This document shows, piece after piece, positions 1 to 64,000 of a DNA stretch of 64,000 bases. How positions within the stretch are numbered: the stretch's first letter is position 1; the number at the start of each line of letters is the position of its first letter. The notes under the pieces are model-generated. The model made no database searches. It saw only the letters and a list, made by a program, of their open reading frames with translations, and had not been told where the DNA came from. Source of the DNA: a virus; IMG/VR virus record IMGVR_UViG_2921643360_000001, positions 1 through 64,000 of that record. One strand, given 5' to 3'. The translations under genes and the position numbers were made by a program.

Positions 1-129
1 CGCGACCACGCCCGCGACGCCTGCCGTCGCGTAGAGCCTGATCAGGCGGCGCAACGCATCGTGATCGACGGCACCGTTTGCGGAAAACGGCGTGACAAGG
101 GGAATCCAGATACCCGAAAAATTGAACAT
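1..129 (-). CDS. DapA/N-acetylneuraminate-lyase family protein, N-terminal fragment (gene runs off left edge); host flank
   Basis: Minus-strand ATG at 129..127 reads MFNFSGIWIPLVTPFSANGAVDHDALRRLIRLYATAGVAGVVA, the 'PLVTPF..G.VD...L..L' N-terminus typical of the DapA family. Absent from the ORF track because it is truncated. Confidence 0.6.
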   Translation of the reverse strand, partial: MFNFSGIWIPLVTPFSANGAVDHDALRRLIRLYATAGVAGVVA

Positions 130-404
130 GACTTTCCTCGAACGCGACCGTACGGGAACCGTTCAGCGGCGAGGAAGCAGGATCGTAAGCGGGAGTTTCG
201 AGGACCGTTGATCGAGGCTGTTCCGTCGCACATCTGACGGAACAGCGGCTCCGGTCAGATGAGCAACTGTTTTTTGGCTTTGGAAGCGGCGCGTGTGAGC
301 ACAGCACGCAAAGGCGTACCCGTTTCCACACGATCACGAAGCAATGAGCCGTTTTCCATGTCCGCAATAATACAGCAATAATTCAAAGTCTTAGGCCAAA
401 TTCC

Positions 405-475
405 GTTCCGCAAACAACCAAATATTGACGGCCTGAAAGCCTTGCCCAACCGGATGTCTTTTATTTTTGCGGAAC
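405..475. repeat. 10-bp perfect inverted repeat GTTCCGCAAA / TTTGCGGAAC in an AT-rich tract just downstream of int
   Basis: Arms at 405..414 and 466..475. This is the lowest-GC stretch of the left junction, so it is a candidate att arm, IHF region or int 3' structure. Confidence 0.35.
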
Positions 476-480
476 ACCTT

Positions 481-1554
481 TCAGCGCGTCGGGCCCACTT
501 TTTCACCTCGGCGCTTCCGAACATAGTGCTCGGTCATGGTAACGGATTCGTGCCCAAGCTGCTTCTGTGCTTCTCGAATGTCGCCCGATGAATCCGCCTT
601 GTCTGTCGCCGCTTTCGCGCGCAAATCGCGTAACTGAAACGAGTTGTCGTCCTTGATGCCCGCCGCCCTTCGGGCGTTCTTGAAGCGCATCTGCATCGCG
701 TTCAGGGTCATCCGTTGGCCCTTCTCGTTGACCACCAGCGCTGTGCTCACGACCTTGTACGACGCCTTGCGGGCTTTGATCCGCTCGATGGCCGTTTTCA
801 GTTCTCCAGCGATCTCCATGCGAATTTTCTTGCCAGTCTTGCCCTGGTCGATCAGAAGGAACCCGTCGCGGATATCTCGCTCGTCAAAATTCAGCGTGTC
901 CTGCGGGCGCTGGCCGGCCAGGTAAGCCAAGTCCATAAAATCCTTGGTCGGCTGGTCGGCCTTCTCATACACGCGCGCAAACAGGTCATCTTCAACGTAG
1001 ACGTCGCGCCCTTCCACCGTGTTCCTCTTGACACCCGTACACGGGTTGGCCGCCTTAGTCAGACCAACTGCGCGAGCCTTGTTGAATATATGGCTGAACA
1101 GCGAGAGTTCCCTGTTAGCGCGCGCATGACCGGCGTTAGGTGGGGCTGCCCTCCCCTTGCTGGCGAACCACTTGACAGACTTCTCATAGCGCCAGCGCAG
1201 ATATGCACTGACATGCATCGGCTCGATCTCGTCGAGGGGTGTGTCGTCTTCGAAGTATTCTTTGAGATTCGCCAACTCCTCCAAGTTGTCTGACTGAGTT
1301 CGCGGCTTCTTGCGGGGCAATTCCTCCCGCAGATAGACGGTCACGGCGTCCCGAAATGTGCTCCCGGCATCTTTCGGCGTATCGGCCTGCTCGATCTCAG
1401 CCCAGCGCGTGACGGCCTTCCGGTAGTCCGTCCCAAGCGACTCCTCGCGTCGAGGTTTGCCGCCGTGGTCGTAGTAATAGTAGATCGTCTCGCCGCGGTG
1501 ACGGGCGCGCATCCCTGGCGGCAAATGAGTGTTGCGCGTCGGCTTCCTGCCCAT
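481..1554 (-). CDS. int: Tyrosine recombinase / phage integrase
   Basis: 357 aa. The C-terminus 'FQLRDLRAKAAT...LGHESVTMTEHYV' fits the R..H-x-x-R..Y catalytic region. It is the terminal gene of the prophage. Confidence 0.9.
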   Translation of the reverse strand: MGRKPTRNTHLPPGMRARHRGETIYYYYDHGGKPRREESLGTDYRKAVTRWAEIEQADTPKDAGSTFRDAVTVYLREELPRKKPRTQSDNLEELANLKEYFEDDTPLDEIEPMHVSAYLRWRYEKSVKWFASKGRAAPPNAGHARANRELSLFSHIFNKARAVGLTKAANPCTGVKRNTVEGRDVYVEDDLFARVYEKADQPTKDFMDLAYLAGQRPQDTLNFDERDIRDGFLLIDQGKTGKKIRMEIAGELKTAIERIKARKASYKVVSTALVVNEKGQRMTLNAMQMRFKNARRAAGIKDDNSFQLRDLRAKAATDKADSSGDIREAQKQLGHESVTMTEHYVRKRRGEKVGPTR

Positions 1555-1558
1555 GTTC

Positions 1559-1795
1559 TTATCCTGCGGCTAGAAACTTCGGTTGCCATTTCTTCTTTGG
1601 CGGCTCGGCCTTGGTCTGCCGCCCTTCAATGGCCGTCCTCGGAATTATCGGACGCCCGCGCGCATTCTGCCAGAACGGGATACCCGACGTCCGCAGCCAT
1701 TCGACCTGTAATTCCTCCCGCGTCTTCCCGCGTCGGCCGATTCGCACGCCAGTAAGTTCGGCGACTTCATCAGCAGACAGAAACGTGTCGCTCAT
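1559..1795 (-). CDS. DUF4224-like small DNA-binding protein (excisionase-position gene)
   Basis: 'FLSADEVAELTGVR...QVEWLRTSGIPFWQNARGRPIIPRTAI' matches the DUF4224 pattern as I remember it. It lies directly upstream of int. Confidence 0.6.
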   Translation of the reverse strand: MSDTFLSADEVAELTGVRIGRRGKTREELQVEWLRTSGIPFWQNARGRPIIPRTAIEGRQTKAEPPKKKWQPKFLAAG

Positions 1796-2091
1796 CCCTT
1801 CTCTCCCATTCTCTTCATCCGCGACAGGTCAAACTCGCACCAACCACCCCGCCGCGACGATATCCAGCAAATCGCCCAAAACGTCCGGTTGCCCTGCATG
1901 GCGCGGATGATGTCTTCGTTACCCGACCAACCGCCAGTAGACAGGTTCAGCACGTCGCCCTCAGTCCACCATCGGTCGGGATAGCTCCATAGCGGCTGCG
2001 TGAACGCCAGCAAGCCAGTCCAATCGGTATGCGGCCACTCTTCGATTCGCTTCAGCGCTTCTTCGGTTGGATAACCGTCGTCATCGAGCAT
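1792..2091 (-). CDS. Hypothetical phage protein (Trp-rich)
   Basis: 4-nt overlap with the downstream gene in the leftward operon. No motif recognised. Confidence 0.55.
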   Translation of the reverse strand: MLDDDGYPTEEALKRIEEWPHTDWTGLLAFTQPLWSYPDRWWTEGDVLNLSTGGWSGNEDIIRAMQGNRTFWAICWISSRRGGWCEFDLSRMKRMGEKG

Positions 2092-2146
2092 TCAATCCTC
2101 CATTCCCTCGCGGTAACCCGCAAAATCCGTTGTAACGCTGCTTCCA

Positions 2147-2461
2147 TCAATCCTCGTATCGCTTGTGTCGCTTCGCCTTTGGCGCCCGTCGCCCTCGCAC
2201 TAATGGCCTCGTCTTGATGCAGTAATAAGACTCGGCGCATTTAAAGAAGGCGATGAAGTCAGCGCAGAACGAGTTGCGACGGGCATAGCGGATCGGTGGC
2301 AGGCGTTCGCTGTGGACAGGCCCGAAGCTGCCGACACCCGGAACACGGTCCAGCACCTTCAGTTGCGCCGCGCTGATGCCAAGCACTCGACACAGACGAA
2401 GACCGCCGACGAACTTGTGCTTGAACCGCAGGAAGCGGTAGATTTGACGATGTGTCTTCAT
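2147..2461 (-). CDS. Hypothetical basic protein
   Basis: Its start overlaps the stop of the upstream ORF (2458). No motif recognised. Confidence 0.45.
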   Translation of the reverse strand: MKTHRQIYRFLRFKHKFVGGLRLCRVLGISAAQLKVLDRVPGVGSFGPVHSERLPPIRYARRNSFCADFIAFFKCAESYYCIKTRPLVRGRRAPKAKRHKRYED

Positions 2462-2727
2462 GCTGGCGCCTCCAAACCTATCGCCCTGCGAACTTGACTC
2501 GTACAGTTCGGGCCGATGTGTTTCGCTATTACGAATAGCGCCTTGAATGTCATTCCTATGGCGTCCTCAAACCTCTCTGTTGAAACATGGCTAGGACAAT
2601 CGGCGCCTTCTAGCGCCTCTAGCGCCCATATGATTGCCGCCTCAGTCCTCGGTCGGTCGCCATTGTTCTCCAGCGCCCATTGCAATTCAGCTTTCAATAC
2701 TTCGAGTTCGGTCATAGTTCGCTCCAT
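2458..2727 (-). CDS. Hypothetical protein
   Basis: Packed into the leftward operon and reads as a protein-like acidic helical sequence. Confidence 0.5.
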   Translation of the reverse strand: MERTMTELEVLKAELQWALENNGDRPRTEAAIIWALEALEGADCPSHVSTERFEDAIGMTFKALFVIAKHIGPNCTSQVRRAIGLEAPA

Positions 2728-2900
2728 CGCACCGCGTCATAACGTCCCGTGAAAACACCCCATGCGAGCCTCAAGCGTCGGCGCAGGCAGATTCCCTTGA
2801 ATCCCATCGGCCTAGCCATGTGCCATATGCCTAGGCGTCCGCATGCCGACATATCCCAATCTTTCAGTTCTCGCGCCCAGAACAGGTTCGGCGTGTTCAT
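2712..2900 (-). CDS. Hypothetical small protein
   Basis: Fills the gap between 2727 and 2904 and starts 3 nt after the upstream stop. Confidence 0.4.
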   Translation of the reverse strand: MNTPNLFWARELKDWDMSACGRLGIWHMARPMGFKGICLRRRLRLAWGVFTGRYDAVRWSEL

Positions 2901-2903
2901 TCC

Positions 2904-3269
2904 TCATCTCCCGAATCCAGCGGACAATGCCGCCCACTCTTCCCCGGCTCGCCATCGCGTAGCTGCGGGCATTGCGAATGGGCGCACTCGCCATCCCGGC
3001 CCGCTGCGCATCCGGTAAGTTTGACGCTCAGCTTTCACTGGCTCGGGGCCATTCGGGCCTTGGCGCAACTCGCGGATAGCCTCGGCATATTCCGTCGCGC
3101 TAAAGTCATGACCGATGCGCTTCTCGCAAGCCTTCGCCGCCTCCTCCAGCGCACCCCGCCTCGCCGCCTCCATCACCTCCCCCGCCACTTCCGCCCAATC
3201 CACGATCTGACCGTTGCAATACTTGATCGCGTGATCGAAGAGGATGTCGCCTGCTTCTGCGTTGGTCAT
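2904..3269 (-). CDS. Hypothetical protein
   Basis: ATGG/4-nt overlap with 3266..3766. Protein-like composition. Confidence 0.55.
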   Translation of the reverse strand: MTNAEAGDILFDHAIKYCNGQIVDWAEVAGEVMEAARRGALEEAAKACEKRIGHDFSATEYAEAIRELRQGPNGPEPVKAERQTYRMRSGPGWRVRPFAMPAATRWRAGEEWAALSAGFGR

Positions 3270-3766
3270 GGGGTCTCCTTGGCGGGAAATGCGGTGAGAG
3301 CGATTCGCGCAACACGCCCAGCCCAGCCAGGGTCAAGCGCCATCTCCACCGGGTCTTGCTTGGCAATGTCTTCGAGTGCTTCGCGTAAAGTCCTGTTCTG
3401 CTCCACTAAATCAGCAATCAACTCGCCGTCTTCGATATCTGCATCGCTGGCGCGCGGAAGGGCTGGTTCGCCCATGTGAGTAGGTCCATTCACAGACGCC
3501 ATGAACTTGCGATTCAGTTCTTCAGCTTCAATCGCGCGCTTCTTCCACCCAAGCAACTCGCACCAATCCTCATGATCGGCATCCATGCCGGGTGCAACAC
3601 TGTTTCCGCATGATTGGCAGCGCCTAGGGGCATCAAGACCGAGAGTTCCCGCATCAAAGGCTGGCTGCGATGCACCCGCAATCGCAACCGCCAGCGCATG
3701 AACGTCCAGGCCGCCGCCGTAGTCGATGTGTTCGCGGATTAGTGCGTCTGCTTCGTCGTAGGTCAT
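3266..3766 (-). CDS. Hypothetical protein (Ea22-like flavour)
   Basis: 166 aa with the C-terminal helical segment 'LIADLVEQNRTLREALEDIAK'. Assigned mainly by position in the operon. Confidence 0.5.
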   Translation of the reverse strand: MTYDEADALIREHIDYGGGLDVHALAVAIAGASQPAFDAGTLGLDAPRRCQSCGNSVAPGMDADHEDWCELLGWKKRAIEAEELNRKFMASVNGPTHMGEPALPRASDADIEDGELIADLVEQNRTLREALEDIAKQDPVEMALDPGWAGRVARIALTAFPAKETP

Positions 3767-3805
3767 GGTGTCCTCATTGGACCCGGAGAACCGGGCCCGC
3801 CTCCG

Positions 3806-4639
3806 TTACTTGCTGAGTTGGATCATCGGCATTGCGCTGCCCATCATGTACTGAGGGTAGTGCCCGTCCCATTTGGCGATCTTCTGTTGCTCGATCAGCG
3901 CGGGGTTTGCCTCAAGCGATTTGCCCGTCAGCTCATTGGCCTTGGCGTTGTTCTCAGCAACCTTCAGCGCTGCCTCAGACTCAACGACGCGCTTTTGCGC
4001 TTCCCACTTCGTCTGGGCAATTTCGTTCTCGACGCGCAATGCGTTCTGCTGGGCGGTGATCTTCGCCTCAATGGCGTCGTTGAACTGCTTGCTAAACTGG
4101 AAGTCAACGATGTTCACCGCCGACACATTCACGCCGATATTCTTGAACCGAGTCAGCAACGCCTCGCGGATCTCCTGACTAACCTGGTCCCGCTTCTGAA
4201 TCAGGTCAGTAGCTTCGTATCGGGCCACGATAGCCTTCACGATGTCATGCACTGCCGGGTCCATGACTTGCGCCCACGGATCGCCGCCGAGATTGGCATA
4301 AACGCCGACTGCCGCAGTCGGAAGAATATTGAAGTTGACGGCGACCTTCATGTCGGCCTGTTGCAGGTCTTTTGAAGAACCCGCGATATCCGATTGCGCC
4401 TTGTACACGCCGATGTAGACCGTGTGCATCGACTGCGAAATCGGCATACGGAAGTGGATGCCGGGCTCGTACACCGTGGCGGATGGAGCGCCGAACGTGG
4501 TCATCACGCCGACGTAGCCCGCTGGCACGGATGCGAACGGCCAGAGGATGAAAAGCGCGATGAGCAATACAACTGCGCCGATAGCGCCGAGGATCAGCTT
4601 GATGCCGCCTCGCGGGACTTCTCTGGATGCAACAGCCAT
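3806..4639 (-). CDS. SPFH / band-7 (prohibitin-like) membrane protein
   Basis: Start moved to the internal ATG at 4639, preceded by SD AAGGAAAA. An N-terminal TM helix (LILGAIGAVVLLIALFILW) is followed by the 'VPAGYVGVMTTFG' SPFH core and a coiled-coil tail. Confidence 0.8.
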   Translation of the reverse strand: MAVASREVPRGGIKLILGAIGAVVLLIALFILWPFASVPAGYVGVMTTFGAPSATVYEPGIHFRMPISQSMHTVYIGVYKAQSDIAGSSKDLQQADMKVAVNFNILPTAAVGVYANLGGDPWAQVMDPAVHDIVKAIVARYEATDLIQKRDQVSQEIREALLTRFKNIGVNVSAVNIVDFQFSKQFNDAIEAKITAQQNALRVENEIAQTKWEAQKRVVESEAALKVAENNAKANELTGKSLEANPALIEQQKIAKWDGHYPQYMMGSAMPMIQLSK

Positions 4640-4795
4640 TTGATTTTCCTTGTGGGTAGAAAAAGAGACCCGAACCGAAGTCCGGGCCTTAAGCGCCGTC
4701 CCAGTGGACCTACTGGCACGGATGGAGAAGAAGTGCCGCTGCCCTTGGTTCATGCGAAACGCGCTAGGCCAATGCATGTGGGCTGCGGCGGTAAG

Positions 4796-5227
4796 TCAGA
4801 ACGGCACATCGTCCGCCATGTCCTCGAAACCACCACCAGCCGGCGCACGTTGCGGCGCTGGACGCTGCTGCGGCTTCGGTGCTGGCGCGGGCGCTTGCTG
4901 CTGCGGCTGACCACCTCCCGCCAGGTCAATTGCAGTGATCCGACCGGCGAGCTTCACGCCTTCGGTGCCGTCCGCTTTCTTGAATGTCTCGATGTGTGTG
5001 TCTTCCAGCGCGACGGTAACAAGCGCGCCTTTCGTGAAGTACGGGGCCAACGCCTCTGCGCGCTTACCCCACAAAGCACCGTCGACCCACTGAACCGGCT
5101 TCTTTCCGTCGTCGCCCTTGCGCCCATAACTGAACGCCAGTGAGACGCTCGCGACGGCATCGCCGCCCGTTGTGTTGCGCACTTCAACATCTCGACCGAT
5201 GCGGGCCAATCCGAAAATTTGAATCAT
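4796..5227 (-). CDS. ssb: Single-stranded DNA-binding protein
   Basis: OB-fold-like N-terminus, a G/P/Q-rich linker and the acidic tail 'FEDMADDVPF'. Confidence 0.9.
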   Translation of the reverse strand: MIQIFGLARIGRDVEVRNTTGGDAVASVSLAFSYGRKGDDGKKPVQWVDGALWGKRAEALAPYFTKGALVTVALEDTHIETFKKADGTEGVKLAGRITAIDLAGGGQPQQQAPAPAPKPQQRPAPQRAPAGGGFEDMADDVPF

Positions 5228-5250
5228 GATTCGCTCTTGTGTAAGGTGGA

Positions 5251-5904
5251 TCAGGCGGCCATCGCCGCAATTTGTTTGTGGGTTGCGTCGACTTCGAACA
5301 GAAACTGACGCAACGCCACTTCGTACTCTTTGATCAGCGCTTCATCACGCTCCCATCGGAAGACGAACAGTTGCAGCTTCTCCGGCATGTCGGGATCGAA
5401 GCTCACAAAGTCGACGAACTCCGCGCCGGTCACCAGCGTGTTGTGCAGTACCTGATTCATGTACGTCGGCGGGATGCGTTTCTCAATCAGATACTTGAAG
5501 TGCGTTTTGGTCTTCGGGCACTTGCCCTCCCACAGACCAAGGCGACCGCCATCGACCAGAAGTCCATCCGGGCTGCAGCCCGCCATCATGTCTTCGCGGT
5601 AGACGAACCCGCATTGCTCGACCGCGATGCCGGTTTGGATCTCGTATCGCATCCTGGCGAATGGCTCTCGGTCATGCCCGCGCTCAGTGTCTGCGCTCGA
5701 AAACTCATCCGCGCACGATTTGCACAGCAATCGCTCAAGAGCCAGTTGCACGCGGTAATCGGCCCGCGTCGCCGCCTCTCCAGAACCGGACCTTGCCTTG
5801 GCGGTGACTGCTGCTGCGTTTGAGCCCGTAACACGTCCGGCGCGGTCAGCCATCCATTCTGGTGTGTTTTGCGGATGCTCCGAGACGATGAAATTCCGCT
5901 TCAT
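5251..5904 (-). CDS. YqaJ-like viral recombinase exonuclease
   Basis: Start set at the internal ATG 5904 (ATGA overlap with the upstream stop). Motifs 'TPEWMADRAGRVTGS', 'GCSPDG' and 'WEGKCP' fit the YqaJ/lambda-Exo fold. Confidence 0.8.
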   Translation of the reverse strand: MKRNFIVSEHPQNTPEWMADRAGRVTGSNAAAVTAKARSGSGEAATRADYRVQLALERLLCKSCADEFSSADTERGHDREPFARMRYEIQTGIAVEQCGFVYREDMMAGCSPDGLLVDGGRLGLWEGKCPKTKTHFKYLIEKRIPPTYMNQVLHNTLVTGAEFVDFVSFDPDMPEKLQLFVFRWERDEALIKEYEVALRQFLFEVDATHKQIAAMAA

Positions 5905-6713
5905 TGCGCACTCCCTCCGATTTCGCCCTTCTTCTTGTCGGCCAAAACCTTGAACTGGTTCCAGCTTGCGACGTCGCCAATCGCCTCGAACGCTGCGCCA
6001 GCCATTGCGCGAATGCGACGAATGTCGTCGGCGGTGGCTGCGGACGTCAACTGGGTTTCCCACTTCATCCAAGTTTCGTCGGCGCTAGGCTTGCCATCAG
6101 ACCCATGGCCGTCGTCGTCGGCCTGATCCTTGGTGGCTAAGCCAACAGCAGCCAGCAGCGAATAGCGCTCCAGGTAGGTCACGGTCGACGACATCGCCTG
6201 GATGCTGTTCTTCCCTCCAGACTGGTCAAGGCCGGCCTCAAGCGTCGTTTCTTCGCTATGGCCCAGCTTGTGTTTGATGACGCACGTGATGGACATCATT
6301 CCGCCTTCGGTGCGACGCGGAATCCAGCGATGACTGAATCCATAGGTCGCTAGCGACGCAACCACCTTTTCCACTACGTTGCCGATGGTGGCGTGGTCGT
6401 ACGCGGTGACCCCGCTGTTCGTCTTGAACTCGACGTGCTTGTCCTTGAGGATCGTCGGCGGGTTCAGCTTGAACTCAGCCATTGATGCGTCAAACGCCTT
6501 CCTCGCCTCGCGGTCTTCCCACTGCATTTGCATCTGCATGAGCCGTTCAAGACGATCAAGGTCGGCACCACTTTCAAGCGCATATCGCACAAGGTCTGCC
6601 GGCGTGGCGGATGCCGCGGTGACAGCGCGCGTCTGTTGAACTGCCGGTGGCTTTGCTGCGATCGGTTCGGCCATCTCAACATCTGTAATGTCTGCCATGG
6701 TTGCGGTTTGCAT
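5901..6713 (-). CDS. ERF-family single-strand annealing protein
   Basis: 'AYDHATIGNVVEKVVASLATYGFS' and 'QAMSSTVTYLERYSLLAAVGLA' resemble the ERF signature. It is paired with the YqaJ exonuclease and SSB. Confidence 0.7.
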   Translation of the reverse strand: MQTATMADITDVEMAEPIAAKPPAVQQTRAVTAASATPADLVRYALESGADLDRLERLMQMQMQWEDREARKAFDASMAEFKLNPPTILKDKHVEFKTNSGVTAYDHATIGNVVEKVVASLATYGFSHRWIPRRTEGGMMSITCVIKHKLGHSEETTLEAGLDQSGGKNSIQAMSSTVTYLERYSLLAAVGLATKDQADDDGHGSDGKPSADETWMKWETQLTSAATADDIRRIRAMAGAAFEAIGDVASWNQFKVLADKKKGEIGGSAQ

Positions 6714-6724
6714 GCTTGCTCCAG

Positions 6725-7924
6725 TTAGTTAGCGGCGACGTTCGCGGCAGCGAAATACTCATCCGCTGCGGCGTAGTCGAATTTCTTCATCCAGCCCATT
6801 ACGTCGCCGATCTCGACGTCGTATTGGTCGGCCAGCAACTTCACAATCTCCACATCACCGGGGCCGTTTGCGGCGAATTGTTCCTGTTCGCGTCGGATTT
6901 GCTCTTGCACGGCGGCTCGGCGCACTGCCTCGATTCGATCAGCTTCGGCGCGTGCGGCGGCGTCAGCCTCTTCCTTCTTACGGCGTTCTTCGGCGGCTAC
7001 TCGCGCGGCCTCGGCGGCAATCGCTTCCTGCTTCTCACGCTCAACGCGGGCTGCTTCATCCGCTTGGCGTTGGCGTTCGGCGTCAATCTCGGCTTGCTGG
7101 CGAGCCATTTCGGCCTGGTGTTCGCGGACCTGCTTTGCGTGCGCCTCTTGTTCCGCCCGCAACTCGGCGGCGGCCTTATCCTGCTCAGCCTTCACGCGGG
7201 CCGCCTCACGTTCGCGGGCCTCACGTGCCAATTGCTCATCAAGCGCGCGCGCCTGTGCGATTTGCCGATCGCGTTCGGCCTGCGCCCGTCGTTCCGCCTC
7301 CAGCGCTGCACGTTCCTCAGCGAGCTTGGCTTGTGCGGCTTCGTGCGCTTGCTGGGCGATCAGCGCTTCGCAAAGTTTCGCCAGCGCGGCCACTTTGGAC
7401 ATCTCCGCTTCACCGGCAAGCTCGGCAAACTCTTCCAGAGTGATTTCGTGTGTCGACAGTTCGTCAATCGCGCCTTGAATCTCGGCGGCGGACTTACCCA
7501 TCGCAAAGACGATCGAATCCTTGATCTGGTCGATCTTGGCGCGGATGCCGTCGACACGTTGTTTCTCGGCGGCGGCTTTGGCGGCTTTCTCGGCCTCACG
7601 TTCCTTATCCCACGCGTCACGCAACGCAAGCAGCCGGGTTTCTTCTGCCGAAATAATCGCGATGCGGCGCTTTACCTCGGCAATCACTGCCTTCTGAAAC
7701 GCGTTCGCATCCTCACGGGCCACTTCGCCGGTCTTGGTCGTCGCGATTCGCGCATTGCCTAATTCCATCGCCGCGGCGTGACATTGCTGGCGCGCGGCTG
7801 GGTTCTTGATCTCCACAATATCGACGTACTTTTTCGATAGCGCGATCAGGGCCTTCTCGCCTTCGTCGGCGCCAAGCGCAAGCGCTGCGCGCTCAGGCAC
7901 CGTCAATTCATTCTTCTCTTCCAC
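6725..7924 (-). CDS. Coiled-coil A/E/R/K-rich phage protein (recombination-module accessory)
   Basis: 399 aa with long heptad-like charged repeats. Sits next to the annealase, as DUF1351-type genes do. Confidence 0.6.
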   Translation of the reverse strand: MEEKNELTVPERAALALGADEGEKALIALSKKYVDIVEIKNPAARQQCHAAAMELGNARIATTKTGEVAREDANAFQKAVIAEVKRRIAIISAEETRLLALRDAWDKEREAEKAAKAAAEKQRVDGIRAKIDQIKDSIVFAMGKSAAEIQGAIDELSTHEITLEEFAELAGEAEMSKVAALAKLCEALIAQQAHEAAQAKLAEERAALEAERRAQAERDRQIAQARALDEQLAREAREREAARVKAEQDKAAAELRAEQEAHAKQVREHQAEMARQQAEIDAERQRQADEAARVEREKQEAIAAEAARVAAEERRKKEEADAAARAEADRIEAVRRAAVQEQIRREQEQFAANGPGDVEIVKLLADQYDVEIGDVMGWMKKFDYAAADEYFAAANVAAN

Positions 7925-7946
7925 ACTCGTTCCCCTTCGTTATTCG

Positions 7947-8159
7947 TTAAATTTCATTCCGCTGCCGTTCGATCCACGCCCACACCATCCGCTTGATTTC
8001 CGCCTCACTCGGCATGTCGCCGGCATTCACATGTGCGTGGATGATTTCGAGCGTTTCAGCTTGTCCGCTGTGTTCGGGCGGCCACACTGCAAAGTTGACG
8101 GTTAGCGTGTCGTCGCGGTCGTCGTCGGTCAGCGGTAGGTCGATCTTCGTTACGATCAT
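7947..8159 (-). CDS. Hypothetical small protein
   Basis: Start overlaps the stop of 8156..8356. Acidic 70 aa. Confidence 0.5.
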   Translation of the reverse strand: MIVTKIDLPLTDDDRDDTLTVNFAVWPPEHSGQAETLEIIHAHVNAGDMPSEAEIKRMVWAWIERQRNEI

Positions 8160-8356
8160 TCGTCATCTCCCGTTGACCACTTCGACTTGTACTCAGCGAT
8201 GAATTCCGGCTCAAAACTGGACTGCCAGCCGCACGCGTGACAACGGAACTGCGCCCCCGTCCACGATGCGCGCGGCCACATGCCTCGGCATTTCTCATTG
8301 CCGCAATACGGCGAGTAGCCGGGTTCGTTCATTAGGTTGTCGCGGACGATGCTCAC
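8156..8356 (-). CDS. Small zinc-ribbon-like protein
   Basis: 'CGNEKC...CHAC' forms two Cys pairs. Linked to both neighbours by 4-nt overlaps. Confidence 0.55.
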   Translation of the reverse strand: MSIVRDNLMNEPGYSPYCGNEKCRGMWPRASWTGAQFRCHACGWQSSFEPEFIAEYKSKWSTGDDE

Positions 8357-8556
8357 AGAATCACTCCCGCATGTCCGTTGAATCGTCGGCGCAAGTCCTT
8401 CAGCGCCTCATCGCGCGAGCCATACCATTTGGCCTCTAGACGCATCCGACCGTCTTCATGGGCACGGACAACCCAATCGTCACCGTGCGGATGACCGGGG
8501 GCGATGTCGCGCTGGATGTACCAGCGACGTTTGGGGTAACGCTTTGCGATGCTCAC
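8353..8556 (-). CDS. Hypothetical small protein
   Basis: Part of the 4-nt overlap chain in the early operon. Confidence 0.5.
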   Translation of the reverse strand: MSIAKRYPKRRWYIQRDIAPGHPHGDDWVVRAHEDGRMRLEAKWYGSRDEALKDLRRRFNGHAGVIL

Positions 8557-8756
8557 GCGGCTCCCCTGATGAATTGAATGTGTTGGTATTGCCGTGCGAT
8601 GCTGGGCGGCACGTATGACTGGCCGATAGCGACGCGCGGCTCAGTCAGTCCAAGTGCTTCGCGCTGGCGGCTGCGGCGGATTTCTTGGCGCTCTGCGTCG
8701 GTCAGTGCCCATCGTGTGTCGATGTGGCGGAGATCATTGAGACCGTTCATGTTCAA
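8553..8756 (-). CDS. Hypothetical small protein
   Basis: Part of the 4-nt overlap chain in the early operon. Confidence 0.5.
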   Translation of the reverse strand: MNMNGLNDLRHIDTRWALTDAERQEIRRSRQREALGLTEPRVAIGQSYVPPSIARQYQHIQFIRGAA

Positions 8757-8959
8757 CCTCCGATCAATTGTTTAAGAACGAGAACAGCGATCACGACTAC
8801 TGCCGCTGCTGTCGTCCACATAAGAATCTCGGCGCGATCCCTGTCTTGCTGGGCAAGGCGCTGCTGTTCTTCGTGCCTCGTGGCGTCGGCGGCGCATGCG
8901 GCCATGCCTTCGTCTGACAGATACGTAACGGCGCCTTCGTGATACTCGATAGTCAGCAT
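8753..8959 (-). CDS. Hypothetical small membrane-anchored protein
   Basis: C-terminal hydrophobic helix 'TTAAAVVVIAVLVLKQLIGG'. Part of the overlap chain. Confidence 0.5.
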   Translation of the reverse strand: MLTIEYHEGAVTYLSDEGMAACAADATRHEEQQRLAQQDRDRAEILMWTTAAAVVVIAVLVLKQLIGG

Positions 8960-9114
8960 GCTTCCCTCGCTTTAATCATGGCATCAGCGATTTCATACGC
9001 CTCCAGTGCGCATTGATTCGCGCCTTGGGTGTGGTACATCCCGGCGCACAGAATCCCCTGAAGCGCCCCCGTCCATAGCTTGCTTGCCGCCCGCCAGTGC
9101 AAACTCCAAATCAC
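8953..9114 (-). CDS. Possible 53-aa ORF (GTG start), below the ORF-track cut-off
   Basis: My own translation gives VIWSLHWRAASKLWTGALQGILCAGMYHTQGANQCALEAYEIADAMIKAREAC. It fills the 8959-9124 gap and its stop overlaps the next start. Confidence 0.3.
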   Translation of the reverse strand: MIWSLHWRAASKLWTGALQGILCAGMYHTQGANQCALEAYEIADAMIKAREAC

Positions 9115-9123
9115 TCGTTTGAC

Positions 9124-9339
9124 TCATCGCCCGACTCCCATCTCATCCCACAAGCGCACCGTTCGCGGCGCTGCGTCCTGCTTGTTCCAACCGTTTTCCG
9201 AGTGGCCGATGTCGAAATCGTCGTCAGAGTAGGATTCGACGCCCTCGAAATACTCGTCCTGCTTGCGGTCTTGCTGGTATTGCCAGTCGCCGTAAGCGCG
9301 TTGTTCCTGCTTGTGCTTTCGTTCGGTTCGATAGCCCAT
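9124..9339 (-). CDS. Hypothetical charged small protein
   Basis: 71-aa ORF in the operon. No motif recognised. Confidence 0.45.
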   Translation of the reverse strand: MGYRTERKHKQEQRAYGDWQYQQDRKQDEYFEGVESYSDDDFDIGHSENGWNKQDAAPRTVRLWDEMGVGR

Positions 9340-9371
9340 GATGTGTAGTCCTATTTGAGAGGGTTACTTCG

Positions 9372-9590
9372 CTACGTCAGCCCGACACCCGAGTTGTTCC
9401 GCCTACGGCTAGCGACGCAATAACGGCTCGGGATTGGGCTGCATCCGCTTTCACCCTGGCGAATCAGCCGATCCACGGTCGATTCGTCAGGGCTCAGGGC
9501 ATCCCACCCTGAATGAACCTCTTCAGCCGGTCTGGCTTCGTTCGCTTGCTGAAGGCGAGACACTTCGGTTCGGCTCTGTGCGATCGACAC
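9372..9590 (-). CDS. Questionable ORF (GTG start, no SD)
   Basis: 72-aa ORF with only moderate third-position GC and no ribosome-binding site seen. Confidence 0.25.
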   Translation of the reverse strand: MSIAQSRTEVSRLQQANEARPAEEVHSGWDALSPDESTVDRLIRQGESGCSPIPSRYCVASRRRNNSGVGLT

Positions 9591-9607
9591 GCGGCACCAG
9601 CGGGGTA

Positions 9608-9730
9608 CTACCAGAACTTCGCGATGAAGTGAAAGATTGCGTAGACGCCAAGCCCAACGAATCCGAGCCAGAAAAGCGTGAACAGAACCGCCATCAGTTC
9701 AACCGTTGTAAATCCCTTTTGCTTCTTCAT
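9608..9730 (-). CDS. 40-aa prepilin-like peptide (class III signal / N-methylation motif)
   Basis: My translation is MKKQKGFTTVELMAVLFTLFWLGFVGLGVYAIFHFIAKFW. 'KGFTTVE' plus 14 hydrophobic residues fits the type IV pilin N-terminal motif. SD GGAGG lies 5 nt upstream, and the start overlaps the upstream stop (ATGA). Confidence 0.6.
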   Translation of the reverse strand: MKKQKGFTTVELMAVLFTLFWLGFVGLGVYAIFHFIAKFW

Positions 9731-9858
9731 GCTTCCTCCCTCACTCCGATACGAAGCCTTTCATCGCGACGCTCGACCATCGAACCGCCTCGGCAGAGCG
9801 CCCAGGCGATCAGGCAGACGCCAGCCCAGACGGCGGCTATGATTTGAATGGTGGTCAT
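9727..9858 (-). CDS. 43-aa membrane peptide
   Basis: My translation is MTTIQIIAAVWAGVCLIAWALCRGGSMVERRDERLRIGVREEA. It is translationally coupled to both neighbours. Confidence 0.45.
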   Translation of the reverse strand: MTTIQIIAAVWAGVCLIAWALCRGGSMVERRDERLRIGVREEA

Positions 9859-9859
9859 G

Positions 9860-10240
9860 TCAAACCTCGATTTCGATGGGGACGGCGATAGCCAGAAGCT
9901 TCAACCGGTTGCCATCAGCGTTGCTCAGCGCCTCGGCCTCAGTCTGAAATGCGCCAGCATCAAGCGCGATCGAGTCTTCCGCCTGAGCGTCGTACACATT
10001 TACGAAAACAATCCGCTTTGGCTTGGATGCCATGCGCAGGCGATCAGCACTGAAACCTCGCGTACAGCCGGCATTGTCTTCGGCCCAGATGGTTTCGTGA
10101 CTGTCGATGCCTACATACACGACTGGATAACAATCGCCAAGATCTCCGGCCGGGGTTGCCATGATCGGCTCGCCGCGCTTGGCGGCTTCAAGGTTGAATG
10201 GCTTCAAGTCAGACTCCGGGTATGTTCGGTAGACCAGCAA
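9860..10240 (-). CDS. Hypothetical protein (start uncertain; TTG at 10240 or ATG at 10162)
   Basis: 126-aa ORF with protein-like sequence. Confidence 0.5.
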   Translation of the reverse strand: MLVYRTYPESDLKPFNLEAAKRGEPIMATPAGDLGDCYPVVYVGIDSHETIWAEDNAGCTRGFSADRLRMASKPKRIVFVNVYDAQAEDSIALDAGAFQTEAEALSNADGNRLKLLAIAVPIEIEV

Positions 10241-10340
10241 TCCCCTGTTCCTGCCATTGCATGAACGAGCTACGGGTCAAGGTCGGGTGGACGAAGACGA
10301 TCATCGCGGCGCCATACCGCATGCGATAGAGTTGGTTCAT
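10209..10340 (-). CDS. Possible 43-aa ORF
   Basis: ATG preceded by GGAG. Reads MNQLYRMRYGAAMIVFVHPTLTRSSFMQWQEQGIAGLPNIPGV and fills a gap. Confidence 0.3.
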   Translation of the reverse strand: MNQLYRMRYGAAMIVFVHPTLTRSSFMQWQEQGIAGLPNIPGV

Positions 10341-10349
10341 TGTCATCTC

Positions 10350-10502
10350 CTACGCCCAGACAACGCTGTCAAGGCTCACATAAACCGAATCCAGCACCCT
10401 TCCCGTCCGGGTTACCCGGTCGATGCGGTAGACGAATCCAAGGTGCTGCAACTTCTCCTGGGCTATCGTCATCAATCTGTGCACTGCGCGTTGGGGGTTC
10501 AT
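10350..10502 (-). CDS. Possible 50-aa ORF
   Basis: ATGA overlap with the upstream stop. Reads MNPQRAVHRLMTIAQEKLQHLGFVYRIDRVTRTGRVLDSVYVSLDSVVWA. Confidence 0.4.
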   Translation of the reverse strand: MNPQRAVHRLMTIAQEKLQHLGFVYRIDRVTRTGRVLDSVYVSLDSVVWA

Positions 10503-10852
10503 GATTGGCTCGCTAGCAATGCTTCGATCCGATCAGCCACTTCTCCGGGCGTTGTGCGGTCGCCATTCGGATAATGCGGCGAATAGAACAGGTCGCTTGA
10601 TACAGGGCCACTCAGTTCGAAGAACTCTTCGACCGCGTCCCACGATTCGTACCCGTTGAAATTCGGAACATCGTCGACCAACTTCAAACCTTGGTCTGTG
10701 AAAACCTTGTTGAAGCACGCATGGCCTACGGCGCAAGCCGTTGTTCCGCATGAGTTTTCATCGTCATGCCAACGGGCAAGATCGAACCTGATGGCGTCTT
10801 CCGGCAGGTTTCGCAGCATGGTCACCATTTGCTGCAAGCGTTCACGGTTCAT
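10499..10852 (-). CDS. Hypothetical phage protein
   Basis: Start placed at the second ATG (MNRERLQQ), which has GGAGG 6 nt upstream. Conserved-looking 'CGTTACAVGHA' segment. Confidence 0.55.
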   Translation of the reverse strand: MNRERLQQMVTMLRNLPEDAIRFDLARWHDDENSCGTTACAVGHACFNKVFTDQGLKLVDDVPNFNGYESWDAVEEFFELSGPVSSDLFYSPHYPNGDRTTPGEVADRIEALLASQS

Positions 10853-10956
10853 TTCAGCCTCCATGCATCCATCGCCTCAACAGCGATAATCGCTAGCAGA
10901 GCGAAAGTGGTGGGGAGTAGTTCGAGGTGGGTGAAGAGGGACATGGCGGCGGCCGG

Positions 10957-11334
10957 TTAGGCGGCTTTCTTGAACGTCCGGACGACCACCATCTTTTCTT
11001 CCTCGGTGACGTCCAGGTTGTAGGCCTCATCCATCCAGTCGATAGCCTCGGGCTCGCCGTGCTTGCCACCGCCGTACCAGTATGTCCAGCCTACCCATGA
11101 GCCGTCTGGAGCCTTAGCGGCTACCGACTTGCTCTCGTAGTGCCGCGACGACTGGCAGGGAAGTTTCGTTTCAACTTCGCCTTCGCGAACCTCGTAGATC
11201 GCGTCCCACTTGTCCTCGCACTCGTCGTACAGATCGTCGATGTTGTCGGCGGTCACTTCGACTTCAATCGGCGTCTCGGCCCAGTCGGCGATTCTGGCGA
11301 GGATGATGTGTTTGATCTTTTGTTCGGGCGTCAT
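10957..11334 (-). CDS. Hypothetical acidic phage protein; first convincing gene of the PL operon
   Basis: Start at the internal ATG 11334 (MTPEQKIKHII...), with a GGAG-containing leader. Confidence 0.55.
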   Translation of the reverse strand: MTPEQKIKHIILARIADWAETPIEVEVTADNIDDLYDECEDKWDAIYEVREGEVETKLPCQSSRHYESKSVAAKAPDGSWVGWTYWYGGGKHGEPEAIDWMDEAYNLDVTEEEKMVVVRTFKKAA

Positions 11335-11939
11335 GTCTGCTCCAATAGTTGTCCTAACCGCATTGCACAAAATACTGACGGGAGGGCGCTGTTACTGTGC
11401 CGCCGACTTCGGCTAACCTACTGCACCGCCATGCGCATGTTTCAGCGATGGGCTAACGTGGCTCAGTTTCGCGGGTACTCGTCGTTGGCAGGGAGCCCAG
11501 CGGGCCCTTTCGTCAATACTCGTCTCATGGAACGGGGCCGGCGGTTTCCATCTGATCCGGCTTGGGGCGTGGCACTGATTCCCCGCTTGTACGGCATATG
11601 CCGCTCATACCACCTATCACCGGAAGTTCGCGCCATTTAGGTCGTTCGACCGCAGGACTACCAGAGCCGGTTTCGATCTTGCTGCCCGTCACCACCGGGC
11701 TACCCGTTCCATCAAACTGCTTCTTCGGACCCATCCGGCTACACCTGGCAGGCCAGCTCCGGCCTGGGTCCGTCCTACTCCTCCACCAACCGCGCAACTC
11801 ACAAGGTCACGCGACTGCCGCAGGTGCGTTCGCTTTCTACTCGAGCGAACAGCTTTGTTCCGAGCTGCGAAAAGAAACCCCGCAGAATGGTTGGCTTAAC
11901 TACGCCTTTTGCGCACCATGGGCGCGACGTACTGTGAAG

Positions 11940-11951
11940 TTGTTAAAGAGC
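11940..11951 (-). promoter_or_regulatory. rrn-type boxA-like element (GCTCTTTAACAA) about 45 nt downstream of the predicted PL start
   Basis: The minus strand reads GGCTCTTTAACAACTTC. This matches 12 of the 13 nt of E. coli rrn boxA (TGCTCTTTAACAA) and sits where lambda carries nutL. Confidence 0.5.
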
Positions 11952-12000
11952 CCTCAGACTGCGAGGTGCGCCGTTGCGCGGTGTTGCTGGTATGGATAGA

Positions 12001-12029
12001 ACGATAGCAAACGCTCTCGAAGAACGCAA
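12001..12029 (-). promoter_or_regulatory. PL early-left promoter (-35 TTGCGT, 17-nt spacer, -10 TATCGT)
   Basis: Same hexamers, spacing and embedded operator as the PR copy at 12979..13007. Confidence 0.6.
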
Positions 12030-12038
12030 GCAAAAGCT
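12006..12038. promoter_or_regulatory. OL operators (AGCAAACGCT, AGCAAAAGCT; 23-bp spacing)
   Basis: Each is one mismatch from the OR motif AGCAAATGCT. The 23-bp phasing is identical to OR sites 2 and 3. Confidence 0.55.
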
Positions 12039-12081
12039 ATCGTTGATCGATAAATTTTTTTAGCGCTAGTGTTGCGCAGAA

Positions 12082-12106
12082 ACAAAAAAGCCCGCCGAAG
12101 CGGGCT
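12082..12106 (-). terminator. Rho-independent terminator after the repressor gene
   Basis: Minus strand reads GCCCGCTTCGGCGGGC followed by TTTTTTGTTT, 22 nt after the stop. Confidence 0.8.
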
Positions 12107-12127
12107 GAACAAGCGTTTGAGTGTTTT

Positions 12128-12910
12128 TCAGGTGCTGCGATACATGCCGGATCCGCGCGGCACGATGGCGCCTACACGATGGATAGACACGATATCGGCC
12201 AGCGACCTCGTGATTGGAGGAATGCCATTGTTGATCGAACCAAGGCTGACTTCCTCATCACGGATCCACAACAATTCTTTGACGACAGCGCTGCCGTCGA
12301 CAAACTTGACCACCACATCATCACCCGGAAGAGCTTCGACGCCGGGTTCCACAACGATGTGTTCGCCACTCTTTATGCGCGGCCTCATGCTATCGCCGCG
12401 CACCTTCAAACCATAGGCCGTTGGGTCTGGTGAATGGATGTTGAGCCATCCATGGCCGTGACCTGGCGGATAGTCGTCGATACTGATAAACCCATCCGGC
12501 CCACCCTGCACTTCCCCGACCACGGCTATATCCCTCCCAGCCTTTAGTTCCAATCGCTCGCCAACGTTTGCTTCTGCTCGTGGCAGGCCTTCGATACTAG
12601 CCCCACCTTTCGGGACCGAAGGCGCAATCATGCCTGACTTTTGCCGGTTCTTCGAGATATCAGTGTCCGCTGAAATGTGGTTGCCGGTGACGCCCAAATC
12701 GAAGTAGAGAGTCGGCAAGCCAAGTTCGGACTCGAGTCGCCGCGCAGCTCCTTCGCCGAACCCGCGTCCCTCCCGATAGTTCGGGTTCAGCAGTTGTCGG
12801 ATCCGAGCCGCATCCTGGTTGTGCAGTCGAGCGAATTCAGCGGCGACCCCTCCCGCCTCCCTGTCCACTAGTTCCTGTAGCCGCTTACGGCGGTGCGCAT
12901 GTATGTCCAT
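12128..12910 (-). CDS. CI-like repressor with LexA/S24 peptidase C-terminal domain
   Basis: Start at ATG 12910 (MDIHAHRRK). The C-terminus 'GLKVRGDSMRPRIKSGEHIVVEP...VVKEL' is the S24 Ser/Lys autocleavage fold. Transcribed divergently from the cro-like gene. Confidence 0.85.
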   Translation of the reverse strand: MDIHAHRRKRLQELVDREAGGVAAEFARLHNQDAARIRQLLNPNYREGRGFGEGAARRLESELGLPTLYFDLGVTGNHISADTDISKNRQKSGMIAPSVPKGGASIEGLPRAEANVGERLELKAGRDIAVVGEVQGGPDGFISIDDYPPGHGHGWLNIHSPDPTAYGLKVRGDSMRPRIKSGEHIVVEPGVEALPGDDVVVKFVDGSAVVKELLWIRDEEVSLGSINNGIPPITRSLADIVSIHRVGAIVPRGSGMYRST

Positions 12911-12932
12911 GGCGGAATTAGAACCGAAAACT

Positions 12933-13002
12933 AGCATTTGCTGTGAAAGCAGAATTTATCATTTCAGCACGCAAATGCTTGCGTTTAGCGGAAGCATTTG
13001 CT
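12933..13002. promoter_or_regulatory. OR operators: three copies of AGCATTTGCT / its complement
   Basis: Sites at 12933..12942, 12970..12979 (complement, 9/10) and 12993..13002, in the 103-bp divergent intergenic region. Confidence 0.7.
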
Positions 13003-13007
13003 ATCGT
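12979..13007 (+). promoter_or_regulatory. PR early-right promoter (-35 TTGCGT, 17 nt, -10 TATCGT)
   Basis: The -10 ends 6 nt before the cro ATG (13014), which implies a leaderless or near-leaderless cro mRNA. Confidence 0.55.
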
Positions 13008-13013
13008 TTGTCC

Positions 13014-13343
13014 ATGGATACCTTTCGCACCTACTTCAAAGGGCTGACCAAGGCCGAACGCGACGCGCTCGCCAAACAGGTCGGTACGACGGCTGCCTAT
13101 CTCTGGCAGATCGCCTACAAACAGCGTCGCTGCAACGAGTCGATGGCTATCGAGATTGAGAAAGCATCGCAGCGCGCGGTGACGGTCGAAGACCTTCGTC
13201 CCGATGTCGACTGGGCGTACGTCCGGAACTCGGCTCAGTCGATTGCCGATAGTGAAATTGTAGACCGCGCGCAGGCGAGCGACGACGCGCAACCGCCTGT
13301 AGGTCGCGGGAGCGCAGCTAGACACAAAAAAAGCAGTCAATAA
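13014..13343 (+). CDS. Cro/YdaS-like HTH regulator
   Basis: Internal ATG of ORF 12819..13343. 'LAKQVGTTAAYLWQIAYKQRRCNESMAIEIEKAS' is a YdaS/Cro-type HTH. Divergent from the repressor. Confidence 0.75.
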   Translation: MDTFRTYFKGLTKAERDALAKQVGTTAAYLWQIAYKQRRCNESMAIEIEKASQRAVTVEDLRPDVDWAYVRNSAQSIADSEIVDRAQASDDAQPPVGRGSAARHKKSSQ

Positions 13344-13351
13344 CAGGCCGT

Positions 13352-13372
13352 CACCCCTCACGGCGAGGGGTG
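13352..13372 (+). terminator. GC-rich hairpin after cro (tR1/nutR-position structure; no U-tract)
   Basis: CACCCCTC-acggc-GAGGGGTG, an 8-bp stem 9 nt after the stop. Confidence 0.35.
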
Positions 13373-13429
13373 CATACAACGATTTCACCAAGAGCATGTG
13401 GGGTTCATAGGGCTAGTAGTAGTTGAAAA

Positions 13430-13468
13430 ATTTTACGTTGCATCCGAGCGGTTAGCGGATGGGTTAGC
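13430..13468 (-). promoter_or_regulatory. PRE-like leftward promoter: direct repeats GCTAACC-N5-GCTAACC plus TAAAAT
   Basis: Minus strand reads GCTAACCCATCCGCTAACC, then 14 nt, then TAAAAT. It lies between cro and the cII-position gene and points antisense to cro toward the repressor. Confidence 0.35.
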
Positions 13469-13491
13469 AAAATTTTCGATACGAGGCACTT

Positions 13492-13842
13492 ATGGACGAC
13501 GAACTGGCAATGGTTGGCGGGATGGTGAAGCGGCCTGATTTCCTGCCTGACGAAGTGATTGATGCCTGCAAGAGCTACCGCGATGCGGTCAGGGTCTCGT
13601 GGGAATACCGAAGGATCAAGCAGATGCACCGCTGCACGCTGGCAGAAAGAATCGATCGGAAGGCGCAGCACGTTTCCGATTACCTCGCGCAGGATGACGA
13701 GCCACATCGGCGGAATCTTCCTGCCGATTCTCTCGATCTGTGGGCGTGTGCTGTTGGCAATTTCGGCGTCCAGCAATGGCTTAACCGCCAGTCACGCTTG
13801 ACGATTCTCGAGGAAGTGATTGCGGAGAGGGCTGCAGCATGA
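13492..13842 (+). CDS. CII-position regulatory protein (putative)
   Basis: 116 aa, the first gene after cro, with an HTH-like segment 'CTLAERIDRKAQHVSDYL'. Assigned mainly by position. Confidence 0.4.
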   Translation: MDDELAMVGGMVKRPDFLPDEVIDACKSYRDAVRVSWEYRRIKQMHRCTLAERIDRKAQHVSDYLAQDDEPHRRNLPADSLDLWACAVGNFGVQQWLNRQSRLTILEEVIAERAAA

Positions 13843-14012
13843 CGCTACACAAACGCAACGAACTCCAGCGCGCCCAATGGGATGCGTATCTGGCCCGTCA
13901 GGACGTGTCGGTATTCGAACGCGTCTTGCGGTCGCCCATCACGTTCGGAATCGCCATGGCGGCTCTCTGTGCGCTGCCAGTCGTGGTCGTAGTTCTCTTG
14001 CTGGAGTGCTGA
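13839..14012 (+). CDS. 57-aa membrane-anchored peptide
   Basis: ATGA-coupled to the upstream gene. C-terminal TM 'FGIAMAALCALPVVVVVLLL'. Confidence 0.45.
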   Translation: MTLHKRNELQRAQWDAYLARQDVSVFERVLRSPITFGIAMAALCALPVVVVVLLLEC

Positions 14013-14013
14013 G

Positions 14014-14202
14014 ATGCGCGCTGACCAACGAGTAATTGATGACGCCCGTGAGGCTCGAATCGGCGAGTTGGCAGCGCGCATTGACGCCGCCGATACGGCA
14101 GAGGCGCGAGCAATCCTGTTTAGACAGATGAGAGATGAGATTAGACAGCGAAGCATCGAGCAAGTGTGCCGGATGGAAGCTGAGAAGGGGCTGAATCGAT
14201 AG
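14014..14202 (+). CDS. Hypothetical helical small protein
   Basis: 62-aa ORF that starts 1 nt after the upstream stop. Confidence 0.45.
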   Translation: MRADQRVIDDAREARIGELAARIDAADTAEARAILFRQMRDEIRQRSIEQVCRMEAEKGLNR

Positions 14203-14479
14203 AGACAGCGCCTTTCGTCCGGGCGAACAAATGCAACTGGGCCTGATTGGGCTGGCAGACGAGAAAACAACCGGGTGGCGAGCCCCGTAAAGCGCGCAGG
14301 ATCGGTCGGGGCGCTTGCAGGGGGCCTCGGGGTTAGGCGGACACAGACGCCAGCCAGGAACGACGCGAGATAGGGGTGACGCCGGGGACGGTGGAGACAG
14401 ATTGGCCTTCTGGAGTTGACGGGCAGCGTTCGATGACGACTGATTTTGCGAAACGTGTCACTGGTTATGCGGATTAAGA

Positions 14480-14493
14480 GTGCAACGTTGCAC
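14480..14493. repeat. Perfect 14-bp palindrome GTGCAACGTTGCAC
   Basis: Seen directly in the ORF-free tract 14203..14610 upstream of the replication genes. Confidence 0.5.
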
Positions 14494-14610
14494 GCTTTTC
14501 GACGCCGCATAGTACTCCTCACCGCCGCAGGCGGCCGGTCCGGAGCTTTCACCCCAACCCCTGCATTAGTCGGGGTCCGTCCTGACAAAACGGAGGGGAA
14601 GGTGAAAAGG

Positions 14611-14709
14611 ATGCTGAAGAAGATTCTGATCTGGCTGTACTGCCGCGGCGTGTTGAGCATGACAACAGTGGCGCGGATGTTTGAACGTTTCGACTTGAGA
14701 GGGCTGTAA
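14611..14709 (+). CDS. Possible 32-aa peptide
   Basis: ATG preceded by GGAGGGGAAGGTG. Reads MLKKILIWLYCRGVLSMTTVARMFERFDLRGL. Confidence 0.35.
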   Translation: MLKKILIWLYCRGVLSMTTVARMFERFDLRGL

Positions 14710-14710
14710 C

Positions 14711-15556
14711 TTGATTACTGAATTGCAACTGCATCCGCTCTGCACTCTCTTCCCGAGAATTGTCGGTGCGGAATTTGAGGCGTTGAAGGCGGACATCGTC
14801 GCCAATGGCCTGCGTCAGCCGATTGTGGTCCACGACGGCATGATCCTGGACGGCGGCAATCGCTATCGTGCCTGTATCGAGGCTGGAATCGAACCGTCTA
14901 CGGTTGAATTTGATGGCGGCAATCTGGTGTCGTTCGTCCTGTCGGCCAATCTGCATCGCCGCCACCTGTCAGAAGGCCAGCATGCCGCAATCGTCGCGAG
15001 CGCCCAGCAATGGGAGTCCGCGCAATCGCAAGGGAGACCGAAGAAAACCGGTAACGTTACCGGATTATCGACAGTGGCAGAGAGACGGGCGGTATCTGGC
15101 GCAAGCGATAAGACGCAGCGCATGGCGGACAAGGTGGCGAGAGAGTCACCGGAACTCGCAAAGAAAGTCGCGCAAGGCGAAGTCAGCCTTCCTAAAGCAA
15201 TCAAGCAGCTCGCGCCTGCAAAGGCCGCCCCAGTAGCGGAACCTGAGCCCGAACAGGTCGAGGCCGCAGAGGAGGAGTTTGGCCCTAGCGCGGAAGAGAT
15301 CGCATTTCTTGAGGCGACCGAACAGGCCGACAGAGACGCCTATAACAACCTTGTCGAGATCGCAGCGGCTGACGACAAACTCGCCGAGGCGCTTGCACTG
15401 GTCGTCACGCAAACCCATGAGATCGCACGACTCAGGGCGCTTGTTCGTGTCGTAGAAGAGTCGCGCGACGGCAAGATGATGACGATCAACGAGCAGATCC
15501 GCACGATCAAATCATTGCAGCGAAAACTCGAAAAATTCGAAAGGACTGCGGCATGA
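14711..15556 (+). CDS. ParB/Srx N-terminal (ParB-like nuclease) domain protein
   Basis: TTG start. 'LRQPIVVHDGMILDGGNRYRACIEAG' is the ParB-N core. Confidence 0.75.
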   Translation: MITELQLHPLCTLFPRIVGAEFEALKADIVANGLRQPIVVHDGMILDGGNRYRACIEAGIEPSTVEFDGGNLVSFVLSANLHRRHLSEGQHAAIVASAQQWESAQSQGRPKKTGNVTGLSTVAERRAVSGASDKTQRMADKVARESPELAKKVAQGEVSLPKAIKQLAPAKAAPVAEPEPEQVEAAEEEFGPSAEEIAFLEATEQADRDAYNNLVEIAAADDKLAEALALVVTQTHEIARLRALVRVVEESRDGKMMTINEQIRTIKSLQRKLEKFERTAA

Positions 15557-17085
15557 ATCACGTTCTCTTTGAAGATCGGCCCAACTACGAGACTGTTAGC
15601 TTCCCTAAGCCGCGACCGTTCCAGACTTCGGCGCACGACCGGCTTCGCGAAGGACGGCGCGCAGGACACAAGAATCAACTCGTGATGGCTCCGACTGGCG
15701 CCGGCAAATCTTATCTTGGTCTCCGCATCGCTCATGAAGCATTGGCGAAGGGGCGCAAGGCGATTTTCGTTTGCGACCGCGAGGCGTTGATCGACCAGAC
15801 TAGCGAGGTCGCAGACAAATATGGCCTAAGCGCGCATGGAGTCATCAAGGCGAATCACTGGCGCGTAAATCGCGATATGCCATTCCAGATCGCGAGCGCG
15901 CAGACGTTGGCTCGTCGCGGATGGCCCGAAGATATGGACGTGATCATCATCGATGAAGCGCACACCCAGTACACGGTATGGCGAGATTACATCCCGAACT
16001 GCCGCGCGTCCGTCATTGGATTGTCTGCAACTCCGTTTTCAGATGGTCTAGGAAAGCTTTTTAGCAATCTGATCAATGCCACGACTATGCACGACCTCAC
16101 CGAATCCGGCGTGCTTGTGCCGATGCGCGTGTTCTCGTGCAAGAAAACCAATATGGACGGCGCTGCAACTCGCGGTGGCGAGTGGACCGATTCCGCCGCC
16201 GAGGAGCGCGGCATGGAAATCGTCGGTGATGTGGTGGCCGAATGGATGAAGCTTGGCGAAGGCCGCAAGACAATCGTCTTTGGTTCCACGATCAAGCATT
16301 GCGAGGAATTGTGCCGGGAATTCAATGCCGCTGGCGTGATGGCCGCCGTGTTCACATCTGAAACGCCGCCCGAACAGCGCAAGCCGCTCCTTGAGGAATA
16401 CCGAAAGCGTAACTCAGTGTTGCGCGTGCTGATTAGCGTTGAGGCTCTGGCGAAGGGATTTGATGTGCAGGATGTTGGCTGCGTTGTCGACTGTCGGCCT
16501 CTCCGCAAGTCTCTAAGCACGGCAATCCAAATGTGGGGAAGAGGCCTGCGTTCGTCGCCGGAAACTGGTAAGCAAGATTGCCTGCTTCTTGATCATAGCG
16601 GGAACATCACCCGGTTTTTGGATGACTACACCGACATTTTCTATAACGGCCTCGACGCGTTGGATGCTGGTGAAAAGCTGGATAAGGCGGTGCGCAAGGA
16701 GCCTGAAGAGAAGGAGGTGGTCGCCTGCCCTTCATGCGGCTATAAGCCTTTCGGACGGCGCTGCATGTCGTGCGGATTCGAGCCGAAATCTTCAGCCCTT
16801 GTGGAGGCCGTACCCGGTGAAATGCAGGAGGTCGTTATAGGAAAAAGGAAATTGGCCGACGACAAACGGCACCTATATGCGCAGATCTGCACATATGCGC
16901 GCTCCCATAGTGACCCAGACAAGCAGCGTGGGCGGGCGGCGCACCTTTATCGAAAAATCATGGGCGATTGGCCGCCACGTGACTTCGTGTTCGAGAAGAC
17001 GGAGAACGTCACCATCGAGCGCAACACACTGAACAAGATCAAATCAACCAACATTGCTGCGGCAAAGGCGCGCTCAAATGGCTGA
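15553..17085 (+). CDS. SF2 DEAD/DEAH-box DNA helicase
   Basis: Motif I 'APTGAGKS', motif II 'IIIDEAHT' and a C-terminal Zn-ribbon 'CPSCGYKPFGRRCMSCG'. Confidence 0.85.
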   Translation: MNHVLFEDRPNYETVSFPKPRPFQTSAHDRLREGRRAGHKNQLVMAPTGAGKSYLGLRIAHEALAKGRKAIFVCDREALIDQTSEVADKYGLSAHGVIKANHWRVNRDMPFQIASAQTLARRGWPEDMDVIIIDEAHTQYTVWRDYIPNCRASVIGLSATPFSDGLGKLFSNLINATTMHDLTESGVLVPMRVFSCKKTNMDGAATRGGEWTDSAAEERGMEIVGDVVAEWMKLGEGRKTIVFGSTIKHCEELCREFNAAGVMAAVFTSETPPEQRKPLLEEYRKRNSVLRVLISVEALAKGFDVQDVGCVVDCRPLRKSLSTAIQMWGRGLRSSPETGKQDCLLLDHSGNITRFLDDYTDIFYNGLDALDAGEKLDKAVRKEPEEKEVVACPSCGYKPFGRRCMSCGFEPKSSALVEAVPGEMQEVVIGKRKLADDKRHLYAQICTYARSHSDPDKQRGRAAHLYRKIMGDWPPRDFVFEKTENVTIERNTLNKIKSTNIAAAKARSNG

Positions 17086-17941
17086 CTTCATTAGTTTTGC
17101 ACTTTCGCATGGCGTTGTTATCAACCGCTTGGATGACAGCGGGCGTATCAAACGCTGCGGCACGGTCGATCACCCGAAATCCACCAACGGCGCATACATG
17201 TGGGACGGGCAGCGTGGTTTTGCATTCGCATGGGACGCGGACGCAGAGCCGAAGTGGTTCAACGATCCGCACGCGAAGCCGTGGACCGAAGAGGAAAAGC
17301 GAGCGTTCGCAACGCGGCAAGACGCTGAGCGCCGCAAGAAAGTTGGGCGCTATCAGCAGGCAGCGAGGAATGCAGCGGAACTGATGAAGACGGCAGTTAT
17401 GGGCGAGCACAACTACTTCCATTACAAGGGTCTGCCCTTGGCTCGCGGTCTGGTGTTGCCTGATGGCGGTCTGTTCGTGCCGATGCGCGGTCTGAGTGGC
17501 GGTCTGCAGGGCGCGCAGACGATCCGATGGGATGCAGAGAACCGCACGTACGAAAAGAAGATGCTGTCGGGCATGCGGGCGAAAGGCGCCGTGCTGAAGC
17601 TTGGCCCGGCCCGATCGAACGAGACGGTGCTGTGTGAAGGCTACGCGACCGGCCTGTCGATCGAAATGGCAATCCGCCAGATGCGCCTGAATACTCAAGT
17701 GCTGGTGTGCTTCTCGGATTCAAACATGGCTTTCGTCGCGTCGAGCGTGAATGGTCGCAAGTTCGTGTTTGCCGATAACGATAAGTCTGGCGCTGGTGAG
17801 CGTGCGGCAAAGCAAACCGGCCTGCCCTATTGCATGAGCGAACAACTTGGAGAGGACGCTAATGATATGCACGTTCGGTCTGGCCTGATGGCGGTCTGTC
17901 AGAAAGTGATGGCGCTTAGACGAATGGATAAGGCGGCATGA
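17078..17941 (+). CDS. Toprim-domain primase-like protein
   Basis: Start at the internal ATG (MADFISF). 'VLCEGYATGLSI...FADNDKSGAGERAA' gives the Toprim E...DxD signature. Confidence 0.65.
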   Translation: MADFISFALSHGVVINRLDDSGRIKRCGTVDHPKSTNGAYMWDGQRGFAFAWDADAEPKWFNDPHAKPWTEEEKRAFATRQDAERRKKVGRYQQAARNAAELMKTAVMGEHNYFHYKGLPLARGLVLPDGGLFVPMRGLSGGLQGAQTIRWDAENRTYEKKMLSGMRAKGAVLKLGPARSNETVLCEGYATGLSIEMAIRQMRLNTQVLVCFSDSNMAFVASSVNGRKFVFADNDKSGAGERAAKQTGLPYCMSEQLGEDANDMHVRSGLMAVCQKVMALRRMDKAA

Positions 17942-18105
17942 TCCACGACCCAGCCAGATTACGCGAGGTCATCGAAGAAATCGCCGCTTGGCCCCTCGAC
18001 AAACGTCGCGAATACATCCGGCAAATCGAAGAGGCAAACGGAAAGTCCGCAGCAGATCAACTGCGAGCGGGGTTGGTGGAATTGTGGCGGGAACGGGATA
18101 AGTAG
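17938..18105 (+). CDS. 55-aa hypothetical protein
   Basis: ATGA-coupled. My translation is MIHDPARLREVIEEIAAWPLDKRREYIRQIEEANGKSAADQLRAGLVELWRERDK. Confidence 0.45.
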   Translation: MIHDPARLREVIEEIAAWPLDKRREYIRQIEEANGKSAADQLRAGLVELWRERDK

Positions 18106-18120
18106 AGGGGAAGCGAGAAA

Positions 18121-19539
18121 ATGCAACGAAGAGCAAACGTAGAGTTGAGGACTGCTTACAACGCTTTCATTGAAAGCAAGCGCATGTCCGATCCGGCATC
18201 GGGGTTGACGGAAATCCCGGCGCTGAATCAAACGCTCAAGCCGCACCAGCACGACATTGTGACGTGGGCTCTCCGTCGCGGTCGGGCTGCCGTGTTCGCC
18301 GGAACTGGCCTGGGCAAGAGTTTCATGCAACTGGAATGGGCTCGCTGTGTCGCTGAGGCAACGGATATGCCCGTGCTAATCCTGGCGCCGCTCGCTGTGG
18401 CCGCGCAAACGAAGCGAGAAGGCGAAAAGTTCGGGATTGAGGTCAAGCACTGCCGAGAGCAATCGGAAGTTGGCGATGCATCGATCGTCGTCACGAACTA
18501 TGACCGGCTGCAGAAATTCGACCTTGAGCATTTCGCAGGCGTCGTGCTGGATGAGTCGAGCATCCTCAAGGCATCAGACGGCAAGACCCGCACGGCAATC
18601 ATCGAGGCATTCAAGGATTACCGATTCCGGCTCGCCTGCACCGCTACGCCGGCGCCGAACGATTACATGGAGCTCGGCAACCACGCGGAATTCCTTGGCG
18701 TGATGACGCAGGAAGAAATGCTGGCGATGTTCTTTATTCACGACGGTGGCGAGACGCAGAAATGGCGCCTCAAGGGCCATGCAGAAAGCGAGTTCTGGAA
18801 ATGGATGTGCTCGTGGGCCGTGATGCTGCGCAAACCGTCCGACCTTGGCTATCCGAACGACGGCTACGATCTGCCGCCGCTGGCTATCGAGCAAATCACG
18901 GTTGGTGTCGACCATGACCGCGCGCAAGACACGCTTTTCGTGATGCAAGCCGCGACGCTGCAGGACCGGATCAAAGAGCGGCGCGAGACCGTCGAGGAGC
19001 GCTGCCGTGCTGCCGTCGAAATCATCGCCCGTAAGCCCGATACGCCGTGGCTTGTGTGGTGCAACCTGAACAGCGAAGCGGAACTCATGACGAAGCTGAT
19101 CGCGGATGCCGTTGAGGTTCGCGGTTCCGACAAGGTCGAAGACAAGGAACGCAAGCTTCTCGGCTTCACGGACGGCCAGATTCGCGTCATGACGACCAAG
19201 CCAAGCGTAGCCGGATTTGGGATGAACTGGCAGCACTGCGCAGACATGGTTTTCGTCGGCCTCAACGACTCATACGAGCAACTGTTTCAGGCAATTCGCC
19301 GTTGCTGGCGCTTCGGGCAGACGAAGCCAGTGAATGTCTATCTCGTGGCTGCTGAGACCGAAGGCGCAGTCGTGGCGAATCTGCATCGCAAAGAGGCTGA
19401 CGCCGAGCGCATGGCTGAGCAGATGGTCGCTCACATGCAGGACATTACCGTCGCCACGATTCGCGGCACGTCCCGAACCAAGACCGAATACAACCCGTCC
19501 GTCGAAATGACGATCCCCCAATTTCTGGAGGCTGCATGA
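18121..19539 (+). CDS. SNF2-related / DEAD-like helicase (methylase-associated)
   Basis: 'FAGTGLGKS' (motif I) and 'VVLDESSILK' (motif II). Translationally coupled to the downstream MTase. Confidence 0.75.
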   Translation: MQRRANVELRTAYNAFIESKRMSDPASGLTEIPALNQTLKPHQHDIVTWALRRGRAAVFAGTGLGKSFMQLEWARCVAEATDMPVLILAPLAVAAQTKREGEKFGIEVKHCREQSEVGDASIVVTNYDRLQKFDLEHFAGVVLDESSILKASDGKTRTAIIEAFKDYRFRLACTATPAPNDYMELGNHAEFLGVMTQEEMLAMFFIHDGGETQKWRLKGHAESEFWKWMCSWAVMLRKPSDLGYPNDGYDLPPLAIEQITVGVDHDRAQDTLFVMQAATLQDRIKERRETVEERCRAAVEIIARKPDTPWLVWCNLNSEAELMTKLIADAVEVRGSDKVEDKERKLLGFTDGQIRVMTTKPSVAGFGMNWQHCADMVFVGLNDSYEQLFQAIRRCWRFGQTKPVNVYLVAAETEGAVVANLHRKEADAERMAEQMVAHMQDITVATIRGTSRTKTEYNPSVEMTIPQFLEAA

Positions 19540-20417
19540 AAGTTTTGAATGAAAAGATCGGCGCCGACTACGCCATGTATCACGCAGATTGCGTGGAAGG
19601 CGTATCGGGCCTGCCGGATGAATCCGTGGGGTTCTCGGTATTCAGCCCGCCATTCGCAAGCTTGTACACGTACAGCAACAGCGATCGCGACATGGGCAAT
19701 TCGAAAGACGATGGCGCGTTCGATGTTCACTTTCAGTTTCTGGTGAAGGAGCTGTATCGAGTTCTCAAGGCTGGCCGCCTGGTGTCGTTCCATTGCATGA
19801 ACCTGCCGACCAGCAAAGCGCATCACGGCTTCATCGGCATCCGGGACTTCCGCGGTGACCTGATCCGCATGTTCGAGAAGGAAGGTTTCATTTTCCATAG
19901 CGAGGTATGCATCTGGAAAGACCCGGTTACGGCGATGCAGCGCACGAAAGCACTTGGGTTGCTGCACAAGACGATCCGCAACGATTCGAGCATGAGCCGA
20001 CAGGGTATCCCCGATTACCTGGTGACGATGCGCAAGCCGGGCAAGAATCCTGAGCCGATCGCGCACACGCACGAAGAGTTCCCCGTCGAGCTGTGGCAGC
20101 AATACGCGTCTCCCGTGTGGATGGACGTAAATCCTAGCGACACGCTGACATTCCGCGAAGCTCGCGATGAAGAAGATGAGAGACATATCTGCGCTTTACA
20201 GCTCCCCGTCATCGAGCGCGCGCTGAAGCTTTGGAGCAATCCGGGCGACGTGGTGCTGTCCCCGTTCGGCGGGATTGGCTCAGAGGGATATGTCTCACTG
20301 CAAATGGGGCGCAAGTACATCGGCTTCGAGCTCAAGGAATCGTACTGGAAAGTTGCTTGCAAAAATCTTGAGTCGGCAAAGGCAAGCATGGGCGACATGT
20401 TCGCGGAGGTGGCGTAA
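19536..20417 (+). CDS. DNA methyltransferase (N6-A/N4-C, beta-class order)
   Basis: The catalytic 'SPPF' motif precedes the AdoMet motif 'VLSPFGGIGSEG'. Confidence 0.85.
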   Translation: MKVLNEKIGADYAMYHADCVEGVSGLPDESVGFSVFSPPFASLYTYSNSDRDMGNSKDDGAFDVHFQFLVKELYRVLKAGRLVSFHCMNLPTSKAHHGFIGIRDFRGDLIRMFEKEGFIFHSEVCIWKDPVTAMQRTKALGLLHKTIRNDSSMSRQGIPDYLVTMRKPGKNPEPIAHTHEEFPVELWQQYASPVWMDVNPSDTLTFREARDEEDERHICALQLPVIERALKLWSNPGDVVLSPFGGIGSEGYVSLQMGRKYIGFELKESYWKVACKNLESAKASMGDMFAEVA

Positions 20418-20912
20418 ATGCCCGGTAACAGCAAGAAACGCAAAAAGTACAGCCCGAGCCGCTCCGTTCATCGCATCGTCGCATGGGCCGAACGCAAGGT
20501 AGGCGAGCGCCCTATCCGTCAGGATGCCCAGCGCGACATCGGTATCGCCGCACACATCGCTTTCGAGCGCCTGCGTAATGGCGCCGACAAGGATTCGCTC
20601 TACATCATCGCGACCACTTTCGATGTCGCTTACGAGTTGGCCGTGAAGGGTTGCGGCGCCGAATACCTGGGCGAAATCAAAGCTGGCATGGCCGCTCTCG
20701 TCCGTGCCAAGAAAGACGCGAACCTGACCGGCAAGTGGATCGTTACTGGCGACGACACCGAAGCGGTGCGTACGGCGCTAGAGGTGCATGACGCGCAACT
20801 CGAAGTCGCCGCACGCGCTGTCGTCGTGAAGGCGCTTAACGACGTGATGAAACGTATTGAGACAGGTTCAAACGAAACTGAATTCGAAACGATGCTTTTG
20901 GAGGCTGCGTGA
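20418..20912 (+). CDS. Hypothetical phage protein
   Basis: 164-aa ORF that abuts the MTase stop. No motif recognised. Confidence 0.55.
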   Translation: MPGNSKKRKKYSPSRSVHRIVAWAERKVGERPIRQDAQRDIGIAAHIAFERLRNGADKDSLYIIATTFDVAYELAVKGCGAEYLGEIKAGMAALVRAKKDANLTGKWIVTGDDTEAVRTALEVHDAQLEVAARAVVVKALNDVMKRIETGSNETEFETMLLEAA

Positions 20913-21361
20913 TGTCAAACCGAGAAAAACCATCCATGAAAACCGTGATCGAGTTCATCGGGAAATTCGGCCCGCTAGAGACGGATCAACTAAAGCTAAT
21001 GCTGCCAATGTCGGAAACCGCCATCTACAAGGCGTGCAAGAGCGGAGTCGACGAGGGATATCTCAGGGTAGACCGCGCCAAAAAGAAAGGCGTATGCGGA
21101 CGCCGGCATTGCATCTACACGCGCACGGACAAGCCTTATATCGCACCGCAGGTTTGCCACAAGACGATCATTAATCGCATCTACAGGGAGCGAATGCTGA
21201 CTATGGATAAAGTTCCAGATAACAGGGTTGTCCCATTCAGGCATTGGATGGATTCGGCGCTTTTCGGCTCTTACCCGACGCCTATTGAGCCGCAGATCAA
21301 GGAAGGTCGCATCTACAGACAGCCAATGAACGTTCGCGATGACGAGGAGCTTGCAGCATGA
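20909..21361 (+). CDS. Hypothetical phage protein (possible wHTH)
   Basis: 150 aa, with a 4-nt overlap to the neighbour. Confidence 0.55.
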   Translation: MMSNREKPSMKTVIEFIGKFGPLETDQLKLMLPMSETAIYKACKSGVDEGYLRVDRAKKKGVCGRRHCIYTRTDKPYIAPQVCHKTIINRIYRERMLTMDKVPDNRVVPFRHWMDSALFGSYPTPIEPQIKEGRIYRQPMNVRDDEELAA

Positions 21362-21582
21362 ACATCCGCGATATAGCAGGCATATCCAGCCAGCAGGAAC
21401 TGTACGAACTGGCGTCGAACTTCAATGTTCACGTCGGCAGCATGGACAAGCTGATCCGATTCGCCGGCGAACTCCAAAAGCGCGCCCTAGCCGACCACGC
21501 AAAGCGCGAGCTGGCGATGGATCGACTTGTTGAGGATGCGGAAGAGCTCGGACTTTATAACGAACCGGAGAAAGCAGCGTGA
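21358..21582 (+). CDS. Hypothetical small protein
   Basis: 74 aa, part of the overlap chain. Confidence 0.5.
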   Translation: MNIRDIAGISSQQELYELASNFNVHVGSMDKLIRFAGELQKRALADHAKRELAMDRLVEDAEELGLYNEPEKAA

Positions 21583-22199
21583 AGAAACTGATTCTCAAGA
21601 AACTGTTGCGGGTGCATTCCAACGCCTGCTCTACGCCCTACTACCACCTGTCCGGCTACATGCTACGCGACTGGATTCTCGGTTACCGCAGCCCGGATCG
21701 AAACGCCGATAACCCAGCATGGAAAGCGGGCTTTAGCCCGAAGTCGTCGGCGCTCTATCGCTGGATCTGCCGCAACGTCGCTATCCGCGCTCACACGATC
21801 CTGCGCAGCGACAACGACCGTCACTTGCACGACCATCCGTCGTGGTCGCTGTCGATCGTGCTGTCGGGCGGGTATTGGGAAGTGTGCGAGCCGACCGAAT
21901 GGGCGAAGCAATTCGGAGCAACGTACCGCCGAATCGTCGACGGACTCGACCGGGGAATGATCGACAACGAAGACAGTTACGAACTCGACTACGTTGCACG
22001 GTTCGGAATCTTCTGGCGCGGACCCGGCGCGATCGTCCTGCGTCGCGCTACTGACTTCCATCGCCTGATCCTGCCACGTGGCACGGTCGCCAAGTCAATA
22101 TTCGTCATGGGCAAGAAAACCAACAGTTGGGGCTTCCTGACGCCTAACGGCAAGGTCTACTGGCGCACGTATCTCGGTCTCGACAAGGAACAAGCATGA
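21579..22199 (+). CDS. Hypothetical protein with 'HLHDHP' metal-site-like motif
   Basis: 206 aa. 'DRHLHDHPSWSLSIVLSGGYWE' resembles a cupin-type His cluster. Weak call. Confidence 0.5.
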   Translation: MKKLILKKLLRVHSNACSTPYYHLSGYMLRDWILGYRSPDRNADNPAWKAGFSPKSSALYRWICRNVAIRAHTILRSDNDRHLHDHPSWSLSIVLSGGYWEVCEPTEWAKQFGATYRRIVDGLDRGMIDNEDSYELDYVARFGIFWRGPGAIVLRRATDFHRLILPRGTVAKSIFVMGKKTNSWGFLTPNGKVYWRTYLGLDKEQA

Positions 22200-23266
22200 C
22201 TCTCGAACACTCGCAGACAGGCGGAATCGGAGACGTCAATTCCAGCGAGCGCGGCTCCGGAGCGAGATACAACACGGGCAAGGTTGCTATCGAGTTGATC
22301 CCTCTGCGTCTGATCGCGGAACAACTTGAACACGCCACGTCGGAAGACGATCCGCAAAACACGCTTATCGGCGCCCTGTGGAATCTCGCGTTGTTTCAGG
22401 AAGGCGGCGAGGCGCATTACCTGCGCGCGGCAATCGAAAACGTCGGATCGGCATGGGACGAATGCGCGGCGGTATTCGACTACGGGCGGAAGAAATATAG
22501 CAAGCGAGGTGATTGCACATGCAGTGCGGGCGATGCGGTACGACTGAACCTGAGCGGTTCTATCTATACACCTACAAAGGCGCAAACATCCGAAAGTTGC
22601 TCAAGGGATTTTGCAAGCCTTGCTACGACAAAGACCTCAAAGAGCGGAATCCAGGGTATCGGAAGCGACAAACCGAAAACCATCGAAAGTGGCTCGCAAA
22701 CCCTGAGAACAGAGAGCGAGCGCGCGCATCTGAACGGAAGCGATCTGCAAAGCGAAAGCTGGACCCAAATTACAAGGAGCAATCCAAGCTCTACCGAATC
22801 AAGCAGGAATACGGACTCACGCCTGAGCAGTACGACACCCTCATCGCGGCAGGATGCGCAATCTGCGGAAGCTTCGATCGATTGCATGTCGACCATTGCC
22901 ACGACAAAGGACACGTCAGAGCAGCGTTATGCCATTCCTGCAACATTGGCCTTGGATTTGTCGAAAGGCCTAACGGCTGGCTTGAGCGCGCACTCGAATA
23001 CCTGCGGCGTACATCAGACGCCGGGGCACACGGGTAACTGGAACTGGGCCAAGGGAATGGCGTGGAGCGTTCCCCTCGCCTGCGCTGCCCGCCATCTGAT
23101 CTTCGGCATGATGGCCGGTGAAGAACTCGACCCTGAATCGGGCCTGCCCCATCGCGGTCACTTCCTCTGCAATCTCGTGATGCTGCTGACGTTCATGCGG
23201 ACCTATCCGGAGGGAGATGATCGTCCGTCGCAATGGTTGGCTACGCCGACACAGGAAGCCGCATGA
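22196..23266 (+). CDS. dATP/dGTP-diphosphohydrolase-like (DUF5664) protein carrying a 178-codon in-frame insertion
   Basis: The flanks 'NTGKVAIELIP...YGRKKY' and 'GNWNWAKGMAWS...ARHL...DPESGLPHRGHFLCNLVMLL' match the family. The middle is S/T-rich shadow translation of the HNH gene. Confidence 0.6.
   Translation: MTLEHSQTGGIGDVNSSERGSGARYNTGKVAIELIPLRLIAEQLEHATSEDDPQNTLIGALWNLALFQEGGEAHYLRAAIENVGSAWDECAAVFDYGRKKYSKRGDCTCSAGDAVRLNLSGSIYTPTKAQTSESCSRDFASLATTKTSKSGIQGIGSDKPKTIESGSQTLRTESERAHLNGSDLQSESWTQITRSNPSSTESSRNTDSRLSSTTPSSRQDAQSAEASIDCMSTIATTKDTSEQRYAIPATLALDLSKGLTAGLSAHSNTCGVHQTPGHTGNWNWAKGMAWSVPLACAARHLIFGMMAGEELDPESGLPHRGHFLCNLVMLLTFMRTYPEGDDRPSQWLATPTQEAA
22499..23032 (+). mobile_element. 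534-bp homing-endonuclease insertion between the Y and G codons of the host KYG-NW motif
   Basis: Boundaries inferred from where the DUF5664-like sequence stops and resumes. Confidence 0.55.
22519..23037 (+). CDS. Endonuclease VII-type HNH homing endonuclease
   Basis: 'LHVDHCHDKGHVRAALCHSCNIGLG' is the Endo VII/HNH core, with an N-terminal CxxC..CxxC. SD AGGTG lies 7 nt upstream. The ORF is in the -1 frame relative to the host ORF. Confidence 0.8.
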   Translation: MQCGRCGTTEPERFYLYTYKGANIRKLLKGFCKPCYDKDLKERNPGYRKRQTENHRKWLANPENRERARASERKRSAKRKLDPNYKEQSKLYRIKQEYGLTPEQYDTLIAAGCAICGSFDRLHVDHCHDKGHVRAALCHSCNIGLGFVERPNGWLERALEYLRRTSDAGAHG

Positions 23267-23406
23267 AACATTCCCTCATTCTTTTCCTGCTCCTTCTGCC
23301 GATCAGCCTTTCTCTCGCCACACGCCGCATCGGTGTGCGCAACTGGCAATACTGGGCGGTCGTTTTCACTGCGGCGATCATGTTTGAGGCGGGGAGATAC
23401 GTATGA
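23263..23406 (+). CDS. 47-aa membrane peptide
   Basis: ATGA-coupled. Reads MKHSLILFLLLLPISLSLATRRIGVRNWQYWAVVFTAAIMFEAGRYV. Confidence 0.45.
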   Translation: MKHSLILFLLLLPISLSLATRRIGVRNWQYWAVVFTAAIMFEAGRYV

Positions 23407-23747
23407 CCGACGAAGGCGAGATCAATATTTTTCGGGCGCTAGACTTCATCCGAGATCAAGCGCCCGCCTACGCCCAAGCCAAGGCCCAACGAGTCTACCT
23501 GGAGAATTTCAGGAAGAGCAAGAAGGCGCTGCTGATGCGCGCCGCGGAACTCAAGGGCCACAAGACGGCGGCCATCCAAGAGCGCGAGGCGTACGCAGAC
23601 GACGGCTATATCGAGATCCTTGCGGCACTCCAAGCGGCAACCGAGGAAGAAGAACGGCTGCGCTGGATGATCGTCGCGGCAGAGGCAAAGATTGAATGCT
23701 GGAGAACGATCGAGGCGAACCGGCGTGCGGAGGCGAGGACTCTATGA
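23403..23747 (+). CDS. Hypothetical helical phage protein
   Basis: 114 aa, part of the overlap chain. Confidence 0.55.
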   Translation: MTDEGEINIFRALDFIRDQAPAYAQAKAQRVYLENFRKSKKALLMRAAELKGHKTAAIQEREAYADDGYIEILAALQAATEEEERLRWMIVAAEAKIECWRTIEANRRAEARTL

Positions 23748-23881
23748 GCACCGCCACCTACTACTCAATCCTCGCCACGATCTGCCTCACGCGAGTGGTG
23801 CCTAGGTGGGCTTGCATCGCCAGCGGGATCGTCTATCTCGGGCTTGCGGTTGCTCTTGACATGGGGTGGTTTGCACGATGA
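23744..23881 (+). CDS. 45-aa membrane peptide
   Basis: ATG overlaps the upstream TGA. Reads MSTATYYSILATICLTRVVPRWACIASGIVYLGLAVALDMGWFAR. Confidence 0.4.
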   Translation: MSTATYYSILATICLTRVVPRWACIASGIVYLGLAVALDMGWFAR

Positions 23882-24489
23882 ACCGTCTCCCCAGAAAAAA
23901 GAAGTGCGCAGCTTGCAAGACGGTTTTCGAACCAGCGCGCTCACTCCAGAAAGTGTGTAGCCCCAAGTGTGCCGCCGATTTTGCAGCGAAACAGAAAGCG
24001 CAGAAGTTGGCGAGGGCGAATCGGGAGGAGAGGAAGTCCCTCGCAGAGCGTAAAGCCAAGCTCAAGACTCGCCGCGAGTGGATTGCCGAGGCTCAGGCGG
24101 CATTTAACGCATACGTGCGTGAGCGAGATTACGGGAAGCCATGCATAAGTTGCGGCATCCCGCCGAGGGAAGCTTTCGGCGGCGCTGTTGATTGCGGTCA
24201 TTATCGAAGTGTTGGCAGCGCTTCTCAGCATCGCTTCAATTTAAAAAATTGCGCTGCACAATGTGTCAAATGCAATAGATATTTAGGATCTAATGCCGTC
24301 GAAATGAGGAAAGGACTTATAATTAAGATTGGTCTAGAAGAATTGGAAAATCTAGAGTCAGACCAGACCATCAAGAAGTTCAACATCGAATACCTCGCTC
24401 GCATCAAGCGAGTCTTCCTCAAGAAAGCGCGGCGAGCTAAGGCCCGGAGAAATCATGAGCATAACGAAATGGAATATGCAGCCGGGTGA
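23878..24489 (+). CDS. ninG: NinG/Rap-like recombination protein
   Basis: N-terminal 'KKCAACKTVFEP...VCSPKC' and central 'CISCG...DCGHYRSVG...NCAAQCVKCNRYLGSN' fit lambda NinG. Confidence 0.75.
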   Translation: MNRLPRKKKCAACKTVFEPARSLQKVCSPKCAADFAAKQKAQKLARANREERKSLAERKAKLKTRREWIAEAQAAFNAYVRERDYGKPCISCGIPPREAFGGAVDCGHYRSVGSASQHRFNLKNCAAQCVKCNRYLGSNAVEMRKGLIIKIGLEELENLESDQTIKKFNIEYLARIKRVFLKKARRAKARRNHEHNEMEYAAG

Positions 24490-25264
24490 CCGGTTTTGTC
24501 GGCTGACCTTCAAGAGTGAAGGCGACGGTCGTAAAAATCGGGCGAGATATGGAATCTTCATCTGCGATTGTGGTACCGAGAAAGATGTGGCGTTCTCGCA
24601 CGTTGTTTCGGGAAAAATAAAAAGTTGTGGATGCCTCAAAGCGGAAGATGCCGGTAACAGGCTTCGCACTCATGGGATGCATGGTTCGCCAGAATATACG
24701 GTGTGGCAAGACATGTGGCAGCGCTGCACCAATCCAAAGACGGACAGATATCCGAATTACGGCGGACGGGGCATATCCGTCTGCGAGCGGTGGAAGTCGT
24801 TCGAGAACTTCTTTGCAGACATGGGTCAGCGCCCAGAAGGAACGTCGATAGAGCGAAAGGAGACGAACGGCAACTACGAGCCAAGTAACTGTCGTTGGGC
24901 CACGCCCAAGGAGCAAGGAAGGAATAGAACCAACAACCGTTTTATCGAATACAACGGGGAGAGGAAATGTGTTTCTGAATGGAGCGAGCAATTCGGCATA
25001 CCTCATTCAACGATTAACAATCGACTTCGGCTAGGGTTATCGTTAGATCAGGTTTTTGATGCAAGTGCAGATGGGTTTAAAAAGAAGTCAATCGTTGTCG
25101 ATGGTGTATCGAAGTGCACCAACGAATGGATGCGTGATGCTGGCATACCGATTTCGTCCTTCTATCACTTCCGGCGAAAGGGGCTGACTGAAGAAGAGAT
25201 CGTCAGGAAGTATCTGGCGCGCAAGCAACCCTACTCTCAAACGAATAACGAGGAAGCAGCCTAA
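24455..25264 (+). CDS. HNH-like (degenerate HNH_3-type) free-standing endonuclease paralog 1
   Basis: 'YPNYGGRGISVCERW..FENFFADMGQRPEGTSIERKETNGNYEPSNCRWATPKEQGRN' plus two C-terminal HTH-like repeats. Overlaps the ninG 3' end. Confidence 0.65.
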   Translation: MSITKWNMQPGDRFCRLTFKSEGDGRKNRARYGIFICDCGTEKDVAFSHVVSGKIKSCGCLKAEDAGNRLRTHGMHGSPEYTVWQDMWQRCTNPKTDRYPNYGGRGISVCERWKSFENFFADMGQRPEGTSIERKETNGNYEPSNCRWATPKEQGRNRTNNRFIEYNGERKCVSEWSEQFGIPHSTINNRLRLGLSLDQVFDASADGFKKKSIVVDGVSKCTNEWMRDAGIPISSFYHFRRKGLTEEEIVRKYLARKQPYSQTNNEEAA

Positions 25265-25459
25265 ATGCTATTCGCACTCGCTGGAATCATTCTCTGTGGC
25301 CTGAAGATCGCGGGCGTGACGATCGTTGCAACGTGGCCGTGGTGGCTGGTCACGCTGCCCTTCTGGATCGGCATTGCCATGTTCTTCGCAATGCTGCTGA
25401 TTGGTGGCGGCTTGTTCGCGCTCGCCGCGGCGTTTATTGCGTGGGTGGATCGCAAATGA
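25265..25459 (+). CDS. 64-aa polytopic membrane protein
   Basis: Almost entirely hydrophobic, with two or three TM helices. Confidence 0.55.
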   Translation: MLFALAGIILCGLKIAGVTIVATWPWWLVTLPFWIGIAMFFAMLLIGGGLFALAAAFIAWVDRK

Positions 25460-25848
25460 CTATCAACCTAGACGAAATCGAGAGGCTGGCGAAGGCGGCT
25501 GGCGGTGACAAGTGGACGGCATCTGACGGCGTTGTCTGGTTTGATGATGGCGACTCGGCGTTGCAAGTCATGAATCCGGTTCCTGCGTTCATTGCACACG
25601 ATAACCTCGGAACGTGGCCAGATGCGATAGACCGAGAAGATGTGGCGCTGTTCGCTGCTGCGGTCAACCCAGCCGCCATCCTCGCCCTGATCGCAGAGGT
25701 GCGGGCGCTTCGGGAGGATGCGTATAGGTATCGGTGGCTGCGAGAACAGAATTCCGACTACAAAAGCGCATGGTGTGTCGAGAATATCTACAACTGGGTC
25801 GGTGAAGATCTGGACGCCGAAATCGATAAAGCGCGAGGTGCCGCATGA
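25456..25848 (+). CDS. Ead/Ea22-like protein
   Basis: Internal ATG (MTINLDEIERLAKAAGGDKW...). 'NPAAILALIAEVRALRED' is typical of the family. Confidence 0.5.
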   Translation: MTINLDEIERLAKAAGGDKWTASDGVVWFDDGDSALQVMNPVPAFIAHDNLGTWPDAIDREDVALFAAAVNPAAILALIAEVRALREDAYRYRWLREQNSDYKSAWCVENIYNWVGEDLDAEIDKARGAA

Positions 25849-26060
25849 CCTTCATTGCTTTCGGCGTCGGCATGATATTCGCCTATGGGTCTGTTCTGGA
25901 GGTCCTACTTATTATGCCGGGGCGTAAGCCGCCCGCTCCGCCGCCTACCAAGTTTCGACGCAAGTATCGAGACCTTCCCGTTGCCGACATTCCGCCGCCG
26001 TGGGAGAGAGTCGAAGGCATCGATTACAAATGGATAAACATTGCGGGAGAGCAGGAATGA
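25845..26060 (+). CDS. Small membrane-anchored protein
   Basis: 71 aa with an N-terminal TM. Part of the overlap chain. Confidence 0.45.
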   Translation: MTFIAFGVGMIFAYGSVLEVLLIMPGRKPPAPPPTKFRRKYRDLPVADIPPPWERVEGIDYKWINIAGEQE

Positions 26061-26317
26061 ACAAGCCTTCAGAACACTTTCTGCGAATGATGGTCGCGGC
26101 GTTTTACGAACTGCCGGGAAATTGCGTAGGCGGTTGTCTGCGCATCGTCCTCGATGATGACAACCTCGAAGACCATCACGTCCGCTGGTGTCGGGAGGAG
26201 GCGCAAAAGCGAAACGACCAGGATGCGATGTTTATGTGTGACGTGCTGATGCTCTACACCGAGGACGAGCGATTCGAGATTCTGGAGACTCGCGGGCTTC
26301 CACCGTACGAAGAGTAA
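26057..26317 (+). CDS. Hypothetical small protein
   Basis: Internal ATG (MNKPSEHFL...), ATGA-coupled. Confidence 0.5.
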   Translation: MNKPSEHFLRMMVAAFYELPGNCVGGCLRIVLDDDNLEDHHVRWCREEAQKRNDQDAMFMCDVLMLYTEDERFEILETRGLPPYEE

Positions 26318-26321
26318 AAGT

Positions 26322-26365
26322 GTTGTCCTCGCGTGCGCATAGCACACCATAGCGCGTAGGACAAC
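26322..26365 (+). terminator. Long hairpin (GTTGTCCTCGCG...CGCGTAGGACAAC) without U-tract, followed by an AT-rich tract
   Basis: A roughly 12-bp stem seen directly. It separates the nin-like genes from the Q-like gene. Confidence 0.35.
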
Positions 26366-26432
26366 GAAATTTATGATACTATTAGTAGGTTAACAAGCGT
26401 TGTTTTCCACAATAGATTGTGCGGGGTTCAAG

Positions 26433-26831
26433 ATGACGCAAGAACAATCCGATGAAGTTGAGCATTTGCTGAGAACATGGTTTGAGTGGCAATGTCGCCA
26501 GTCCATCGCCATGCACGCGAAGATGTATTACCGCCCTGCCGATTCTATGGGTCGCCAATCGATCACGAATCGCACGTGCGAAGAGGACGATGAAGTCGCG
26601 TATCAATGGGCGGACGATCAGCAATCGGAGCAAGTCCAACTCTGCGTCGACGAACTCACGATCGACCAGCGAGCGGCGATATCAACATCGATGCGTAATA
26701 AGGCTAGCGACGCGTCAGTGTGGAGATCAGTGCGCGTTGGCGATCAGCACGCCGTCTATCAGTCGGCAAAGTCTGACCTTATCCCGATGCTGGCTGCGCG
26801 GCACCTTATTCGGATGGAGATGGCGGTATGA
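26433..26831 (+). CDS. Q-like late antiterminator (putative)
   Basis: 'LLRTWFEWQ' N-terminus and 'LIPMLAARHLIRMEMAV' C-terminus resemble Phage_antitermQ proteins. Positioned before the late region. Confidence 0.5.
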   Translation: MTQEQSDEVEHLLRTWFEWQCRQSIAMHAKMYYRPADSMGRQSITNRTCEEDDEVAYQWADDQQSEQVQLCVDELTIDQRAAISTSMRNKASDASVWRSVRVGDQHAVYQSAKSDLIPMLAARHLIRMEMAV

Positions 26832-27553
26832 GCTTCGTTCAACGCTTCGAGCGCAACAAGGTCGGTAGGGACTTCGCAGTTGGCGACATTCACGGCCATT
26901 TCCGCGCGCTCTGGACTGTTCTGGGAAGCATTGGCTTCGACCGAGAGAAAGACCGCCTGTTTAGCGTTGGCGATCTGGTCGACCGTGGGCCCGATTCGGA
27001 GATGGCTCTGGATTGGATCGACGAACCGTGGTTCCATGCCGTGCGCGGCAATCACGAGGATATGGCTATTCGCTGGCCCAGCGGCAACATGGATGCGGCG
27101 CACTATGCGGCCAATGGCGGAGGCTGGAATGTGTCGAACCCTCGCCATGCGCAGTTAGCGTTCTCGTGGGCGTTCAACGCCCTGCCAATCGCCATCGAGG
27201 TAGAGACGGAGGACGGAAAGGTCGGCATCGTGCATGCGGACTGCCCTTTCCCGACGTGGCGCGATTTCGTTGTGTCGCTGGATGACGCCAGCATGTCGAA
27301 CAAGATGCGCAAGGCGGTATTCGAGGCGGCGCTCTGGTCGCGTGAGCGGATTCAGGATGAGGACCGCTCCGGCGTGCCGGACATTCGCGCGCTGATTGTC
27401 GGTCATACGCCGCTCAAGAAACCCGCCGTGCTTGGCAATGTGCATTACATCGACACTGGCGGCTGGTTCCGTGACGGCTATTTCACGCTAATCAATCTGG
27501 CAACGCTGGAGACGATCCCGCCGATGCCTGAGCAATTGGATTGTGCGGCTTGA
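26828..27553 (+). CDS. Lambda-type Ser/Thr protein phosphatase (metallophosphoesterase)
   Basis: 'VGDIHGHF', 'GDLVDRGP', 'RGNHE' and 'VGHTP' motifs. Confidence 0.85.
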   Translation: MSFVQRFERNKVGRDFAVGDIHGHFRALWTVLGSIGFDREKDRLFSVGDLVDRGPDSEMALDWIDEPWFHAVRGNHEDMAIRWPSGNMDAAHYAANGGGWNVSNPRHAQLAFSWAFNALPIAIEVETEDGKVGIVHADCPFPTWRDFVVSLDDASMSNKMRKAVFEAALWSRERIQDEDRSGVPDIRALIVGHTPLKKPAVLGNVHYIDTGGWFRDGYFTLINLATLETIPPMPEQLDCAA

Positions 27554-27554
27554 A

Positions 27555-27605
27555 AAATATTTGAGAAAAGTGCTTGCGCAACGATTCTAGCTGTGGCATT
27601 GTTCG
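27555..27605 (+). promoter_or_regulatory. Candidate late (PR'-like) promoter region
   Basis: AT-rich tract with TTGAGA / TTGCGC -35-like and CATTGT -10-like hexamers just upstream of a terminator. The hexamers are weak. Confidence 0.3.
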
Positions 27606-27629
27606 GGGTAGGGGCCTTGCGCCCAAATC

Positions 27630-27665
27630 AGCCCGATCCAGCGAAAGCCGGTCGGGCTTTTTCAT
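27630..27665 (+). terminator. Rho-independent terminator (tR'-like)
   Basis: AGCCCGA...TCGGGCT stem followed by TTTTTCATTT. Confidence 0.7.
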
Positions 27666-27902
27666 TTGGTCTCCGTGATGCGCTCAACTGCCCTTCCCTC
27701 TAGTCACTACCGCGACCCGATGGAGGTCGCTATTGCGAATCAGGAGCGCGAAGCCAGAGAGAAGCGCCGAGCCGAAGAGAAGCCCCGACGTCCAATCCTG
27801 ACATTGAAGGAATCGGATGCCGAGAAAGCGAAGCGCTCTCGCGCCGCGCGAGAGGCAGCCGAAGAATTATTCGAAATCCCGCCGCGACTCGGAAGGTCAT
27901 GA
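27666..27902 (+). CDS. Questionable K/R/E-rich ORF (start unclear)
   Basis: TTG/ATG starts without SD. Low-complexity charged sequence. Confidence 0.3.
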   Translation: MVSVMRSTALPSSHYRDPMEVAIANQEREAREKRRAEEKPRRPILTLKESDAEKAKRSRAAREAAEELFEIPPRLGRS

Positions 27903-27973
27903 GTTGCACCAAGCCCGCAGCAAGCAGCGCAATACTGCTCTCGCCGGTTCGCCGGCCAGAATTCGGAGTGTGA

Positions 27974-28213
27974 ATGACCGTCTACTACCTTGCGCAAGCC
28001 GATAACGGCAGGATCACGCTCGACCGCGAATGCCACGGTAGCCTGATAAAGGCGATCACGGTCAACGATCCGCCCATTATTCGGCGCGAGATTGACGGCG
28101 AGATGGTGGATTGTCCGCAGTATTGGGAAAGCTACGCCGAAGCCCGCCAGCAAGTGAACGCAAGTGAGTTCGATCATGTGCGTGGCGAAGGCTACTTTGC
28201 GAGGAAGCAGTGA
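27974..28213 (+). CDS. Hypothetical small protein
   Basis: 79-aa ORF with protein-like sequence. Confidence 0.5.
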   Translation: MTVYYLAQADNGRITLDRECHGSLIKAITVNDPPIIRREIDGEMVDCPQYWESYAEARQQVNASEFDHVRGEGYFARKQ

Positions 28214-28315
28214 TGGGCTGGAATCCAGTAGCAGCGTGGCTGATGTGGCTCGCGACCTGGAACATGGGTGCAACCCAGATGCTTCTAGACATGGCGGATC
28301 GGATGGAAGGCGACG

Positions 28316-28522
28316 GTGATTGACCGAATTGGCGTAGAGCCGAAAGTCTACCCGCGCGTGCATTGCTCGCCAGACATTCTGGTAGAGCGCTCCGCGACAT
28401 TCTTAACCGCTGGCCAAGTCGTGACAATGATCTGGTCGGAGCGCGATAAGGTTTTCAAGATGCCTGAGCCACGCAGCGAGGCTGTCGAGAAGTTGCGGCG
28501 ACAACTACTGGCGCAACGCTGA
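28316..28522 (+). CDS. Hypothetical small protein (GTG start)
   Basis: 68-aa ORF. A possible 36-aa ORF (28213..28323) precedes it. Confidence 0.45.
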   Translation: MIDRIGVEPKVYPRVHCSPDILVERSATFLTAGQVVTMIWSERDKVFKMPEPRSEAVEKLRRQLLAQR

Positions 28523-28526
28523 GCTT

Positions 28527-28582
28527 TGTACGACTTTTCACCCGCGTACGCATTTCTCGTACACCACCAGAAACCGTACGCA
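28527..28582. repeat. Four phased (C/T)GTAC(G/A)C boxes
   Basis: TGTACGAC at 28527, CGTACGCA at 28545, CGTACACC at 28558 and CGTACGCA at 28575. Confidence 0.5.
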
Positions 28583-29034
28583 AAGTTCCGCAGAAAGCCG
28601 GAAGAATGCCGCCAGGCAAGGCTCTGAGCGGGATAGTTCTGATGGAACAGGAATAAAGACGGGGTTGATCGCCCGTCATGCGCCCGATGCGTCGGGGGTC
28701 GCAATGGCAGCAGCCAGGAAGCAAAGGAGTGAAGCCGCTCCGCCCATTGGGTGCCTGGCTAGGGTGTTGCATGGACTGAGTAGTTGCATGCTGCCGGTCG
28801 CTCCACGAAACGGAGTGCTTTCGTTTATGCTGCCCGGTCCGAACTGGCATGGGTAAAGAGTACGGCGCAAAGAACCTTCCAGGAGGGCCGCCGTTAAATC
28901 GCACGTAGCAGCCTACCAAGGCGGCATAAACGAAGGTGAAACAGAGTCAGCAGCGCGCGCCGATAGGCGGGTATATGCCCATGCGGGCTGAGCGTGAATC
29001 CTTCACCCCTCCCCACGACGACACCCTCGTCGCT

Positions 29035-29059
29035 GCCCGCGCTGATGCGGGCTTTTTTT
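29035..29059 (+). terminator. Strong rho-independent terminator
   Basis: GCCCGC-gctgat-GCGGGC followed by TTTTTTT, 15 nt before the next ATG. Confidence 0.8.
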
Positions 29060-29073
29060 ATTCTGGTGCGACC

Positions 29074-29460
29074 ATGCCGCGCAAACCTAAGACGGCACCG
29101 GTCGAATGGCTTGAGATTCCCGTTTTCCCGATTCCGATTTATGCCGGCAAGGTCCTCTTGTGTGTAACTCGTGATGAATGGTCGAGCGTCGCGCATGCCT
29201 ACGATAGCGACCCGGACACGGACGGATGCAAAGGGCTGGCGATTCGCCACCTGAACGACGACGGACGTACGTATGTGATCGGCGTCTTCGATGGCGCAAC
29301 AGACACGTTTGTCCACGAGCTGGCACACACGGTATTTCATCTGCTGGGCGATGTCGGAATACCGGTTGAATCCGGCGAAGCGAATGAGGCGTTCACATAT
29401 CTGATTGGCTGGCTAATGCGCGAGGTGTTTCCAGTATTCCTCGCCAGAACGAAAACTTAA
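29074..29460 (+). CDS. Small HExxH metallopeptidase-like protein
   Basis: Internal ATG (MPRKPKTAPVEW...) with the 'FVHELAHTVFH' motif. Confidence 0.55.
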   Translation: MPRKPKTAPVEWLEIPVFPIPIYAGKVLLCVTRDEWSSVAHAYDSDPDTDGCKGLAIRHLNDDGRTYVIGVFDGATDTFVHELAHTVFHLLGDVGIPVESGEANEAFTYLIGWLMREVFPVFLARTKT

Positions 29461-29469
29461 GGGGAAAGC

Positions 29470-30648
29470 ATGCCTATCGCGCGCCAGTACGACGAACGGT
29501 TAAAAGAGTTTGCCGACAGCCGCGAGGCCGAATTCCTCAGTGCTGTGCTGGAGCATGGTTCGCCCAATGCGGCGGCCAAAGCGCTCGGGAAGCATCACAG
29601 CACCGTCATTCGGGCGCTGGACAGTTTAGAAGCGCGCGCCGCACGCATGGGTTATGCGCCGGCCTACGACATGACGCGTCCATGCCCGCCGGGGTTCCGG
29701 TCGCGCGGCACGTCGACACTCGTCAAGGCTGACGGCTCCATTGCCATGCAATGGGTGAAGACGGAAGCCGACAAGTCACAAGACGAAGCGATTCTCCGCG
29801 AGTTTGCCCAATCGCTGGCGGATGGCGTGAAGGGCTTGGCACCGATTACGCCCGCGCCGGCGCACGTTGTTTCCGATCTGCTGTGTGTCTATCCTCAAGG
29901 TGACCCACACGTCGGTTTGCATAGCTGGTGGGCTGAAGCCGGAGAAGACTTCGACCTGAAGATTGCCGAACGCCTGATGTGCGCCGCGGTTGATCGACTC
30001 GTCGCAACCGCGCCAGCAGCCGAAACCGCCCTGCTCCTAAATTTAGGAGATATGTTCCATGCTGACAATCAGAAGAACGAAAGCCAGTCGGGACATAAAT
30101 TAGACGTCGACGGACGCTGGGCAAAGGTTCAGCAGGTAGGATTGCGCGCGATGCTGCACTGTGTGCGCCGCCTGCTTGAAAAGCATAAGCGCGTGATTCT
30201 CCGCATCAACCGCGGCAATCACGACGGCCATTCGTCGTATGCGTTGGCGCTGATGATCTCGTGCTACTTCCACAATGAGCCGCGCGTGGAGGTCGACTTG
30301 TCACCCGCCGTCTGCTGGTATCACCAGTTCGGCGGCAACCTGATTGGATCGACGCACGGCGACACGATCAAAGGCCCGAATCTGCTGCCCGTCATGGCAG
30401 CGGACGTCCCCGAGATGTGGGGCGCAACAAAGCATCGCATGTGGTTCGTGGGTCACGTCCACCATCAGGACATCAAGGAATACCCGGGCGGCACGGTGGA
30501 GTACTTCCGCACGCTGGCCGCTCGTGATGCGTGGCACGCCGGGCAGGGATACCGCGCCGGACGCGACATGCGCCTGATTGTGCTGCACCGTGAGCACGGC
30601 GAGATCGAGCGGCACCGCGCAGACATTGGAATGCTGGAGGCGGCATGA
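29470..30648 (+). CDS. LysR-type-HTH-like N-terminus fused to a calcineurin-like metallophosphoesterase
   Basis: 'SAVLEHGSPNAAAKALGKHHSTVIRALDSLE', then 'GDPHVG', 'LGDMFHADN', 'RGNHDGH' and 'GHVHH'. Confidence 0.6.
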   Translation: MPIARQYDERLKEFADSREAEFLSAVLEHGSPNAAAKALGKHHSTVIRALDSLEARAARMGYAPAYDMTRPCPPGFRSRGTSTLVKADGSIAMQWVKTEADKSQDEAILREFAQSLADGVKGLAPITPAPAHVVSDLLCVYPQGDPHVGLHSWWAEAGEDFDLKIAERLMCAAVDRLVATAPAAETALLLNLGDMFHADNQKNESQSGHKLDVDGRWAKVQQVGLRAMLHCVRRLLEKHKRVILRINRGNHDGHSSYALALMISCYFHNEPRVEVDLSPAVCWYHQFGGNLIGSTHGDTIKGPNLLPVMAADVPEMWGATKHRMWFVGHVHHQDIKEYPGGTVEYFRTLAARDAWHAGQGYRAGRDMRLIVLHREHGEIERHRADIGMLEAA

Positions 30649-30959
30649 AAGCGATGACCAGCGGCGAGAAGGTCGCCCAGCTTGAGGCGCGCATTGCAGA
30701 GTTGGAGCGCTTGGTTGGCATTCTGACGCGTGAGCGCGATTCGAAGCCGCCTGCGGTGTACGGACCGCTCGACAGGACGCCAACACTTCCGGGCTGGCCG
30801 ATGGACCCAAAGCCGTTCGAGCCGGTATTCCCGCTGCCGGGAGCCATGCCAACGTGCGGTAAGTGCGGCATTACGCTGTCGCCGGTCATGGGCTATTGCT
30901 GCTCTCGCACTGATTGCCCGTGCGGGCTTGGCGGCGTCACTTGCACGACGACGGCATGA
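30645..30959 (+). CDS. Coiled-coil / Cys-rich small protein
   Basis: 104 aa. 'VAQLEARIAELERLV' is followed by a C-terminal CGKCG..CC..C.C cluster. Confidence 0.5.
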   Translation: MKAMTSGEKVAQLEARIAELERLVGILTRERDSKPPAVYGPLDRTPTLPGWPMDPKPFEPVFPLPGAMPTCGKCGITLSPVMGYCCSRTDCPCGLGGVTCTTTA

Positions 30960-31029
30960 TCACCCCCAACACTCTTTTCCTCGCCTACACCATATTTGTT
31001 GCGTGTTGTGTGATTGTGGCGGGGAGAGG

Positions 31030-31368
31030 TTAAACGCTTCCGGAGCGGCGCACCTTCACATTGATCGTGCGCTTTCCTGATGCGTCGACTGACGTGCTGG
31101 GCCGATCGAACTTTGCCGTGCGAGGGCGCTCCTGATTCAGCGTCTCCGCAGCTTGCGCCAGCGACTCCAGCGCGAACTGTTCCGGGTAAGTCATCTCGAC
31201 GTCAGTAGTCTTGCCGTCGACCTCGCGCGAGCCGGCTATCAGGTAACGCAACCGGCGCTCGCTGATACCGATCGTGGTTGCAATCCAGAACTGAGATTTG
31301 CCGATGCGCTCGACCAGCTTGCGAACGGTTTCGGCGCGCGGGTCGTGGTTGTCTGAGTTAGGTGTCAT
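31030..31368 (-). CDS. XRE-like HTH protein (third gene of the reverse operon)
   Basis: 'SQFWIATTIGISERRLRYLIAG' HTH. ATGA overlap with the upstream peptide gene. Confidence 0.6.
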   Translation of the reverse strand: MTPNSDNHDPRAETVRKLVERIGKSQFWIATTIGISERRLRYLIAGSREVDGKTTDVEMTYPEQFALESLAQAAETLNQERPRTAKFDRPSTSVDASGKRTINVKVRRSGSV

Positions 31369-31505
31369 AGCTTGCGGTAGATGATTGCTTCGGGATACGA
31401 GTTACGCAGGCAGCGCAAAGCGCTTTCTACGTCTCGCGGTTTGTTTGAATCGACGGTAATGGTGCAAACCAATTTGCCGTTGAGGAAGGCGCCGTAGGTG
31501 ACCAT
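31365..31505 (-). CDS. 46-aa peptide
   Basis: My translation is MVTYGAFLNGKLVCTITVDSNKPRDVESALRCLRNSYPEAIIYRKL. It fills the gap and is translationally coupled. Confidence 0.4.
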   Translation of the reverse strand: MVTYGAFLNGKLVCTITVDSNKPRDVESALRCLRNSYPEAIIYRKL

Positions 31506-31513
31506 GGCTCGCC

Positions 31514-31813
31514 TCAAAGAACGATGCTGGAGATTTCTGCTGCGCGCTTCGCGGCGGCGATCGCCTTATCTGCTGCGTGGGCTGCGGCACGTTGTGCATC
31601 GGCGATGAGTTCTTTTGCCTCGGCAACGGTGATCTTCTCGACGCCGTTGTGCGGGACAAACTTGTAGATCTGTGTGCCAGCCTTGTTGACGAGGATGTAT
31701 GCGTCGGGTGCAAAGTCGCCGGGAGTGGCGATTGCAGCCTTTACGGTGAGGCTCAGGAAGCCAACCTTAACGGTTGCGCCGATGGACCAATCTTGCTTGC
31801 TCTTCGTGATCAT
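31514..31813 (-). CDS. 99-aa hypothetical protein (first gene of the reverse operon)
   Basis: Internal ATG 31813 preceded by GGAGAAACGAA. Reads MITKSKQDWSIGATVKVGF... Confidence 0.55.
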   Translation of the reverse strand: MITKSKQDWSIGATVKVGFLSLTVKAAIATPGDFAPDAYILVNKAGTQIYKFVPHNGVEKITVAEAKELIADAQRAAAHAADKAIAAAKRAAEISSIVL

Positions 31814-31860
31814 TTCGTTTCTCCGGGTTCGCCTTCCACGTTGTGTGGCGGCATGTGTGA

Positions 31861-31889
31861 ATCTTAGGTGAGGCACACTGTGCCGTCAA
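31861..31889 (-). promoter_or_regulatory. Sigma70-like promoter (TTGACG-17-TAAGAT) with palindromic operator GGCACAGTGTGCC in the spacer
   Basis: Read directly from the minus strand. Extra half-sites are TGTGCC at 31907 and GGCACA at 31933. Confidence 0.6.
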
Positions 31890-31991
31890 GCGTTATTTAG
31901 GATATTTGTGCCTCAGAATAACGAGCGGATACGGCACACATCGGCAAACACCCTGATTTTCCGGAAACTCCCCCATGAATGAGGTGCAGGT

Positions 31992-32648
31992 ATGGCCCTT
32001 TGCGGAGCCAAAAACCGCAGCGGTCAGCCTTGCAAACGCCACGCAACGGTAGGAGCCAAGCGCTGCAAGTTGCACGGCGGCAACAACAAGCCGGCGAAGA
32101 AGGGTAACGCGTACGCATCCAAGCCTGGTTCGCTCTACAGCAAGTACCTAACCGACGACGAGCGCGCTATTGCCGCGTCGCTTGAACTCGGCGGCGTCGA
32201 CGAAGAGTTGCGCCTTACCCGCATCCGCCTGATGCGCGCCCTGCAGCGTGAGGCCGACAAGGGCGACACACCGGAGCTTGACGAGCAGGTTGAGCGCGAA
32301 GGCGCCGAGAACGTCACGGCCAAGAGCGAGACCAAGTACAAGGTTCGCGACTACGTGACGATGATCGACCGGCTGACGGCTCGCGTCGAGTCCCTGGAGG
32401 CGCGTCGTGCTGTCCTGCTCCAGCAGCAGACGGACATCGAACTGAAGCGCAATGCTGATCGCCGCGCCGAAGAGATGCACGACATCGAGGCGCAGGTTAA
32501 GCGTCTTGATATCCAGCGCAAACAGAAAGAAGCCGCGCTGACGAATGTCGAGATCACGAACAACATCATGCCGGTTCCGACCGCTGACAGCGTCGATAGC
32601 TGGGAGCAGGTTGCATCGGCGCAGCAAGACAAGTCGCTGGGGCGGTAA
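31992..32648 (+). CDS. terS: Terminase small subunit (putative)
   Basis: Basic N-terminus 'GAKNRSGQPCKRHATVGAKRCKLHGG' and a coiled-coil C-terminus. Its stop overlaps the terL ATG. Confidence 0.55.
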   Translation: MALCGAKNRSGQPCKRHATVGAKRCKLHGGNNKPAKKGNAYASKPGSLYSKYLTDDERAIAASLELGGVDEELRLTRIRLMRALQREADKGDTPELDEQVEREGAENVTAKSETKYKVRDYVTMIDRLTARVESLEARRAVLLQQQTDIELKRNADRRAEEMHDIEAQVKRLDIQRKQKEAALTNVEITNNIMPVPTADSVDSWEQVASAQQDKSLGR

Positions 32649-34207
32649 TGGCCTACAACGTCGTTTGGAAGCCGCTCCCTGGCTCGCAATCGCTGGCGCT
32701 GTCGTGTCCGTGCAATGAGATCCTGTACGAAGGGACTCGTGGGCCTGGCAAGACGGCTGCTCAGCTTGCCCGATTCCGTCGCAACGTTGGCCGCGGTTAC
32801 GGCTCGTTCTGGCGCGGAATCATCTTCGACATCGAGTATAAGAACCTCGCCGACATCATCACGCAGAGCAAGCGGATGTTTCGCCTGTTCAACGATGGCG
32901 CTCGGTTTCTGTCGTCTGCATCCGAACTGAAGTGGGTTTGGCCCACTGGCGAGGAACTGCTGTTCCGGTTCGCGAAGGACGAGGACAAGTATTGGGACTA
33001 TCACGGGCAGGAATTCCCGTTCATCGGCTTTAACGAGCTGACGAAGCAGACGAGTAGCGCCTTTTACGAGGCGATCATGTCGTGCTTGCGGTCGTCTTTT
33101 AGGCCGCAGGACTATCCGCGCCCAGATGGCTCGCTGTTGCCGAATATCCCGCTTGAGATGTTCAGCACGAGCAACCCGTTTGGCGTCGGACATGCGTGGG
33201 TGAAGAAGCGTTTCATCGAACCAGTGCCGCGCGGTCGCGTTCTGCGTACGAAGCAGGTTGTGTTCAACCCGCAGACGAAGCAGGACGAGGAAATTACCCT
33301 CACTCGCGTGGCGATTCACGGCAGTTACAAGGAAAACCCGTTCCTTGACCCGGTGTACGTCGCGACGCTGATGAATATCCGCGATCCGAACAGGCGCAAG
33401 GCTTGGGTAGAAGGATCGTGGGATGTGACGAGCGGCGGACGGTTCGACCATCTCTGGCGCGAATCGACGCACGTCATCAAGCCGTTTCAGATTCCGGCAT
33501 CGTGGCACGTCGATCGTTCGCACGACTGGGGCGAATCGAAGCCATTTGCCAATCTCTGGTGGGCGGAATCAGATGGTTCGGCTGTCGCGATAAACGGTCG
33601 GCATCGCGTATTCCCCAAGGGGACGCTGTTCCTGATCGGCGAATGGTACGGTTGCCCTCCCGGTGAGTTGAATACTGGCCTGAATATGTCGTCTACGGAC
33701 GTCGCAAAGGGCGTCAGGTGGATCGATGCACGTCTGGCTGGTCAAACTGCGGAGATGCCGGCGAGCTTGAATCAAGGCCAGGTCAATATCATGCCCGGCC
33801 TGTGCTCGAAGGTGGCGCCCGGCCCTGCCGATTCGTCAATCTTCAACACTGGCGACCATGAGTTGTCTATCGCCGAGAAGATGAGAAAGCAGGGCGTGTC
33901 GTGGCGCGAGTCTGACAAGCGTCCTGGCAGCCGCAAAAACGGCGCATCGCTCTTCTGCGACATGCTCGAAGCGGCGCTCAACGGGCAAGTATCCGAATCC
34001 GGCCAGCCGGAGGAGCCCGCTTTCTACGTTTTTGAGCATTGCCGCGGATGGATCAGCCGAATCCCGATTCTGCCGCGCGACTCGAAAGACCCTGACGACG
34101 TCGATACCAGCGCCGAAGACCACGATTGGGACGCGACGCGTTATCGAGTCCTAGTCAAGCGCGGTACTGCATCGCATCAGGCAAGCGTCCCCCACATGCA
34201 CAGGTGA
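32648..34207 (+). CDS. terL: Terminase large subunit
   Basis: Walker A 'EGTRGPGKT'. 519 aa, located upstream of the portal. Confidence 0.85.
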   Translation: MAYNVVWKPLPGSQSLALSCPCNEILYEGTRGPGKTAAQLARFRRNVGRGYGSFWRGIIFDIEYKNLADIITQSKRMFRLFNDGARFLSSASELKWVWPTGEELLFRFAKDEDKYWDYHGQEFPFIGFNELTKQTSSAFYEAIMSCLRSSFRPQDYPRPDGSLLPNIPLEMFSTSNPFGVGHAWVKKRFIEPVPRGRVLRTKQVVFNPQTKQDEEITLTRVAIHGSYKENPFLDPVYVATLMNIRDPNRRKAWVEGSWDVTSGGRFDHLWRESTHVIKPFQIPASWHVDRSHDWGESKPFANLWWAESDGSAVAINGRHRVFPKGTLFLIGEWYGCPPGELNTGLNMSSTDVAKGVRWIDARLAGQTAEMPASLNQGQVNIMPGLCSKVAPGPADSSIFNTGDHELSIAEKMRKQGVSWRESDKRPGSRKNGASLFCDMLEAALNGQVSESGQPEEPAFYVFEHCRGWISRIPILPRDSKDPDDVDTSAEDHDWDATRYRVLVKRGTASHQASVPHMHR

Positions 34208-34210
34208 CAC

Positions 34211-34387
34211 ATGGCAATCAAGATCAATCCCGCGCACAAGGGCGACCTTCACCGCGCGCTGGGCATCCCGCAAGACAAGCCGATTCCGGCGAAGAAACTG
34301 GAGTCGGCAACGAAATCCAGCAACGAACACGTACGCCAGATGGCGGATTTTGCAAAGAACGCACGCGGCTTCAAACACGGAAAGTAA
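34211..34387 (+). CDS. 58-aa basic protein
   Basis: My translation is MAIKINPAHKGDLHRALGIPQDKPIPAKKLESATKSSNEHVRQMADFAKNARGFKHGK. It abuts the portal start. Confidence 0.45.
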   Translation: MAIKINPAHKGDLHRALGIPQDKPIPAKKLESATKSSNEHVRQMADFAKNARGFKHGK

Positions 34388-35839
34388 ATGCTGAAGACAC
34401 TCCAGAAGTCGCTGCCGCAGGACAAGGACTTCCCGGAGCGCACATTCCGCGTCCAGATGCTGCAGCGCGTGCTGAACGGCACGCTATACGACGAACTGCC
34501 GCACGCTTTCCATGAGGAAAAGACGGACGCGGATGAATATGTTCCCCTGCGTGATCGGCGCCCATGCGTCAAGACGAACCTCTGCCGCACGGTAGTGGAC
34601 GATTCGGTCGCGTTGCTGTTCGCCGAAGGCCATTTCCCTTCTGTCGAGATTGAGGGTGCTGATCGCAAGGCCGCACTCGCGAAGTTGCTCAAAGAGATTC
34701 GCCTCAATGAGGTGATGATCAATGCGGCGACGCGCGGCTCAGTCGGCTCGGTCGCGGTCCAGTTCAAGGTGCTCCAGAAGCGCGTCTTTCTGGACGTGCT
34801 GGATACGGACTATCTGACGCCGAAGTGGAATCCGGAAGCGCCCGACACGCTGCTTTCCGTGACCGAGAAGTACAAGGTCAAAGGTTCCGCTCTCGCCGAA
34901 CAGGGTTACACGATCAAAACGGACGAGTTGGGCGCATCGTTCTGGTTTCAGCGCGTGTGGGACGAAAACGCGGAAACGTGGTTCACGCCATGGAAGGTGG
35001 CTGACGAAAACCAGACGCCCGTGGTTGACAACGGCAAGACGGTCAAGCACGAATTAGGCTTCGTGCCGATCGTGTGGATTCGCAATCTACCCGGCGGTGA
35101 CGCGGTGGATGGTCTGCCGACATTTCCCAATGAGGCAATCGAGACGCAGATCGAGATCGACTATCAGCTTTCGCAGGCTGGGCGCGGGCTGAAGTACACA
35201 TCCGATCCGACGTTGCTCATCAAGGAACCGGCATTCGGCGGAGAAGGCCCGACCGTTAAGGGCGCAGCCAATGCAATCAAGGTCAGCGAGAACGGCGACG
35301 CGAAGTTGCTGGAAATCAATGGCACGGGCGCCGCTGCTGTACTCGAATACGTCAAGCATCTGCGTGAAATCGCGCTCGAGACGATGCACGGCAACCGGAC
35401 GAGTCCCGAGAAGATGGCGACGGCGCAGTCTGGCCGGGCGATGGAAATGATGCAAATGGGCCTGGTATGGCTGGCTGACCGGCTCCGCATCTCATACGGC
35501 GAGTACGCGATTCTCGAAATCGTTTCGATGATCGCAAAGGCGTCGAAGAAGTTCAAACTCACGTTCAAGAATGGCGAGAAAGTCGGCGATTTCGATCCTG
35601 CCAAAGACGCATCACTGCGCTGGCCGGCATGGCACGCACCGACCGTCTCCGATCTGCAGACGATGGCGAATACGCTGCGCACGCTTTGTGATGCCGGCCT
35701 GATGTCCCGCGAAACGGCAATCAAGGTGCTGGCTGATGCATACGACATCGAGGACGCCGCAGCAGAGAAGGCGCTCGCAGATGCCGACATGGCCGAAAGA
35801 AACGCCGACGCTCAGAAGAAGGTCGCGATCAACGAATAA
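34388..35839 (+). CDS. Portal protein
   Basis: 483 aa, located directly after terL. Confidence 0.7.
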   Translation: MLKTLQKSLPQDKDFPERTFRVQMLQRVLNGTLYDELPHAFHEEKTDADEYVPLRDRRPCVKTNLCRTVVDDSVALLFAEGHFPSVEIEGADRKAALAKLLKEIRLNEVMINAATRGSVGSVAVQFKVLQKRVFLDVLDTDYLTPKWNPEAPDTLLSVTEKYKVKGSALAEQGYTIKTDELGASFWFQRVWDENAETWFTPWKVADENQTPVVDNGKTVKHELGFVPIVWIRNLPGGDAVDGLPTFPNEAIETQIEIDYQLSQAGRGLKYTSDPTLLIKEPAFGGEGPTVKGAANAIKVSENGDAKLLEINGTGAAAVLEYVKHLREIALETMHGNRTSPEKMATAQSGRAMEMMQMGLVWLADRLRISYGEYAILEIVSMIAKASKKFKLTFKNGEKVGDFDPAKDASLRWPAWHAPTVSDLQTMANTLRTLCDAGLMSRETAIKVLADAYDIEDAAAEKALADADMAERNADAQKKVAINE

Positions 35840-35874
35840 CCGCATTACCCCGGCTTGATGCCGGACGTCAAACC

Positions 35875-35902
35875 AGGCCGCTCGATGCGGCCTTTTTCTT
35901 TT
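35875..35902 (+). terminator. Rho-independent terminator/attenuator
   Basis: AGGCCGC-tcgat-GCGGCCT followed by TTTTTCTTTT. Confidence 0.65.
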
Positions 35903-35913
35903 GTGAGGGCTAG

Positions 35914-36534
35914 ATGCCTAACCTGCTTCGCCAGTTGATGCTGCAAAACCGTCTGATGTCGCCTGAAGGTGACGATGGCGGCGGCGGTCCGCCCGCAACG
36001 CCTCCGACTACCCCGCCGATCCAGGGCAAAGAGACGTTCTCCCGCGAATACGTGCAGGAACTCCGGCAGGAAAACGCCAGTTACCGCACCCGCGCCATCG
36101 AAGCAGAACGCAAGGCTCAGGAAGCCGAGACGAAAGCGACGAAGGCTGCGGAAGAGGCTGAAGCCAGGGCAAAGAAAGCCTCGGACGATGCTGACGCGAA
36201 GGTGAGGGAGAGCCACACCGCATCCGAGCAGCGGATCATCCGCGCCGAACTCAAGGCAGAAGCCCTGAAGGCCGGCATGGTGGATCTGGACGGCCTGAAA
36301 CTGGCCGACCTGTCGAGCATCAAGATCGACGACAAGGGTGAAGTAACGGGCGCTACCGAACTGATGGCGGCGCTCAAGGAATCGAAGCCGTATCTCTTTA
36401 AGGAAGCGTCCAGCTCAAGCAGCACGCAAACGCCCCCTCCGAAAGAAAAAGCCAAGCCTTTCGACGCGCGCACCGCGACGCCGGAAGAGCGAGCAGCCAA
36501 GGCCCGCGAGATGGGCCTGCACATCAAGCAGTAA
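35914..36534 (+). CDS. Scaffolding protein
   Basis: A/E/K-rich coiled coil between the portal and capsid genes. Confidence 0.65.
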   Translation: MPNLLRQLMLQNRLMSPEGDDGGGGPPATPPTTPPIQGKETFSREYVQELRQENASYRTRAIEAERKAQEAETKATKAAEEAEARAKKASDDADAKVRESHTASEQRIIRAELKAEALKAGMVDLDGLKLADLSSIKIDDKGEVTGATELMAALKESKPYLFKEASSSSSTQTPPPKEKAKPFDARTATPEERAAKAREMGLHIKQ

Positions 36535-36614
36535 CCGCATTAGCAACGCCCCGTGAGTCCTGACGACGAGGGGAAGCGAAAGCAATTTCCCTTTTCCGAT
36601 AGGACTCACTCATC

Positions 36615-37976
36615 ATGGCATTGAACAATCTGCCGGCAGCGCTGCAAAGCGTTATTCAAACCGGCTTCCTTGAGCATCAATTCGGTCTCCCGCTGAAGGC
36701 CAAGCTCGGCTTCCGCGCGATCGCTGACCGCGTGCCGTTCACGGCGAACATCGGTGAAACGATCACCAAGACGCGTACCGGTCTGCTTCAGGCTGTCACC
36801 ACGCCGATGGCGCCGGCCGCAAACAGCGACATCACGTCGGGCCTCACGCCGCAGAACTACTCGATCGAGCAGTACATTCTCTCGGTCGCGCAGTACGCTG
36901 CGAACATGCAACTGAACATCGTGACGCAGAAGGTTGCGATCTCGGATCTGTTCCTGCGCAACGCATACGCGCTCGGCGAACAGGCTTTCCGCTCGGTCGA
37001 CACGATCGCCCAGCAAGCACTGTTCAACACGTACCTCGGCGGCAACACGCGCGTTCGCACGACCCTGGGTGCGCCGGCTGCGACGATCAACGTCGACGAC
37101 ATCCGCGGCTTCCAGCAAACGCTGAACAGCGCCGGTCAGGTCGTCGCTGTGTCGGGTTCGAATCCGGTCAACGTGACGGTCGGCTCGAACGTCTACTCGC
37201 TAACGGGCTTCGCTGCTGACGGCTCGAACGTGTCGACGACGCCTGGCGGTGTTTCTGGCACGCTGACGTTCTCTGGCAACGTGACGGTGGCTGACGGCAC
37301 GGCGCTCAACGCTGTCGTGTCGGCGGTCGCCCCGTACGTGATCCGTCCGAGCCTGACGTCGAACAACACGATGGCCGCGACGACTGCCGCTATCTCGGCG
37401 ACGAACGACATCAACAGCGGTCGCCTGACCATGCAGATGGTCCTGCAAGCCAAGGCCACGATGCAGGCCAACGCTGTGCCGGTCGTGGACGCAACGGGCA
37501 TGTATCACCTGTACGTCGACCCGATGCAGGCTACCGGTCTGTACGCTGACCCGGCATTCCAGCAGTTCTTCCGCGGTCAGATCACCAGCGAAGAATACCG
37601 CCAAGGCGTGATCGCCGAAATGCTCGGCGTTCGCATCGAGGAAACCAACCTCAACCCGGTGCAGACGCTGGCTGGGGTGGGCACGGTTCGCCGCGGTCTG
37701 CTGGTCGGTCAGGGCGCACTCGTCGAAGGCCAGTTCACCAACGAAGCCTACAGCGAAGCACTCGCGACGGTCGACAAGGATGAGCTGATCACCATCATCG
37801 AAGGCATCGCGCACGTGACCCGCGAACCGCTCGACGCGCTCAAGCAGGTTGTGACGCAGACGTGGTCGTACATCGGCGGCTTTGTTGTTCCGACGGATGT
37901 AACGACGAACCCCAACACGATCCCGACCGCGACGAACTCGGCGGCCAAGCGCGGCATCATGTTGGAATCGCTGTAA
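36615..37976 (+). CDS. Major capsid protein
   Basis: 453 aa after the scaffold gene and followed by a strong terminator. High-expression codon bias. Confidence 0.7.
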   Translation: MALNNLPAALQSVIQTGFLEHQFGLPLKAKLGFRAIADRVPFTANIGETITKTRTGLLQAVTTPMAPAANSDITSGLTPQNYSIEQYILSVAQYAANMQLNIVTQKVAISDLFLRNAYALGEQAFRSVDTIAQQALFNTYLGGNTRVRTTLGAPAATINVDDIRGFQQTLNSAGQVVAVSGSNPVNVTVGSNVYSLTGFAADGSNVSTTPGGVSGTLTFSGNVTVADGTALNAVVSAVAPYVIRPSLTSNNTMAATTAAISATNDINSGRLTMQMVLQAKATMQANAVPVVDATGMYHLYVDPMQATGLYADPAFQQFFRGQITSEEYRQGVIAEMLGVRIEETNLNPVQTLAGVGTVRRGLLVGQGALVEGQFTNEAYSEALATVDKDELITIIEGIAHVTREPLDALKQVVTQTWSYIGGFVVPTDVTTNPNTIPTATNSAAKRGIMLESL

Positions 37977-37986
37977 TTGGCGACGC

Positions 37987-38010
37987 GGGAGGGTTCGCCC
38001 TCCCGTTTTT
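37987..38010 (+). terminator. Rho-independent terminator after the capsid gene
   Basis: GGGAGGG-ttcg-CCCTCCC followed by GTTTTT. Confidence 0.75.
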
Positions 38011-38022
38011 CTGAGGACATGT

Positions 38023-38232
38023 ATGGCTCGCAAACCCAATGCCCTGCCCGTCGCTGACGAGGGCGAAGCCGAACAGAAACCAGTCAAGTATGTGCTGAAG
38101 CGAAACGCCGGCTTGATTCTGGATGGACGTCAGAACCTGTTTTTCCCCGCTGGCACCGTATTCGATGCTGAGAGTGACGCGCCGATGATTTCCGCGCTCT
38201 TTCAACTCGGCGAAATTCTTGAGCAACAGTAA
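38023..38232 (+). CDS. Small head-associated protein
   Basis: 69-aa ORF in the head module. Confidence 0.5.
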   Translation: MARKPNALPVADEGEAEQKPVKYVLKRNAGLILDGRQNLFFPAGTVFDAESDAPMISALFQLGEILEQQ

Positions 38233-38628
38233 ATGCCATTCACACCGTACGTTTTCACGTCCGCGCAGTTGGTGGATATCCGCAGACATACCGGGTATCC
38301 AGCGTATGGCGATGGTGCTGTCGTGTTCCCGGCGCCATGGCTGCAGCGCAACTATCTGGCGCTCGAATACCGCCTGCAGCACATGAGCACGGACGAGGGA
38401 AGCGTGGTGGTGAATACGTACCTGGCGAATCTGACGACGCTGGAAAACGCCATCCCGACGACGAGCGACAACCTCGACACCGATCAGGCTGCGGTATGGA
38501 CCCACAACAAAAACGAACTTCGCGATAGAGAGGCGCTGTTCGATTCGTGGCGCCGACGCCTGTGTAACTTCCTGGGCGTGCCGCGAGGCCCTCAGTTCGG
38601 CGGGCCCTCGAATAGTCTGGTGGTTTGA
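38233..38628 (+). CDS. Head-tail connector/completion protein (putative)
   Basis: 131 aa. Assigned by position only. Confidence 0.45.
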   Translation: MPFTPYVFTSAQLVDIRRHTGYPAYGDGAVVFPAPWLQRNYLALEYRLQHMSTDEGSVVVNTYLANLTTLENAIPTTSDNLDTDQAAVWTHNKNELRDREALFDSWRRRLCNFLGVPRGPQFGGPSNSLVV

Positions 38629-39269
38629 TGGATGCAGCGAAACTGCAGGCGAAGGTCTGGAAGGGCTATAGCCTTGCCGCCAAACGCATCGGCCCCGCCT
38701 ACAACCTATTCCGCCCGATCGCCGCGATCAACCCGTTCTCAAACGGCCCAATCGCAACGCTGAACGCCTCGTTCAATGCCGAGGACATGACTTACGGCAG
38801 GCCGAACAAGTACGGCAAGCCGACGTGGTTTGCGTTGGTTGACGGATCGCAGACGCAGGTCGGCGACTACCTCAGCAACAACGATCAGACGTTCTTCATC
38901 GCGGCAATGCAACCGATCCTTCCGATTCTGGCGGTCGACTGTAATCGGACGATCAATGTTTTGAGGCCGCAGCAGCAATCCGGATTCGGCGCACAGCCTT
39001 ACGGCGGCGACACCGCTGCCGGCGAGACTGCGCTGATGACTGGCTGGCCCGCTTCAGTGCTTCAAGGCACGAAGGGCGAGAAGAATGAAGTCAATTTGCC
39101 TGGTGACGTGCGTAATCCGTGGTGGCAGATCCTGATGCCGGCATTCCCCGGCGTCGTTATCGGCACCGCGGACATTCTGACGGACGATTTGCAACGACGC
39201 TACTCCGTCTCGAGCGCTGAAGCCACAGATTTGGGGTGGCGAATCACAGCGATGCAGGCCCAGACATGA
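38625..39269 (+). CDS. Head/neck structural protein (putative)
   Basis: 214 aa with a 4-nt overlap. Assigned by position only. Confidence 0.45.
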   Translation: MMDAAKLQAKVWKGYSLAAKRIGPAYNLFRPIAAINPFSNGPIATLNASFNAEDMTYGRPNKYGKPTWFALVDGSQTQVGDYLSNNDQTFFIAAMQPILPILAVDCNRTINVLRPQQQSGFGAQPYGGDTAAGETALMTGWPASVLQGTKGEKNEVNLPGDVRNPWWQILMPAFPGVVIGTADILTDDLQRRYSVSSAEATDLGWRITAMQAQT

Positions 39270-39281
39270 TGGATACACGCA

Positions 39282-40133
39282 ATGGCTGATATCGGCGACG
39301 TCTACGACTCAGTTTCGGCGCTGATTGCCGGCGTGATCTACCCGAACGGCACAAGTCAGCCCCCCGTCAACGGCATTCAGACGCGCATTTATGGCGGCTG
39401 GCCCGTCAAGGCGCAACTCGATGCTGACCTCCTGGCAGGCAACGCACATATCACGGTCTACGGACGCGAATCCCGCAACACGACGCGTTATCAGACAGTC
39501 CCGCTTGACATCGCCGTCACGCCTCCGACGCTCACGCTGACGATCAACGCAAACACGGTCACGGTCGACGGCACGGTTGCGGCGGGCGTGAATACAGCCA
39601 TTCTCGCCGGCACGAAGGCGTATCTCTACCAGACCGTCGCGAACGACACGCCGAGCACGATCGCAGCGGCTCTTGCGACCCTGATCAACGCCGATTTCCC
39701 CGGCACATCGGCGACTGGTCCAGTAATCACCCTCCCTGCTACCGCGACCATTGCCGCGGCGCGCGTCGGCGGAAGCGGCTCGCAAGTCACCGAGGTTGGC
39801 CGCGTCGAGCAGGTATTTCAGATCACCATCTGGACCAACACGCCCGCCAATCGCAAGTCGATCGCTAGCCTGATCGTGCCGCAACTGATGAATAGCCGCT
39901 TTCTGACGCTGGCTGACGGCAGCGCAGCACGGATGATCCTGCAAGGCCAGCGCGACGATGACATGCCGCAGAAAGAACTGCTGTATCGCCGCGACATCAT
40001 GGCGAAGATCGAATACGCCGAGACGATCACGAACACCTCAACGACGGTTGTCGACATCGTCGAGAACATCGCTGTCGGCGTGAATGGCTACAACGGCGGC
40101 ACTTACCCGAACACGACCACCATCAACATTTGA
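39282..40133 (+). CDS. Structural protein (putative neck/tail terminator region)
   Basis: 283 aa. Assigned by position only. Confidence 0.45.
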   Translation: MADIGDVYDSVSALIAGVIYPNGTSQPPVNGIQTRIYGGWPVKAQLDADLLAGNAHITVYGRESRNTTRYQTVPLDIAVTPPTLTLTINANTVTVDGTVAAGVNTAILAGTKAYLYQTVANDTPSTIAAALATLINADFPGTSATGPVITLPATATIAAARVGGSGSQVTEVGRVEQVFQITIWTNTPANRKSIASLIVPQLMNSRFLTLADGSAARMILQGQRDDDMPQKELLYRRDIMAKIEYAETITNTSTTVVDIVENIAVGVNGYNGGTYPNTTTINI

Positions 40134-40140
40134 GGCGCAC

Positions 40141-40275
40141 ATGGAATTCCATCTGACCGTCGTCGAGCCATTCGGCGGCTACAAGAAAGGCGACGAAATC
40201 ACCGATCCGGAGAAAGTCGCCGAGATCCTGTCCGGCGAGAACGAGCATCACGTCGTCAAGCGCGTCGCCGAATAA
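40141..40275 (+). CDS. 44-aa acidic peptide
   Basis: Reads MEFHLTVVEPFGGYKKGDEITDPEKVAEILSGENEHHVVKRVAE and is followed by a terminator. Confidence 0.4.
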   Translation: MEFHLTVVEPFGGYKKGDEITDPEKVAEILSGENEHHVVKRVAE

Positions 40276-40290
40276 ATCCCCTCCCCGCTT

Positions 40291-40323
40291 CGCCCGAAGG
40301 CCTGCCATTGCGCGGGCCTTTTT
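40291..40323 (+). terminator. Rho-independent terminator
   Basis: GCCCG...CGGGC stem followed by CTTTTTTATT. Confidence 0.6.
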
Positions 40324-40358
40324 TATTGGCCTTTGGCCCAATCACTCTGTGAGAAACC

Positions 40359-40868
40359 ATGAATCAACTGACATTCGAAAATCAGCCGATGACGCTCATC
40401 GAACACGACGGGCGCCTGTGGTTGAAGTCTGCCGATATAGCCAGGGCACTCGGATATGCGCGGACAGACAAACTGACGCGCGTCTATGACCGGCATGAAT
40501 CGGAATTTACCGGTTCGATGACGTGTGTTGTCGAGACCCCCACTTTGGGGTTCCCGAACCTGACGTCAGAAACCCGCATGTTCAGCCTCCGCGGCGCTCA
40601 TTTGCTTGGCATGTTTGCGCGCACGGCGAACGGCATGAAGTTCCGCAAGTGGGTGCTAGACCAACTTGACGCGATTGAGGAGCAGCGCGTCGCCAATCGC
40701 TCGCTGATGTCGGAGTGGTACGACGCGAAAGCCGCGCTCGACAACCAGAACAGGTTTGCAAGTCTGTGCGGTCGCGGTCTGAATGACCACAAACGGCAAA
40801 AGCCGCCGCTTATGCAGCGAATAGCGCTGATCGCAGAAAAGATACAGCCCTCCCTCTCGTTTTCTTAG
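40359..40868 (+). CDS. Bro-N domain protein (antirepressor-like moron)
   Basis: 'LTFENQPMTLIEHDGRLWLKSADIARALGY...FSLRGAHLLGMFARTANGMKFRKWV' matches Bro-N. Confidence 0.75.
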   Translation: MNQLTFENQPMTLIEHDGRLWLKSADIARALGYARTDKLTRVYDRHESEFTGSMTCVVETPTLGFPNLTSETRMFSLRGAHLLGMFARTANGMKFRKWVLDQLDAIEEQRVANRSLMSEWYDAKAALDNQNRFASLCGRGLNDHKRQKPPLMQRIALIAEKIQPSLSFS

Positions 40869-40894
40869 CCCGCTTCGGCGGGCTTTTTCTTTTG
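40867..40894 (+). terminator. Rho-independent terminator
   Basis: AGCCCGC-ttcg-GCGGGCT followed by TTTTCTTTT. Confidence 0.8.
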
Positions 40895-40905
40895 GAGCCC
40901 CCACG

Positions 40906-42432
40906 ATGACCCAAATTGTCCAATACGGACAGGTCAACACGACAGCGCTGATCGTTCCAGACCTGATCGTGCAGATCATTGCGCCCCAGGTCGCACAGCT
41001 TAACGGCGTGCCCACGAACGTAGCCGGTTTTGTTGGCACGGCGACGTGGGGCCCGGTTAATTCGCCGACCATCGTCGGCAGCATGGCGGATTACGCGCGC
41101 AACTTCGGCGCAATCCAGAACCGCCTGTACGACATGGGCACGGCAGTCGCTGCCGCTGTCCTGCAAGGCGCGAACAACTTCCGCTGTGTCCGCGTGACGG
41201 ACGGCACGGATACGGCTGCTTCGATCCTGGTTCAGTCGACCTGCATCACGTTCACATCGAAGTACACGGGCACGCTCGGTAACTCGACGCAAGTGCAGAT
41301 TGCCACCGGGTCCGCAGCGAACACCTTCAAAGCGATCGTTTCGATGCCCGGTCAAACGCCGGAAGTGTTCGACAACATCGGCGGTACGGCTAACGCGCTG
41401 TGGGTCAACATGGCTGCAGCGATCAACGGCGGCCAGGTCGGTGCGCGCGGCCCCTCGCAACTGATCGTTGCAACCGCTGGCGCAGGCACGACGGCGCCGA
41501 CGCCTGCGACCTACACGCTGGCAAGCGGTACGGATGGCGCAACCACGATCACGGGCTCGGTTCTCATCGGCCAGGACACGCTTCCTCGCAAGGGCATGTA
41601 CGCACTTCGCGGCACGGGCGCATCGGTTGCCGCTCTCGTCGACTGCTCGGACACGACGACGTTCTCAACGCAGGTCTCGTATGGCCTGTCCGAGGGCACG
41701 TACATGATCGGCGTCTCGCCGGTTGGCGACACGATCACCAACGCCGTGACGGTCAAGGCAACGGCCGGCATCGATTCGTATGCGTTCAAGTACATGTTCG
41801 GCGACTGGGTCTACTTCCTCGATCCCGTTAATGGCGGCACGCGACTGATCTCGCCGCAGGGTTACGTGGTCGGCGTGCTGGCGAACCTCGCTCCGCAAAA
41901 CTCGTCGTTGAACAAGCAACTGTATGGCGTGGTCGGCACGCAGAAGTCGTATCAGAACCAGCAGTACTCGAGCGCGGAGCTTCAAACGCTGGCTCAGGCC
42001 GGTATCGACGTCATCACGAACCCGATCCCAGCTGGCAATCAGTTCGGCTGCCGCATCGGTCACAACAGTTCGTCGGACAGCACCCGCAACGGCGACAACT
42101 ACACGCGGATGACCAATTACCTCGCGGCCACGACGGCGCAGGGCATGGGCATCTACGACGGGCGCCTGCAATCGGTGCAGCCGACCGATCCGCTGCGTCG
42201 TGCAGTCAAGGCCACGCTGGACAACTTCTATCTGAACCTGCAGCAGCAAGGCCAGATCGACGACTTCACGGTCCAGTGCGACCTGAACAACAACCCGGCA
42301 TCGCGCATCGCGCTTGGCTACCTGCAAGCCGATGTCCGCGTGCGCTACCTAGCTGTCGCCGAAAAGATCCTGATCAACCAGGAAGGCGGCCAGTCCGTGA
42401 CGATCTCGCGCCAGCAAGTCGCTTCGTTCTAA
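40906..42432 (+). CDS. Tail sheath protein
   Basis: 508 aa, the first gene of the tail module and followed by the tube. The N-terminus is typical of Mu/P2-like sheaths. Confidence 0.7.
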   Translation: MTQIVQYGQVNTTALIVPDLIVQIIAPQVAQLNGVPTNVAGFVGTATWGPVNSPTIVGSMADYARNFGAIQNRLYDMGTAVAAAVLQGANNFRCVRVTDGTDTAASILVQSTCITFTSKYTGTLGNSTQVQIATGSAANTFKAIVSMPGQTPEVFDNIGGTANALWVNMAAAINGGQVGARGPSQLIVATAGAGTTAPTPATYTLASGTDGATTITGSVLIGQDTLPRKGMYALRGTGASVAALVDCSDTTTFSTQVSYGLSEGTYMIGVSPVGDTITNAVTVKATAGIDSYAFKYMFGDWVYFLDPVNGGTRLISPQGYVVGVLANLAPQNSSLNKQLYGVVGTQKSYQNQQYSSAELQTLAQAGIDVITNPIPAGNQFGCRIGHNSSSDSTRNGDNYTRMTNYLAATTAQGMGIYDGRLQSVQPTDPLRRAVKATLDNFYLNLQQQGQIDDFTVQCDLNNNPASRIALGYLQADVRVRYLAVAEKILINQEGGQSVTISRQQVASF

Positions 42433-42444
42433 CCTGGAGAAAAC

Positions 42445-42876
42445 ATGGCAATCGGCCCTTTCAATACCGGGCGGGACGTAGTGCTTGACGTGACGACCCC
42501 GACCGGCCCGCTGCGCCTACCCACGACGACCACGTCATGGGAAGCCAAGCCGAAGTACAAGGAAATCGAGTCGGTCTCGATCAGTGGCGAGAACAACCAC
42601 GCGTCTATTCCTATCGGCTGGACCGGGACTATCGGTCTGGACCGCACGGATAACTCGGTGGATGCTTTCTTCGCCACGCTTGAGGCGAACTACTACGCCG
42701 GCATCAACATCGGCTACGCGACGATCACCGAGACGATCTCGGAAGGCAATGGCTCGGTGAGCCAGTACCGCTACACGAAAGTGTCGCTGCGCCTCGAGGA
42801 GCACGGCAAGTTCGTCGGTGATGACCGCGTGCAAGTGACGATCGGCTTCTCGGCGTCGCGTCGCGTCCCGCTGTAA
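42445..42876 (+). CDS. Tail tube protein
   Basis: 143 aa, directly after the sheath. Confidence 0.65.
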   Translation: MAIGPFNTGRDVVLDVTTPTGPLRLPTTTTSWEAKPKYKEIESVSISGENNHASIPIGWTGTIGLDRTDNSVDAFFATLEANYYAGINIGYATITETISEGNGSVSQYRYTKVSLRLEEHGKFVGDDRVQVTIGFSASRRVPL

Positions 42877-42976
42877 TGCTTCAAAGACCGCAGATAGGCC
42901 GGCCAGCCGACAAGCACGCTTCCCGGGCGTGTTTCTGTGGTCCCCGCACCCGGGTATCTGCGGGAGATATCCCTAA

Positions 42977-43342
42977 ATGACGAAGAAACCAACGCTGGAA
43001 CTGAATGCGGCAACGGTCGAGCAGCCCGCTCCGATCGCCGACAATCTAATCACCGACGCAAAAGGTCGCGTGCTGAAGGTGGTCGAGCCTGACATCCTGG
43101 CGGAAAGCCGACTGATGCGCCTGGTCGGCCCCGAAGCGGCGCTGAATCCGGCCTACATGCGTCTGTACGTGCTGCCGGCCGTCTCGGTAGTCGAGATCGA
43201 CGGCGAGGAAATGCCGTTTCCGATGAGCCAGCGTGAAGTCGACGCGGCAATCAAGCGACTCGATCACGATGGCATCAACGCTGTCATCCAGTATCAGGCG
43301 AAAAAGCGCAAGGACGAAGAAGACGCGGCAGTAAAAAACTAG
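42977..43342 (+). CDS. Tail assembly chaperone (short form)
   Basis: 121 aa. The ORF ends in the slippery heptamer A_AAA_AAC followed by TAG. Confidence 0.7.
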   Translation: MTKKPTLELNAATVEQPAPIADNLITDAKGRVLKVVEPDILAESRLMRLVGPEAALNPAYMRLYVLPAVSVVEIDGEEMPFPMSQREVDAAIKRLDHDGINAVIQYQAKKRKDEEDAAVKN

Positions 43343-43539
43343 CGCGGAACCCTGCTTTTCAGGAAGCCTGCTGGCTGATGAAGAATGGGGTTCCGTTTCA
43401 TAGCGCGTTCGGCATGCCGGCGTCGCGTGACTGGCGGATCGACAAGATCGAGCGTCGCGCGATGGCAATCACGTTCTCGTGCTTTAACGGTGCGGAATAC
43501 GACTGGGAAGCGATGCGCTTCAAGGATCCGCCGAGATGA
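42977..43539 (+). CDS. Tail assembly chaperone, -1 frameshift-extended form
   Basis: A -1 shift at 43333..43339 opens a 67-codon extension (..KKLARNPAFQEACWLMKNGVPFHSAFGMP...KDPPR). Confidence 0.6.
43333..43339 (+). promoter_or_regulatory. Programmed -1 ribosomal frameshift slippery site A_AAA_AAC
   Basis: Canonical X_XXY_YYZ heptamer in the zero frame GTA AAA AAC TAG. Confidence 0.65.
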
Positions 43540-44009
43540 AATTCAACAGTTTCAGCGCCTTCGCCAATCATCTTCAGAAACTCGCTGTGACGACGCCGGA
43601 AGTGACGCATGAGATGGTGAAGTCCGGCGCCAAAGAGATCGAGGATACGGCGAAGGGCATGATCGGGTTCTATCAGACCGACATCGCGCCTTATCCGACT
43701 TGGGCGCCGCTAAGCGAGAAGTACGAAGCCGCCAAGGTTGCGGCTGGATTTGAGCCGGATGCACCATTGCTGCGGACTGGCGAAATGCAGAAGAGCATCA
43801 GATCGACCGCTGAACGCAACGAGGCGGCGACGGGCTCGAATGACAAGGTGCTGGAGTATCACGAGTTCGGCACGCCGAATATGCCGCCGCGCCCTGTTCT
43901 CGGTCCTGCGGCACATCACAGTACGCCACGAATCATCTCCAGCATGGCTGCGACGACGTTTTATTTCCTCTCCGGGAAGGGCTGGCGCGCTCAGCTACGC
44001 CGGAAGTAG
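43536..44009 (+). CDS. HK97-gp10-like tail/virion completion protein
   Basis: 'VLEYHEFGTPNMPPRPVLGPA' resembles the gp10-family motif. Confidence 0.55.
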   Translation: MKFNSFSAFANHLQKLAVTTPEVTHEMVKSGAKEIEDTAKGMIGFYQTDIAPYPTWAPLSEKYEAAKVAAGFEPDAPLLRTGEMQKSIRSTAERNEAATGSNDKVLEYHEFGTPNMPPRPVLGPAAHHSTPRIISSMAATTFYFLSGKGWRAQLRRK

Positions 44010-44239
44010 AAGAACAGAAACACGATGGCGAGCACAGCAAGATAGACGCCAATGTATGGCACAAACAGCAGCATCGACGGCATGAACAGCGCACACAGTT
44101 TCGGTATGTGCGGTCGTGTTGCCCAGCGTGCCTTCCAGCCGTGAGCATGACCGCTCAGGCTTTTCACATTCGGCTTCGGGTACTGAATAAAGCTGACGCG
44201 ATCCGCCAGCCATTCGTGGATTCGGTAGGCGATGCCCAT
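43991..44239 (-). CDS. Reverse-oriented 82-aa membrane protein (moron inside the tail operon)
   Basis: GGAG lies 6 nt before the ATG. C-terminal double TM 'LCALFMPSMLLFVPYIGVYLAVLAIVFLFFYF'. It fills an otherwise non-coding 265-bp gap. Confidence 0.55.
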   Translation of the reverse strand: MGIAYRIHEWLADRVSFIQYPKPNVKSLSGHAHGWKARWATRPHIPKLCALFMPSMLLFVPYIGVYLAVLAIVFLFFYFRRS

Positions 44240-44274
44240 AGAAACTCCAGTAAGTTATTGAGTATACGACGGAA

Positions 44275-46180
44275 ATGATCAACGTCTACGAAATCGGCAC
44301 GACGCTCAAGCTGAATGACCTGATCACGCCGCAACTGCTCAAGTTGTCGGACGAGTTCCGCAAGGTCGATGCGATCGCACTGCAGATCAACAAGCGCCTG
44401 AAGTCGATGGGCGCCGAGATCGTAGGCATTCGGAATCTTGCGGGCGCAACGAAAGGCCTGGCCGCCAGCATGAAAGCGATCAAGGACGAGTCGGCGCTGG
44501 CAGAAAAGAATCTGTTTGCGCTGCGCATGGCGTTGCCCAGTGGCGGTCTCGGACTCGAAGCCGAACTGATCGCGGCGAACGTGCAGGCTCGCACGCTGCG
44601 CGACGCTGGCTGGCATTCGTGGCGGCGGCCGCTTGCCTCCCGGTGGCGGCGGTGGTCATCTGCCGTCTCCTGGCGGTGCGGGTGGCGGTCGTCGCGGTGG
44701 CGGTCACATTCACGGCGGCAACATCCATGTTGGCTCAGGCGGAATCGGTATCGGCGGAATCGGCATGGGACTGATGAGCGATGCTCTGATCCCGCTCGGC
44801 GCGGGCATGGTCACCTACTACGTCGGCAAGCAGTTCTACGAAGGCGCGAAGGACTATCAGGACGCCTTCATGCGCTTCAAATCGCTGAATCTCGGCGATC
44901 AGGTCAATGCTGAGGCTGACAAGTTCGTCAAGGCGACGAAAGTCTACGGCGTCTCGCAGACCGAACTGATGAAGGCGCTGGGCGAATCGGTTGGCCTGTT
45001 CGGTTCGTTCGATGAGGCGAAGAAGTTCACGCCCGACCTGCTGACGCTCGGTAAGGCCAACTCGGCGGTATTCGGCGACAAGAACGGGCATCTCGACGAT
45101 GAGGGGTTGAAAAGCCTGCTCAAGTTCATCGATCGCCGCGGTGGATTCAAGGACGAAGCGACATTCAAGCGCAATCTTGACCTCGCAGAAAAGATGGTCA
45201 CAGGCTCATCCGGGTTCTTGAAGTTTAACGACCTCGGCGCATTCTCCCAGAACGCAGGCACGGCATTCCGCACGCTTTCCGATGAGGGTTTGCTGGAAAT
45301 GGAGGGCCTGCTGATCGAACAAGGCGGCCAGAAAGCGGGTACGGCGTGGATGAGCCTGTATCAGAACCTGGTCGCTGGCCGCACGCCGAAAAAGACGATG
45401 GGTCTGCTGCAAGACCTTGGTCTCGGGACGCTCCAGATGCAGGAGCATGGTTCTGTCGGCGGCAAGCCCCTGAAGTCTCTTGTCATGGCGGATATCAAGG
45501 AGTCCGCGCTACTCCAGTCGAATCCGCCAAAGTGGATGCGCGACGTTCTGATCCCGACCATGCAGGCGCATGGGATTACGTCAGAGGCTCAGCAGTTGAA
45601 AGCGGTGAACGACATTCTGTCGAACCGTACAGCGTCTGGTCAGGGTTCCATCATGACGACGCAGCAGTTCCAGCTTTTGCGGGACTTTCACCTTGCCAGG
45701 GGCGCTATGGGCGCAGACAAGGTGTCCGGCATGTTCAAGGACTCCGCATCGGGCGCTGAAGCCGATTTCGACGCTGCGTGGACGGATTTCAAGAAGCAGT
45801 TCGGCACTACGATGCTGCCACAGATCACGAGCATGCTGAAGACCGGAACAGACCTGCTGCGCTCGCTGGCAAGCATCACGGAAAGCGAGAACTTCAAGTC
45901 GTTCATGAGTTTCGCATCAAAGGTCAACGGCACCTTCGGCTGGCTGCCAAAGCAGTTTTTCGGCTCAGCCAATGCGGCTGAACCCGGACAAAGCCCGAAC
46001 GTTAAGACGGGCACGCCACAGCCTTTCAAGCTGAGTACGACTATCAACCTCGACGGCAGAAAGATCGGCGAGGCGGCGACGGACTACATCCTGAATGGCA
46101 TGGGCAAGCCCCAATCCACCAGTTCCGGCTTCGATTTCACACGCGCAGCACCGCCAATCGGCCACTCTTTCGCACGCTAA
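44275..46180 (+). CDS. Tape measure protein; reading frame broken (net +1 shift needed near 44606-44632)
   Basis: The N-terminal part lies in the frame of 44275 and the remainder in the frame of 44633..46180. The 44275 frame degenerates into W/R-rich nonsense after about 44612. Confidence 0.7.
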
Positions 46181-47134
46181 ATGGCAACCAATCTCTCTCT
46201 CGGCGATGTCCTGTTCGCGGATCTCGAAATCCCTGAACACATCACGTTCGGCGGCGAACAGCGGCTGACGGTGCATGAACTGGTCGGCGGCACGCGCATT
46301 ATCGACGCGATGGGCCGCTCGGACATGCCGCTTGACTGGTCGGGCTGGTTCATGGGTCAGAATGCGCTGGCTCGTGCGCAATATCTCGAGGCGCAGCGCA
46401 TCGCCGGCACATCGGTGCCGCTGGTCTGGTCCGAACTGTTCTACGACGTTGTCATCCAGCGATTCGAGGCGGATTTCCAGCGCGAGTGGATGATCCCTTA
46501 TCGGATCACCTGCGTTGTGGTTGCGAATCATGCGCAGCCGCAGACGTCGCTTGCTGGACCGTCGATCAACGACCTGATGGCGTCGGACCTGTCGAGCGCC
46601 AACCTGCTTGCGAGCCAGATCGGCAATAGCACGCTGACCGGTCTGATGGGCACGGTCAATTCGGCTATCTCCACAGTATCGAGCTTCGCCAGCGCTACGG
46701 CCAGCACGATCAATAGCGTTCTTCAGCCGATCAATGCGGTACAGCAGCAGGTTGCGACGCTGATCGGGCAAGCGGCAAACACGATGGCGAACGTGACGAC
46801 ACTGGGCGGCATCCTGCCAAATAACCCGATCTCGACATCGGTGGCGAACATCGCGGCACAAGTCACGGCGTATCAGCAATCTCCCCTGCTCTACAACCTC
46901 CAGTCCGTCATGGGGCGTATGTCGATCAACCTCGGCAACGTCACAGGTGCGACGCAGCAGATCACGACGGCTGGCGGCAACCTGATGGATCTGGCCGCCA
47001 AGGTCTACGGCAAGGCTGAAGCATGGACGGGCATTGCAAAGGCTAACGGCCTGAGAGATCCCGTTGTGCAGGGCGTTCAAACACTCAACATTCCGGTCAC
47101 GCCGGATAACAGCGGCGGCGTCCTGACTTCATGA
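46181..47134 (+). CDS. Tail/baseplate protein in the Mu gp43 (DNA-circulation) position, with LysM-like C-terminus
   Basis: Assigned by gene order after the tape measure. C-terminal 'YGKAEAWTGIAKANGLRDPVVQGVQTLNIP'. Confidence 0.5.
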   Translation: MATNLSLGDVLFADLEIPEHITFGGEQRLTVHELVGGTRIIDAMGRSDMPLDWSGWFMGQNALARAQYLEAQRIAGTSVPLVWSELFYDVVIQRFEADFQREWMIPYRITCVVVANHAQPQTSLAGPSINDLMASDLSSANLLASQIGNSTLTGLMGTVNSAISTVSSFASATASTINSVLQPINAVQQQVATLIGQAANTMANVTTLGGILPNNPISTSVANIAAQVTAYQQSPLLYNLQSVMGRMSINLGNVTGATQQITTAGGNLMDLAAKVYGKAEAWTGIAKANGLRDPVVQGVQTLNIPVTPDNSGGVLTS

Positions 47135-48273
47135 CGACACTCAACATCGTTCCTGCGGTCGCCTCCGCACGGCAGCCGCGCGGCATGGTGTTGCTGGGCG
47201 ACCCGAATCAGCCTGGCACGTCGGTTCCGTGGATCGACTGGGACGTCGAGCAGAACGCGTGGCATTCGGCCAGCACGTTTCGCATGCGCCTGCCTATCTC
47301 TGCGCTGAGCGCTCCAATTGATCTGAATTACGTGCTCGGCACAAACCCGATCCAGGCGCAGATCTTCGCAGGCTTTCCGGGCAACCCCGATAGCTACGGA
47401 ACAGCCGATCTCCAGCAACTCATCACGGGCAACGTCGACCAGATCCAGTTTGGGCCGGCGAGGCGCTGGATTGAACTGAGCGGACGCGATTACACGTCGC
47501 TGCTGATCGATGCGAAAACGTTCGACCGCTGGACCAACCAGACGGCGAGCGAGATTGCGGCGACGCTGGCGAATCGTCATGGTCTGAAGCCGCAAGTTAC
47601 TGCGACGACGGGCGCAGTCGGCAAGATCTACGAAATCGACAAGATCCACGATCGGCACGGCAGCACCGAATGGGAATTGCTCACGTGGCTGGCAGGCATC
47701 TATGACTTCGTGGTCTATGTGCAGGGCATGACGCTGTACTTCGGGCCGAAGCCTGACCCGACGACGGCGACGCCCTACGCGCTCCAGTGGAAGAACCCGG
47801 ATGCGCTGACGACTACGACGTTCCAGGGCAATGTGCTCGACATGTCGTTCTCACGCACGCTGACGGTCGGAAAGGGTGTGACGGTTCAGGTTCACAGCTT
47901 AAATCACAAGCAGAAAACCGGATTCACCGTCACTTATCCCGAAAGCAAAGCCAAGGGAATCAAGCCCGGTTCGGCGACCGCGCCCGCTCAGGTCTACAGC
48001 TACATCATCGCCAATCTGACGCAGCAGGATGCACAGCAGCGCGCGAAACAGATCTACGACGACATCATCCACCACGAACTCAAGATGAGCGCCGAACTGC
48101 CAGGCGACAACATTTTGACGCCAAACACGATGGTGAGTGTTTCCGGGACCGAAACACCATTCGACACGATGTATTACGTTGAATCCGTCAGTCGGCGCAT
48201 GAGCATCGATTCAGGTTATTCAATGTCGATGCGCGGCAAGAATCACTCGCTCGACACTACAGTCATTCCATGA
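47131..48273 (+). CDS. Baseplate hub protein (Mu gp44 / P2 gpD-like)
   Basis: 380 aa. 'TASEIAATLANRHGLKPQV' is a gpD-like segment, supported by order. Confidence 0.6.
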   Translation: MTTLNIVPAVASARQPRGMVLLGDPNQPGTSVPWIDWDVEQNAWHSASTFRMRLPISALSAPIDLNYVLGTNPIQAQIFAGFPGNPDSYGTADLQQLITGNVDQIQFGPARRWIELSGRDYTSLLIDAKTFDRWTNQTASEIAATLANRHGLKPQVTATTGAVGKIYEIDKIHDRHGSTEWELLTWLAGIYDFVVYVQGMTLYFGPKPDPTTATPYALQWKNPDALTTTTFQGNVLDMSFSRTLTVGKGVTVQVHSLNHKQKTGFTVTYPESKAKGIKPGSATAPAQVYSYIIANLTQQDAQQRAKQIYDDIIHHELKMSAELPGDNILTPNTMVSVSGTETPFDTMYYVESVSRRMSIDSGYSMSMRGKNHSLDTTVIP

Positions 48274-48920
48274 TCGACAACCTTCTCAACCAGATACGCG
48301 CTCACGCCCAGATGGCCCAGGGCGAGAAGACGACGCATCGGGTCGGCCAGGTGACGGCATATGACCCAAGCAAGTATTCGGTCAAGGTCAAGATGTGGCC
48401 GGACACGCAGGAATCGCTGGGCTGGATTCCGCTTGCGTCGACCTACATCGGGAATGGATGGGGACTCGTCGCGGGGCCATCCATCGGCGATCAGGTGATG
48501 ATCGCATTCGATCGCGAGGATCAGGATGCGGGCGTCGTGGTTGGCAGGTTCTTCACGGATGTGGAGCAGCCCCCGGCCGCCCCATCCGGGGACTTCTGGC
48601 TGGTGCATAAGTCGGGCTCGCTGCTGAAGTTTCACGGCGATGGCTCGGTCGAATTGACAGCCAATGCGACACTGACCTACCGCGCCGCTCAGCATCACTT
48701 CATTGGGCCTGTGCAGATGGATGCCACCCTCAACGTGAATCAGGCGATCAGCGGCGAGGGAGGAATGTCGATCTCTGGCGACAACGGCAGCGGCCACGCG
48801 TCGACCGTCACTGGCAACACGAACTTTGTCGGCGGTGTGACCGCAAACGGTCACGACATCGGCAGCACGCATCAGCACATCAATTCAGGCGGCTCTGGCC
48901 TCGGTGGGGTTCCGCAATGA
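48270..48920 (+). CDS. Baseplate spike / assembly protein V-like (Mu gp45)
   Basis: 'GWIPLASTYIGNGWGLVAGPSIGDQVMIAFDREDQDAGVVVGRFF' is the gpV OB-fold pattern. Confidence 0.7.
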   Translation: MIDNLLNQIRAHAQMAQGEKTTHRVGQVTAYDPSKYSVKVKMWPDTQESLGWIPLASTYIGNGWGLVAGPSIGDQVMIAFDREDQDAGVVVGRFFTDVEQPPAAPSGDFWLVHKSGSLLKFHGDGSVELTANATLTYRAAQHHFIGPVQMDATLNVNQAISGEGGMSISGDNGSGHASTVTGNTNFVGGVTANGHDIGSTHQHINSGGSGLGGVPQ

Positions 48921-49318
48921 CAACGCAATCTCTCAATGACCTGAATCAGTTGTGGTCCCAGGATATCGTCCCGAGCCCGACTGGCGATCTCGGCATAGCA
49001 ACCGACGCGACCCGCAGCCAGCAGCGCGTCATCCGGCGCCTGTTGACAAACCCGCTTGACGCGAACGGACCTCCTGACTATCCGCTCCATCCTACCTACG
49101 GCGCAGGACTAGCCCGGTACGTCGGCCAAAACGTCGACCTCGCCAAGATGCGCACGCTGATCCGCGGGCAGATGCTGCTCGAGGATTCTGTCTCGAAGAA
49201 TCCGCAGCCGCAAGTCACCGTGAAGCTGGTTGATCCGACAACCCTATCCGTCTACATCAGGTACACCGTCGCCGGGTCGGGATCGCCAGCCGTCTTGCAA
49301 TTCAACGTCAATAACTGA
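48917..49318 (+). CDS. Baseplate wedge protein (gp25/GPW/Mu gp46-like)
   Basis: 133 aa, assigned by size and position. Confidence 0.55.
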   Translation: MTTQSLNDLNQLWSQDIVPSPTGDLGIATDATRSQQRVIRRLLTNPLDANGPPDYPLHPTYGAGLARYVGQNVDLAKMRTLIRGQMLLEDSVSKNPQPQVTVKLVDPTTLSVYIRYTVAGSGSPAVLQFNVNN

Positions 49319-49337
49319 CGCATCGACATTCAATCTG

Positions 49338-49359
49338 AGCCACCTTCGGGTGGCTTTTT
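49338..49359 (+). terminator. Rho-independent hairpin within the baseplate operon
   Basis: AGCCACC-ttcg-GGTGGCT followed by TTTTG. Confidence 0.6.
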
Positions 49360-49374
49360 GCATTTCAGGACGCT

Positions 49375-50502
49375 ATGGCATCGATCAACCAATGGAGTTT
49401 GAGCCAGGCGATCGGCAACATGGTCGCGTCTACGCAGGCCAAGGCAAAGGTTCTGCTCGACTTCACCGTTGGCTCGGTCAATCTGGCGATCATTGAGGCC
49501 GTCGCTCAGGTGGTGATCTGGCTTGAGGGCTTAATCCTCACGCTGCTCGCTGTCACGCGAGCCGCAACGTCGAGTGGCTCCGATCTTGACTCGTGGATGG
49601 CGGATTACGGCCTGACGCGGCTTGCGGCTACCTCGTCGACCGGGCAAGTCACCTTCTCACGATTCACGCCGACGTATCAGGCGGTCGTGCCAGTCGGAAC
49701 TGTTGTGCAAACGGCGGACGGGACGCAGCAATTCACCGTCATCGCCGATACGACGCAGACGGCCTACAACGCGACGCTCGGCGGCTATGTCATCGCTGCG
49801 GGCATCTCTGGCGCCGTCGCAACAGTCCAGGCGGTCAACGCCGGCACGCAGACCAACGTCCTCGCCAATACGGTCACGACGCTGACGCAGGCGGTGCAAT
49901 ACGTCGATACGGTCACGAACGCAAATCCGTTCGCTAACGCCGTCGACACCGAGACTGACACTGCGTTTCGGGCGCGGTTCGTCACTTACATCAACTCACT
50001 GTCGAAGGCGACGAAAAGCGCAGTCGGCAATGCGATCCTCGCGGTTCAGCAAGGACTGTCCTATGTGCTGGTGGAAAACCAGACGTATGGCGGTGCCACG
50101 CAAATGGGCTACTTCTACGCCGTCGTCGCACTGAATGGCGCGGTGCCCGGATCGACGCTACTCAATTCGATCGCCAATGCGGTCGACGCGGTTCGGCCAA
50201 TTACCTCGACGTTTGGCGTGTTCGCCGCTGCTACCGTCAACGCGAATATCGCGATGACTATCACGACGTCGTCCGGTTACACACATTCGGCAGTGGTCAC
50301 GCAGGTTCAGACGGCTCTGCAAAGCTACATCGCCACGCTGGGCATCGGTCAGACGTTGGCCTATACCCGCCTCGCGCAAGTCGCGTATGACGCATCACCT
50401 GGCGTGACTGGAGTCAGCGCAATCACGCTCAACGGCGGCACGTCAGATCTCACCGCTACGCAGCAACAACTGATCGTCAGCGGCACGCTGAGCATCACGT
50501 AA
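49375..50502 (+). CDS. Baseplate J-like protein (Mu gp47)
   Basis: 375 aa, assigned by order and size. Confidence 0.6.
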   Translation: MASINQWSLSQAIGNMVASTQAKAKVLLDFTVGSVNLAIIEAVAQVVIWLEGLILTLLAVTRAATSSGSDLDSWMADYGLTRLAATSSTGQVTFSRFTPTYQAVVPVGTVVQTADGTQQFTVIADTTQTAYNATLGGYVIAAGISGAVATVQAVNAGTQTNVLANTVTTLTQAVQYVDTVTNANPFANAVDTETDTAFRARFVTYINSLSKATKSAVGNAILAVQQGLSYVLVENQTYGGATQMGYFYAVVALNGAVPGSTLLNSIANAVDAVRPITSTFGVFAAATVNANIAMTITTSSGYTHSAVVTQVQTALQSYIATLGIGQTLAYTRLAQVAYDASPGVTGVSAITLNGGTSDLTATQQQLIVSGTLSIT

Positions 50503-50511
50503 GGAGGCGCC

Positions 50512-51228
50512 TTGTCGATTGGAGATAGCAACGACGTCTTCGGGCGCCTGAAAGCCGCCCTGCCGCAGCGATGGTTTGGGTCGACTTCGGATTCGATGCC
50601 GGTTGTCGATTCGATCCTGGCAGGACTCGGAACCGGGTTGACGTTCATCTATTCGCTGTATGCCTACGCCAAGGCACAAACAAGACTTTTAACCTGTTCG
50701 GATGGCTTTCTCGATATTTTCGCCAGCGACTTCTTCGGGTCGTCGATACAGCGCAAGGCAAACCAGTCTGACGCCTCATTCAGGGGAGTCATCCAGGCAA
50801 ATCTATTCGCCGAGAAGGCCACACGCAAAGGCGTCGTCAACGTCCTTACGACCATCACCGGGCGAGCGCCAGTCGTATTCGAGCCCAACCGCGTTGGTGA
50901 CGTCGCAATTATGGGCGTGCCAACGGCAGGCGGACAGAACTACATGGGCATTCAGACGAGCATGTATGTCGGGCCTGCGCGCATGGCGTCCACGGCGACA
51001 CCCTACCAGGCTTTCATCATCGCATACCGCCCACAGGCAACGGGCGGATCGGCTGGCGGTGCTTTTACGGATGCGCCCACTCAAGCCGCACTGAATACGC
51101 CCCTCGCCAAGTCATACACCAATTCCCTGTCATTGCTGACGTCAAGCGCAACCGACGCCGACATCTACGCAGCAGTGGACGCTACGCGCCCGGTCGGAAC
51201 CATTCTCTGGGTAAGCATTTCGAACTGA
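50512..51228 (+). CDS. Baseplate/tail protein (Mu gp48 / P2 gpI-like)
   Basis: TTG start, 238 aa, assigned by order. Confidence 0.5.
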   Translation: MSIGDSNDVFGRLKAALPQRWFGSTSDSMPVVDSILAGLGTGLTFIYSLYAYAKAQTRLLTCSDGFLDIFASDFFGSSIQRKANQSDASFRGVIQANLFAEKATRKGVVNVLTTITGRAPVVFEPNRVGDVAIMGVPTAGGQNYMGIQTSMYVGPARMASTATPYQAFIIAYRPQATGGSAGGAFTDAPTQAALNTPLAKSYTNSLSLLTSSATDADIYAAVDATRPVGTILWVSISN

Positions 51229-51261
51229 CAAGCATGTCTAATCTATTTCGGCTAAAATAGC

Positions 51262-51297
51262 GAGACCCGCTCGGTGCGCTAACACCTTGCGGGCCTC
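51262..51297 (+). promoter_or_regulatory. Conserved leader hairpin of cassette 2
   Basis: GAGACCCGC..GGTG-cgctaa-CACC..GCGGGCCTC, which covaries with the copy at 58737..58773. Confidence 0.55.
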
Positions 51298-51328
51298 TAA
51301 CCACCATCTGCTTTCGAGGAGCAAAACG

Positions 51329-51952
51329 ATGGCTACCAAAGATTTTACCTCAGTTGGCGCAGTATTTTCCCGCCTTACCGTGATAGGTTCGCCAGAGAAG
51401 CGCGACCAGCGCTGGTTCGCGCCCTGCCGTTGCGAATGCGGGGCCGAGAAGTTTGTGCAATGCAAGCATCTTGTGTCCGGCGCGACGGTTTCCTGCGGTT
51501 GCGTGAAAAAGGGGCGACCCAACCTGAAGAATCGGACCCATGGCAATTGCGTTGGCGAGAGCAAGGCTTCTCCAACGTATCTAAGCTGGGTTGCTGCCAA
51601 ATCGCGTTGCGATGATGCCAAGGACCGAGACTATGCGAATTACGGCGGTCGGGGCATTCGCATGTGCGATCGCTGGCGCAATGATTTCTCGACGTTTCTC
51701 GCCGACATGGGCGAGCGGCCCGTTGGCATGACGCTAGACCGCTTCCCGGACACGGACGGCCACTACGAGCCGGGCAATTGCCGCTGGGCGACGAACCGCG
51801 AGCAACAGAATAACCGCCGCAATAATGTCCTCATTGAGCACGGCGGCCAGATGAAAACATGCACGCAGGTCGCCCGCGAATATGGAATCCGCCCCAGTGT
51901 GTTCATTGGCCGCATACGACGAGGATGGTCGGTAGAACGCGCCACATCCTAA
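51329..51952 (+). CDS. HNH-like (degenerate HNH_3-type) endonuclease paralog 2
   Basis: 'YANYGGRGIRMCDRW..FSTFLADMGERPVGMTLDRFPDTDGHYEPGNCRWATNREQQNN'. N-terminal Cys cluster CRCECG..CGC. Confidence 0.65.
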   Translation: MATKDFTSVGAVFSRLTVIGSPEKRDQRWFAPCRCECGAEKFVQCKHLVSGATVSCGCVKKGRPNLKNRTHGNCVGESKASPTYLSWVAAKSRCDDAKDRDYANYGGRGIRMCDRWRNDFSTFLADMGERPVGMTLDRFPDTDGHYEPGNCRWATNREQQNNRRNNVLIEHGGQMKTCTQVAREYGIRPSVFIGRIRRGWSVERATS

Positions 51953-51988
51953 CCTGTCGGCAAATAGATAGCTGACGCTAAAACACCA

Positions 51989-52043
51989 AGCCCGCTAAAC
52001 GCGGGCTTTTTCATTTTCTGGCCCGCCATCGTGCGGGCTTTTT
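51989..52043 (+). terminator. Two tandem rho-independent terminators
   Basis: AGCCCGC-taaac-GCGGGCTTTTT at 51989..52011 and GGCCCGC-catcgt-GCGGGCTTTTT at 52020..52043. Confidence 0.8.
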
Positions 52044-52060
52044 GCATTTCTGGAGCCTAA

Positions 52061-53704
52061 ATGGACCGTGTGATTACGTATGTAGGGATGAGCGTATACG
52101 AATGGCTCTTTTCTAAACAAGCGCAAAGCTCGATGGTCGGGCTCTCGAAGCTGTCGGCCGCCATGTTCGGTTCGAATACCGTGGCCAATGGTCTTTCCTG
52201 CGTACCGACCGGCCCCGCTTCGCTGCAAGTCGTCATCAACCCCGGCGAAATCTACTCGTTCGCCAACCTCGAGAACAGCGTCTGCGGAACGCTGCCGACT
52301 GATTCTCACAGCATCATGAAGCAAGGCGTCCTGCTGGATGCTTTTACGACGACTGCTGGTGCGCTTCCCGCGCCAGGCACGGCTGGACAGTCGGTGAACT
52401 ATCTCATCGAAGCCCAGTACGCAGATTCAGACGTCTCGGTCGATCCGACGACGGGCAGCGCGCCTGTCGTGCTTCAGTTCTATAACTCTTCGAATCCCGG
52501 CTCGCCTTGGAGCGGTCCTGGCGGCCTCGGCGGCACGAGCAACACGTTCCGTAAGGGCGTTGTGTCGCTCCAGATCAAGGCAGGTGCCGCGGCAACGACG
52601 GGCAGCCAGACGACGCCCTCACCTGATGCTGGCTGGACTGGGCTGTGGGTCGTGACGGTCGCCAATGGGCAGACACAGATCCTCGCGGGCAACATCACGC
52701 AATACGCAGGCGCGCCAATCCTGCCGTCGTCGATTCTTTCGTCGATCCAAAGCGGAAATATGTCGTATGCGGTCGCAACCGGGTCGGCTAACGCTCACAC
52801 GATCGCCTTGACGCCGGCTCTCACGTCGCGCGTCGACGGCATGATGATCCGCTACAAGGCTCCTGCCGCCAACACGACAGCCGTGACGCTGAACGATGGC
52901 GTCGGAACGGCCAACGTTCTCGGCGCGAACCACGCGGCACTCCAGGGCGGCGAATACATCACCAACGGTGACGCCATTGTCGTCTGGAATAGCTCGATCA
53001 GCGGCGGTTCGTACATCCTCATCGAATGCACTGGCGGCGCCCTCCAAATCCCCCCCGCCACTCAGAGCCAGCATGCTGTGCAGTTGGGGCAGGTGCAGCA
53101 GAACTATGCGTGGAATGGCGGGTTCCAGGCCGTTAGCGCAACCGGGAACTTTACAGTTCCGGCCGGCGTTTATAGATTGCGTTACCGCGTATGGGGTGGC
53201 GGTGGCGGCTCAGGCGGATGTGGGTCGACTGGCCAGACAGCAGGGGGCGCTGGCGGTGGCGGCTACTCCGAGGGAGTCGCTAGCGTAACTCCTGGTCAAA
53301 CTGTGTCATGCACTATTGGAGCAGCAGGTACCGCCGGGGGGGCAGGTGGCTCCGGTGGTACAGGCGGCACTACGTCGTTCACTGCAGGCGCTTTGACGGT
53401 TTCCGCTACCGGCGGGTCTGGAAGTTCAAACGGCATAGGGTCTGGCGGGAATGGAGCAGCCGGTGGCACCGGATCTGGTGGGCAAAACAACCTGACTGGT
53501 GCCGGCGGCTGCTCGGGTTCGGGCTCGACGGGCGGCCCTGGGGGCATGGGTGGTTCGGCCCCCCAAGGCGGTGGCGGTGGCGGTGGCGCAACTGGGACCG
53601 CCCAGTCCGGGCAGACGCCTGGCGGCGGCGCAGGAGGGCCTGGTGCGGCTGGAGCCAACCCGGGCGCCATTGGCGGAGCTGGTCGCATTGTTTTTGAATG
53701 GTGA
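52061..53704 (+). CDS. Tail fibre protein with C-terminal glycine-rich domain
   Basis: 547 aa after the baseplate. C-terminal 'WGGGGGSGGCGSTGQTAGGAGGGGYSEG...GAGRIVFEW'. Confidence 0.7.
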   Translation: MDRVITYVGMSVYEWLFSKQAQSSMVGLSKLSAAMFGSNTVANGLSCVPTGPASLQVVINPGEIYSFANLENSVCGTLPTDSHSIMKQGVLLDAFTTTAGALPAPGTAGQSVNYLIEAQYADSDVSVDPTTGSAPVVLQFYNSSNPGSPWSGPGGLGGTSNTFRKGVVSLQIKAGAAATTGSQTTPSPDAGWTGLWVVTVANGQTQILAGNITQYAGAPILPSSILSSIQSGNMSYAVATGSANAHTIALTPALTSRVDGMMIRYKAPAANTTAVTLNDGVGTANVLGANHAALQGGEYITNGDAIVVWNSSISGGSYILIECTGGALQIPPATQSQHAVQLGQVQQNYAWNGGFQAVSATGNFTVPAGVYRLRYRVWGGGGGSGGCGSTGQTAGGAGGGGYSEGVASVTPGQTVSCTIGAAGTAGGAGGSGGTGGTTSFTAGALTVSATGGSGSSNGIGSGGNGAAGGTGSGGQNNLTGAGGCSGSGSTGGPGGMGGSAPQGGGGGGGATGTAQSGQTPGGGAGGPGAAGANPGAIGGAGRIVFEW

Positions 53705-53708
53705 GCTT

Positions 53709-53891
53709 ATGGTCCAAAACTACGCATTAGTCGCAAGCGGCGTCGTCGCTAATACCATCATTTGGGATGGCGACACTGAAAACTGGCAGCCCCCCGATGG
53801 TCAAGTGGTCGTGTTGATACCCAGTGACGCGGGGCCGGTGTCGATTGGCTGGAAATGCGACGGCTCGGCATTCACGTTACCTGAATTGTAA
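53709..53891 (+). CDS. 60-aa tail-fibre-adjacent protein
   Basis: Reads MVQNYALVASGVVANTIIWDGDTENWQPPDGQVVVLIP..., a pattern I recall recurring next to phage fibre genes. Confidence 0.5.
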   Translation: MVQNYALVASGVVANTIIWDGDTENWQPPDGQVVVLIPSDAGPVSIGWKCDGSAFTLPEL

Positions 53892-53895
53892 AGAC

Positions 53896-53904
53896 TGGTA
53901 ATAT
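53896..53904 (+). promoter_or_regulatory. Extended -10 promoter (TGgTAATAT) for the radical-SAM gene
   Basis: Lies 25 nt upstream of the ATG. The SD AAGGAG sits in the loop of a GCGCG/CGCGC hairpin. Confidence 0.4.
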
Positions 53905-53928
53905 GCGCGTCTATAAGGAGCGCGCAGA

Positions 53929-55242
53929 ATGCTTATTTCGAAAATCGGCGGGGCGGTAAATAAGGTAGCGATGTCGGTCAAGCATCGCGTCGTCGGGCGG
54001 GCGATCTCTACGCTAGAGAAACCTCATCAGGCAGTTCCCGATGTCGCGATTCCCGATGTTCCCGAGACGGATGAGTCTGTTCTCGCTCGATCCGAGTCTA
54101 TTATTTCCCGGGCAATTTCTGCTGGCCGATCTGGCAAGCTGACCGTTGTTCCTGAGATGATCTCCGTCGCGGCCACGGAAAACTGCAATCTTAAGTGTGT
54201 TATGTGCCCAGGTCATGCGGGTATGAGCGGTCCGAAACTCTCAGTCAATGAGGCCGAAATGCTATTCGCCTCGCTCGCTGTTGAAGGCCCGCATTTTGGG
54301 TCGCCGAAGATCCTAGACATGACATCTGGTGAGCCCACGCTCAACCCCGACCTAGGGCCAATTTACGGCCGATTCAAAGAACTTTTCCCCGATTCGAAGA
54401 TTTCGATGATAAGCAACGGGACGATCCCCGTTCGCGGTCGAACCCGTGAAGCATTCGAACATGCTGACCGCATCGGTCTTTCGATGGACGGCGCGACGCA
54501 GGAGACGTATGAGCGGATCCGTCAAGGGTCGATATGGAAGAACGTCATTCGCAATGTGATGGACGTTGCTGAAATCAAGAAGTTGGGTGAGAACTGCGAG
54601 ACGTTGCAGATCATGATGGTTGTTATGGACCAGAATATCCATGAACTACCTGAAATGATCCGCCTCGCACATTCCCTTGGAATTCCGCAAGTGTTCGCGC
54701 AGGTTTCTGAGATTCGTACTACCCCCTTCAATATCGCAGGGCAGAACGTTTCGCTTACTCTCTCAAAGGAAAAACTCGCCCCTATAGTACACGAGGCGAA
54801 GCAGGAGGCTCAGCGACTCGGCTTGGATTTGACTCTTACGGCGCATCTGGAAAATTCACTCGTTCCGGATGAGCCAAAGCAACCAGCGACTGCTCAGATG
54901 ACACATGACGAGCGCGCGTTGAGTGTCGCGATTCGAACGTGTAATGTGCCGTGGATGCATGCACCGCGCATTTCGCAAAATCACGATGGGATCTACCCCA
55001 CAACGGTTTGCTGCCATATGCCGAATGTCCATGGCGCTGGCAATTTGGCACGCCGGGAGGAGTTCCGCGGGAAGTCGATCAACGAAATCTTCAACTCGCC
55101 ATACTATTGGGAAATTCGGGCTGGGTTGATGGATGGATCGCTTGCCAATGATGCATGCAAGGGTTGCCAGTATCACCAGATGACGCAGTGGACGGCCACC
55201 CAATTGCGCGAATTGGAAGAGGCCGTCGATGCATCAGTTTGA
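53929..55242 (+). CDS. Radical SAM enzyme with SPASM/twitch-like Cys-rich C-terminus
   Basis: 'ENCNLKCVMCPG' (CxxxCxxC), 'SGEPTLNP' and 'SNGT'. C-terminal Cys pattern CNVPW..VCCH..ACKGC. Visibly lower GC than the flanks. Confidence 0.8.
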   Translation: MLISKIGGAVNKVAMSVKHRVVGRAISTLEKPHQAVPDVAIPDVPETDESVLARSESIISRAISAGRSGKLTVVPEMISVAATENCNLKCVMCPGHAGMSGPKLSVNEAEMLFASLAVEGPHFGSPKILDMTSGEPTLNPDLGPIYGRFKELFPDSKISMISNGTIPVRGRTREAFEHADRIGLSMDGATQETYERIRQGSIWKNVIRNVMDVAEIKKLGENCETLQIMMVVMDQNIHELPEMIRLAHSLGIPQVFAQVSEIRTTPFNIAGQNVSLTLSKEKLAPIVHEAKQEAQRLGLDLTLTAHLENSLVPDEPKQPATAQMTHDERALSVAIRTCNVPWMHAPRISQNHDGIYPTTVCCHMPNVHGAGNLARREEFRGKSINEIFNSPYYWEIRAGLMDGSLANDACKGCQYHQMTQWTATQLRELEEAVDASV

Positions 55243-55605
55243 TTGATTCAGGGACGGGGATAACGACGGCGCCTCGCCACATTCGTTTTCGGCTAGTCCC
55301 TGCTCGTCTACAGGTCGGTCAGGAAAGCTCATAGGCGCTCGCATTCCGATCAGTGCCGTGAGTTTTCCGAAGAAGGACCGCTTGTGCGTCTCCAGTCCGA
55401 ACTCTCGTGCGCTTCGCTGGAAGTTGTCGACCTCCCCGGAGCAGAAGCAGGCGACATACCGGTAGGTCTCTCGTCGTCGATTCAGAAGGGCGAAATACGC
55501 ATAGACAGGCTGATCGAATTTCTTGATCTCTCCCACCTGTAAGCGCTCAACAAATGCTTTGTCCTGCTCCGGCATGTGCCGCGTAGTCAAAAGTATCGTC
55601 TGCAC
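55234..55605 (-). CDS. 123-aa hypothetical protein (GTG start, strong SD GGAGG)
   Basis: Converges on, and overlaps by 9 nt, the radical-SAM 3' end. No motif recognised. Confidence 0.55.
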   Translation of the reverse strand: MQTILLTTRHMPEQDKAFVERLQVGEIKKFDQPVYAYFALLNRRRETYRYVACFCSGEVDNFQRSAREFGLETHKRSFFGKLTALIGMRAPMSFPDRPVDEQGLAENECGEAPSLSPSLNQSN

Positions 55606-55706
55606 TTCGATCCTCCGTCTCTGGGTTATTTAGGATCGCGCTGAATGTTCAGGGGATTGCGTTGTTTTTCAATTCGTTACCCCTGTAACGACCGCCGATA
55701 ATACAC

Positions 55707-56504
55707 CTAAAATTTTATTTTCAGCTCCAGCGCATCGGCATCATTCCACAGTGGCGGAATTTCGCGCTTGTTGCTGTTGATGCTCATGAAGTAATGCCTG
55801 TAGCTCAAGGTGAGGCGACCGTTTCCTACGGACAGCCCAGCAACGGGCGCGACGGACCAGTAGGCATCGGAAACGCTGATGTCCTGTGCCGTCTGCGTTG
55901 GCCACGCCTTCCACCCGGCGACGTGCTCGGACCACGAGTCACGATGCACATAGGCGCCGACTTCTGCGCCGACGCGGACGCCGTAGACCCAGTAGTACGG
56001 CTCAAGCGTCAGCGCGACACCTTGTGATCGTCCTTCGCCCGTGAAATACGCCTGCGGTACGTCAACCTTACGCGTGTAAGAGTGCGACGATGGGTCGTAA
56101 TTCGCGTCATTCGGCGTGCATGAGCAGTCGGCTGCAGCGCGACCAAGATTGACGTATTCGGCGTGCCAGTCGACGCCCCATTTGCCGCGAGTGATGAGCG
56201 GACCAGTGAAGCCAGCAGAGAAAGCCGGCGGCTTGCTCGTCAGCTTTGAGCCGCCCGGAATGCCCTCCTGGTACCAGCGACCATCGGTCGTGGTGTACTT
56301 GGCCGCGCCAATGCCCAATTCGACCTGAACGTAATCGTTGATGTAATCAGCATGCGCCGACGCAGCGGCACAGCCCAAACTCATCGCAACAGCCGCCGCA
56401 CGCCACCGCGACCCAACGCGGCGATTCGTGCGTGAAGCCGTAACCTGTTGGCGCGGAACTCGGCGACCGCGTGAAGCCTGAACCACCCGATTTTGCGTGT
56501 GCAT
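55707..56504 (-). CDS. Outer-membrane beta-barrel protein (Lom/Ail-like moron)
   Basis: Signal peptide '..AAVAMSLGCAAASAHA|DY', alternating aromatic beta-strands and a C-terminal '...LELKIKF'. Confidence 0.7.
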   Translation of the reverse strand: MHTQNRVVQASRGRRVPRQQVTASRTNRRVGSRWRAAAVAMSLGCAAASAHADYINDYVQVELGIGAAKYTTTDGRWYQEGIPGGSKLTSKPPAFSAGFTGPLITRGKWGVDWHAEYVNLGRAAADCSCTPNDANYDPSSHSYTRKVDVPQAYFTGEGRSQGVALTLEPYYWVYGVRVGAEVGAYVHRDSWSEHVAGWKAWPTQTAQDISVSDAYWSVAPVAGLSVGNGRLTLSYRHYFMSINSNKREIPPLWNDADALELKIKF

Positions 56505-56506
56505 TT

Positions 56507-57187
56507 TTATTCTCCGAGCGCAACTGTCAAATTAGCTGCGTGATTTGCTGTCCAGACGGTTGCGAAAGCTTGCAGCGATGCTTTGCGCTCGTCATAGTCC
56601 TTGCCCAAGCCGATCATTACGGCGTTGCGCTCTTCCAGTCTTGCCAGAAGATCGAGCGCAGTCGTTGACAGGCTGTCGCGCTCAAGAGATTGAAACTTGC
56701 CTGATGCGGCCCAGTTGACCAGCCGCGCCTCATTGGAAAAATGATGCGGAGCGCATGTCTTGCCGATGGCCTCGCGGCTCAATTGCACAATCTGCGACAT
56801 GACCTTGTATGACGCTGCGGCTTCGTGGCGAAGACGTTTCTGGTCAAAGTGCGGATGCTGGCGTGTGATGAGCGCACGAATTTGCCGATCGCACCAGATA
56901 GCGAAGCGCACGTCCAGCCATCGGGCGAATCCAACCGCAAGATCGGGATGAAGCCAAGTTCCGCCGCTCTTGCCGCGCAAGGTGCGAATCCAATTACCAG
57001 ATTCTCCGGTATTTAAGGATTCATCCAAGGCAGCGATGTATTCCTGTGTGGCAGGAAGGGCGAGCCAGTCATTCGGACGCTTGCCGAATTGCGAGGCGAT
57101 GGCTGTCGCATTGAACCAACCTTCGTCAGTAAATGAGACGGCCACGCCTTGGTAGTCTGCGACGATGATTTGCTGTTTGGGGGCCAT
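56507..57187 (-). CDS. KilA-N domain protein
   Basis: 'VSFTDEGWFNATAIASQFGKRPNDWLALPATQEYI...GTWLHPDLAVGFARWLDVRFAIWCD' matches KilA-N. Confidence 0.75.
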   Translation of the reverse strand: MAPKQQIIVADYQGVAVSFTDEGWFNATAIASQFGKRPNDWLALPATQEYIAALDESLNTGESGNWIRTLRGKSGGTWLHPDLAVGFARWLDVRFAIWCDRQIRALITRQHPHFDQKRLRHEAAASYKVMSQIVQLSREAIGKTCAPHHFSNEARLVNWAASGKFQSLERDSLSTTALDLLARLEERNAVMIGLGKDYDERKASLQAFATVWTANHAANLTVALGE

Positions 57188-57212
57188 TACCGCGCTCCCA
57201 TGCTGAATGATG

Positions 57213-57493
57213 CTACTGCGTGTCTTCTCCAGCGGCCTCCGACATGTCCATCGTGGCGCCGACTTTGCGCATTTCGTCGATCACGGCTTCGATATCCCGC
57301 TGCTTGAGCACGAGTTTCGCCATAGCGAAAAACAGCATTTGCGCGCTGATCTTCCTCGGCTCCTTCCCGCCCGTATATTTCCTGAATTGCTTGTCGTCCG
57401 ATACACCGAACAACTCGGCCATCTGGGAGCCGGTATATCCAAGCCGCGCCTTGAGTCGCGCTAGGTCTTCTGGGGTCGGTGCTTCGTAGCGCA
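57213..57493 (-). CDS. XRE-like HTH regulator
   Basis: 'GYTGSQMAELFGVSDDKQFRKYTGG'. ATG at 57493 is preferred over the TTG at 57509. Confidence 0.6.
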
Positions 57494-57595
57494 TTGAGGA
57501 ATCGTCCAAGGCTGCGCGAAAAATCGCGAAATGTTCTTCTCATGATTCTTCCTTTCGGAGTTGTCGGGTTGCCGGATGGCCGCCCTGTGATTGGA

Positions 57596-57625
57596 AGTAT
57601 CAGCCCCGAAGGGGGCATTTGTCAA
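57596..57625 (-). promoter_or_regulatory. Sigma70-like promoter (TTGACA-18-GATACT) for the HTH/KilA-N/OMP operon
   Basis: Read from the minus strand. The spacer contains the hairpin GCCCC-ttc-GGGGC. Confidence 0.5.
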
Positions 57626-57649
57626 CAACTAAATTCGACCAACCAACCT

Positions 57650-57676
57650 GCCCGCCACGAGCGGGCTTTCTGCTTT
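57650..57676 (+). terminator. Terminator-like hairpin upstream of the lysis genes
   Basis: GCCCGC-cacga-GCGGGC followed by TTTCTGCTTT. No plus-strand gene lies directly upstream. Confidence 0.4.
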
Positions 57677-57691
57677 AACGGGGCTTACTGA

Positions 57692-57976
57692 ATGGACAAC
57701 ACGGTCCTCTACATTGGCGGCGCTGTAGCTGGCGCTATCGGCACGGTTGCCTGGTGGGCTGTTCGTGCGATGCACGCGCGCATCAACGAGAACGCTAAAG
57801 ACCTCTCCGACTACAAGCTCTACGCGGAAAAGCGTTTCGTGACATCCGACGAACTGACGAAGGCCATCGGAAATCTCGAAGGATCAATCGAGCGCCTGAT
57901 TGAATCAGTCGATACCAACGCCAAGGAAATGCGCGAGTGGTTCCGGCTGCTCCAGCAGACGAAGGCAGATAAGTAA
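57692..57976 (+). CDS. Membrane-anchored coiled-coil protein (holin-position gene)
   Basis: N-terminal TM 'VLYIGGAVAGAIGTVAWWAV'. Lies directly upstream of the endolysin. Confidence 0.45.
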   Translation: MDNTVLYIGGAVAGAIGTVAWWAVRAMHARINENAKDLSDYKLYAEKRFVTSDELTKAIGNLEGSIERLIESVDTNAKEMREWFRLLQQTKADK

Positions 57977-58014
57977 CCGCTTTATCCCCTGCAACACCGC
58001 TCTAAGGTATAGCC

Positions 58015-58629
58015 ATGCAACTCACAGCACAGATTGTCGCGTCAGGGTGTGGCTCAGCGCTTCTTCGGGCGGCGCAGTGGGTCGCCCCGCTCCAATCCGC
58101 CTGCGACCGCTACCACATCGACACGCCTCTGCGCGTCGCGGCCTTCCTGTCGCAGATCGGCGTCGAGTCTGCCCGCCTCACCGCCCTCGTCGAAAACCTG
58201 AATTACTCGGCAGAGGGTTTGCTCGCAACCTTCCCGAAGTACTTCAACGCAGTGCAGGCGGCGCAGTACGAGCGACAGCCGCAGCGCATCGCGAATCACG
58301 TCTACGCGAATCGGTACGGCAATGGTGACGAGGCGAGCGGAGATGGATTTCGATTTCGCGGCAGAGCGTTGCTCCAGATAACCTTTAGAGACAACTATGC
58401 CTCATGCGGTAAGGCGATTGCGCTGCCTCTCGACTCACATCCTGAGTTGCTTGAGCAACCATGCAATGCGGCGCTCGCGGCTGGCTGGTATTGGGACTCG
58501 CGCAACCTTAACCCGCTGGCCGATGCCGGTCGATTCGAGGGCATCACGCGCGCTATCAACGGCGGGCTCGCAGCGTATTCCGAACGCCTCGCTCTCTATA
58601 GCGCTGCAAAGAAGTCACTCGGTATCTGA
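58015..58629 (+). CDS. Endolysin, glycoside hydrolase family 19 (chitinase-like)
   Basis: 'FLSQIGVESARL...NLNYSAEGL...YANRYGNGDEASGDGFRFRGRALLQITFRDNY...INGG' matches GH19 endolysins. Confidence 0.85.
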   Translation: MQLTAQIVASGCGSALLRAAQWVAPLQSACDRYHIDTPLRVAAFLSQIGVESARLTALVENLNYSAEGLLATFPKYFNAVQAAQYERQPQRIANHVYANRYGNGDEASGDGFRFRGRALLQITFRDNYASCGKAIALPLDSHPELLEQPCNAALAAGWYWDSRNLNPLADAGRFEGITRAINGGLAAYSERLALYSAAKKSLGI

Positions 58630-58736
58630 TTATCCCCTCGCATCCCTCGCTAAGGGATAGCGGCCAAACGGGTAATTTCACGATAACTGCGACACGCGTA
58701 GCTCGATCGTAGTCCGAAATTTTGAGGTAAAATAGC

Positions 58737-58773
58737 GAGAGCGGAAAGGTACTTGCGATACCGATCCGCTCTC
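58737..58773 (+). promoter_or_regulatory. Conserved leader hairpin of cassette 3
   Basis: GAGAGCGGA..GGTA-cttgcga-TACC..TCCGCTCTC, a perfect 9-bp outer stem plus a 4-bp inner stem. Confidence 0.55.
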
Positions 58774-58803
58774 TAACCAAAGCCTGCTTACAAGGAGCAA
58801 ACT

Positions 58804-59472
58804 ATGGCTATCCGCAAGTATATCGCATCTGGCGAAATCCTCCATGGTTGGGTCTACGTCCGAGAGGGCGTGGATCGCGGCAGGACTCGGCACATCTTCG
58901 CAATGTGCCCCTCATGCAAAAACGAAGTCGAAGTAAATGCGACTGAGGTGCGGACTGGAAAAAAGAAAATGTGCCGTCCATGTGCCGACAAATTCAACGG
59001 GGCGAGATGCCTGGTTCATGCAGAAAAGTGGGCGACGCACAGGATGTCAGGTTCGACAACTTACGAATCATGGCGGTCTATGATGAAGCGTTGCTACTTA
59101 GAAAGTGCAACGTTCTATCAATACTACGGCGGAAAAGGGGTCAAAGTTTGCGACCGTTGGCGGGATTCGTTCGCCAATTTCTTTGCTGATATGGGAGAGC
59201 GCCCTGAAGGCATGACCTTGGACAGATACCCCGACAAGAACGGTGACTACGCGCCGGGTAACTGCAGATGGGCAACGCCAACGGAACAGATTCGCAACAG
59301 AAATACCACGGTGTATATTGAGTTCCGGGGGTTGCGCAAAACGATGAAGGAATGGGCGGATGAAATTGGTGTCGCCTACAAGACATTACGCGCAAGGATA
59401 GTTGACCAAGGATGGCCAATAGACCGCGCACTTACTACGCCGCTGCGGATCCACAGAAAGCACGTCCCATAA
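58804..59472 (+). CDS. HNH-like (degenerate HNH_3-type) endonuclease paralog 3
   Basis: 'YQYYGGKGVKVCDRW..FANFFADMGERPEGMTLDRYPDKNGDYAPGNCRWATPTEQIRN'. N-terminal CPSC..CRPC. Confidence 0.65.
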   Translation: MAIRKYIASGEILHGWVYVREGVDRGRTRHIFAMCPSCKNEVEVNATEVRTGKKKMCRPCADKFNGARCLVHAEKWATHRMSGSTTYESWRSMMKRCYLESATFYQYYGGKGVKVCDRWRDSFANFFADMGERPEGMTLDRYPDKNGDYAPGNCRWATPTEQIRNRNTTVYIEFRGLRKTMKEWADEIGVAYKTLRARIVDQGWPIDRALTTPLRIHRKHVP

Positions 59473-59497
59473 ATCAAAGAAGTCGCTGCGACTGACA

Positions 59498-59526
59498 AGC
59501 CCGCCATTGTGCGGGCTTTTTGTTTT
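59498..59526 (+). terminator. Rho-independent terminator of cassette 3
   Basis: AGCCCGC-cattgt-GCGGGCT followed by TTTTGTTTT. Confidence 0.8.
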
Positions 59527-59546
59527 CCATCCATTGAAGATTACGC

Positions 59547-59993
59547 ATGCCAACACCTCTACTCCGTGACGCGGGGTCAAGCGGCAGTGTGACCGGCGCG
59601 AATGCTATTGCCAACAACGCCTATTCCAATAGCGCGGACAAGTTGCGGATTCAGTTAAGCGCGATCGGAACAAACTATCTGCTGGCTGATTTCCGGCTTA
59701 CTTCTGCCACATTCGCCAGCGCTCCGACGACTGGCGTTATCCAGCTTGCAAAAGTCCCGCGCGACTTCAGCGGAAACGCAGGGCCGACGCCCTCTGCTTC
59801 GATGCTGGCGACGCAGATCTATACGATGGGACCCGCCCCCTCAACCGGGAACGCCTCAACAAGCTGGGTCATGTCCGTCGATTCGGTCCCGCTCGATGCT
59901 GATGCGGACTACTGGGTCTTCAACAACGCAACCGGCGTTTCTCTCAACTCGGGATGGGTGCTTACCTATGTCCCGTGGTCACCTGGAACGTAA
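59547..59993 (+). CDS. Hypothetical structural-type protein
   Basis: 148 aa, S/T/A/N-rich beta-type sequence. First gene of the distal cluster. Confidence 0.5.
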   Translation: MPTPLLRDAGSSGSVTGANAIANNAYSNSADKLRIQLSAIGTNYLLADFRLTSATFASAPTTGVIQLAKVPRDFSGNAGPTPSASMLATQIYTMGPAPSTGNASTSWVMSVDSVPLDADADYWVFNNATGVSLNSGWVLTYVPWSPGT

Positions 59994-59999
59994 TCACAC

Positions 60000-60215
60000 A
60001 TGGCACTCATCAACGTTGCGCTTCCCGGCGCATCTGAAATCACGCAGATGGACGACGCTGACCTTCACAAGCTCGAAGGCAGTTACGAGAATGAAAACGA
60101 GATCGTTGGCTGGGTCCAATACCACCTCAAGACAACCGGCGACCTCGTGCATCGCAGCGTGAATATGCACCTGAAGACGGTTCCGGCAGAACTCGCGCAA
60201 GCACTCATTGGATAA
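60000..60215 (+). CDS. Hypothetical small protein
   Basis: 71-aa ORF. Confidence 0.45.
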   Translation: MALINVALPGASEITQMDDADLHKLEGSYENENEIVGWVQYHLKTTGDLVHRSVNMHLKTVPAELAQALIG

Positions 60216-60227
60216 CGGAGATTACAA

Positions 60228-60677
60228 ATGGCGAACACGCAAGGGCTCGCAAATTCTTTCAAAAATGAGGTTCTTCTCGGCCTCCACCAGTTCGGTTCGG
60301 CGACGCTCACATCGCGCGGCAGTCTGACGACTCCGACGACAGACACGTTCAAGGCGGCTCTGTATCTGGCGTCCGGCTCACTCGGCGCAGGGACGACCGC
60401 CTATAGCGCGACCAGCGAAGTATCAGGCACGAACTACTCGGCGGGCGGCGTCACGGTGACGAATGCCAACGCACCGAGCGGCGGCCAGTGGACGCCCTCC
60501 GCCTCCATCGTCTACACGAACGTTACGCTCTCGACATCTTTCGATACGGTCCTGATCTACAACTCGACGCAGGGCAATCGCGCGGTCGGAACTTTTGTAT
60601 TCGGAGCGCAGACGATCACCGCCGGCACCCTCACGCTAACCATGCCCGGTTCGGGCGGACTCATCGCGATTAACTAA
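60228..60677 (+). CDS. Hypothetical structural-type protein
   Basis: 149 aa, T/S/G-rich beta-type sequence with a good SD. Confidence 0.5.
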   Translation: MANTQGLANSFKNEVLLGLHQFGSATLTSRGSLTTPTTDTFKAALYLASGSLGAGTTAYSATSEVSGTNYSAGGVTVTNANAPSGGQWTPSASIVYTNVTLSTSFDTVLIYNSTQGNRAVGTFVFGAQTITAGTLTLTMPGSGGLIAIN

Positions 60678-60682
60678 CTGCC

Positions 60683-62419
60683 ATGGGCGCGCCAGACCTC
60701 TCAAACTGGATCTGGCCGGACGCGGATCTACAGCGCCAGCCTCAGGGCGTGGTCACGGTCAACCCTCAGGTTTTCCCCAGCGCGGTACGCTGCTTTGTCG
60801 GTGGCCGCGATGTGTTGACGAACATCAACCTGGCGCTCCCGCTCATCCAGACGCCAGCCGGAACGGGATATACAAACACCAGCAACTCGGCCGCCGCCAA
60901 GCAACTGTCGAGCACTCTAGCCACTTCGTCCGGCGCGGGCGCAGGTGATTTCACGATCATCTGTGTACACAATCTGGCGGCAAGCGGGTCTCAGAATTCG
61001 GTCGCCTGGGCGATTGACGCTAACAAGGCCGCCCCTGGCTTCTATGTCCAGATGAACGCCGACACGTCGGGTGCCTTGGCATCTGGCGATATGACGTTTG
61101 GGGACTTTAATAACGCGGGGATCGCGCTGACCGGGGCGGTTGACGGCAAAAGTCACGCAGTCATTTTCACGCGGCGCGGCACGACGCTCTATGCCTTCAT
61201 GGATGGGGCGCTGAAGTCTACGCTCGCCTCCTACACTTATGCCCTGCCCGCGTCGGGCAATGCGGAGTGGGTGGGAGGGTCAGGGTGGGCTAACACCGGC
61301 GTCGTCGGGGGTGGCGTCCCGCTTATCGCGGTGTCCAACCGGGGGTTGACGATTGCCGAGGGCGTGGCGCTCTCTGCTAACCCCTGGCAGATTTTCAAGC
61401 CGGCGACGATGGCGCTGTATATGCCAGCGGCTGCGGGCGGCGTGACGGTTGGGCTGTCTCAGGTAGCGGGTGCGGGTAGTGTCGGTGCTGTCGGCATCGC
61501 AACGGGGCTCTCGGCAACGGGCGTATCTGCGACTGGTGCGACGGGTTCTGCCGGATATGGCGAAGGTTATGCGATCACTGGTGCGGCGGCCACTGGCAGC
61601 ACGGGTATTGCTACGCCCGCCTCGTCTCCAGTTCTGGCAGGTGCCAGTGCGACAGGCTCGATGGGCACCGCTGCGCCTTCGATCACCGCAGCGCTGACCG
61701 GCGTATCGGGTGCATCGTCTGTCGGTAGCGTAACCCCCGGCACTTCGGCGGCCCTGACGCAAGTCGCCGCAACGGGATCGACGGGCTCGGTAAGTGAGGG
61801 TATTTCACTGGCCCTGTCTGGCGTCGCGGGAACGGGATATGTCGGCACCGTCTCATCTGGCGGCAACATCACGCAGGCGCTGTCCGGGGCCCCTGCTACT
61901 GGCGCTGTCGGCTCCGTATCCCCTTCCCTGTCGCTGGTTAGTTCTGGCGTCTCGGCAACGGGCAGCACGGGCTCTCTCGCTCCGACTCGCGCGCTATCCG
62001 GCGTATCTGGAGCCAGCACGACTGGCGCCGTCACGCAGTCGATATCGCCTACCCTCGTCGGCTCAAGCGCAGCCGGGTCAACAGGCGCTATCTCTGCGGG
62101 CGCGGACAAGAATGCAGCTCTGACTGGTGCTGCGGCAACGTCTTCCGTTGGCAGTGTTGGCACGAACGTCTCGATCGGTCTGGCTGGCATTTCCGCGACG
62201 GCATCGACCGGCGTTCTCGCGTCGAGCCTGACTTATGGACTGGTTGGAAATGCGTCGGCAACAAGCGTTGGATCGATTCTGGCCGTCACTCCAAAATCCA
62301 TCGCGGCCCCGCCTGTCACGTTCCCGATCTACCGAGAGCGGCGCGTGTTCAGCATTCCATCTGAAAGTCGCATATCGCCCGTTCCTGCCGAGAGGCGAAT
62401 CATCAAAGTCGCAGCCTAG
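60683..62419 (+). CDS. LamG/concanavalin-A-like lectin domain protein with about 13 tandem ~20-aa G/S/T/A repeats
   Basis: 'DGKSHAVIFTRRGTTLYAFMDGAL' is a LamG-type core. The C-terminal half consists of 'ALSGVSATGSTGSV...' units. Confidence 0.6.
   Translation: MGAPDLSNWIWPDADLQRQPQGVVTVNPQVFPSAVRCFVGGRDVLTNINLALPLIQTPAGTGYTNTSNSAAAKQLSSTLATSSGAGAGDFTIICVHNLAASGSQNSVAWAIDANKAAPGFYVQMNADTSGALASGDMTFGDFNNAGIALTGAVDGKSHAVIFTRRGTTLYAFMDGALKSTLASYTYALPASGNAEWVGGSGWANTGVVGGGVPLIAVSNRGLTIAEGVALSANPWQIFKPATMALYMPAAAGGVTVGLSQVAGAGSVGAVGIATGLSATGVSATGATGSAGYGEGYAITGAAATGSTGIATPASSPVLAGASATGSMGTAAPSITAALTGVSGASSVGSVTPGTSAALTQVAATGSTGSVSEGISLALSGVAGTGYVGTVSSGGNITQALSGAPATGAVGSVSPSLSLVSSGVSATGSTGSLAPTRALSGVSGASTTGAVTQSISPTLVGSSAAGSTGAISAGADKNAALTGAAATSSVGSVGTNVSIGLAGISATASTGVLASSLTYGLVGNASATSVGSILAVTPKSIAAPPVTFPIYRERRVFSIPSESRISPVPAERRIIKVAA
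61430..62290 (+). repeat. Imperfect tandem coding repeats (~57-60 bp unit)
   Basis: Seen in the translation as xLxGVxATGSxGSVxxxxSx repeated about 13 times. Confidence 0.6.
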
Positions 62420-62442
62420 CCCCGCAAGGGGCTTTTTCTTTT
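62418..62442 (+). terminator. Rho-independent terminator
   Basis: AGCCCC-gcaa-GGGGCT followed by TTTTCTTTT. Confidence 0.75.
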
Positions 62443-62454
62443 GGAGCGCGCCAT

Positions 62455-62781
62455 ATGGCGACACCAAACCTTACGAAAGACCCGGGTGCAACGCTCGATT
62501 TCGGATTCGATTTGAGCCCGAACGTTACGCCGCTCTATGCGCCTTGGCTGGCTGCCGGCGAGCAAGTTGTATCGCTCAACGTCACCGCCGACCCAGGCAT
62601 CACGATCGGTTCTTCGAGCATTGTGCCGAACGCGGGCGGCATTGCTGGCGCGCTGGTTACCGCATGGATTAGCGGAGGTACTGCAGGGAATTCCTACGCA
62701 GTGCATTTCGCCTTCACCACGAACTCAACCCCTCCCCGCACCGACGTTCGCTCGATGCAGATCGTTGTTCAAAGTAGGTAG
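62455..62781 (+). CDS. Phage fibre-tail adaptor-like protein
   Basis: 'TKDPGATLDFGFDLSP...WISGGTAGNSYAVHFAFTT...RTDVRSMQIVV' fits the 'KDP..LDY..DW...GG..G..Y.V...T..GR.D.RS' family as I remember it. Confidence 0.5.
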   Translation: MATPNLTKDPGATLDFGFDLSPNVTPLYAPWLAAGEQVVSLNVTADPGITIGSSSIVPNAGGIAGALVTAWISGGTAGNSYAVHFAFTTNSTPPRTDVRSMQIVVQSR

Positions 62782-62783
62782 CC

Positions 62784-63290
62784 ATGTCCGTTCAAGATAC
62801 CCACGAGCTGAAAGACACACTCGTAGCAGATTACTTCGTGCCGGGTCATGAGGCGCGCACCACCACCGCCCTTTTCGAGCGCACGCGAAAGATCCTCATC
62901 GAACGCGAAGGTGGCCGCTGCTTCGTCACCAACATGACCGCTGAAGAACTCGGCGCGCCGTTGCAGGCTCATCACCATCCTGTCGAGCGCTGCTTTGCGA
63001 CCGCATGGGACTGGCCGCGCTTTGCCGATGACTGCAAGGCTGGAAAGTGGGGGCCGCACGCGCAGGAATTCGATTGGGATTCGTTCCTTTCCGCAAAGCC
63101 GTTTGACCCTTACCGCTTTGTCGATGACATGACCGTCAACGGCATGTTGCTCGGCGCCGGGCCGCACATCGGGAAAGACCAAGGTTTGCACAGGTTGCCG
63201 TTTCCTGTGTGGTTGTTCACCAAATACGCCGTTGAGGGCTATCGCTTCAGCCCAACCGAAACCATCCATCACGACCCGGAACATCTATGA
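62784..63290 (+). CDS. Hypothetical protein with 'C...HHHP' HNH-like half-motif
   Basis: 168 aa. 'GGRCFVTN...LQAHHHPVER'. Weak call. Confidence 0.45.
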   Translation: MSVQDTHELKDTLVADYFVPGHEARTTTALFERTRKILIEREGGRCFVTNMTAEELGAPLQAHHHPVERCFATAWDWPRFADDCKAGKWGPHAQEFDWDSFLSAKPFDPYRFVDDMTVNGMLLGAGPHIGKDQGLHRLPFPVWLFTKYAVEGYRFSPTETIHHDPEHL

Positions 63291-63496
63291 ATACCTCACC
63301 CGTCCAAACCGGCGCGGTCGGCGCCGTCACTGCAGCGGTTTATACGCTGGTTTCCGCGTTCGCCAAGCACTACAACATCGACATCACTCCTGATGCACAG
63401 ATGTCGGTCGCTGTCGGAATAGTTGCCTCGGCGCACTGGATTGGCCAGCAATTCGCCGCCCGTTCCGCCGCCAAGGCTCCCGCCACTCCGCAATGA
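63287..63496 (+). CDS. Small two-TM membrane protein (holin-like?)
   Basis: Hydrophobic segments 'GAVGAVTAAVYTLVSAF' and 'MSVAVGIVASAHWIG'. ATGA-coupled to the lipoprotein gene. Confidence 0.45.
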   Translation: MNTSPVQTGAVGAVTAAVYTLVSAFAKHYNIDITPDAQMSVAVGIVASAHWIGQQFAARSAAKAPATPQ

Positions 63497-63609
63497 AGCG
63501 CCTCACCCTAATCGCCGCCCTGCTTCTCTCTGGCTGCGTCTCTGTCTGCACTGGTAGTGCTGGCTCAATGAACTGTCGCGTTGTGCCGGTTCATTTCCAG
63601 TTCGACTGA
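63493..63609 (+). CDS. 38-aa lipoprotein
   Basis: My translation is MKRLTLIAALLLSGCVSVCTGSAGSMNCRVVPVHFQFD, with the lipobox LLSGC. Confidence 0.5.
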   Translation: MKRLTLIAALLLSGCVSVCTGSAGSMNCRVVPVHFQFD

Positions 63610-63616
63610 CTCCCGA

Positions 63617-63943
63617 ATGTTCTCACCCATGAAACTACTCGTCGCACTTGTGCTGGCCGGGTTGCTGACGGCGTGCGCGGGCAGCGCGACATTTTCGGTG
63701 CGCCCCTTCCATGACGACACGACCGGCAAGATGGAGTGCTGCGAGTTTCGCGCGATGGACTGGCGCGACATCGGCGCACTGACCATCGATGCATCCAAGT
63801 CGGCTGACGGCTCGATCGTCGTTCACTACTCCGCCAATGCAATCGGCGCTACGGCTCCGATCAATGCGCAAGGCGCCGTCATCTCCAACGTAGCAACAGC
63901 GGCCGGCAATACGGCTGCTGCCATCGTCAAACTCGCCCCCTAG
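63617..63943 (+). CDS. Lipoprotein (alternative start at 63629)
   Basis: 'MKLLVALVLAGLLTAC' is a signal peptide with a lipobox. Confidence 0.6.
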   Translation: MFSPMKLLVALVLAGLLTACAGSATFSVRPFHDDTTGKMECCEFRAMDWRDIGALTIDASKSADGSIVVHYSANAIGATAPINAQGAVISNVATAAGNTAAAIVKLAP

Positions 63944-63952
63944 GACTCCCCC

Positions 63953-64000
63953 ATGAAAGCGCTTTTCATTGCCGCTGCTGCGGCAGGCTTCGCCATGCTC
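63953..64000 (+). CDS. 5' end of a secreted/membrane protein gene (truncated by the window)
   Basis: ATG at 63953 reads MKALFIAAAAAGFAML... Confidence 0.35.
   Translation, partial: MKALFIAAAAAGFAML

Follow-up and report, generated by a model that had tools for sequence, protein, structure and literature searches.

In a Paraburkholderia steynii prophage, four minus-strand genes lie between the tail-fibre and radical-SAM genes on one side and the lysis genes on the other, which raises the question of whether they form one inherited unit, how they are controlled and what they might do for a lysogen. The preliminary description of this DNA had read them as a reverse operon of a helix-turn-helix (HTH) gene, a KilA-N gene, an outer-membrane beta-barrel gene and a 123-aa ORF that serves surface remodelling or exclusion and might be coupled to the convergent radical-SAM gene. 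Every cassette element that it named was found in the window, i.e., the complete 64,000-nt stretch that was analysed. Here, we propose that the region is a self-repressing accessory cassette with an HTH gene nested in a longer leader ORF, a swapped-in KilA-N gene, an exported barrel and an orphan gene, and that its overlap with the radical-SAM gene is incidental. Taken as a whole, we regard this explanation as probable.

Genomic setting and transcriptional control

Across the prophage, the order is integrase (481..1554), S24 repressor (12128..12937), tail fibre, cassette, holin-like gene and GH19 endolysin. Within the cassette, the HTH and KilA-N genes are separated by 25 nt, the KilA-N and barrel genes by 2 nt, and the barrel gene and the 123-aa ORF by 101 nt. 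In our reading, a temperate P. steynii prophage here carries an autonomous cassette of accessory genes that is transcribed against the late genes. Morons, as defined by Hendrix, are autonomous transcription units added to a phage genome. The cassette has a predicted promoter of its own, and its cargo varies among loci that have their flanking fibre and GH19 lysis genes in common. No convincing factor-independent terminator was found on the minus strand past position 55234, where weak matches occurred only within the radical-SAM gene, and GC content (0.55-0.59) did not deviate from that of the flanks (0.53-0.63). The previously drawn parallel to lambda lom is justified, as a reverse-oriented autonomous accessory cassette adjoins the tail-fibre genes at a comparable position. 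Seen simply as a moron cassette that encodes an outer-membrane barrel, the locus is unremarkable. A terminator-like hairpin with a T-run (57650..57676, plus strand) is located 16 nt upstream of the holin-like gene (57692) and is kept, with differing stem sequences, in the related loci L016, L001 and L012.

For comparison, 88 loci were fetched; promoter analysis covered 51 distinct relatives and frame analysis 57 distinct HTH genes. The sigma-70-type promoter on the minus strand (57596..57625; -35 TTGACA at 57625..57620, 18-nt spacer, -10 GATACT at 57601..57596) is present where the preliminary description had placed it, with a 10/12 match and the top score in the region. As a bare pattern it was not significant (4 sites found vs 2.3 ± 1.6 expected in shuffles), but the promoter call was regained because TTGAC of the -35 element is conserved in 49 of the 51 relatives at a fixed distance of 81-90 nt from the first start codon. 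Inside the promoter spacer lies the inverted repeat GCCCC-cttc-GGGGC (57603..57616). Perfect inverted repeats of at least 5 bp occur in the spacers of 28 of the 51 relatives, as compared to 6.8% of shuffled spacers, and their arms covary (GCCCC/GGGGC, CACCC/GGGTG, GTACCC/GGGTAC, GGACC/GGTCC, GGCGG/CCGCC). This palindrome is likely the operator of the XRE-like HTH protein.

The HTH gene (57213..57494, minus strand; PHROG 20491, E = 2.7e-27) had been recognized before with its start, at 57493, placed one base short. Profile matches of its 93-aa product were all below curated cut-offs and included Xre-like-HTH in 15 of 21 members (best E = 0.0058), HTH_31 in 8 of 21, the MqsA HTH (E = 0.0017), and AcrIF24, Aca3 and Pli0006 (E = 0.07-1). 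The structural model comprises five predicted helices at low confidence (pLDDT 60); the top 50 Foldseek matches of this weak model were all XRE-type HTH proteins (E = 0.08-0.9), and C.Esp1396I, Aca1 and HigA2 are among its structural neighbours. Variation in the HTH frame is concentrated at the third codon position, far above the first and second, which shows purifying selection. The protein is probably an XRE-type HTH and a probable autorepressor of the cassette. Transcription would start at the conserved promoter, the HTH protein would act on the spacer palindrome, and by virtue of this operator position the cassette would repress itself. A small XRE-type HTH gene within the operon and a palindrome inside the promoter, to which the HTH protein is predicted to bind, are also features of Aca-controlled anti-CRISPR operons and C-protein-controlled restriction-modification systems. 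Unlike in these systems, the HTH gene comes first here and is nested out of frame in the cargo leader, which to our knowledge is not known for either of them.

The leader frame is conserved across relatives

A fifth ORF that was absent from the preliminary description encodes an Arg-rich leader of 118 aa (57187..57543, minus strand). Its ATG, preceded by a conserved Shine-Dalgarno sequence (SD, GGAAG), lies 49 nt ahead of the one that starts the HTH gene. The ORF spans that gene entirely, in the +2 frame, and ends on the KilA-N start codon, with which its stop overlaps as TAATG. No domain was found in the 118-aa product. Off-frame ORFs are common at 58% GC, and the locus might simply be an ordinary four-gene moron operon in which GC-rich composition and common descent, rather than translation, account for the frame that overlaps the HTH gene. 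This would suit a product that is Arg-rich, of low complexity and poorly conserved (pairwise identity 34% vs 55%), and in the window just 118 aa long. The window copy is a shortened form of the leader, the openness of which alone has P ~0.1. The same value per gene was obtained from a synonymous-shuffle null for an open +2 frame, which gives an expectation of 5-6 open frames among the 57 distinct HTH genes, whereas 55 are open; the +1 frame is open in six. Hidden stops, i.e., NNT followed by AA, AG or GA, numbered 4 vs 135 expected, as compared to 221 vs 277 and 3265 vs 4412 in controls. This approximately 30-fold depletion of stop-forming dicodons is confined to the region of HTH overlap. When clustered at 70% amino-acid identity, the 55 open sequences form at least 12 groups, and they differ from each other at ~0.46 per third-position site, which argues against shared ancestry as the cause. 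Relatives keep an SD with ATG or GTG at 37-49 nt before the HTH start; the frame of this start codon never varies, and the product begins with MKxxFRA.

In 38-39 relatives, the leader frame is fused to a signal peptide and secreted cargo. The signal-peptide core at these loci begins ahead of the HTH stop, and 33 of 38 fused loci have no alternative start (ATG, GTG, TTG) within 40 codons of it. A GDSL domain was confirmed in fused ORFs, and the barrel is the fusion partner at 10 loci; unfused leader ORFs often have a stop that overlaps the following start codon. Both frames are thus open and selected across independent lineages, and we consider a mere compositional by-product quite unlikely. 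The pattern points to an outer frame that is constrained mainly toward openness rather than sequence, and the leader product may matter solely as a translated spacer. The arrangement of an HTH gene inside a longer frame, kept in ~55 related prophages, appears not to have been described previously.

The strong SD-ATG of the leader would be the first start on the mRNA, and we infer that it is translated. In most relatives the leader ORF runs directly into a signal peptide and an SGNH/GDSL lipoprotein or barrel, so that the precursor would bear ~105 Arg-rich residues before the signal peptide, and the repressor would be made from the internal, out-of-frame start. It is tempting to go further and propose that these Burkholderiaceae prophage cassettes follow an undescribed design, in which the start of the cargo lies upstream of the repressor gene, translation proceeds straight through that gene in another frame and the extension stays in the cytoplasm; we put the chance of this somewhat short of even. 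Repressor and cargo would then share DNA, compete for ribosomes on one mRNA and be inseparable by recombination. Once signal peptidase has cut, the extension could stay anchored to the membrane on its cytoplasmic side and have a function of its own, and the window would represent a derived form with the leader ORF coupled to KilA-N. Selected long out-of-frame overlaps are rare in bacteria and phages, and this one offers ~55 natural variants together with a clear null model. It also poses a question for protein export: by what route are precursors of lipoproteins and outer-membrane proteins targeted and processed if a positively charged extension of ~105 residues precedes the signal peptide? 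A cytoplasmic extension of this length before a cleavable signal peptide is unusual. Gene callers annotate either the HTH gene or the long ORF, never both, which flags an annotation problem.

Lambda Rz/Rz1 is a nested out-of-frame gene pair of a phage. The present pair resembles it: on the same strand, one gene lies completely within the other but is read in a different frame, and neither seems dispensable. It differs in that the embedded gene encodes a transcription regulator, the outer ORF provides the pre-signal extension of a secreted cargo, and the ~280-nt overlap extends over the complete regulator gene. The extended signal peptide regions (ESPR) of proteobacterial autotransporters and two-partner secretion proteins likewise place a long, positively charged N-terminal stretch before an otherwise normal signal peptide. 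However, the motif differs, the extensions described here (37 aa in the barrel of the window, ~105 aa in first-position cargo) are far longer than the ESPR, and they precede both SPase I and lipoprotein-type signals. No Pfam family, ESPR (PF13018) included, matched the N-terminal regions of the leader ORFs or of the barrel precursor.

KilA-N gene, outer-membrane barrel and variable cargo

The preliminary identification of the 226-aa KilA-N protein (56507..57187, minus strand; PHROG 1136 and 129) was confirmed by a match to Pfam PF04383 (E = 3e-21; 75.7 bits vs a cut-off of 23.8) that aligns residues 11-107 with profile positions 4-105 of 107. The 3' junction of the gene is common to the GDSL genes of relatives. 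In the window, the KilA-N gene has taken the place of an SGNH lipoprotein cargo, and the leader ORF is cut to its present length. Because the leader stop overlaps its ATG, KilA-N is probably translated by coupling.

The expectation that the four genes are inherited together was not borne out among the related prophages, in which only the HTH and barrel genes recur together. Among the 88 loci fetched, KilA-N follows the HTH gene in only one other lineage (L016/L017), and the sole other setting of the 123-aa ORF is with the barrel gene beside an integrase gene, where HTH and KilA-N are absent (L004-L007). We take HTH plus barrel to be the recurrent core. The earlier proposal of a surface or exclusion cassette is therefore upheld in part: in relatives this position is occupied by genes for envelope modification (SGNH/GDSL lipoprotein, acyltransferase_3, methyltransferases) and the promoter is kept, whereas the four-gene unit and the link to the radical-SAM gene did not hold.

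The barrel precursor (265 aa; 55707..56504, minus strand) agrees with its earlier characterization as a beta-barrel with signal peptide; it ends in LKIKF. Its AlphaFold2 model is an antiparallel barrel of eight strands with a mean pLDDT of 85.5 and block means of 85-98 over residues 61-265, and matches OmpA, NspA, OmpW, Ail and OmpX. A 37-aa Arg-rich extension precedes the signal-peptide core, cleavage is predicted at AHA|DY, and the C-terminal residue is Phe; the antiparallel barrel, N-terminal signal peptide and C-terminal aromatic residue are those of the 8-stranded fold class. Membership in Ail/Lom (PF06316) or OMP_b-brl was not indicated by any Pfam, PHROG or NCBIfam match at E up to 0.1 or 0.01. 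The protein thus models as an 8-stranded outer-membrane barrel of a separate, uncharacterised family, which is confined to Burkholderiaceae and soil metagenomes. It would be translated from its own SD-ATG with the 37-aa pre-signal extension and exported to the outer membrane. Small outer-membrane barrel genes with their own promoter also adjoin tail-fibre genes of temperate phages in lambda lom/bor and the Ail/Lom/OmpX morons. Unlike these, the barrel described here has no family-level sequence match, a larger mature protein (~213 aa) and a long Arg-rich pre-signal extension, and is transcribed against the late genes.

An alternative is that the barrel acts on LPS as an outer-membrane enzyme in the manner of PagL or PagP, together with the SGNH, acyltransferase or methyltransferase genes that neighbour it in relatives. 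We consider this unlikely, since the PagL score is no different from what 8-stranded barrels in general reach (NspA 16.7, OmpW 15.1, OprF 14.8), neither the PagL nor the PagP family was matched by sequence, and conserved polar residues alternate with aromatics on the modelled strands, which suggests that they face the lumen as in OmpA. Judging from fold and context, the barrel most likely alters the lysogen surface, with exclusion of other phages or host fitness as the outcome.

A related possibility is that the cassette chiefly serves anti-phage defence or superinfection exclusion, with KilA-N and the 123-aa protein as effectors and the barrel blocking adsorption. Residues 67-210 of KilA-N match the PADLOC candidate PDC-S22 (profile positions 100-258 of 281, E = 1.5e-10), the locus is a hotspot of variable cargo, and acyltransferase_3 and SGNH genes, typically associated with O-antigen modification (OafA-type systems), occur in relatives. 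However, PDC-S22 is itself a predicted candidate, so that the match says nothing on function, and the HTH protein, barrel and 123-aa ORF had no PADLOC match. We regard a chiefly defensive role as a tentative reading; it is compatible with, and not exclusive of, the self-repressing accessory cassette.

The 123-aa ORF and its overlap with the radical-SAM gene

As described before, the 123-aa ORF (55234..55605, minus strand) starts with GTG, with GGAGG 6 nt upstream, and overlaps the convergent radical-SAM gene (53929..55242, plus strand; Pfam Radical_SAM, E = 1.5e-14) by exactly 9 nt. Only one homolog was found among 1.84 billion cluster representatives. Substitutions relative to L004 are distributed 16/15/57 over the three codon positions (pN 0.16, pS 0.79), and we take this orphan to be a real cargo gene under purifying selection. 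Together with the uncharacterised barrel family, it extends the list of prophage accessory genes.

The preliminary description had suggested that the convergent overlap ties the two units together as a regulatory device, through antisense RNA or transcriptional interference. The two units do overlap and have no terminator between them, so that convergent transcription would physically collide. However, the conserved core of the 123-aa protein stops ~28 residues before its end, and the overlap sits in the remaining tail, which differs in the only homolog; in that homolog the overlap, of 71 nt, is with another gene, one for tail-fibre assembly. L054 carries the only further radical-SAM homolog (71% identical), and there the gene converges on the cassette at a distance of ~80 nt, with neither an overlap nor a 123-aa ORF. 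The proposed coupling is thus not supported by conservation, and we consider a regulatory device very improbable. The 9-nt overlap is better read as incidental, a by-product of the non-conserved C-terminal tail. The radical-SAM gene belongs to the neighbouring tail-fibre module, outside the cassette, and in L016 its position is occupied by an acyltransferase gene.

Overlapping reading frames at the HTH gene

The most interesting content of the region is an apparent dual-coding leader that the preliminary description had not seen. Alignment of upstream regions revealed a conserved GAAAGGAAG followed by an ATG, placed 49 nt 5' of the HTH start codon. This ATG (57543) opens a 118-aa ORF (57187..57543, minus strand) that runs in the +2 frame through the whole HTH gene (57213..57494, minus strand) and ends in TAATG, the ATG of which is the start codon of the KilA-N gene. 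At the related loci L001 and L012, the long ORF continues into a GDSL lipoprotein gene and is annotated so by gene callers. At these two loci, L008 and others, public annotation lists the HTH gene or the long ORF that spans it, and in no case both.

The +2 frame is free of stop codons in 55 of 57 distinct HTH genes, as compared to six for the +1 frame and 14, three and seven for the antisense frames. Synonymous shuffling gave a probability of 0.09-0.10 for an open frame, so that five to six of the 57 would be expected open. The sole dicodons that create stops in the +2 frame (NNT followed by AA, AG or GA) were found four times in the HTH region versus 135 expected; the controls gave 221 versus 277 for the cargo part of the same ORFs and 3265 versus 4412 for all long ORFs. 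Shared ancestry cannot explain the open frame, because the 55 sequences with an open frame split into 33 clusters at 80% and 12 at 70% amino-acid identity, and third positions of the HTH genes differ at 0.46 per site in pairs of 70-85% identity.

The leader ORF starts with ATG or GTG at a distance of 37-49 nt 5' of the HTH start, always 1 mod 3 from it, and its start codon is preceded by a GGAAG, GGAAC or GGAC motif; MKxxFRA forms the N-terminus of the peptide. The long ORF has about 105 arginine-rich residues before it reads into a signal peptide. This signal is of the lipobox type (..CLAAC|GG) in 29 loci, where it precedes a GDSL/SGNH domain, which exceeds the Pfam cut-off in L001, L048 and L052, and of the ..AAASAHA| type in 10 loci, where it precedes the barrel. 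In these fused loci the hydrophobic core of the signal peptide begins 5' of the HTH stop codon, and 33 of 38 have no ATG, GTG or TTG within 40 codons upstream of the core. The upstream ATG is thus the only start available to the fused cargo. Short leader ORFs often have a stop that overlaps the next ATG, as TAATG in the window and L016 and as ATGnnTAA or ATGnnTGA in seven others, which is the classical layout of translational coupling. These sequence patterns suggest that the leader ORF is translated.

Both frames are not constrained alike. Close pairs differ in the HTH frame by 0.068, 0.046 and 0.235 per site at codon positions 1, 2 and 3, as under normal purifying selection, and pairwise identity is 55% in the HTH frame versus 34% in the outer frame. 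The better conservation of the HTH frame argues that the regulator is the sequence-constrained gene, and that the outer frame is constrained mainly to remain open and basic. Known arrangements of a related kind are nested phage genes such as Rz/Rz1, and extended signal peptides. The literature searched contained no case of a complete regulator gene that lies out of frame within the translated leader of the cargo it belongs to, where the pre-signal extension has about 105 residues, which is absence of evidence only.

Promoter, putative operators and the probable HTH protein

The best sigma-70-like site of the region, TTGACA and GATACT separated by 18 nt (57625..57596, minus strand), is the promoter proposed in the preliminary description. 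As a pattern match it does not exceed chance (4 sites versus 2.3 +/- 1.6 expected). We aligned the upstream regions of five loci, whose HTH proteins are down to 31% identical, and then surveyed 51 distinct regions: TTGAC is kept in 49 of these, 81-90 nt from the first start codon, and is followed by a -10 element of the form xAxxxT. The promoter spacer holds a palindrome whose arms vary by clade and remain complementary, with GCCCC/GGGGC in the window and CACCC/GGGTG, GTACCC/GGGTAC, GGACC/GGTCC and GGCGG/CCGCC elsewhere. In 28 of the 51 regions the arms match perfectly over 5 bp or more, as compared to 6.8% of shuffled spacers. An operator that occludes RNA polymerase and evolves together with a dimeric HTH protein would be expected to show such a pattern.

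The 93-aa product of the HTH gene is probably an XRE-type HTH protein. It matches PHROG 20491, a family without annotated function, and its matches to Xre-like-HTH, HTH_31, MqsA, AcrIF24 and Aca3 are all sub-threshold. Its structural model is weak (pLDDT 60) and has five helices; in Foldseek, every one of its 50 closest neighbours is an XRE-type HTH protein. The protein would repress the promoter of its own cassette, a putatively autoregulated design similar to that of Aca and C-protein operons.

Two further short GC palindromes, conserved in relatives, lie within 57500..57590 (minus strand). The first, of the GGCC..GGC or CGCGCA..TGCGCG type, is located just 3' of the -10 element; the second, CGCG-N5-CGCG, falls in codons 5-10 of the leader ORF, where it specifies FRA..(F)RA. 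RNAalifold predicted no meaningful conserved RNA structure for the 5' region of 31 relatives (-2.6 kcal/mol), which leaves these palindromes unsupported as RNA hairpins, and Rfam yielded no RNA family match in 54800..58100. The palindromes could be further operator sites.

Variable cargo and the predicted outer-membrane barrel

We collected 88 related loci for comparison of the cassette. A genome scan with the barrel profile and a single peptide pattern found three loci; the HTH profile, used on metagenome and viral data, yielded far more. Gene content differs among the loci. L001 carries HTH, GDSL lipoprotein, barrel and acyltransferase_3 genes and L002 barrel and acyltransferase_3; L008-L011 combine GDSL, barrel and a 238-aa gene, L012-L014 HTH, GDSL, barrel and a methyltransferase, and L015 HTH, barrel and methyltransferase. 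In L016 and L017, HTH, KilA-N and barrel genes converge on acyltransferase_3. These varying neighbours indicate a variable-cargo locus with HTH and barrel as recurrent core. All elements of the preliminary description were found, except that the HTH gene, which is present, starts at 57494 and not at 57493. Its reading as an accessory cassette stands; the proposed co-occurrence of the four genes as a conserved unit does not, as a KilA-N gene 3' of the HTH gene recurs only in L016 and L017 and the 123-aa gene only in L004-L007.

The KilA-N identity is solid (56507..57187, minus strand; Pfam, 75.7 bits). The C-terminal part of the protein (residues 67-210) matches the PADLOC candidate PDC-S22 (E = 1.5e-10), which would fit a defence role and proves nothing. 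Its last codons, ..ALGE and the stop, together with the junction to the barrel gene (GCGCTCGGAGAATAA..ATGCACACGC, 56507..56530, minus strand), are the end of the GDSL genes in L001, L012 and L025. This common 3' end argues that KilA-N precisely replaced the body of an SGNH lipoprotein gene. The leader ORF of the window ends in ..GGRWRRHAVASFSMGAR before its stop, which reads as a disrupted version of the ..G(S/A)RWRAAAVA.. signal-peptide entry of relatives, and after the replacement it would have remained coupled to KilA-N.

The 265-aa barrel protein (55707..56504, minus strand) has no family match in Pfam, PHROGs, NCBIfam or PADLOC and is a member of a 72-protein set drawn from Paraburkholderia genomes and soil metagenomes. 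An AlphaFold2 model built from 43 of these sequences is confident (pLDDT 85.5; block means of 85-98 for residues 61-265). Homologs have ordinary signal peptides with an AHA end and a nearly invariant C-terminal phenylalanine. On inspection we rejected a Tat signal, as about 25 residues separate the twin arginines from the hydrophobic core, and a lipobox, as SLGC does not fit and homologs have plain AHA cleavage sites. A promoter-like site just 5' of the barrel ATG (56530..56503) was also dismissed, its TTGACA being unconserved at the L001, L012 and L025 junctions.

In the window the barrel gene occupies the second position and has its own SD-ATG and an arginine-rich extension (37 aa; MHTQNRVVQASRGRR..GSRWRAAAV). 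The same extension stands before the window's barrel family, a distant barrel family (P0070, P0071) and a GDSL lipoprotein (P0072), in the manner of a portable leader or recombination linker. Its presence before three unrelated cargoes indicates that long basic pre-signal extensions are a property of the cassette family and not merely a side effect of the overlap. Within 56385..56504 (minus strand), this extension of about 40 aa, with the pattern MHTQNRVVQ.SR.RR...GSRWRAAAV, is 70-80% identical before the three mature proteins (P0002-P0005, P0070-P0072). Start calls for the barrel are inconsistent; NCBI begins BZM27_06130 at Met41, within the signal peptide.

The location of the barrel gene is constant among the 88 loci, apart from exceptions in other mobile contexts: it lies on the other strand from the tail-fibre genes and diverges from the holin and GH19 genes. 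One homolog adjoins an integrase (L004) and another resides in a P4-like-looking integrase-primase island of Caballeronia (L003), which indicates that the barrel family moves among different kinds of mobile elements. The latter homolog (L003 7947..8630, Caballeronia sp. LZ035) is part of a small integrative element that also carries integrase and primase/helicase-like genes and adjoins host rpe/gph genes.

The lom gene of lambda is likewise an outer-membrane barrel moron beside tail-fibre genes, and the cassette is a new member of this familiar class. Its barrel, however, does not belong to Ail/Lom by sequence, and the cassette lacks two marks of a classical moron, a terminator and an atypical GC content. 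The barrel would be exported and expressed in the lysogen, and its position and its neighbours in relatives point to envelope remodelling or exclusion of other phages. Together, the SGNH and acyltransferase_3 proteins of relatives presumably resemble a split OafA-type O-acetylation system.

The 123-aa ORF, the radical-SAM gene and the prophage

The 123-aa ORF (55234..55605, minus strand) has no match in Pfam, PHROGs, NCBIfam or PADLOC. A word-indexed search found one homolog, P0074 (69% identity), and an exhaustive HMMER search of 1.84 billion cluster representatives with the 123-aa alignment returned nothing beyond it. Substitutions in the first 95 codons number 16, 15 and 57 at codon positions 1, 2 and 3 (pN 0.16, pS 0.79), and omega exceeds 2 in both shifted frames; these values mark the ORF as a real gene that evolves under purifying selection. 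The two proteins are conserved up to ..MRAPMSFP and unrelated over the final 28 residues, which contain the part encoded in the overlap with the radical-SAM gene. In L004 the homologous gene lies 3' of the barrel gene beside the integrase, and its tail extends 71 nt into a tail-fibre assembly gene.

The 9-nt overlap with the radical-SAM gene was confirmed; the regulatory coupling proposed from it was not supported, as the overlap falls in the unconserved tail and the radical-SAM gene of L054, the only one of the 88 loci in which it recurs, converges on the barrel gene at a distance of about 80 nt without overlap. We consider the overlap incidental. The radical-SAM/SPASM-like gene (53929..55242, plus strand) lies immediately 3' of the gene for a glycine-rich tail fibre (Gly_rich_2, 52061..53704), and its 71%-identical copy occupies the same position in a Paraburkholderia sp. 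SOS3 prophage (L054 5020..6318). Viperin was rejected as its identity, given 39 bits versus a cut-off of 180 in NCBIfam and weak pVip/viperin scores. The product might serve to modify the tail fibre or a peptide.

The window is essentially a single temperate prophage, with an integrase (481..1554), an S24 (CI/LexA-type) repressor (12128..12937, minus strand), an ERF recombinase, and helicases and structural genes on the plus strand. Its barrel and 123-aa proteins are identical to BZM27_06130 and BZM27_06125 of Paraburkholderia steynii. A DNA search against phage records matched the endolysin alone (66-67% identity) and found no close sequenced phage relative. Upstream of the cassette, on the plus strand, follow a holin-like gene (57692..57976), the GH19 endolysin (58015..58629) and, directly after it, an HNH homing-type endonuclease (58804..59472; PHROG 3377, E = 4e-52). 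A GC hairpin with a T-run (57650..57676, plus strand) is situated 16 nt 5' of the holin-like gene, and its position is kept in L016, L001 and L012 with differing stem sequences. It looks like a terminator guarding the lysis genes against transcription coming across the cassette, in which case late transcription would need antitermination to get past.

Follow-up and report, generated by a model that had tools for sequence, protein, structure and literature searches.

Results

The window analysed here is a 64,000-nt stretch of viral DNA (positions 1 to 64,000 of IMG/VR record IMGVR_UViG_2921643360_000001). Two of its plus-strand ORFs, one of 207 aa at 51329–51952 (cassette 2) and one of 222 aa at 58804–59472 (cassette 3), are of the PHROG 374/3377 ‘HNH endonuclease’ type; neither has a Pfam match, and only PHROG families labelled HNH endonuclease match them. 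Both cassettes are closed by intrinsic terminators on the plus strand, two in tandem for cassette 2 (51988–52039) and one for cassette 3 (59497–59518), with the second of the tandem pair identical to the latter at 23 of 24 positions. A block of minus-strand genes lies near cassette 3 (55707–57618), and a third paralogous ORF (24455–25264) is without the leader module described below.

Each leader holds a hairpin: GAGACCCGC-TC-GGTG-CGCTAA-CACC-TT-GCGGGCCTC at 51262–51297 in cassette 2 and GAGAGCGGA-AA-GGTA-CTTGCGA-TACC-GA-TCCGCTCTC at 58737–58773 in cassette 3. The coordinates and sequences in the original prediction agree with the letters, and the identical flanking boxes that it described, TAAAATAGCGAGA and CTCTAACCA, are each present at these two sites and nowhere else in the window. 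All its compensatory changes are likewise correct, both the three of the outer stem and the single one of the inner stem; overlooked in its description of the stem was an A·C mismatch on the plus strand at outer-stem position 4 of cassette 2, which is a G·U pair on the minus strand. Compared with shuffled sequence, the two hairpins are unusually stable, at −20.5 kcal/mol (z −5.8) and −19.2 kcal/mol (z −4.1).

A search for homologous leaders and a covariation analysis had been proposed as the check on this hairpin, and we ran both. About 30 further distinct copies were collected from viral, genome and metagenome contigs, some 25 hairpin-bearing ones among them by an exact-box pattern applied to three public collections; the remaining pattern matches, on cyanobacterial, archaeal and other contigs, were without the hairpin and are chance matches. 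Across a 25-sequence alignment, 95.3% of stem cells were paired, compared with 70.0% after shuffling (0 of 500 shuffles reached the observed value), and 77 cells had changed on both sides, compared with 22.5 in shuffles. Shifting the 3′ partner by 1–3 columns dropped pairing to 37–47%. The covarying hairpin is therefore real.

Because the pattern fixed both boxes in 25 of the 33 copies, conservation of the boxes themselves is assessable only in six copies retrieved through their proteins rather than by DNA pattern (L057, L058, L071, L126, L134 and L139) and in the two characterized RNAs, SymR and RepX, discussed below. All six protein-retrieved copies keep two hairpins and a U-rich tail.

We then asked which strand is under selection. 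In a strand-neutral, ungapped count over the first 9 stem positions, 30 mismatches read as G·U on the minus strand, compared with 4 that do so on the plus strand (binomial 6e-6, with shared ancestry ignored); the G·U at position 4 recurs among related copies, and nearly all plus-strand stem mismatches are A·C. Minimum-free-energy folds, again ignoring shared ancestry, contain 161 G·U among 846 pairs on the minus strand against 22 among 669 on the plus strand. The minus-strand RNA folds into two clean hairpins and in 31 of 32 copies exceeds the plus strand in stability (mean −37.1 versus −27.1 kcal/mol, Wilcoxon 9e-7). The strand under selection is the minus strand. Selection on RNA pairing between the TAAAAT box and the Shine–Dalgarno sequence (SD), as originally proposed, is thus borne out by the covariation; the strand on which it had been assumed to act is contradicted by the G·U asymmetry and the stability.

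These data also bear on an element acting as DNA, whether a cruciform, which had been one of the original options, or a recombination or homing site at the cassette boundaries comparable to integron attC. Such an element would fit the finding that the same leader block and the same terminator enclose unrelated ORFs in two relatives (L005 and L006), and CTCTAAC may loosely resemble an attC inverse core site. The stem sequence varies freely while pairing is kept, however, and a strand-specific G·U asymmetry is expected neither from double-stranded DNA nor from protein recognition; no second complementary core site is present, and the cassettes have no linked integrase-type partner. We rejected an attC-like recombination site on the missing second core site and the strand-specific constraint, and regard any DNA-level role as extremely improbable.

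Read on the minus strand, the leader resolves into the parts of a small RNA gene. For cassette 3, the predicted antisense RNA is ~82 nt long (58728–58809, minus strand), runs from 5′-AGCCAU... to ...CUCGCUAUUUUA-3′, folds into two hairpins at −38.3 kcal/mol and spans codons 1–2, the SD and the leader of ORF 58804–59472, its predicted target. A model of our own, built only from the phage copies (model R1), matches this region at 58726–58809 on the minus strand with 72.2 bits (filters off). The corresponding ~82-nt RNA of cassette 2 (51253–51334, minus strand; fold −41.0 kcal/mol) lies within an R1 match at 51251–51334 of 78.4 bits, and an R1 search with filters off found no copies in the window beyond these two.

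Stem-loop I of cassette 3 (58775–58809, minus strand) is closed by AGCCA:UGGUU pairs and presents an anti-SD in a 7-nt loop, CCUUGUA; that of cassette 2 (51299–51334, minus strand) does so in the loop CCUCGAA. Here AGCCAU, the complement of ATGGCT, is the predicted antisense 5′ end, and UGGUU, complementary to the AACCA box, forms the other side of the stem. Across the 32 copies the anti-SD lies in or beside the loop of stem-loop I, usually of 7 nt, and the mean z of this hairpin is −2.8, with 23 of 32 copies below −2. The hairpin originally reported becomes stem-loop II (58737–58773 in cassette 3 and 51262–51297 in cassette 2, both minus strand), with 9 bp, a 2×2 internal loop and an upper stem of 4–5 bp in cassette 3; in cassette 2 the plus-strand A·C mismatch is here a G·U pair. 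It is followed in cassette 3 by the 3′ tail GCUAUUUUA (58728–58736, minus strand), the complement of the TAAAATAGC box and a candidate terminator U-tract that may be a weak sense −10 as well. One of the ‘identical boxes’ thus corresponds to the U-rich tail of the predicted antisense RNA, the other to the spacer and the 3′ half of stem-loop I.

Promoter-like and terminator-like signals surround this unit. In 20 of 32 copies, against ~3% expected by chance (p 2e-23), a TANNNT hexamer precedes the AGCCAT 5′ end by 5–8 nt, in 15 of them by exactly 7 nt. This −10-like hexamer falls within ORF codons 4–6; the predicted antisense −10 elements of the window, TATACT at 58817–58822 for cassette 3 and TAAAAT at 51342–51347 for cassette 2 (both minus strand), each lie inside codons 5–7 of the ORF, with a spacing of 7 nt to the antisense 5′ A. 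Their −35 regions are weak (2/6 matches, read by eye, for cassette 2). Five of the six protein-retrieved copies have TANNNT 6–7 nt from the antisense start; L134 has only GATATC/TGATAT, further upstream of it. Of the 9 nt in the tail GCUAUUUUA, which begins 3 nt past the strong stem, 5 are U, and a simple consensus terminator scan gave no call; the tail is U-rich in every copy retrieved without the pattern, reaching U8 in L057. The conserved block shared by cassette 2 and L033 begins exactly at the TAAAAT box and ends ~107 nt on, boundaries that delimit the putative antisense gene together with its promoter.

In all copies the minus strand has a GC-rich stem with a U-rich tail after it. This could also be a bare terminator, with no regulatory RNA of its own, that shields the cassette and the late genes upstream from convergent transcription; minus-strand genes do lie nearby, at 55707–57618. 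We think this highly unlikely: insulation needs neither a hexamer fixed 7 nt from AGCCAU nor a stem-loop I with an anti-SD loop, and the 80 nt before the terminator are always a translation-initiation region.

A minus-strand RNA gene of this architecture has known counterparts. Rfam gave no match at gathering thresholds over the whole window; the following matches emerged only in E-value mode on 151-nt slices. Rfam SymR (RF01809) matched cassette 2 at 51259–51334 on the minus strand over its full model length (44.5 bits, E 8.7e-8) and L006 with 41 bits, both below the SymR gathering score of 61 bits, and gave no match to cassette 3 at E up to 10. Rfam R1162 (RF00043) scored 29.3 bits for cassette 3, 23.2 for cassette 2 and 38.3 for L057, against a gathering score of 55; these matches are on the sense strand, the Rfam consensus being written in mRNA orientation. 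In the reciprocal direction, a search with model R1 recovered the SymR locus of E. coli, in the right orientation (36 bits, E 1.7e-6), as well as RSF1010-type RepX (23 bits, E 0.004); these E-values are rough. Aligned together, symE, repA and cassette 2 have in common AGCG-hairpin-TAAYCAC-SD hairpin-ATGRCT, and symE and cassette 2 also have the loop GUGUURGCGCAC. The element is, on these sequence and fold comparisons, related to both SymR and RepX. Full-text literature searches returned no publication that links SymR or RepX to phage HNH cassettes.

SymR is the 77-nt cis-antisense RNA of the E. coli symE/symR type I toxin–antitoxin locus and forms two stem-loops, as the cassette RNAs are predicted to do. 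It lies across the ribosome-binding site and AUG of symE, whose translation it represses (PMC4147584). Its 5′ end lies a few nucleotides inside the target ORF (AGUCAU, compared with AGCCAU in the cassettes), and the geometry of a −10 hexamer in coding sequence, then 7 nt, then AGYCAU is identical to that predicted here (TAGAAT in SymR; the −10 geometry recurs in RepX with TAGGCT). The AUG, SD and leader of the target are covered by SymR and, as predicted, by the cassette RNAs, the stem-loop II loop is almost the same as in cassette 2 (GUGUUGGCGCAC versus GUGUUAGCGCAC), the spacers are close (GAUUAG versus GGUUAG), and the target in each case is a potentially harmful nuclease or nuclease-like protein. 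The systems differ in that the target of SymR is the SOS-induced SymE toxin, whereas those of the cassettes are PHROG 374/3377 HNH-like phage proteins with no LexA box (CTG-N10-CAG or GAAC-N7-GAAC) within 120 nt upstream. The tails differ too (AUUUUA in the cassettes, AAAUAU in SymR), and the cassettes occupy a prophage moron or homing-endonuclease setting with a terminator of their own.

RepX is a 75-nt antisense RNA with two stem-loops joined by a GUUA spacer, lying over the repA ribosome-binding site and AUG (PMC8136791); the folds of both cassettes show the same two stem-loops and GUUA-type spacer. The repA leader is very near that of cassette 2 (CCTAACCACCAACTGCCTGCAAAGGAGGCAATCAATGGCTACC versus CTCTAACCACCATCTGCTTTCGAGGAGCAAAACGATGGCTACC), and repA and the cassette 2 ORF both begin M-A-T. 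Unlike the cassettes, RepX controls a replication helicase and plasmid copy number (IncQ, repA-repC); the window is a prophage-like myovirus rather than an IncQ replicon, and its target ORFs are not helicases. The RSF1010 hairpin lies within the upstream ORF F, without the A/T box, and RepX is without the U-rich tail. FinP of the F plasmid (target traJ), termed RepX-like by El Mouali et al. (PMC8136791), is likewise a two-stem-loop antisense RNA over a target ribosome-binding site, but no sequence relationship to the cassettes was found, and no FinP-type family is among the Rfam matches of the two elements. With type I toxin–antitoxin loci the cassettes have in common a predicted cis-encoded antisense arrangement.

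The original prediction had instead read the hairpin as part of the sense mRNA, just past a −10-like TAAAAT box, where it might be a stabiliser, an attenuator, a processing site or a binding site for the cassette protein. TAAAAT is exact in 4 of 5 copies first found by protein homology, and a start ~7 nt downstream of the box would place the hairpin at the 5′ extremity of the mRNA. In relatives, an extended −10 TG precedes the box in 8 of 29 copies (p 3e-4) and a −35 with at least 5/6 matches in 8 of 29 (background 2.5%). The sense strand folds too, with z between −4 and −6. The two window copies, by contrast, have neither feature: their best −35 is 2–3/6, there is no TGn, and the consensus scan lists neither site. 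In L057 an A8 run, which cannot be a −10, takes the place of TAAAAT, and the RSF1010 hairpin sits inside an upstream ORF with no adjoining promoter. It is on the sense strand that the mismatches read A·C, and its fold is weaker by ~10 kcal/mol in 31 of 32 copies. A sense element also leaves the conserved ATGGCT, the AACCA box and the in-ORF −10-like hexamer unexplained, and the homologous SymR and RepX regions are experimentally established antisense RNA genes (PMC4147584, PMC8136791).

We consider a hairpin acting within the sense mRNA very unlikely; the G·U asymmetry, the stability, the hexamer and the SymR/RepX matches together oppose an attenuator, processing site or protein-binding site there. 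Because relatives often have the extended −10 TG or a good −35, the TAAAAT box may nonetheless double as a sense promoter.

Three further candidates were rejected. A promoter for a T7-type single-subunit RNA polymerase, suggested by the resemblance of AATAGCGAGA to TATAGGGAGA, is at odds with a largest window ORF of 578 aa, too short for such an enzyme, and with no conservation upstream of TAAAAT. The rrn boxA is CUCUUUAACAA, and boxA/boxB antitermination had been considered for CUCUAACCA; it was dropped because the box is explained as the 3′ half of stem-loop I. An RNase III site would need a longer helix than this one, which has 13 bp and an internal loop, and it would leave the strand asymmetry unexplained.

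The leader module is not tied to one kind of gene: it occurs ahead of unrelated nuclease and moron genes, L005 and L006 carry unrelated ORFs between the same leader block and terminator, and Pfam HNH_3 is passed by other cargo ORFs (L002, L005, L028 and L035). Like phage morons, which are promoter–gene–terminator units set between phage genes, the cassette is a discrete unit between late genes with a strong terminator at its end and a sporadic distribution among related phages; it differs from them in its predicted antisense RNA gene at the 5′ end and, for the window copies, in having no evident sense promoter. In the closest relatives, L136 and L142, homology ends 15 nt past the endolysin stop and other DNA follows; a clean empty site beside the endolysin was not found. 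Searches by blastn gave no element match among INPHARED phages (region and 121-nt elements) or PLSDB plasmids (cassette 2 element and L051 copy).

Discussion

The G·U asymmetry, the greater minus-strand stability, the fixed hexamer and the reciprocal SymR and RepX matches lead us to identify the hairpin as stem-loop II of a cis-antisense RNA. With a probability that we put at roughly 85%, it is the terminator stem-loop of a ~80-nt minus-strand RNA of the SymR/RepX type that silences the nuclease-like gene. The link to control of the cassette gene drawn in the original prediction is retained, with a cis-antisense RNA in place of an mRNA element.

From these features we infer production of the RNA, its exact ends, repression of translation and a biological purpose, as follows. 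An antisense promoter, with its −10-like hexamer within the first codons of the nuclease-like ORF, would start transcription at the A that faces the T of codon 2, so that the RNA begins 5′-AGCCAU. The RNA would extend back over the start codon, SD and leader, forming stem-loop I with the anti-SD in its 7-nt loop, a short UUA-type spacer and stem-loop II, and would end at GCUAUUUUA. It would be perfectly complementary to the mRNA leader, with first contact most likely a loop–loop interaction with the mRNA hairpins, so that the complementary mRNA hairpin probably still matters as a first-contact loop. The resulting duplex would occlude the SD and AUG and block translation, as experiments have demonstrated for SymR/symE and RepX/repA. 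The nuclease or moron gene would then stay silent in the lysogen and against read-through, and protein would be made only when sense transcripts exceed the antisense RNA.

Free-standing homing-endonuclease and moron genes of temperate phages need to be silent in the lysogen, and the usual controls on them are mostly promoter timing or hairpins that sequester the ribosome-binding site. A SymR/RepX-type antisense RNA would be a different, directly testable control of phage nuclease genes, and it would link two RNAs so far viewed as stand-alone cases, one the antitoxin of a chromosomal type I locus and the other a regulator of IncQ copy number, to a much larger proteobacterial phage and prophage family that is absent from Rfam. 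For annotation, the hairpin, the boxes and the ATGGCT start would become a minus-strand non-coding RNA gene instead of a promoter and 5′ UTR, and the regulatory unit would overlap coding sequence, its promoter lying within the first codons of any ORF attached to it.

We give even odds to a broader proposal, that the ~105-nt block is a portable ‘safety-catch’ module, made of an antisense promoter in the first codons, stem-loop I, spacer, stem-loop II and tail, which has been repeatedly recombined onto unrelated, often dangerous genes, with symE/symR and the IncQ RNA as domesticated members of the superfamily. If this is true, its cargo would include four or more kinds of HNH-type nuclease, a GDSL lipoprotein and functionally uncharacterized acidic proteins; the SymE toxin and the IncQ RepA helicase would be more distant examples. 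The N-termini of the cargo proteins, M-A-x-x-D/N-x-T, would then be set by the RNA gene and not by protein function, and the cassettes would belong to one widespread superfamily of mobile, antisense-controlled expression cassettes.

Paired leader elements in cassettes 2 and 3

The leaders of two HNH-like genes, cassette 2 (ORF 51329..51952, + strand) and cassette 3 (ORF 58804..59472, + strand), each contain a hairpin at exactly the position given in the original prediction (51262-51297 and 58737-58773, respectively), and both exceed shuffled sequence in stability by a wide margin (z −5.8 and −4.1). The flanking boxes TAAAATAGCGAGA and CTCTAACCA are indeed the same in both cassettes and have no further site within the window. 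The compensatory changes listed for the outer and inner stems are correct, but an A·C at outer-stem position 4 of cassette 2 (+ strand) had been overlooked. Also common to the two cassettes, and absent from that prediction, are the SD-region motif CTGCTTnnnAGGAGCAAA, the start ATGGCTA and an almost identical terminator after the ORF. Tandem intrinsic terminators follow cassette 2 (51988-52039, the second being 52020-52039) and a single one follows cassette 3 (59497-59518); the second of the tandem pair matches the latter at 23/24 positions, despite only 36% amino acid identity between the encoded proteins. Late genes lie directly downstream of these strong terminators (ORFs at 52061, tail-fibre-like, and at 59547), so late transcription would need antitermination or separate promoters.

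Searching viral, genome and metagenome collections with the exact-box pattern TAAAATAGCGAG-N18-36-CTCTAACC yielded some 25 distinct copies that form a strong hairpin; the remaining matches, which had no hairpin, were chance. Hosts named for the real copies were Paraburkholderia, Bradyrhizobium, Hyphomicrobium and Aestuariivirga. Across the alignment of homologous copies, the stem sequence changes freely while pairing is kept: 95.3% of cells were paired compared with 70.0% in shuffles (0/500 shuffles reached the observed value), and 77 cells were altered on both sides compared with 22.5. Shifting the 3′ partner by 1–3 columns as a control left only 37–47% of cells paired. The covariation proposed from two sequences therefore holds well beyond them.

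The conserved fold lies on the minus strand

Non-Watson–Crick stem positions on the + strand were nearly all A·C or C·A, which is G·U on the minus strand. When the first nine stem positions of the 32 copies were counted without gaps and in a strand-neutral way, 30 were G·U on the minus strand versus 4 on the plus (binomial 6e-6, uncorrected for ancestry). With the whole element folded at minimum free energy, G·U made up 161/846 pairs on the minus strand and 22/669 on the plus, also uncorrected for ancestry, and was commoner on the minus strand in all 32 copies; the asymmetry recurs at many points along the stem and in subgroups that are unrelated. All but one of the 32 copies fold more stably as minus-strand RNA (mean −37.1 versus −27.1 kcal/mol), and this RNA always forms two clean hairpins with a single-stranded tail behind them. 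A hairpin acting in cis in the sense RNA accounts for fewer features than an antisense RNA does, as does a site acting at the DNA level.

Read on the minus strand, each conserved box has a role in a predicted antisense RNA of ~80 nt, laid out as 5′-AGCCAU ... anti-SD ... (G)UGGUU-A-GAG[stem]CUC-GCUAUUUUA-3′. ATGGCT is the complement of its predicted 5′ end. Stem-loop I, on the SD/AUG side, is closed by AGCCA:UGGUU pairing, UGGUU being the complement of the AACCA box, and holds the anti-SD sequence in its loop, usually of 7 nt (mean z −2.8). The hairpin first described is stem-loop II, and the U-rich tail is complementary to TAAAATAGC. Taking the element as a bare terminator explains fewer of its features than the antisense RNA, for which a −10-like TANNNT lies 5–8 nt upstream of AGCCAT in 20/32 copies, at exactly 7 nt in 15 (chance ~3%; p 2e-23). 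The window hexamers, TAAAAT in cassette 2 (51347-51342, minus strand) and TATACT in cassette 3 (58822-58817, minus strand), fall inside ORF codons 5–7; this would explain why unrelated cargo proteins start M-A-x-x-(D/N)-x-T.

Diverged elements were also found without the pattern, in 5/80 loci retrieved by HNH-like protein homology (L057, L058, L071, L126 and L134) and in 1/80 retrieved by endolysin (L139). All six keep the two hairpins and the U-rich tail (U8 on the minus strand in L057, A8 on the plus) and have a −10-like hexamer close to where the antisense RNA would start. This is TANNNT at 6–7 nt in five, the exception being L134, with only GATATC/TGATAT further upstream. The closest endolysin relatives have no element, so the module is sporadic.

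A probable SymR/RepX-type RNA

With Rfam in E-value mode, cassette 2 matched SymR, the antisense RNA to E. coli symE, over its full length on the minus strand (44.5 bits, E 8.7e-8; gathering score 61), and cassettes 3 and 2 matched the R1162 antisense RNA on the plus strand (29.3 and 23.2 bits; gathering score 55), so that the window elements fall under the gathering scores of both families. The R1162 matches are on the plus strand because the RF00043 consensus is in the mRNA-sense orientation of the repA leader, with an SD (GGAG) and AUGGCUAC (retrieved locus L055, 401-475); matches to RF00043 in general appear on the other strand from the real RepX RNA.

Compared directly, E. coli symE/symR, the repA leader of an RSF1010-type plasmid and cassette 2 all have the order AGCG-hairpin-TAAYCAC-SD hairpin-ATGRCT. 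In SymR, RepX and cassette 2 alike, a −10 hexamer sits within the ORF, 7 nt from AGYCAU, and SymR and cassette 2 have the same stem-loop II loop, GUGUURGCGCAC. In reverse, a covariance model built solely from the 25 phage copies recovered both SymR, with the strand correctly assigned (36 bits, E 1.7e-6), and RepX (23 bits, E 0.004). The element is of a known kind, a predicted SymR/RepX-type cis-antisense RNA. SymR covers the ribosome-binding site and AUG of symE, and its main effect is on translation (PMC4147584). RepX, a FinO ligand, is a 75-nt antisense RNA of two stem-loops with a GUUA spacer that spans the ribosome-binding site and AUG of repA (PMC8136791).

Sense transcription, cargo and phage context

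The + strand TAAAAT box may also serve a sense promoter in some relatives: an extended −10 TG at the box (8/29 copies, p 3e-4) and a −35 with at least 5/6 matches (8/29; background 2.5%) make its double use plausible there. A Hyphomicrobiales subgroup (L011, L012, L015, L024, L031, L051 and L052) has a strong −35 (TTGACT or TTGACA) 19–20 nt upstream of the box. Neither window copy has an extended −10 TG or a −35 with at least 5/6 matches, and a promoter scan called neither; the A8 replacing TAAAAT in L057 cannot serve as a −10. No + strand terminator separates the window elements from the upstream late genes, and read-through from these probably supplies sense transcripts. An inverted repeat, ATTCG-N5-CGAAT, directly upstream of the box in L005 (13350-13390) and L006 (minus strand) might serve as operator of a sense promoter.

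The module accompanies PHROG374-type proteins, Pfam HNH_3 proteins alone or with AP2 or NUMOD4, one GDSL lipoprotein, and acidic or unknown proteins. L005 and L006 carry unrelated nuclease ORFs in one genomic slot, homologous only in a ~105-nt leader block and in the terminator and downstream gene. Homology between cassette 2 and L033 begins exactly with the initial T of the TAAAAT box and runs to +107, the span of the predicted antisense gene with its promoter. Cargo ORFs of the Hyphomicrobiales subgroup are unrelated to nucleases and had no Pfam matches; that of L012 is highly acidic and carries repeated EPSLGS motifs.

The window is a prophage-like myovirus, with integrase, terminase, portal, capsid, sheath, baseplate, tail fibre and GH19 endolysin genes; a tyrosine-integrase-like ORF near its left end (481-1554, minus strand) is consistent with an integrated prophage. 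Its endolysin region (58004-58610) is 76% identical in DNA to a contig of Paraburkholderia sp. Tr-20389 (L014) that also has the element, and this similarity suggests a Burkholderiaceae host. Three paralogous ORFs are of PHROG 374/3377 type, both labelled HNH endonuclease, and gave no Pfam matches. Late genes lie on either side of cassettes 2 and 3. The third paralogue (24455-25264), 39% identical to cassette 3, adjoins its neighbouring ORFs and has no comparable leader, antisense module, TAAAAT/AACCA boxes or terminator of its own. Between the tail-fibre and lysis genes there are also a radical-SAM-like ORF (53929-55242) and a three-gene minus-strand block (55707-57618) including a transcriptional-regulator-like ORF (56507-57187).

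Discussion

The most likely mechanism, to which we give a probability of roughly 85%, is that a constitutive antisense RNA of ~80 nt would base-pair with the mRNA leader, probably beginning at complementary loops, and would block ribosome binding. Fold, strand, −10-like hexamer, tail and kinship with SymR and RepX are direct results of the analysis; transcription, the ends of the RNA, repression and biological purpose are inferred from them. At the blastn level, INPHARED phages gave no match to the elements and PLSDB plasmids none to the cassette 2 element or an L051 copy, and we found no paper linking a SymR/RepX-type RNA to phage nuclease or moron cassettes. What is new relative to the known systems is the setting, phage nuclease and moron cassettes in place of symE or repA, where the RNA may set a threshold for expressing a nuclease or moron gene that could be harmful.

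Follow-up and report, generated by a model that had tools for sequence, protein, structure and literature searches.

A self-contained accessory appendage of the collar-rope-bead type, as in phages GP4 and Bas63, is probably encoded by five genes at positions 59547 to 62781 of the window, the 64,000-nucleotide stretch of viral DNA that was analysed. We infer both the incorporation of this appendage into the virion and its attachment site. The genes are probably not a displaced set of baseplate fibre genes. All five ORFs are intact, are tightly spaced on the plus strand and are co-oriented with the late genes. They encode proteins of 148, 71, 149, 578 and 108 amino acids, and the succession of a bead-sized protein, a repeat protein and a Gp77-family protein parallels the gene order of GP4.

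Position within the prophage

The cluster resides in an integrated myovirus prophage of ~65 kb in Paraburkholderia steynii. It is located between the integrase gene (481-1554) and, on its opposite side, a 17-bp repeat ~3 kb past the last cluster gene; candidate att repeats enclose it, and the putative attR is ~3 kb away. No tRNA gene was found at the right prophage end. The original prediction would have been refuted if these genes belonged to an adjacent separate element, but a separate element or second prophage is ruled out because the genes flanking the cluster have counterparts in Raharianne, the nearest isolated phage examined, and because the candidate att repeats enclose the cluster.

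An endolysin gene (58015-58629) and an HNH endonuclease gene (58804-59472, plus strand; phrog_3377, E=4e-52) precede the cluster, as originally described. The latter forms the left flank of the cassette, lies outside the appendage proper and encodes a possible mobility factor. On the right flank, a plus-strand gene at 62784-63290 encodes a 168-aa HNH-like protein (phrog_8048, E=4.8e-24) that is 57% identical to a 158-aa protein of viral contig L006, where the homologous gene is on the other side of the cassette. A weak homologue (24% identity, E=1e-5) occurs in the gp55 region of Raharianne.

Two terminator-like hairpins are present on the plus strand. One, between the HNH gene and the cluster (59497-59518), has an 8-bp stem with six G-C pairs followed by a T run. 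The other (62418-62433) has the sequence AGCCCC-GCAA-GGGGCT, also followed by a T run, and separates the 578-aa and 108-aa genes, where a terminator had been noticed before. An upstream terminator-like hairpin and proximity to an att site are typical of morons too. No sigma-70-like promoter match was found in the gap directly upstream of the cluster (59473-59546), and the nearest such matches lie within the HNH gene (59291-59319) and within the 71-aa gene (60064-60092). A signal-peptide-like N-terminus is absent from all five proteins. The three small ORFs (59547-59993, 60000-60215 and 60228-60677), of which the outer two had been called rich in serine and threonine, have S+T contents of 23%, 10% and 29%, respectively, compared with 16% in ten structural genes of the same phage. 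A blastn search of the phage collection with positions 59400-63400 yielded no match.

Proteins of the proposed appendage

The last gene (62455-62781, plus strand) encodes a stand-alone 108-aa protein that, on the strength of its sequence, is a member of the Gp77 family of Ig-like collar or fibre-adaptor proteins. It matches Pfam family PF23148, "Podophage GP4 fiber-tail adaptor protein gp77", over residues 8-103 (E=1.6e-16; 61.0 bits against a curated cut-off of 27), which agrees with the previously noticed resemblance to fibre-tail adaptors, and it also matches PDB entry 8jou_D (E=1.3e-3). Aligned with GP4 gp77, LilDestine gp22 and proteins of contigs L006 and L019, the 108-aa protein has two short insertions but keeps the motifs LDY-x-FD, W-L/M and SGGTAG-x-SY, and its length falls within the Gp77 size class (~90-110 aa). 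In GP4, a podophage of Ralstonia, Gp77 is described as a 15-mer Ig-like ring that surrounds the head-to-tail adaptor and anchors fibres (PMC11445570), and the complex of this fiber-tail adaptor (gp77), a rope and Fiber I (gp80) is represented by PDB 8jou (Zheng et al., J Mol Biol 2023, as described in PMC12609058 and PMC11445570). The Ig domain of the 108-aa protein may likewise assemble into a ring on the virion, and the head-to-tail connector is the part that it would most likely surround.

The 578-aa protein (60683-62419, plus strand) consists of a LamG-like head, 14 repeats and three C-terminal motifs. The repeats (61454-62296, residues 258-538) are 18 to 22 residues long, with the approximate consensus L-S/T-G-V-x-A-T-G-S-x-G-S-V plus 5-7 further residues, and the autocorrelation of the protein peaks at a period of 20. 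TRF detected no tandem repeat in the DNA of this gene; the repeats have diverged at the nucleotide level and are present at the protein level. The same repeat region is common to 184 proteins with varied lectin or enzyme head domains. A tblastn search of 50,697 phage records with the 578-aa protein found nothing.

The original description of this protein as a LamG-lectin with tandem repeats holds for the repeats, but the direct score of its N-terminal domain (60683-61417, residues 1 to ~245) against PF13385 (Laminin_G_3; E=0.0056, 17.3 bits) is under the cut-off of 27.6. Indirect support for a LamG-like (concanavalin-A-like) domain comes from the full-length homologues P0226, P0268, P0293 and the L114 protein, which pass this cut-off, and from the passing region of P0293, which aligns with residues ~160-235 of the 578-aa protein. 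The N-terminal domain is conserved in L006, L012 and L013, and is a candidate distal glycan-binding head. At the opposite end, residues 550-576 (62330-62410) comprise three tandem 9-residue motifs, YRERRVFSI, PSESRISPV and PAERRIIKV; the corresponding motifs of the L006 orthologue are YPESRKYAV, SAESRTKTV and AAESRTIKV, and other rope proteins carry similar short tandem motifs at their C-termini. PDB 8jou contains three gp77 chains per 10 gp80 chains. There is a hint here that the three motifs anchor the rope on three collar subunits, a stoichiometry that we infer.

The 149-aa candidate bead protein (60228-60677, plus strand) belongs to the phrog_644 family, which comprises 1536 clusters at 50% identity. 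In its predicted model, a beta-sandwich comes after an N-terminal strand and helix, and the model may resemble GP4 Fiber I, the Sf14 neck protein and the Bxb1 wing arm, a likeness at the level of fold only. The Gp80 profile PF23140 matched neither the 149-aa protein (E<=0.1) nor five relatives (E<=10) nor 70 diverse family members (E<=1), and none of these 70 members matched any Pfam family. Comparisons of phrog_644 with Gp80 by hhalign were weak or non-significant (P=0.014-0.086), and homology between the two is therefore not demonstrable by sequence. A profile of the 149-aa family retrieved nothing from PDB sequences, and no significant match emerged when the 148-, 149- and 578-aa proteins were themselves compared with PDB sequences. 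Genes of the family are associated with repeat proteins: an ORF with 20-residue periodicity starts within 250 bp downstream at 48 of 67 phrog_644 loci and within 3 kb at 58 of 67, against a background of 3 in 212 ORFs.

Directly upstream of the bead gene, a 71-aa protein is encoded at 60000-60215 on the plus strand. Although it has no Pfam or PHROG match, homologues occur in L006, L007 and L009, and a gene for such a small partner (63-71 aa) adjoins the phrog_644 gene in 74 of 80 viral contigs. Our guess is that it serves as an assembly factor or as a partner of the bead.

The first gene (59547-59993, plus strand) encodes a 148-aa protein with a ten-stranded jelly-roll fold of the TNF/C1q/BclA type. 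The true start is at 59547, whereas NCBI takes an internal ATG that yields 134 amino acids. In other phages the gene of this family is always directly upstream of the LamG-rope gene, and an ORF with 20-residue periodicity lies immediately downstream at all 20 loci. A scan of genome contigs for the family had a sole match, in an Aquabacterium MAG. One might guess that the 148-aa protein forms a trimer that serves the fibre as a lectin-like knob or cap. The possibility that it is a paralogue of the 149-aa protein was ruled out by BLASTP (E=7.5) and hhalign.

If the five proteins assemble in this manner, the C-terminal tail of the 578-aa protein would lock onto approximately three collar subunits through its three strand-like 9-residue motifs. 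The 14 repeats of ~20 residues would form a string around which copies of the 149-aa protein wrap, possibly helped by the 71-aa protein, with each repeat completing the incomplete beta-sandwich of one bead. The LamG-like domain would then be at the distal tip and, together with the 148-aa jelly-roll protein, would offer a candidate glycan-binding surface. The likely function would be to adhere reversibly to polysaccharide at a surface or to stabilise the neck, and the appendage would probably be dispensable for infection, like the wings of Bxb1.

Distribution and insertion sites

In a set of 100 viral contigs, the families of this cluster travel with 20-residue-repeat proteins, and they are found in podovirus, siphovirus and myovirus contexts. 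All five are absent from Raharianne. These observations favour the earlier suggestion that the cluster is mosaic cargo acquired from a different phage type. The canonical module consists of Gp80, followed by the 148-aa family, the rope and Gp77; Gp80 is upstream at 12 of 15 loci, and Gp77 comes directly after at 8 of 19. In both the window and L006, the pair of the small protein and phrog_644 stands in the Gp80 position. With this pair where a Gp80 bead would normally be, the cassette of the window is a chimera, and phrog_644 is interchangeable with Gp80 within the same module, next to the rope and the adaptor.

The cassette is mobile between very different phages. It follows the lysis genes in L006, L019 and L102, and follows a capsid gene in L012, L013 and L105; other copies are located at the capsid-connector junction, after tail-terminator or sheath genes, or before the lysis genes. 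The recurrence of the post-lysis site, along with sites at head-connector and neck-tail junctions, suggests independent insertion and not a split from the baseplate operon, and it contradicts the proposal that moron and lysis insertions displaced the cluster. In this prophage the cassette is inserted after the lysis genes.

A broader reading, which we advance only tentatively, is that ~20-residue repeats are a general docking code, by which whatever lectin or enzyme domain is fused to such a rope could be displayed on a virion once the rope is threaded through small bead proteins and clipped onto a Gp77-type ring. Two or more bead families (Gp80, and phrog_644 with its 63-71-aa partner) would be able to replace each other, and the whole kit would be a plug-in cassette with several insertion sites across myoviruses, siphoviruses and podoviruses. 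If this docking-code reading is true, the kit would rank among the most common host-adhesion modules that have gone unrecognised in environmental phages.

Should the appendage reading hold, phrog_644 and its small partner, a large conserved family without annotation, would gain a structural role, and low-complexity repeat proteins rich in G/S/A/T, of which hundreds carry lectin or enzyme heads, could be read as ropes. The collar-whisker architecture, known to date from a small number of solved virions, would prove to be widespread and exchangeable as a cassette, and phage particles could use it as a natural scaffold on which binding or enzymatic domains are displayed. For annotation, the joint presence of Gp77-like, 20-residue-repeat and ~150-aa bead genes would then indicate an accessory fibre, and such a gene set should not be taken for the primary receptor-binding protein in host-range prediction.

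Alternative explanations and known appendages

The original prediction of a second fibre or decoration apparatus is sustained insofar as the cluster looks accessory and is apart from the baseplate fibres: it begins 5.7 kb and finishes 8.9 kb beyond position 53891, the end of the last ORF in the fibre region, in line with the 6-9 kb first estimated. A classical tail-fibre identity is not sustained by any profile match. Side fibres at the baseplate or tail tip that set host range, making up a second tail receptor-binding apparatus, seem unlikely to us, although proteins with LamG-like and TNF-like folds typically bind carbohydrates and, in cluster L mycobacteriophages, the "minor tail protein" genes that close the tail operon have Gp77- and Gp80-like genes in their midst. 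None of the five proteins matches a tail-fibre, tailspike, baseplate, baseplate-attachment or fibre-chaperone family in Pfam or PHROG, and the baseplate operon (46181-53891) already has its own fibre gene. The neck location of the GP4 ring and of the Bas63 Ig-like collar, the several cassette copies between capsid and connector genes, and the dispensability of the related Bxb1 wing, with its modest growth defect, also argue against side fibres. Quite unlikely, in our estimation, is a capsid decoration set, in which a trimer of the 148-aa jelly-roll would be a cement or decoration protein and the remaining proteins head fibres. The cassettes that follow a capsid gene fit this explanation, as do the frequent annotation of Gp80 homologues as "head protein" and the up-facing whiskers of Bas63, which contact capsid decoration proteins. 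However, TNF, C1q and CBM matches outscore cement proteins in fold comparisons of the 148-aa protein, and its gene is coupled to the rope gene at 20 of 20 loci and not to capsid genes. Moreover, the solved structure shows Gp77 as an adaptor of the neck or tail, and Raharianne has a related structural module without the 148-aa protein.

The proteins could also remain outside the virion, either as moron or lysogenic-conversion cargo that has a cellular role when expressed from the prophage, or as an inert, non-functional remnant. A post-lysis position ~3 kb from the putative attR is a classic moron site, HNH genes lie on both flanks, the cluster is absent from Raharianne, and one terminator-like hairpin is upstream of the cluster while a second is inside it before the last gene. 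Against this, the ORFs are all intact and tightly packed, the upstream gap has no sigma-70-like promoter match, and signal-peptide-like N-termini are absent throughout. GP4 gp77, to which the 108-aa protein is homologous, is a virion component of solved structure, and the 149-aa protein may resemble virion components, at fold level only. The families are also strongly conserved over more than 1500 clusters in viral contigs, where they occur within structural operons, and we consider moron cargo or a remnant very improbable.

Among characterised systems, GP4 resembles the proposed appendage in that a gene for a Gp77-family Ig-like adaptor comes after a long gene with 20-residue periodicity, adjacent and co-oriented, and in that the three-fold C-terminal motif of the 578-aa protein fits three adaptor subunits per fibre. 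The GP4 genes encode gp80 (140 aa), gp79 (325 aa, with 10/20-residue periodicity), gp78 and gp77. The GP4 rope is presumably gp79, in which we count ~11 repeats and which is a better candidate than gp78; neither is among PDB sequences. Although gp78 (568 aa) corresponds to the 578-aa protein in position and size, it was rejected as the rope counterpart because the two have no similarity. Unlike the podovirus GP4, the phage studied here is a myovirus, its bead is a phrog_644 protein without a PF23140 match and with a 71-aa partner, and its rope has an N-terminal LamG-like domain and ~14 repeats, whereas GP4 binds 10 beads (10 gp80 chains in 8jou). The cluster also adds the TNF-like 148-aa protein, and its cassette is placed after the lysis genes.

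Like the appendage proposed here, fibritin (wac), which forms the collar and whiskers of T4, is an accessory fibre attached to the neck of a myovirus, and infection as such does not require it. It is, however, a trimeric alpha-helical coiled coil from a single gene and lacks beads, a rope and an Ig collar; neither in sequence nor in fold was a relation between fibritin and the cluster proteins found. The tail wings of Bxb1 are likewise an accessory appendage that is missing from close relatives and displays an enzymatic or binding domain, but we know of no Gp77 collar or 20-residue-repeat rope in them. They comprise a gp30 base, a gp31 arm and a gp33 brush (PDB 9d93; PMC12646305), and are dispensable, with only a modest growth defect in their absence (PMC12646305). 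Unlike the proposed appendage, they are attached via the tail spike at the tip of a siphovirus tail, and their base is a carboxypeptidase. Mycobacteriophages account for 397 of the 476 records with Gp80-family matches.

Bas63 and Sf14 are Felixounavirus myophages with a collar-whisker complex (PMC12609058; PDB 9c39), and the Ig-like neck collar of Bas63 is homologous in structure to GP4 Gp77 according to the authors (PMC12609058). The architecture shared with the proposed appendage would include a myovirus particle, a collar of Ig-like type and a rope on which whisker dimers are strung like beads, and the whisker layout, an N-terminal helix and an incomplete sandwich, may match the predicted model of the 149-aa protein. 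In Bas63, however, a short extension at the N-terminus of the collar protein acts as the rope and holds only two dimers, whereas in the cluster collar and rope are encoded separately, and the rope is a long one that bears a lectin-like head. A 720-aa protein of L009 has repeats followed by a C-terminal Gp77-like domain (a sub-threshold match with two HMMs; E=6e-4, 20.8 bits, cut-off 27), and would thus share with Bas63 the combination of rope and collar in one chain.

The five-gene cassette and its phage

The cluster at 59547-62781 comprises five plus-strand ORFs encoding proteins of 148, 71, 149, 578 and 108 amino acids, located as originally predicted and spaced by 6 to 36 bp. Serine and threonine are enriched, as had been proposed, in the 148-aa (23%) and 149-aa (29%) proteins and less frequent in the 71-aa protein (10%), against a mean of 16% across ten of this phage's structural genes; they also make up 24% of the 578-aa and 20% of the 108-aa protein. 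The terminator expected between the 578-aa and 108-aa genes corresponds to a terminator-like hairpin at 62418-62433, and a second such hairpin (59497-59518) lies immediately upstream of the cluster. The NCBI annotation of the first gene (BZM27_06160) uses an internal ATG giving 134 aa, rather than the start at 59547. Because the alignment of its family retains M1, R7 and a conserved MxTPILR N-terminus, the ORF from 59547 is the likely product.

The suspected resemblance of the 108-aa protein to fibre-tail adaptors is borne out: it falls clearly within PF23148 ("Podophage GP4 fiber-tail adaptor protein gp77"), at 61 bits for a cut-off of 27, and it matches PDB chain 8jou_D. The 578-aa protein indeed has tandem repeats (14 units of 18 to 22 residues spanning 258-538; the autocorrelation peaks sharply at 20), and no tandem repeat is detected at the DNA level. 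Its proposed LamG domain scores below threshold by itself (17.3 bits, cut-off 27.6), although full-length homologues exceed the cut-off, and the above-cut-off region of one of them aligns to residues ~160-235.

The window corresponds to contig MWML01000013.1 of assembly GCA_004334975.1 (contig position is window position + 1), and proteins of the source record are assigned to Paraburkholderia steynii. PHROG searches reveal a myovirus gene set of terminase, portal, scaffold, major head protein and tape measure genes, together with sheath (40906-42432), baseplate (46181-50502) and fibre (52061-53704) genes. Next to a tyrosine integrase gene (481-1554, minus strand), a 17-bp sequence, CTTTTATTTTTGCGGAA, occurs at 458-474 and is directly repeated at 15112-15128 of L004, the sequence running past the window's right end (window-equivalent ~65794-65810, about 65.8 kb). 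The right copy is just ahead of bacterial carbamoyltransferase and xanthine-dehydrogenase-type genes, and there is no tRNA gene at that end. These copies are candidate attL and attR sites of an integrated prophage of ~65.3 kb, which contains the cluster about 3 kb from its right end. The closest isolated phages are the Ralstonia phages Raharianne, Hyacinthe and Albius, whose structural proteins share about 50% amino-acid identity with those of the prophage.

A radical-SAM gene (53929-55242, plus strand) follows the tail-fibre genes. The minus-strand island at 55234-57618 carries genes for 123-aa and 265-aa products, a KilA-N gene (56507-57187) and a small HTH-like gene judged by eye only. The sequence of the 265-aa product, aromatic-rich and with an N-terminus that is basic and then hydrophobic, suggests an outer-membrane protein. 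The whole block between tail and lysis genes (53929-57618) is moron-like.

Proposed collar, rope and bead proteins

In podophage GP4, gp80 (140 aa, Fiber I) is followed by gp79 (325 aa), gp78 (568 aa) and gp77 (93 aa), and then by tail-fibre genes. In its structure, 15 copies of a 93-aa Ig-like adaptor ring the head-to-tail adaptor and bear 5-fold fibres (PMC11445570). Fiber I dimers are attached along a separate 'rope' protein interlocked with the collar, and Fiber I has been speculated to bind LPS (PMC12609058). Myophage Bas63 has a homologous collar-whisker complex, in which each whisker monomer combines an N-terminal helix with a small sheet and an incomplete sandwich, and dimers are threaded 'like beads on a string' with the rope completing their sandwiches (PMC12609058). 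Bas63 whiskers touch the capsid, tail terminator and sheath, and may stabilise the neck or bind LPS transiently (PMC12609058).

The 578-aa protein, our proposed rope, ends in three tandem 9-residue motifs (YRERRVFSI, PSESRISPV and PAERRIIKV), and its orthologue in a related locus, L006, ends in YPESRKYAV, SAESRTKTV and AAESRTIKV. Comparable short tandem strands close other repeat proteins, and homologues of the repeat region bear diverse N-terminal domains, including LamG_3, PASTA, F5/8 type C and PKD-like domains. In GP4 gp79, glycine and hydrophobic residues recur with periods of 10/20 and 20/42, and the repeats are followed by a stretch, 'PIERQLFVEDDSRTLVV', that is comparable to the C-terminal motifs of the 578-aa protein. 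We infer that gp79 is probably the GP4 rope; neither gp79 nor gp78 is present among PDB sequences. PDB entry 8jou contains three gp77 and ten gp80 chains, and by analogy with this 3:10 ratio the 14 repeats suggest up to about 14 beads per rope, and the three C-terminal motifs three collar subunits per rope.

The 149-aa protein belongs to the phrog_644 family, which is very large (over 8000 clusters at 90% identity, with a typical length of 156 aa and about 70% identity to the query; 1536 clusters at 50% identity, E<=1e-3). In its AF2 model (pLDDT 70), a helix (12-22) lies between an N-terminal strand (4-7) and a beta-sandwich; the model has no Foldseek match. Sequence methods give no tie between this family and Gp80, the PF23140 family that includes GP4 Fiber I, and we therefore do not class it in PF23140. 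Judging from the model, the protein is treated as one that may work like Fiber I.

Among 80 viral contigs surveyed around members of this family, 68 contain a trio in which a ~138-aa paralogue and a ~63-aa small protein accompany a ~163-aa member (for example, L028 6895-9398 and L050 7387-9741). The two paralogues suggest that beads may be heterodimeric; unlike this usual arrangement, the window holds a single bead gene. An ORF with 20-residue periodicity begins at most 250 bp downstream in 48 of the 67 contigs with sufficient flank, and within 3 kb in 58, whereas the background frequency of such periodicity is 3 in 212 (ORFs of at least 150 aa in the window and Raharianne).

In the cultured marine Roseobacter phage CRP-207, a phrog_644 homologue is encoded immediately behind the coat gene, and the tail module holds a Gp77-like protein (E=1.8e-11). 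The two loci, L001 14650-14967 (gp49) and 8001-8438 (gp55), are both annotated as hypothetical, and this phage is a possible experimental model for a collar-rope-bead appendage. In phages with a lambda-type terminase (L009/L011 8285-14768 and L010), a bead module resides between replication and terminase genes, which is an unusual position for structural genes. This module encodes a 501-aa protein with a GH5 cellulase domain, 68-aa, 156-aa (bead), 180-aa and 263-aa proteins, and a 720-aa rope. In L009, the repeats of the 720-aa protein (320-590) precede a Gp77-like domain (623-706; E=6e-4 with our own HMM, and 20.8 bits, sub-threshold, with Pfam). This protein would join rope and collar in one chain, as happens in Bas63.

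Module composition and insertion sites

The 148-aa protein, a TNF/C1q-like jelly roll, belongs to a small family of 66 proteins. A 20-residue-repeat ORF immediately follows its gene in all 20 viral contigs examined, and an HMM of the LamG-like N-domain recognises 14 of these ORFs. Gp80-like genes occur upstream in 12 of 15 contigs, and in 8 of 19 the gene next to the rope on its downstream side is Gp77-like. These counts point to a canonical module of Gp80 ... 148-family, LamG-rope and Gp77, which amounts to the GP4 set with a lectin-like head and a jelly-roll protein added. In the window and in L006 (counterparts of 149, 69, 151, 579 and 95 aa), the phrog_644 gene and its small partner instead lie between the 148-family and rope genes, and no Gp80-like gene is found anywhere in either. 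Nucleotide identity between the two peaks (76%) over exactly this pair. The window cluster is a chimera of two sub-modules, and the replacement of Gp80 by the pair argues that phrog_644 and Gp80 share one job.

Related modules occupy varied sites. In HK97-like and P2-like myoviruses (L012, L013 and L105) they separate capsid or small-terminase genes from those for head completion or the connector. Others follow tail-terminator or sheath genes (L106 and L114-117), close the tail gene set ahead of lysis genes (L018, mycobacteriophage LilDestine), or come after lysis genes beside a class-3 lipase (L019 and L102). Such variety fits an accessory cassette inserted independently and is at odds with a set of genes shifted out of the baseplate operon. 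Of the original interpretation, the accessory fibre-like apparatus and the mosaic cargo are supported, and displaced baseplate fibres are not.

We consider it fairly probable that the cassette encodes a virion appendage of the collar-rope-bead type. That its products instead form side fibres at the tail tip or baseplate is unlikely, that they decorate the capsid a little more so, and that they are cargo outside the virion quite improbable. With its LamG-like head and TNF/C1q-like partner, the favoured collar-rope-bead appendage is most economically read as an adhesion fibre that would bind glycans and be dispensable; the Gp77-like ring most likely holds it at the neck. Mycobacteriophage Bxb1 deprived of its wing grows only modestly worse and loses the halo around its plaques (PMC12646305). 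This kind of appendage is already known, and the form in the window is partly built from families that lack annotation.

Raharianne, which has none of the five cassette families, carries in order endolysin, HNH (gp55), gp56, gp57 and lipase genes. In the window, the endolysin gene is followed by an HNH gene (58804-59472), the cassette, an HNH-like gene (62784-63290), a 69-aa gene, a lipoprotein gene, a 142-aa gene (a gp57 homologue, 40% identity) and a lipase-like gene. The HNH-like product (168 aa) is a weak homologue of Raharianne gp55, and its L006 homologue (57% identity) is encoded upstream of the cassette rather than downstream. An Ant-like anti-repressor gene (40359-40868) sits between neck and sheath genes. 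Together with the flanking HNH genes and the changed side of one of them in L006, it points to frequent movement of small mobile genes through the late region.

The genes after the cassette (window 63287-63943 and L004 13271-14415) encode the hydrophobic 69-aa product, a pair of lipoprotein-like proteins (lipoboxes LTAC and LAGC) and a 238-aa protein bearing the lipase-type motif GHSLAG. Raharianne gp56-gp58, L006 and L019 (Lipase_3) have the same layout, which is a conserved post-lysis arm.
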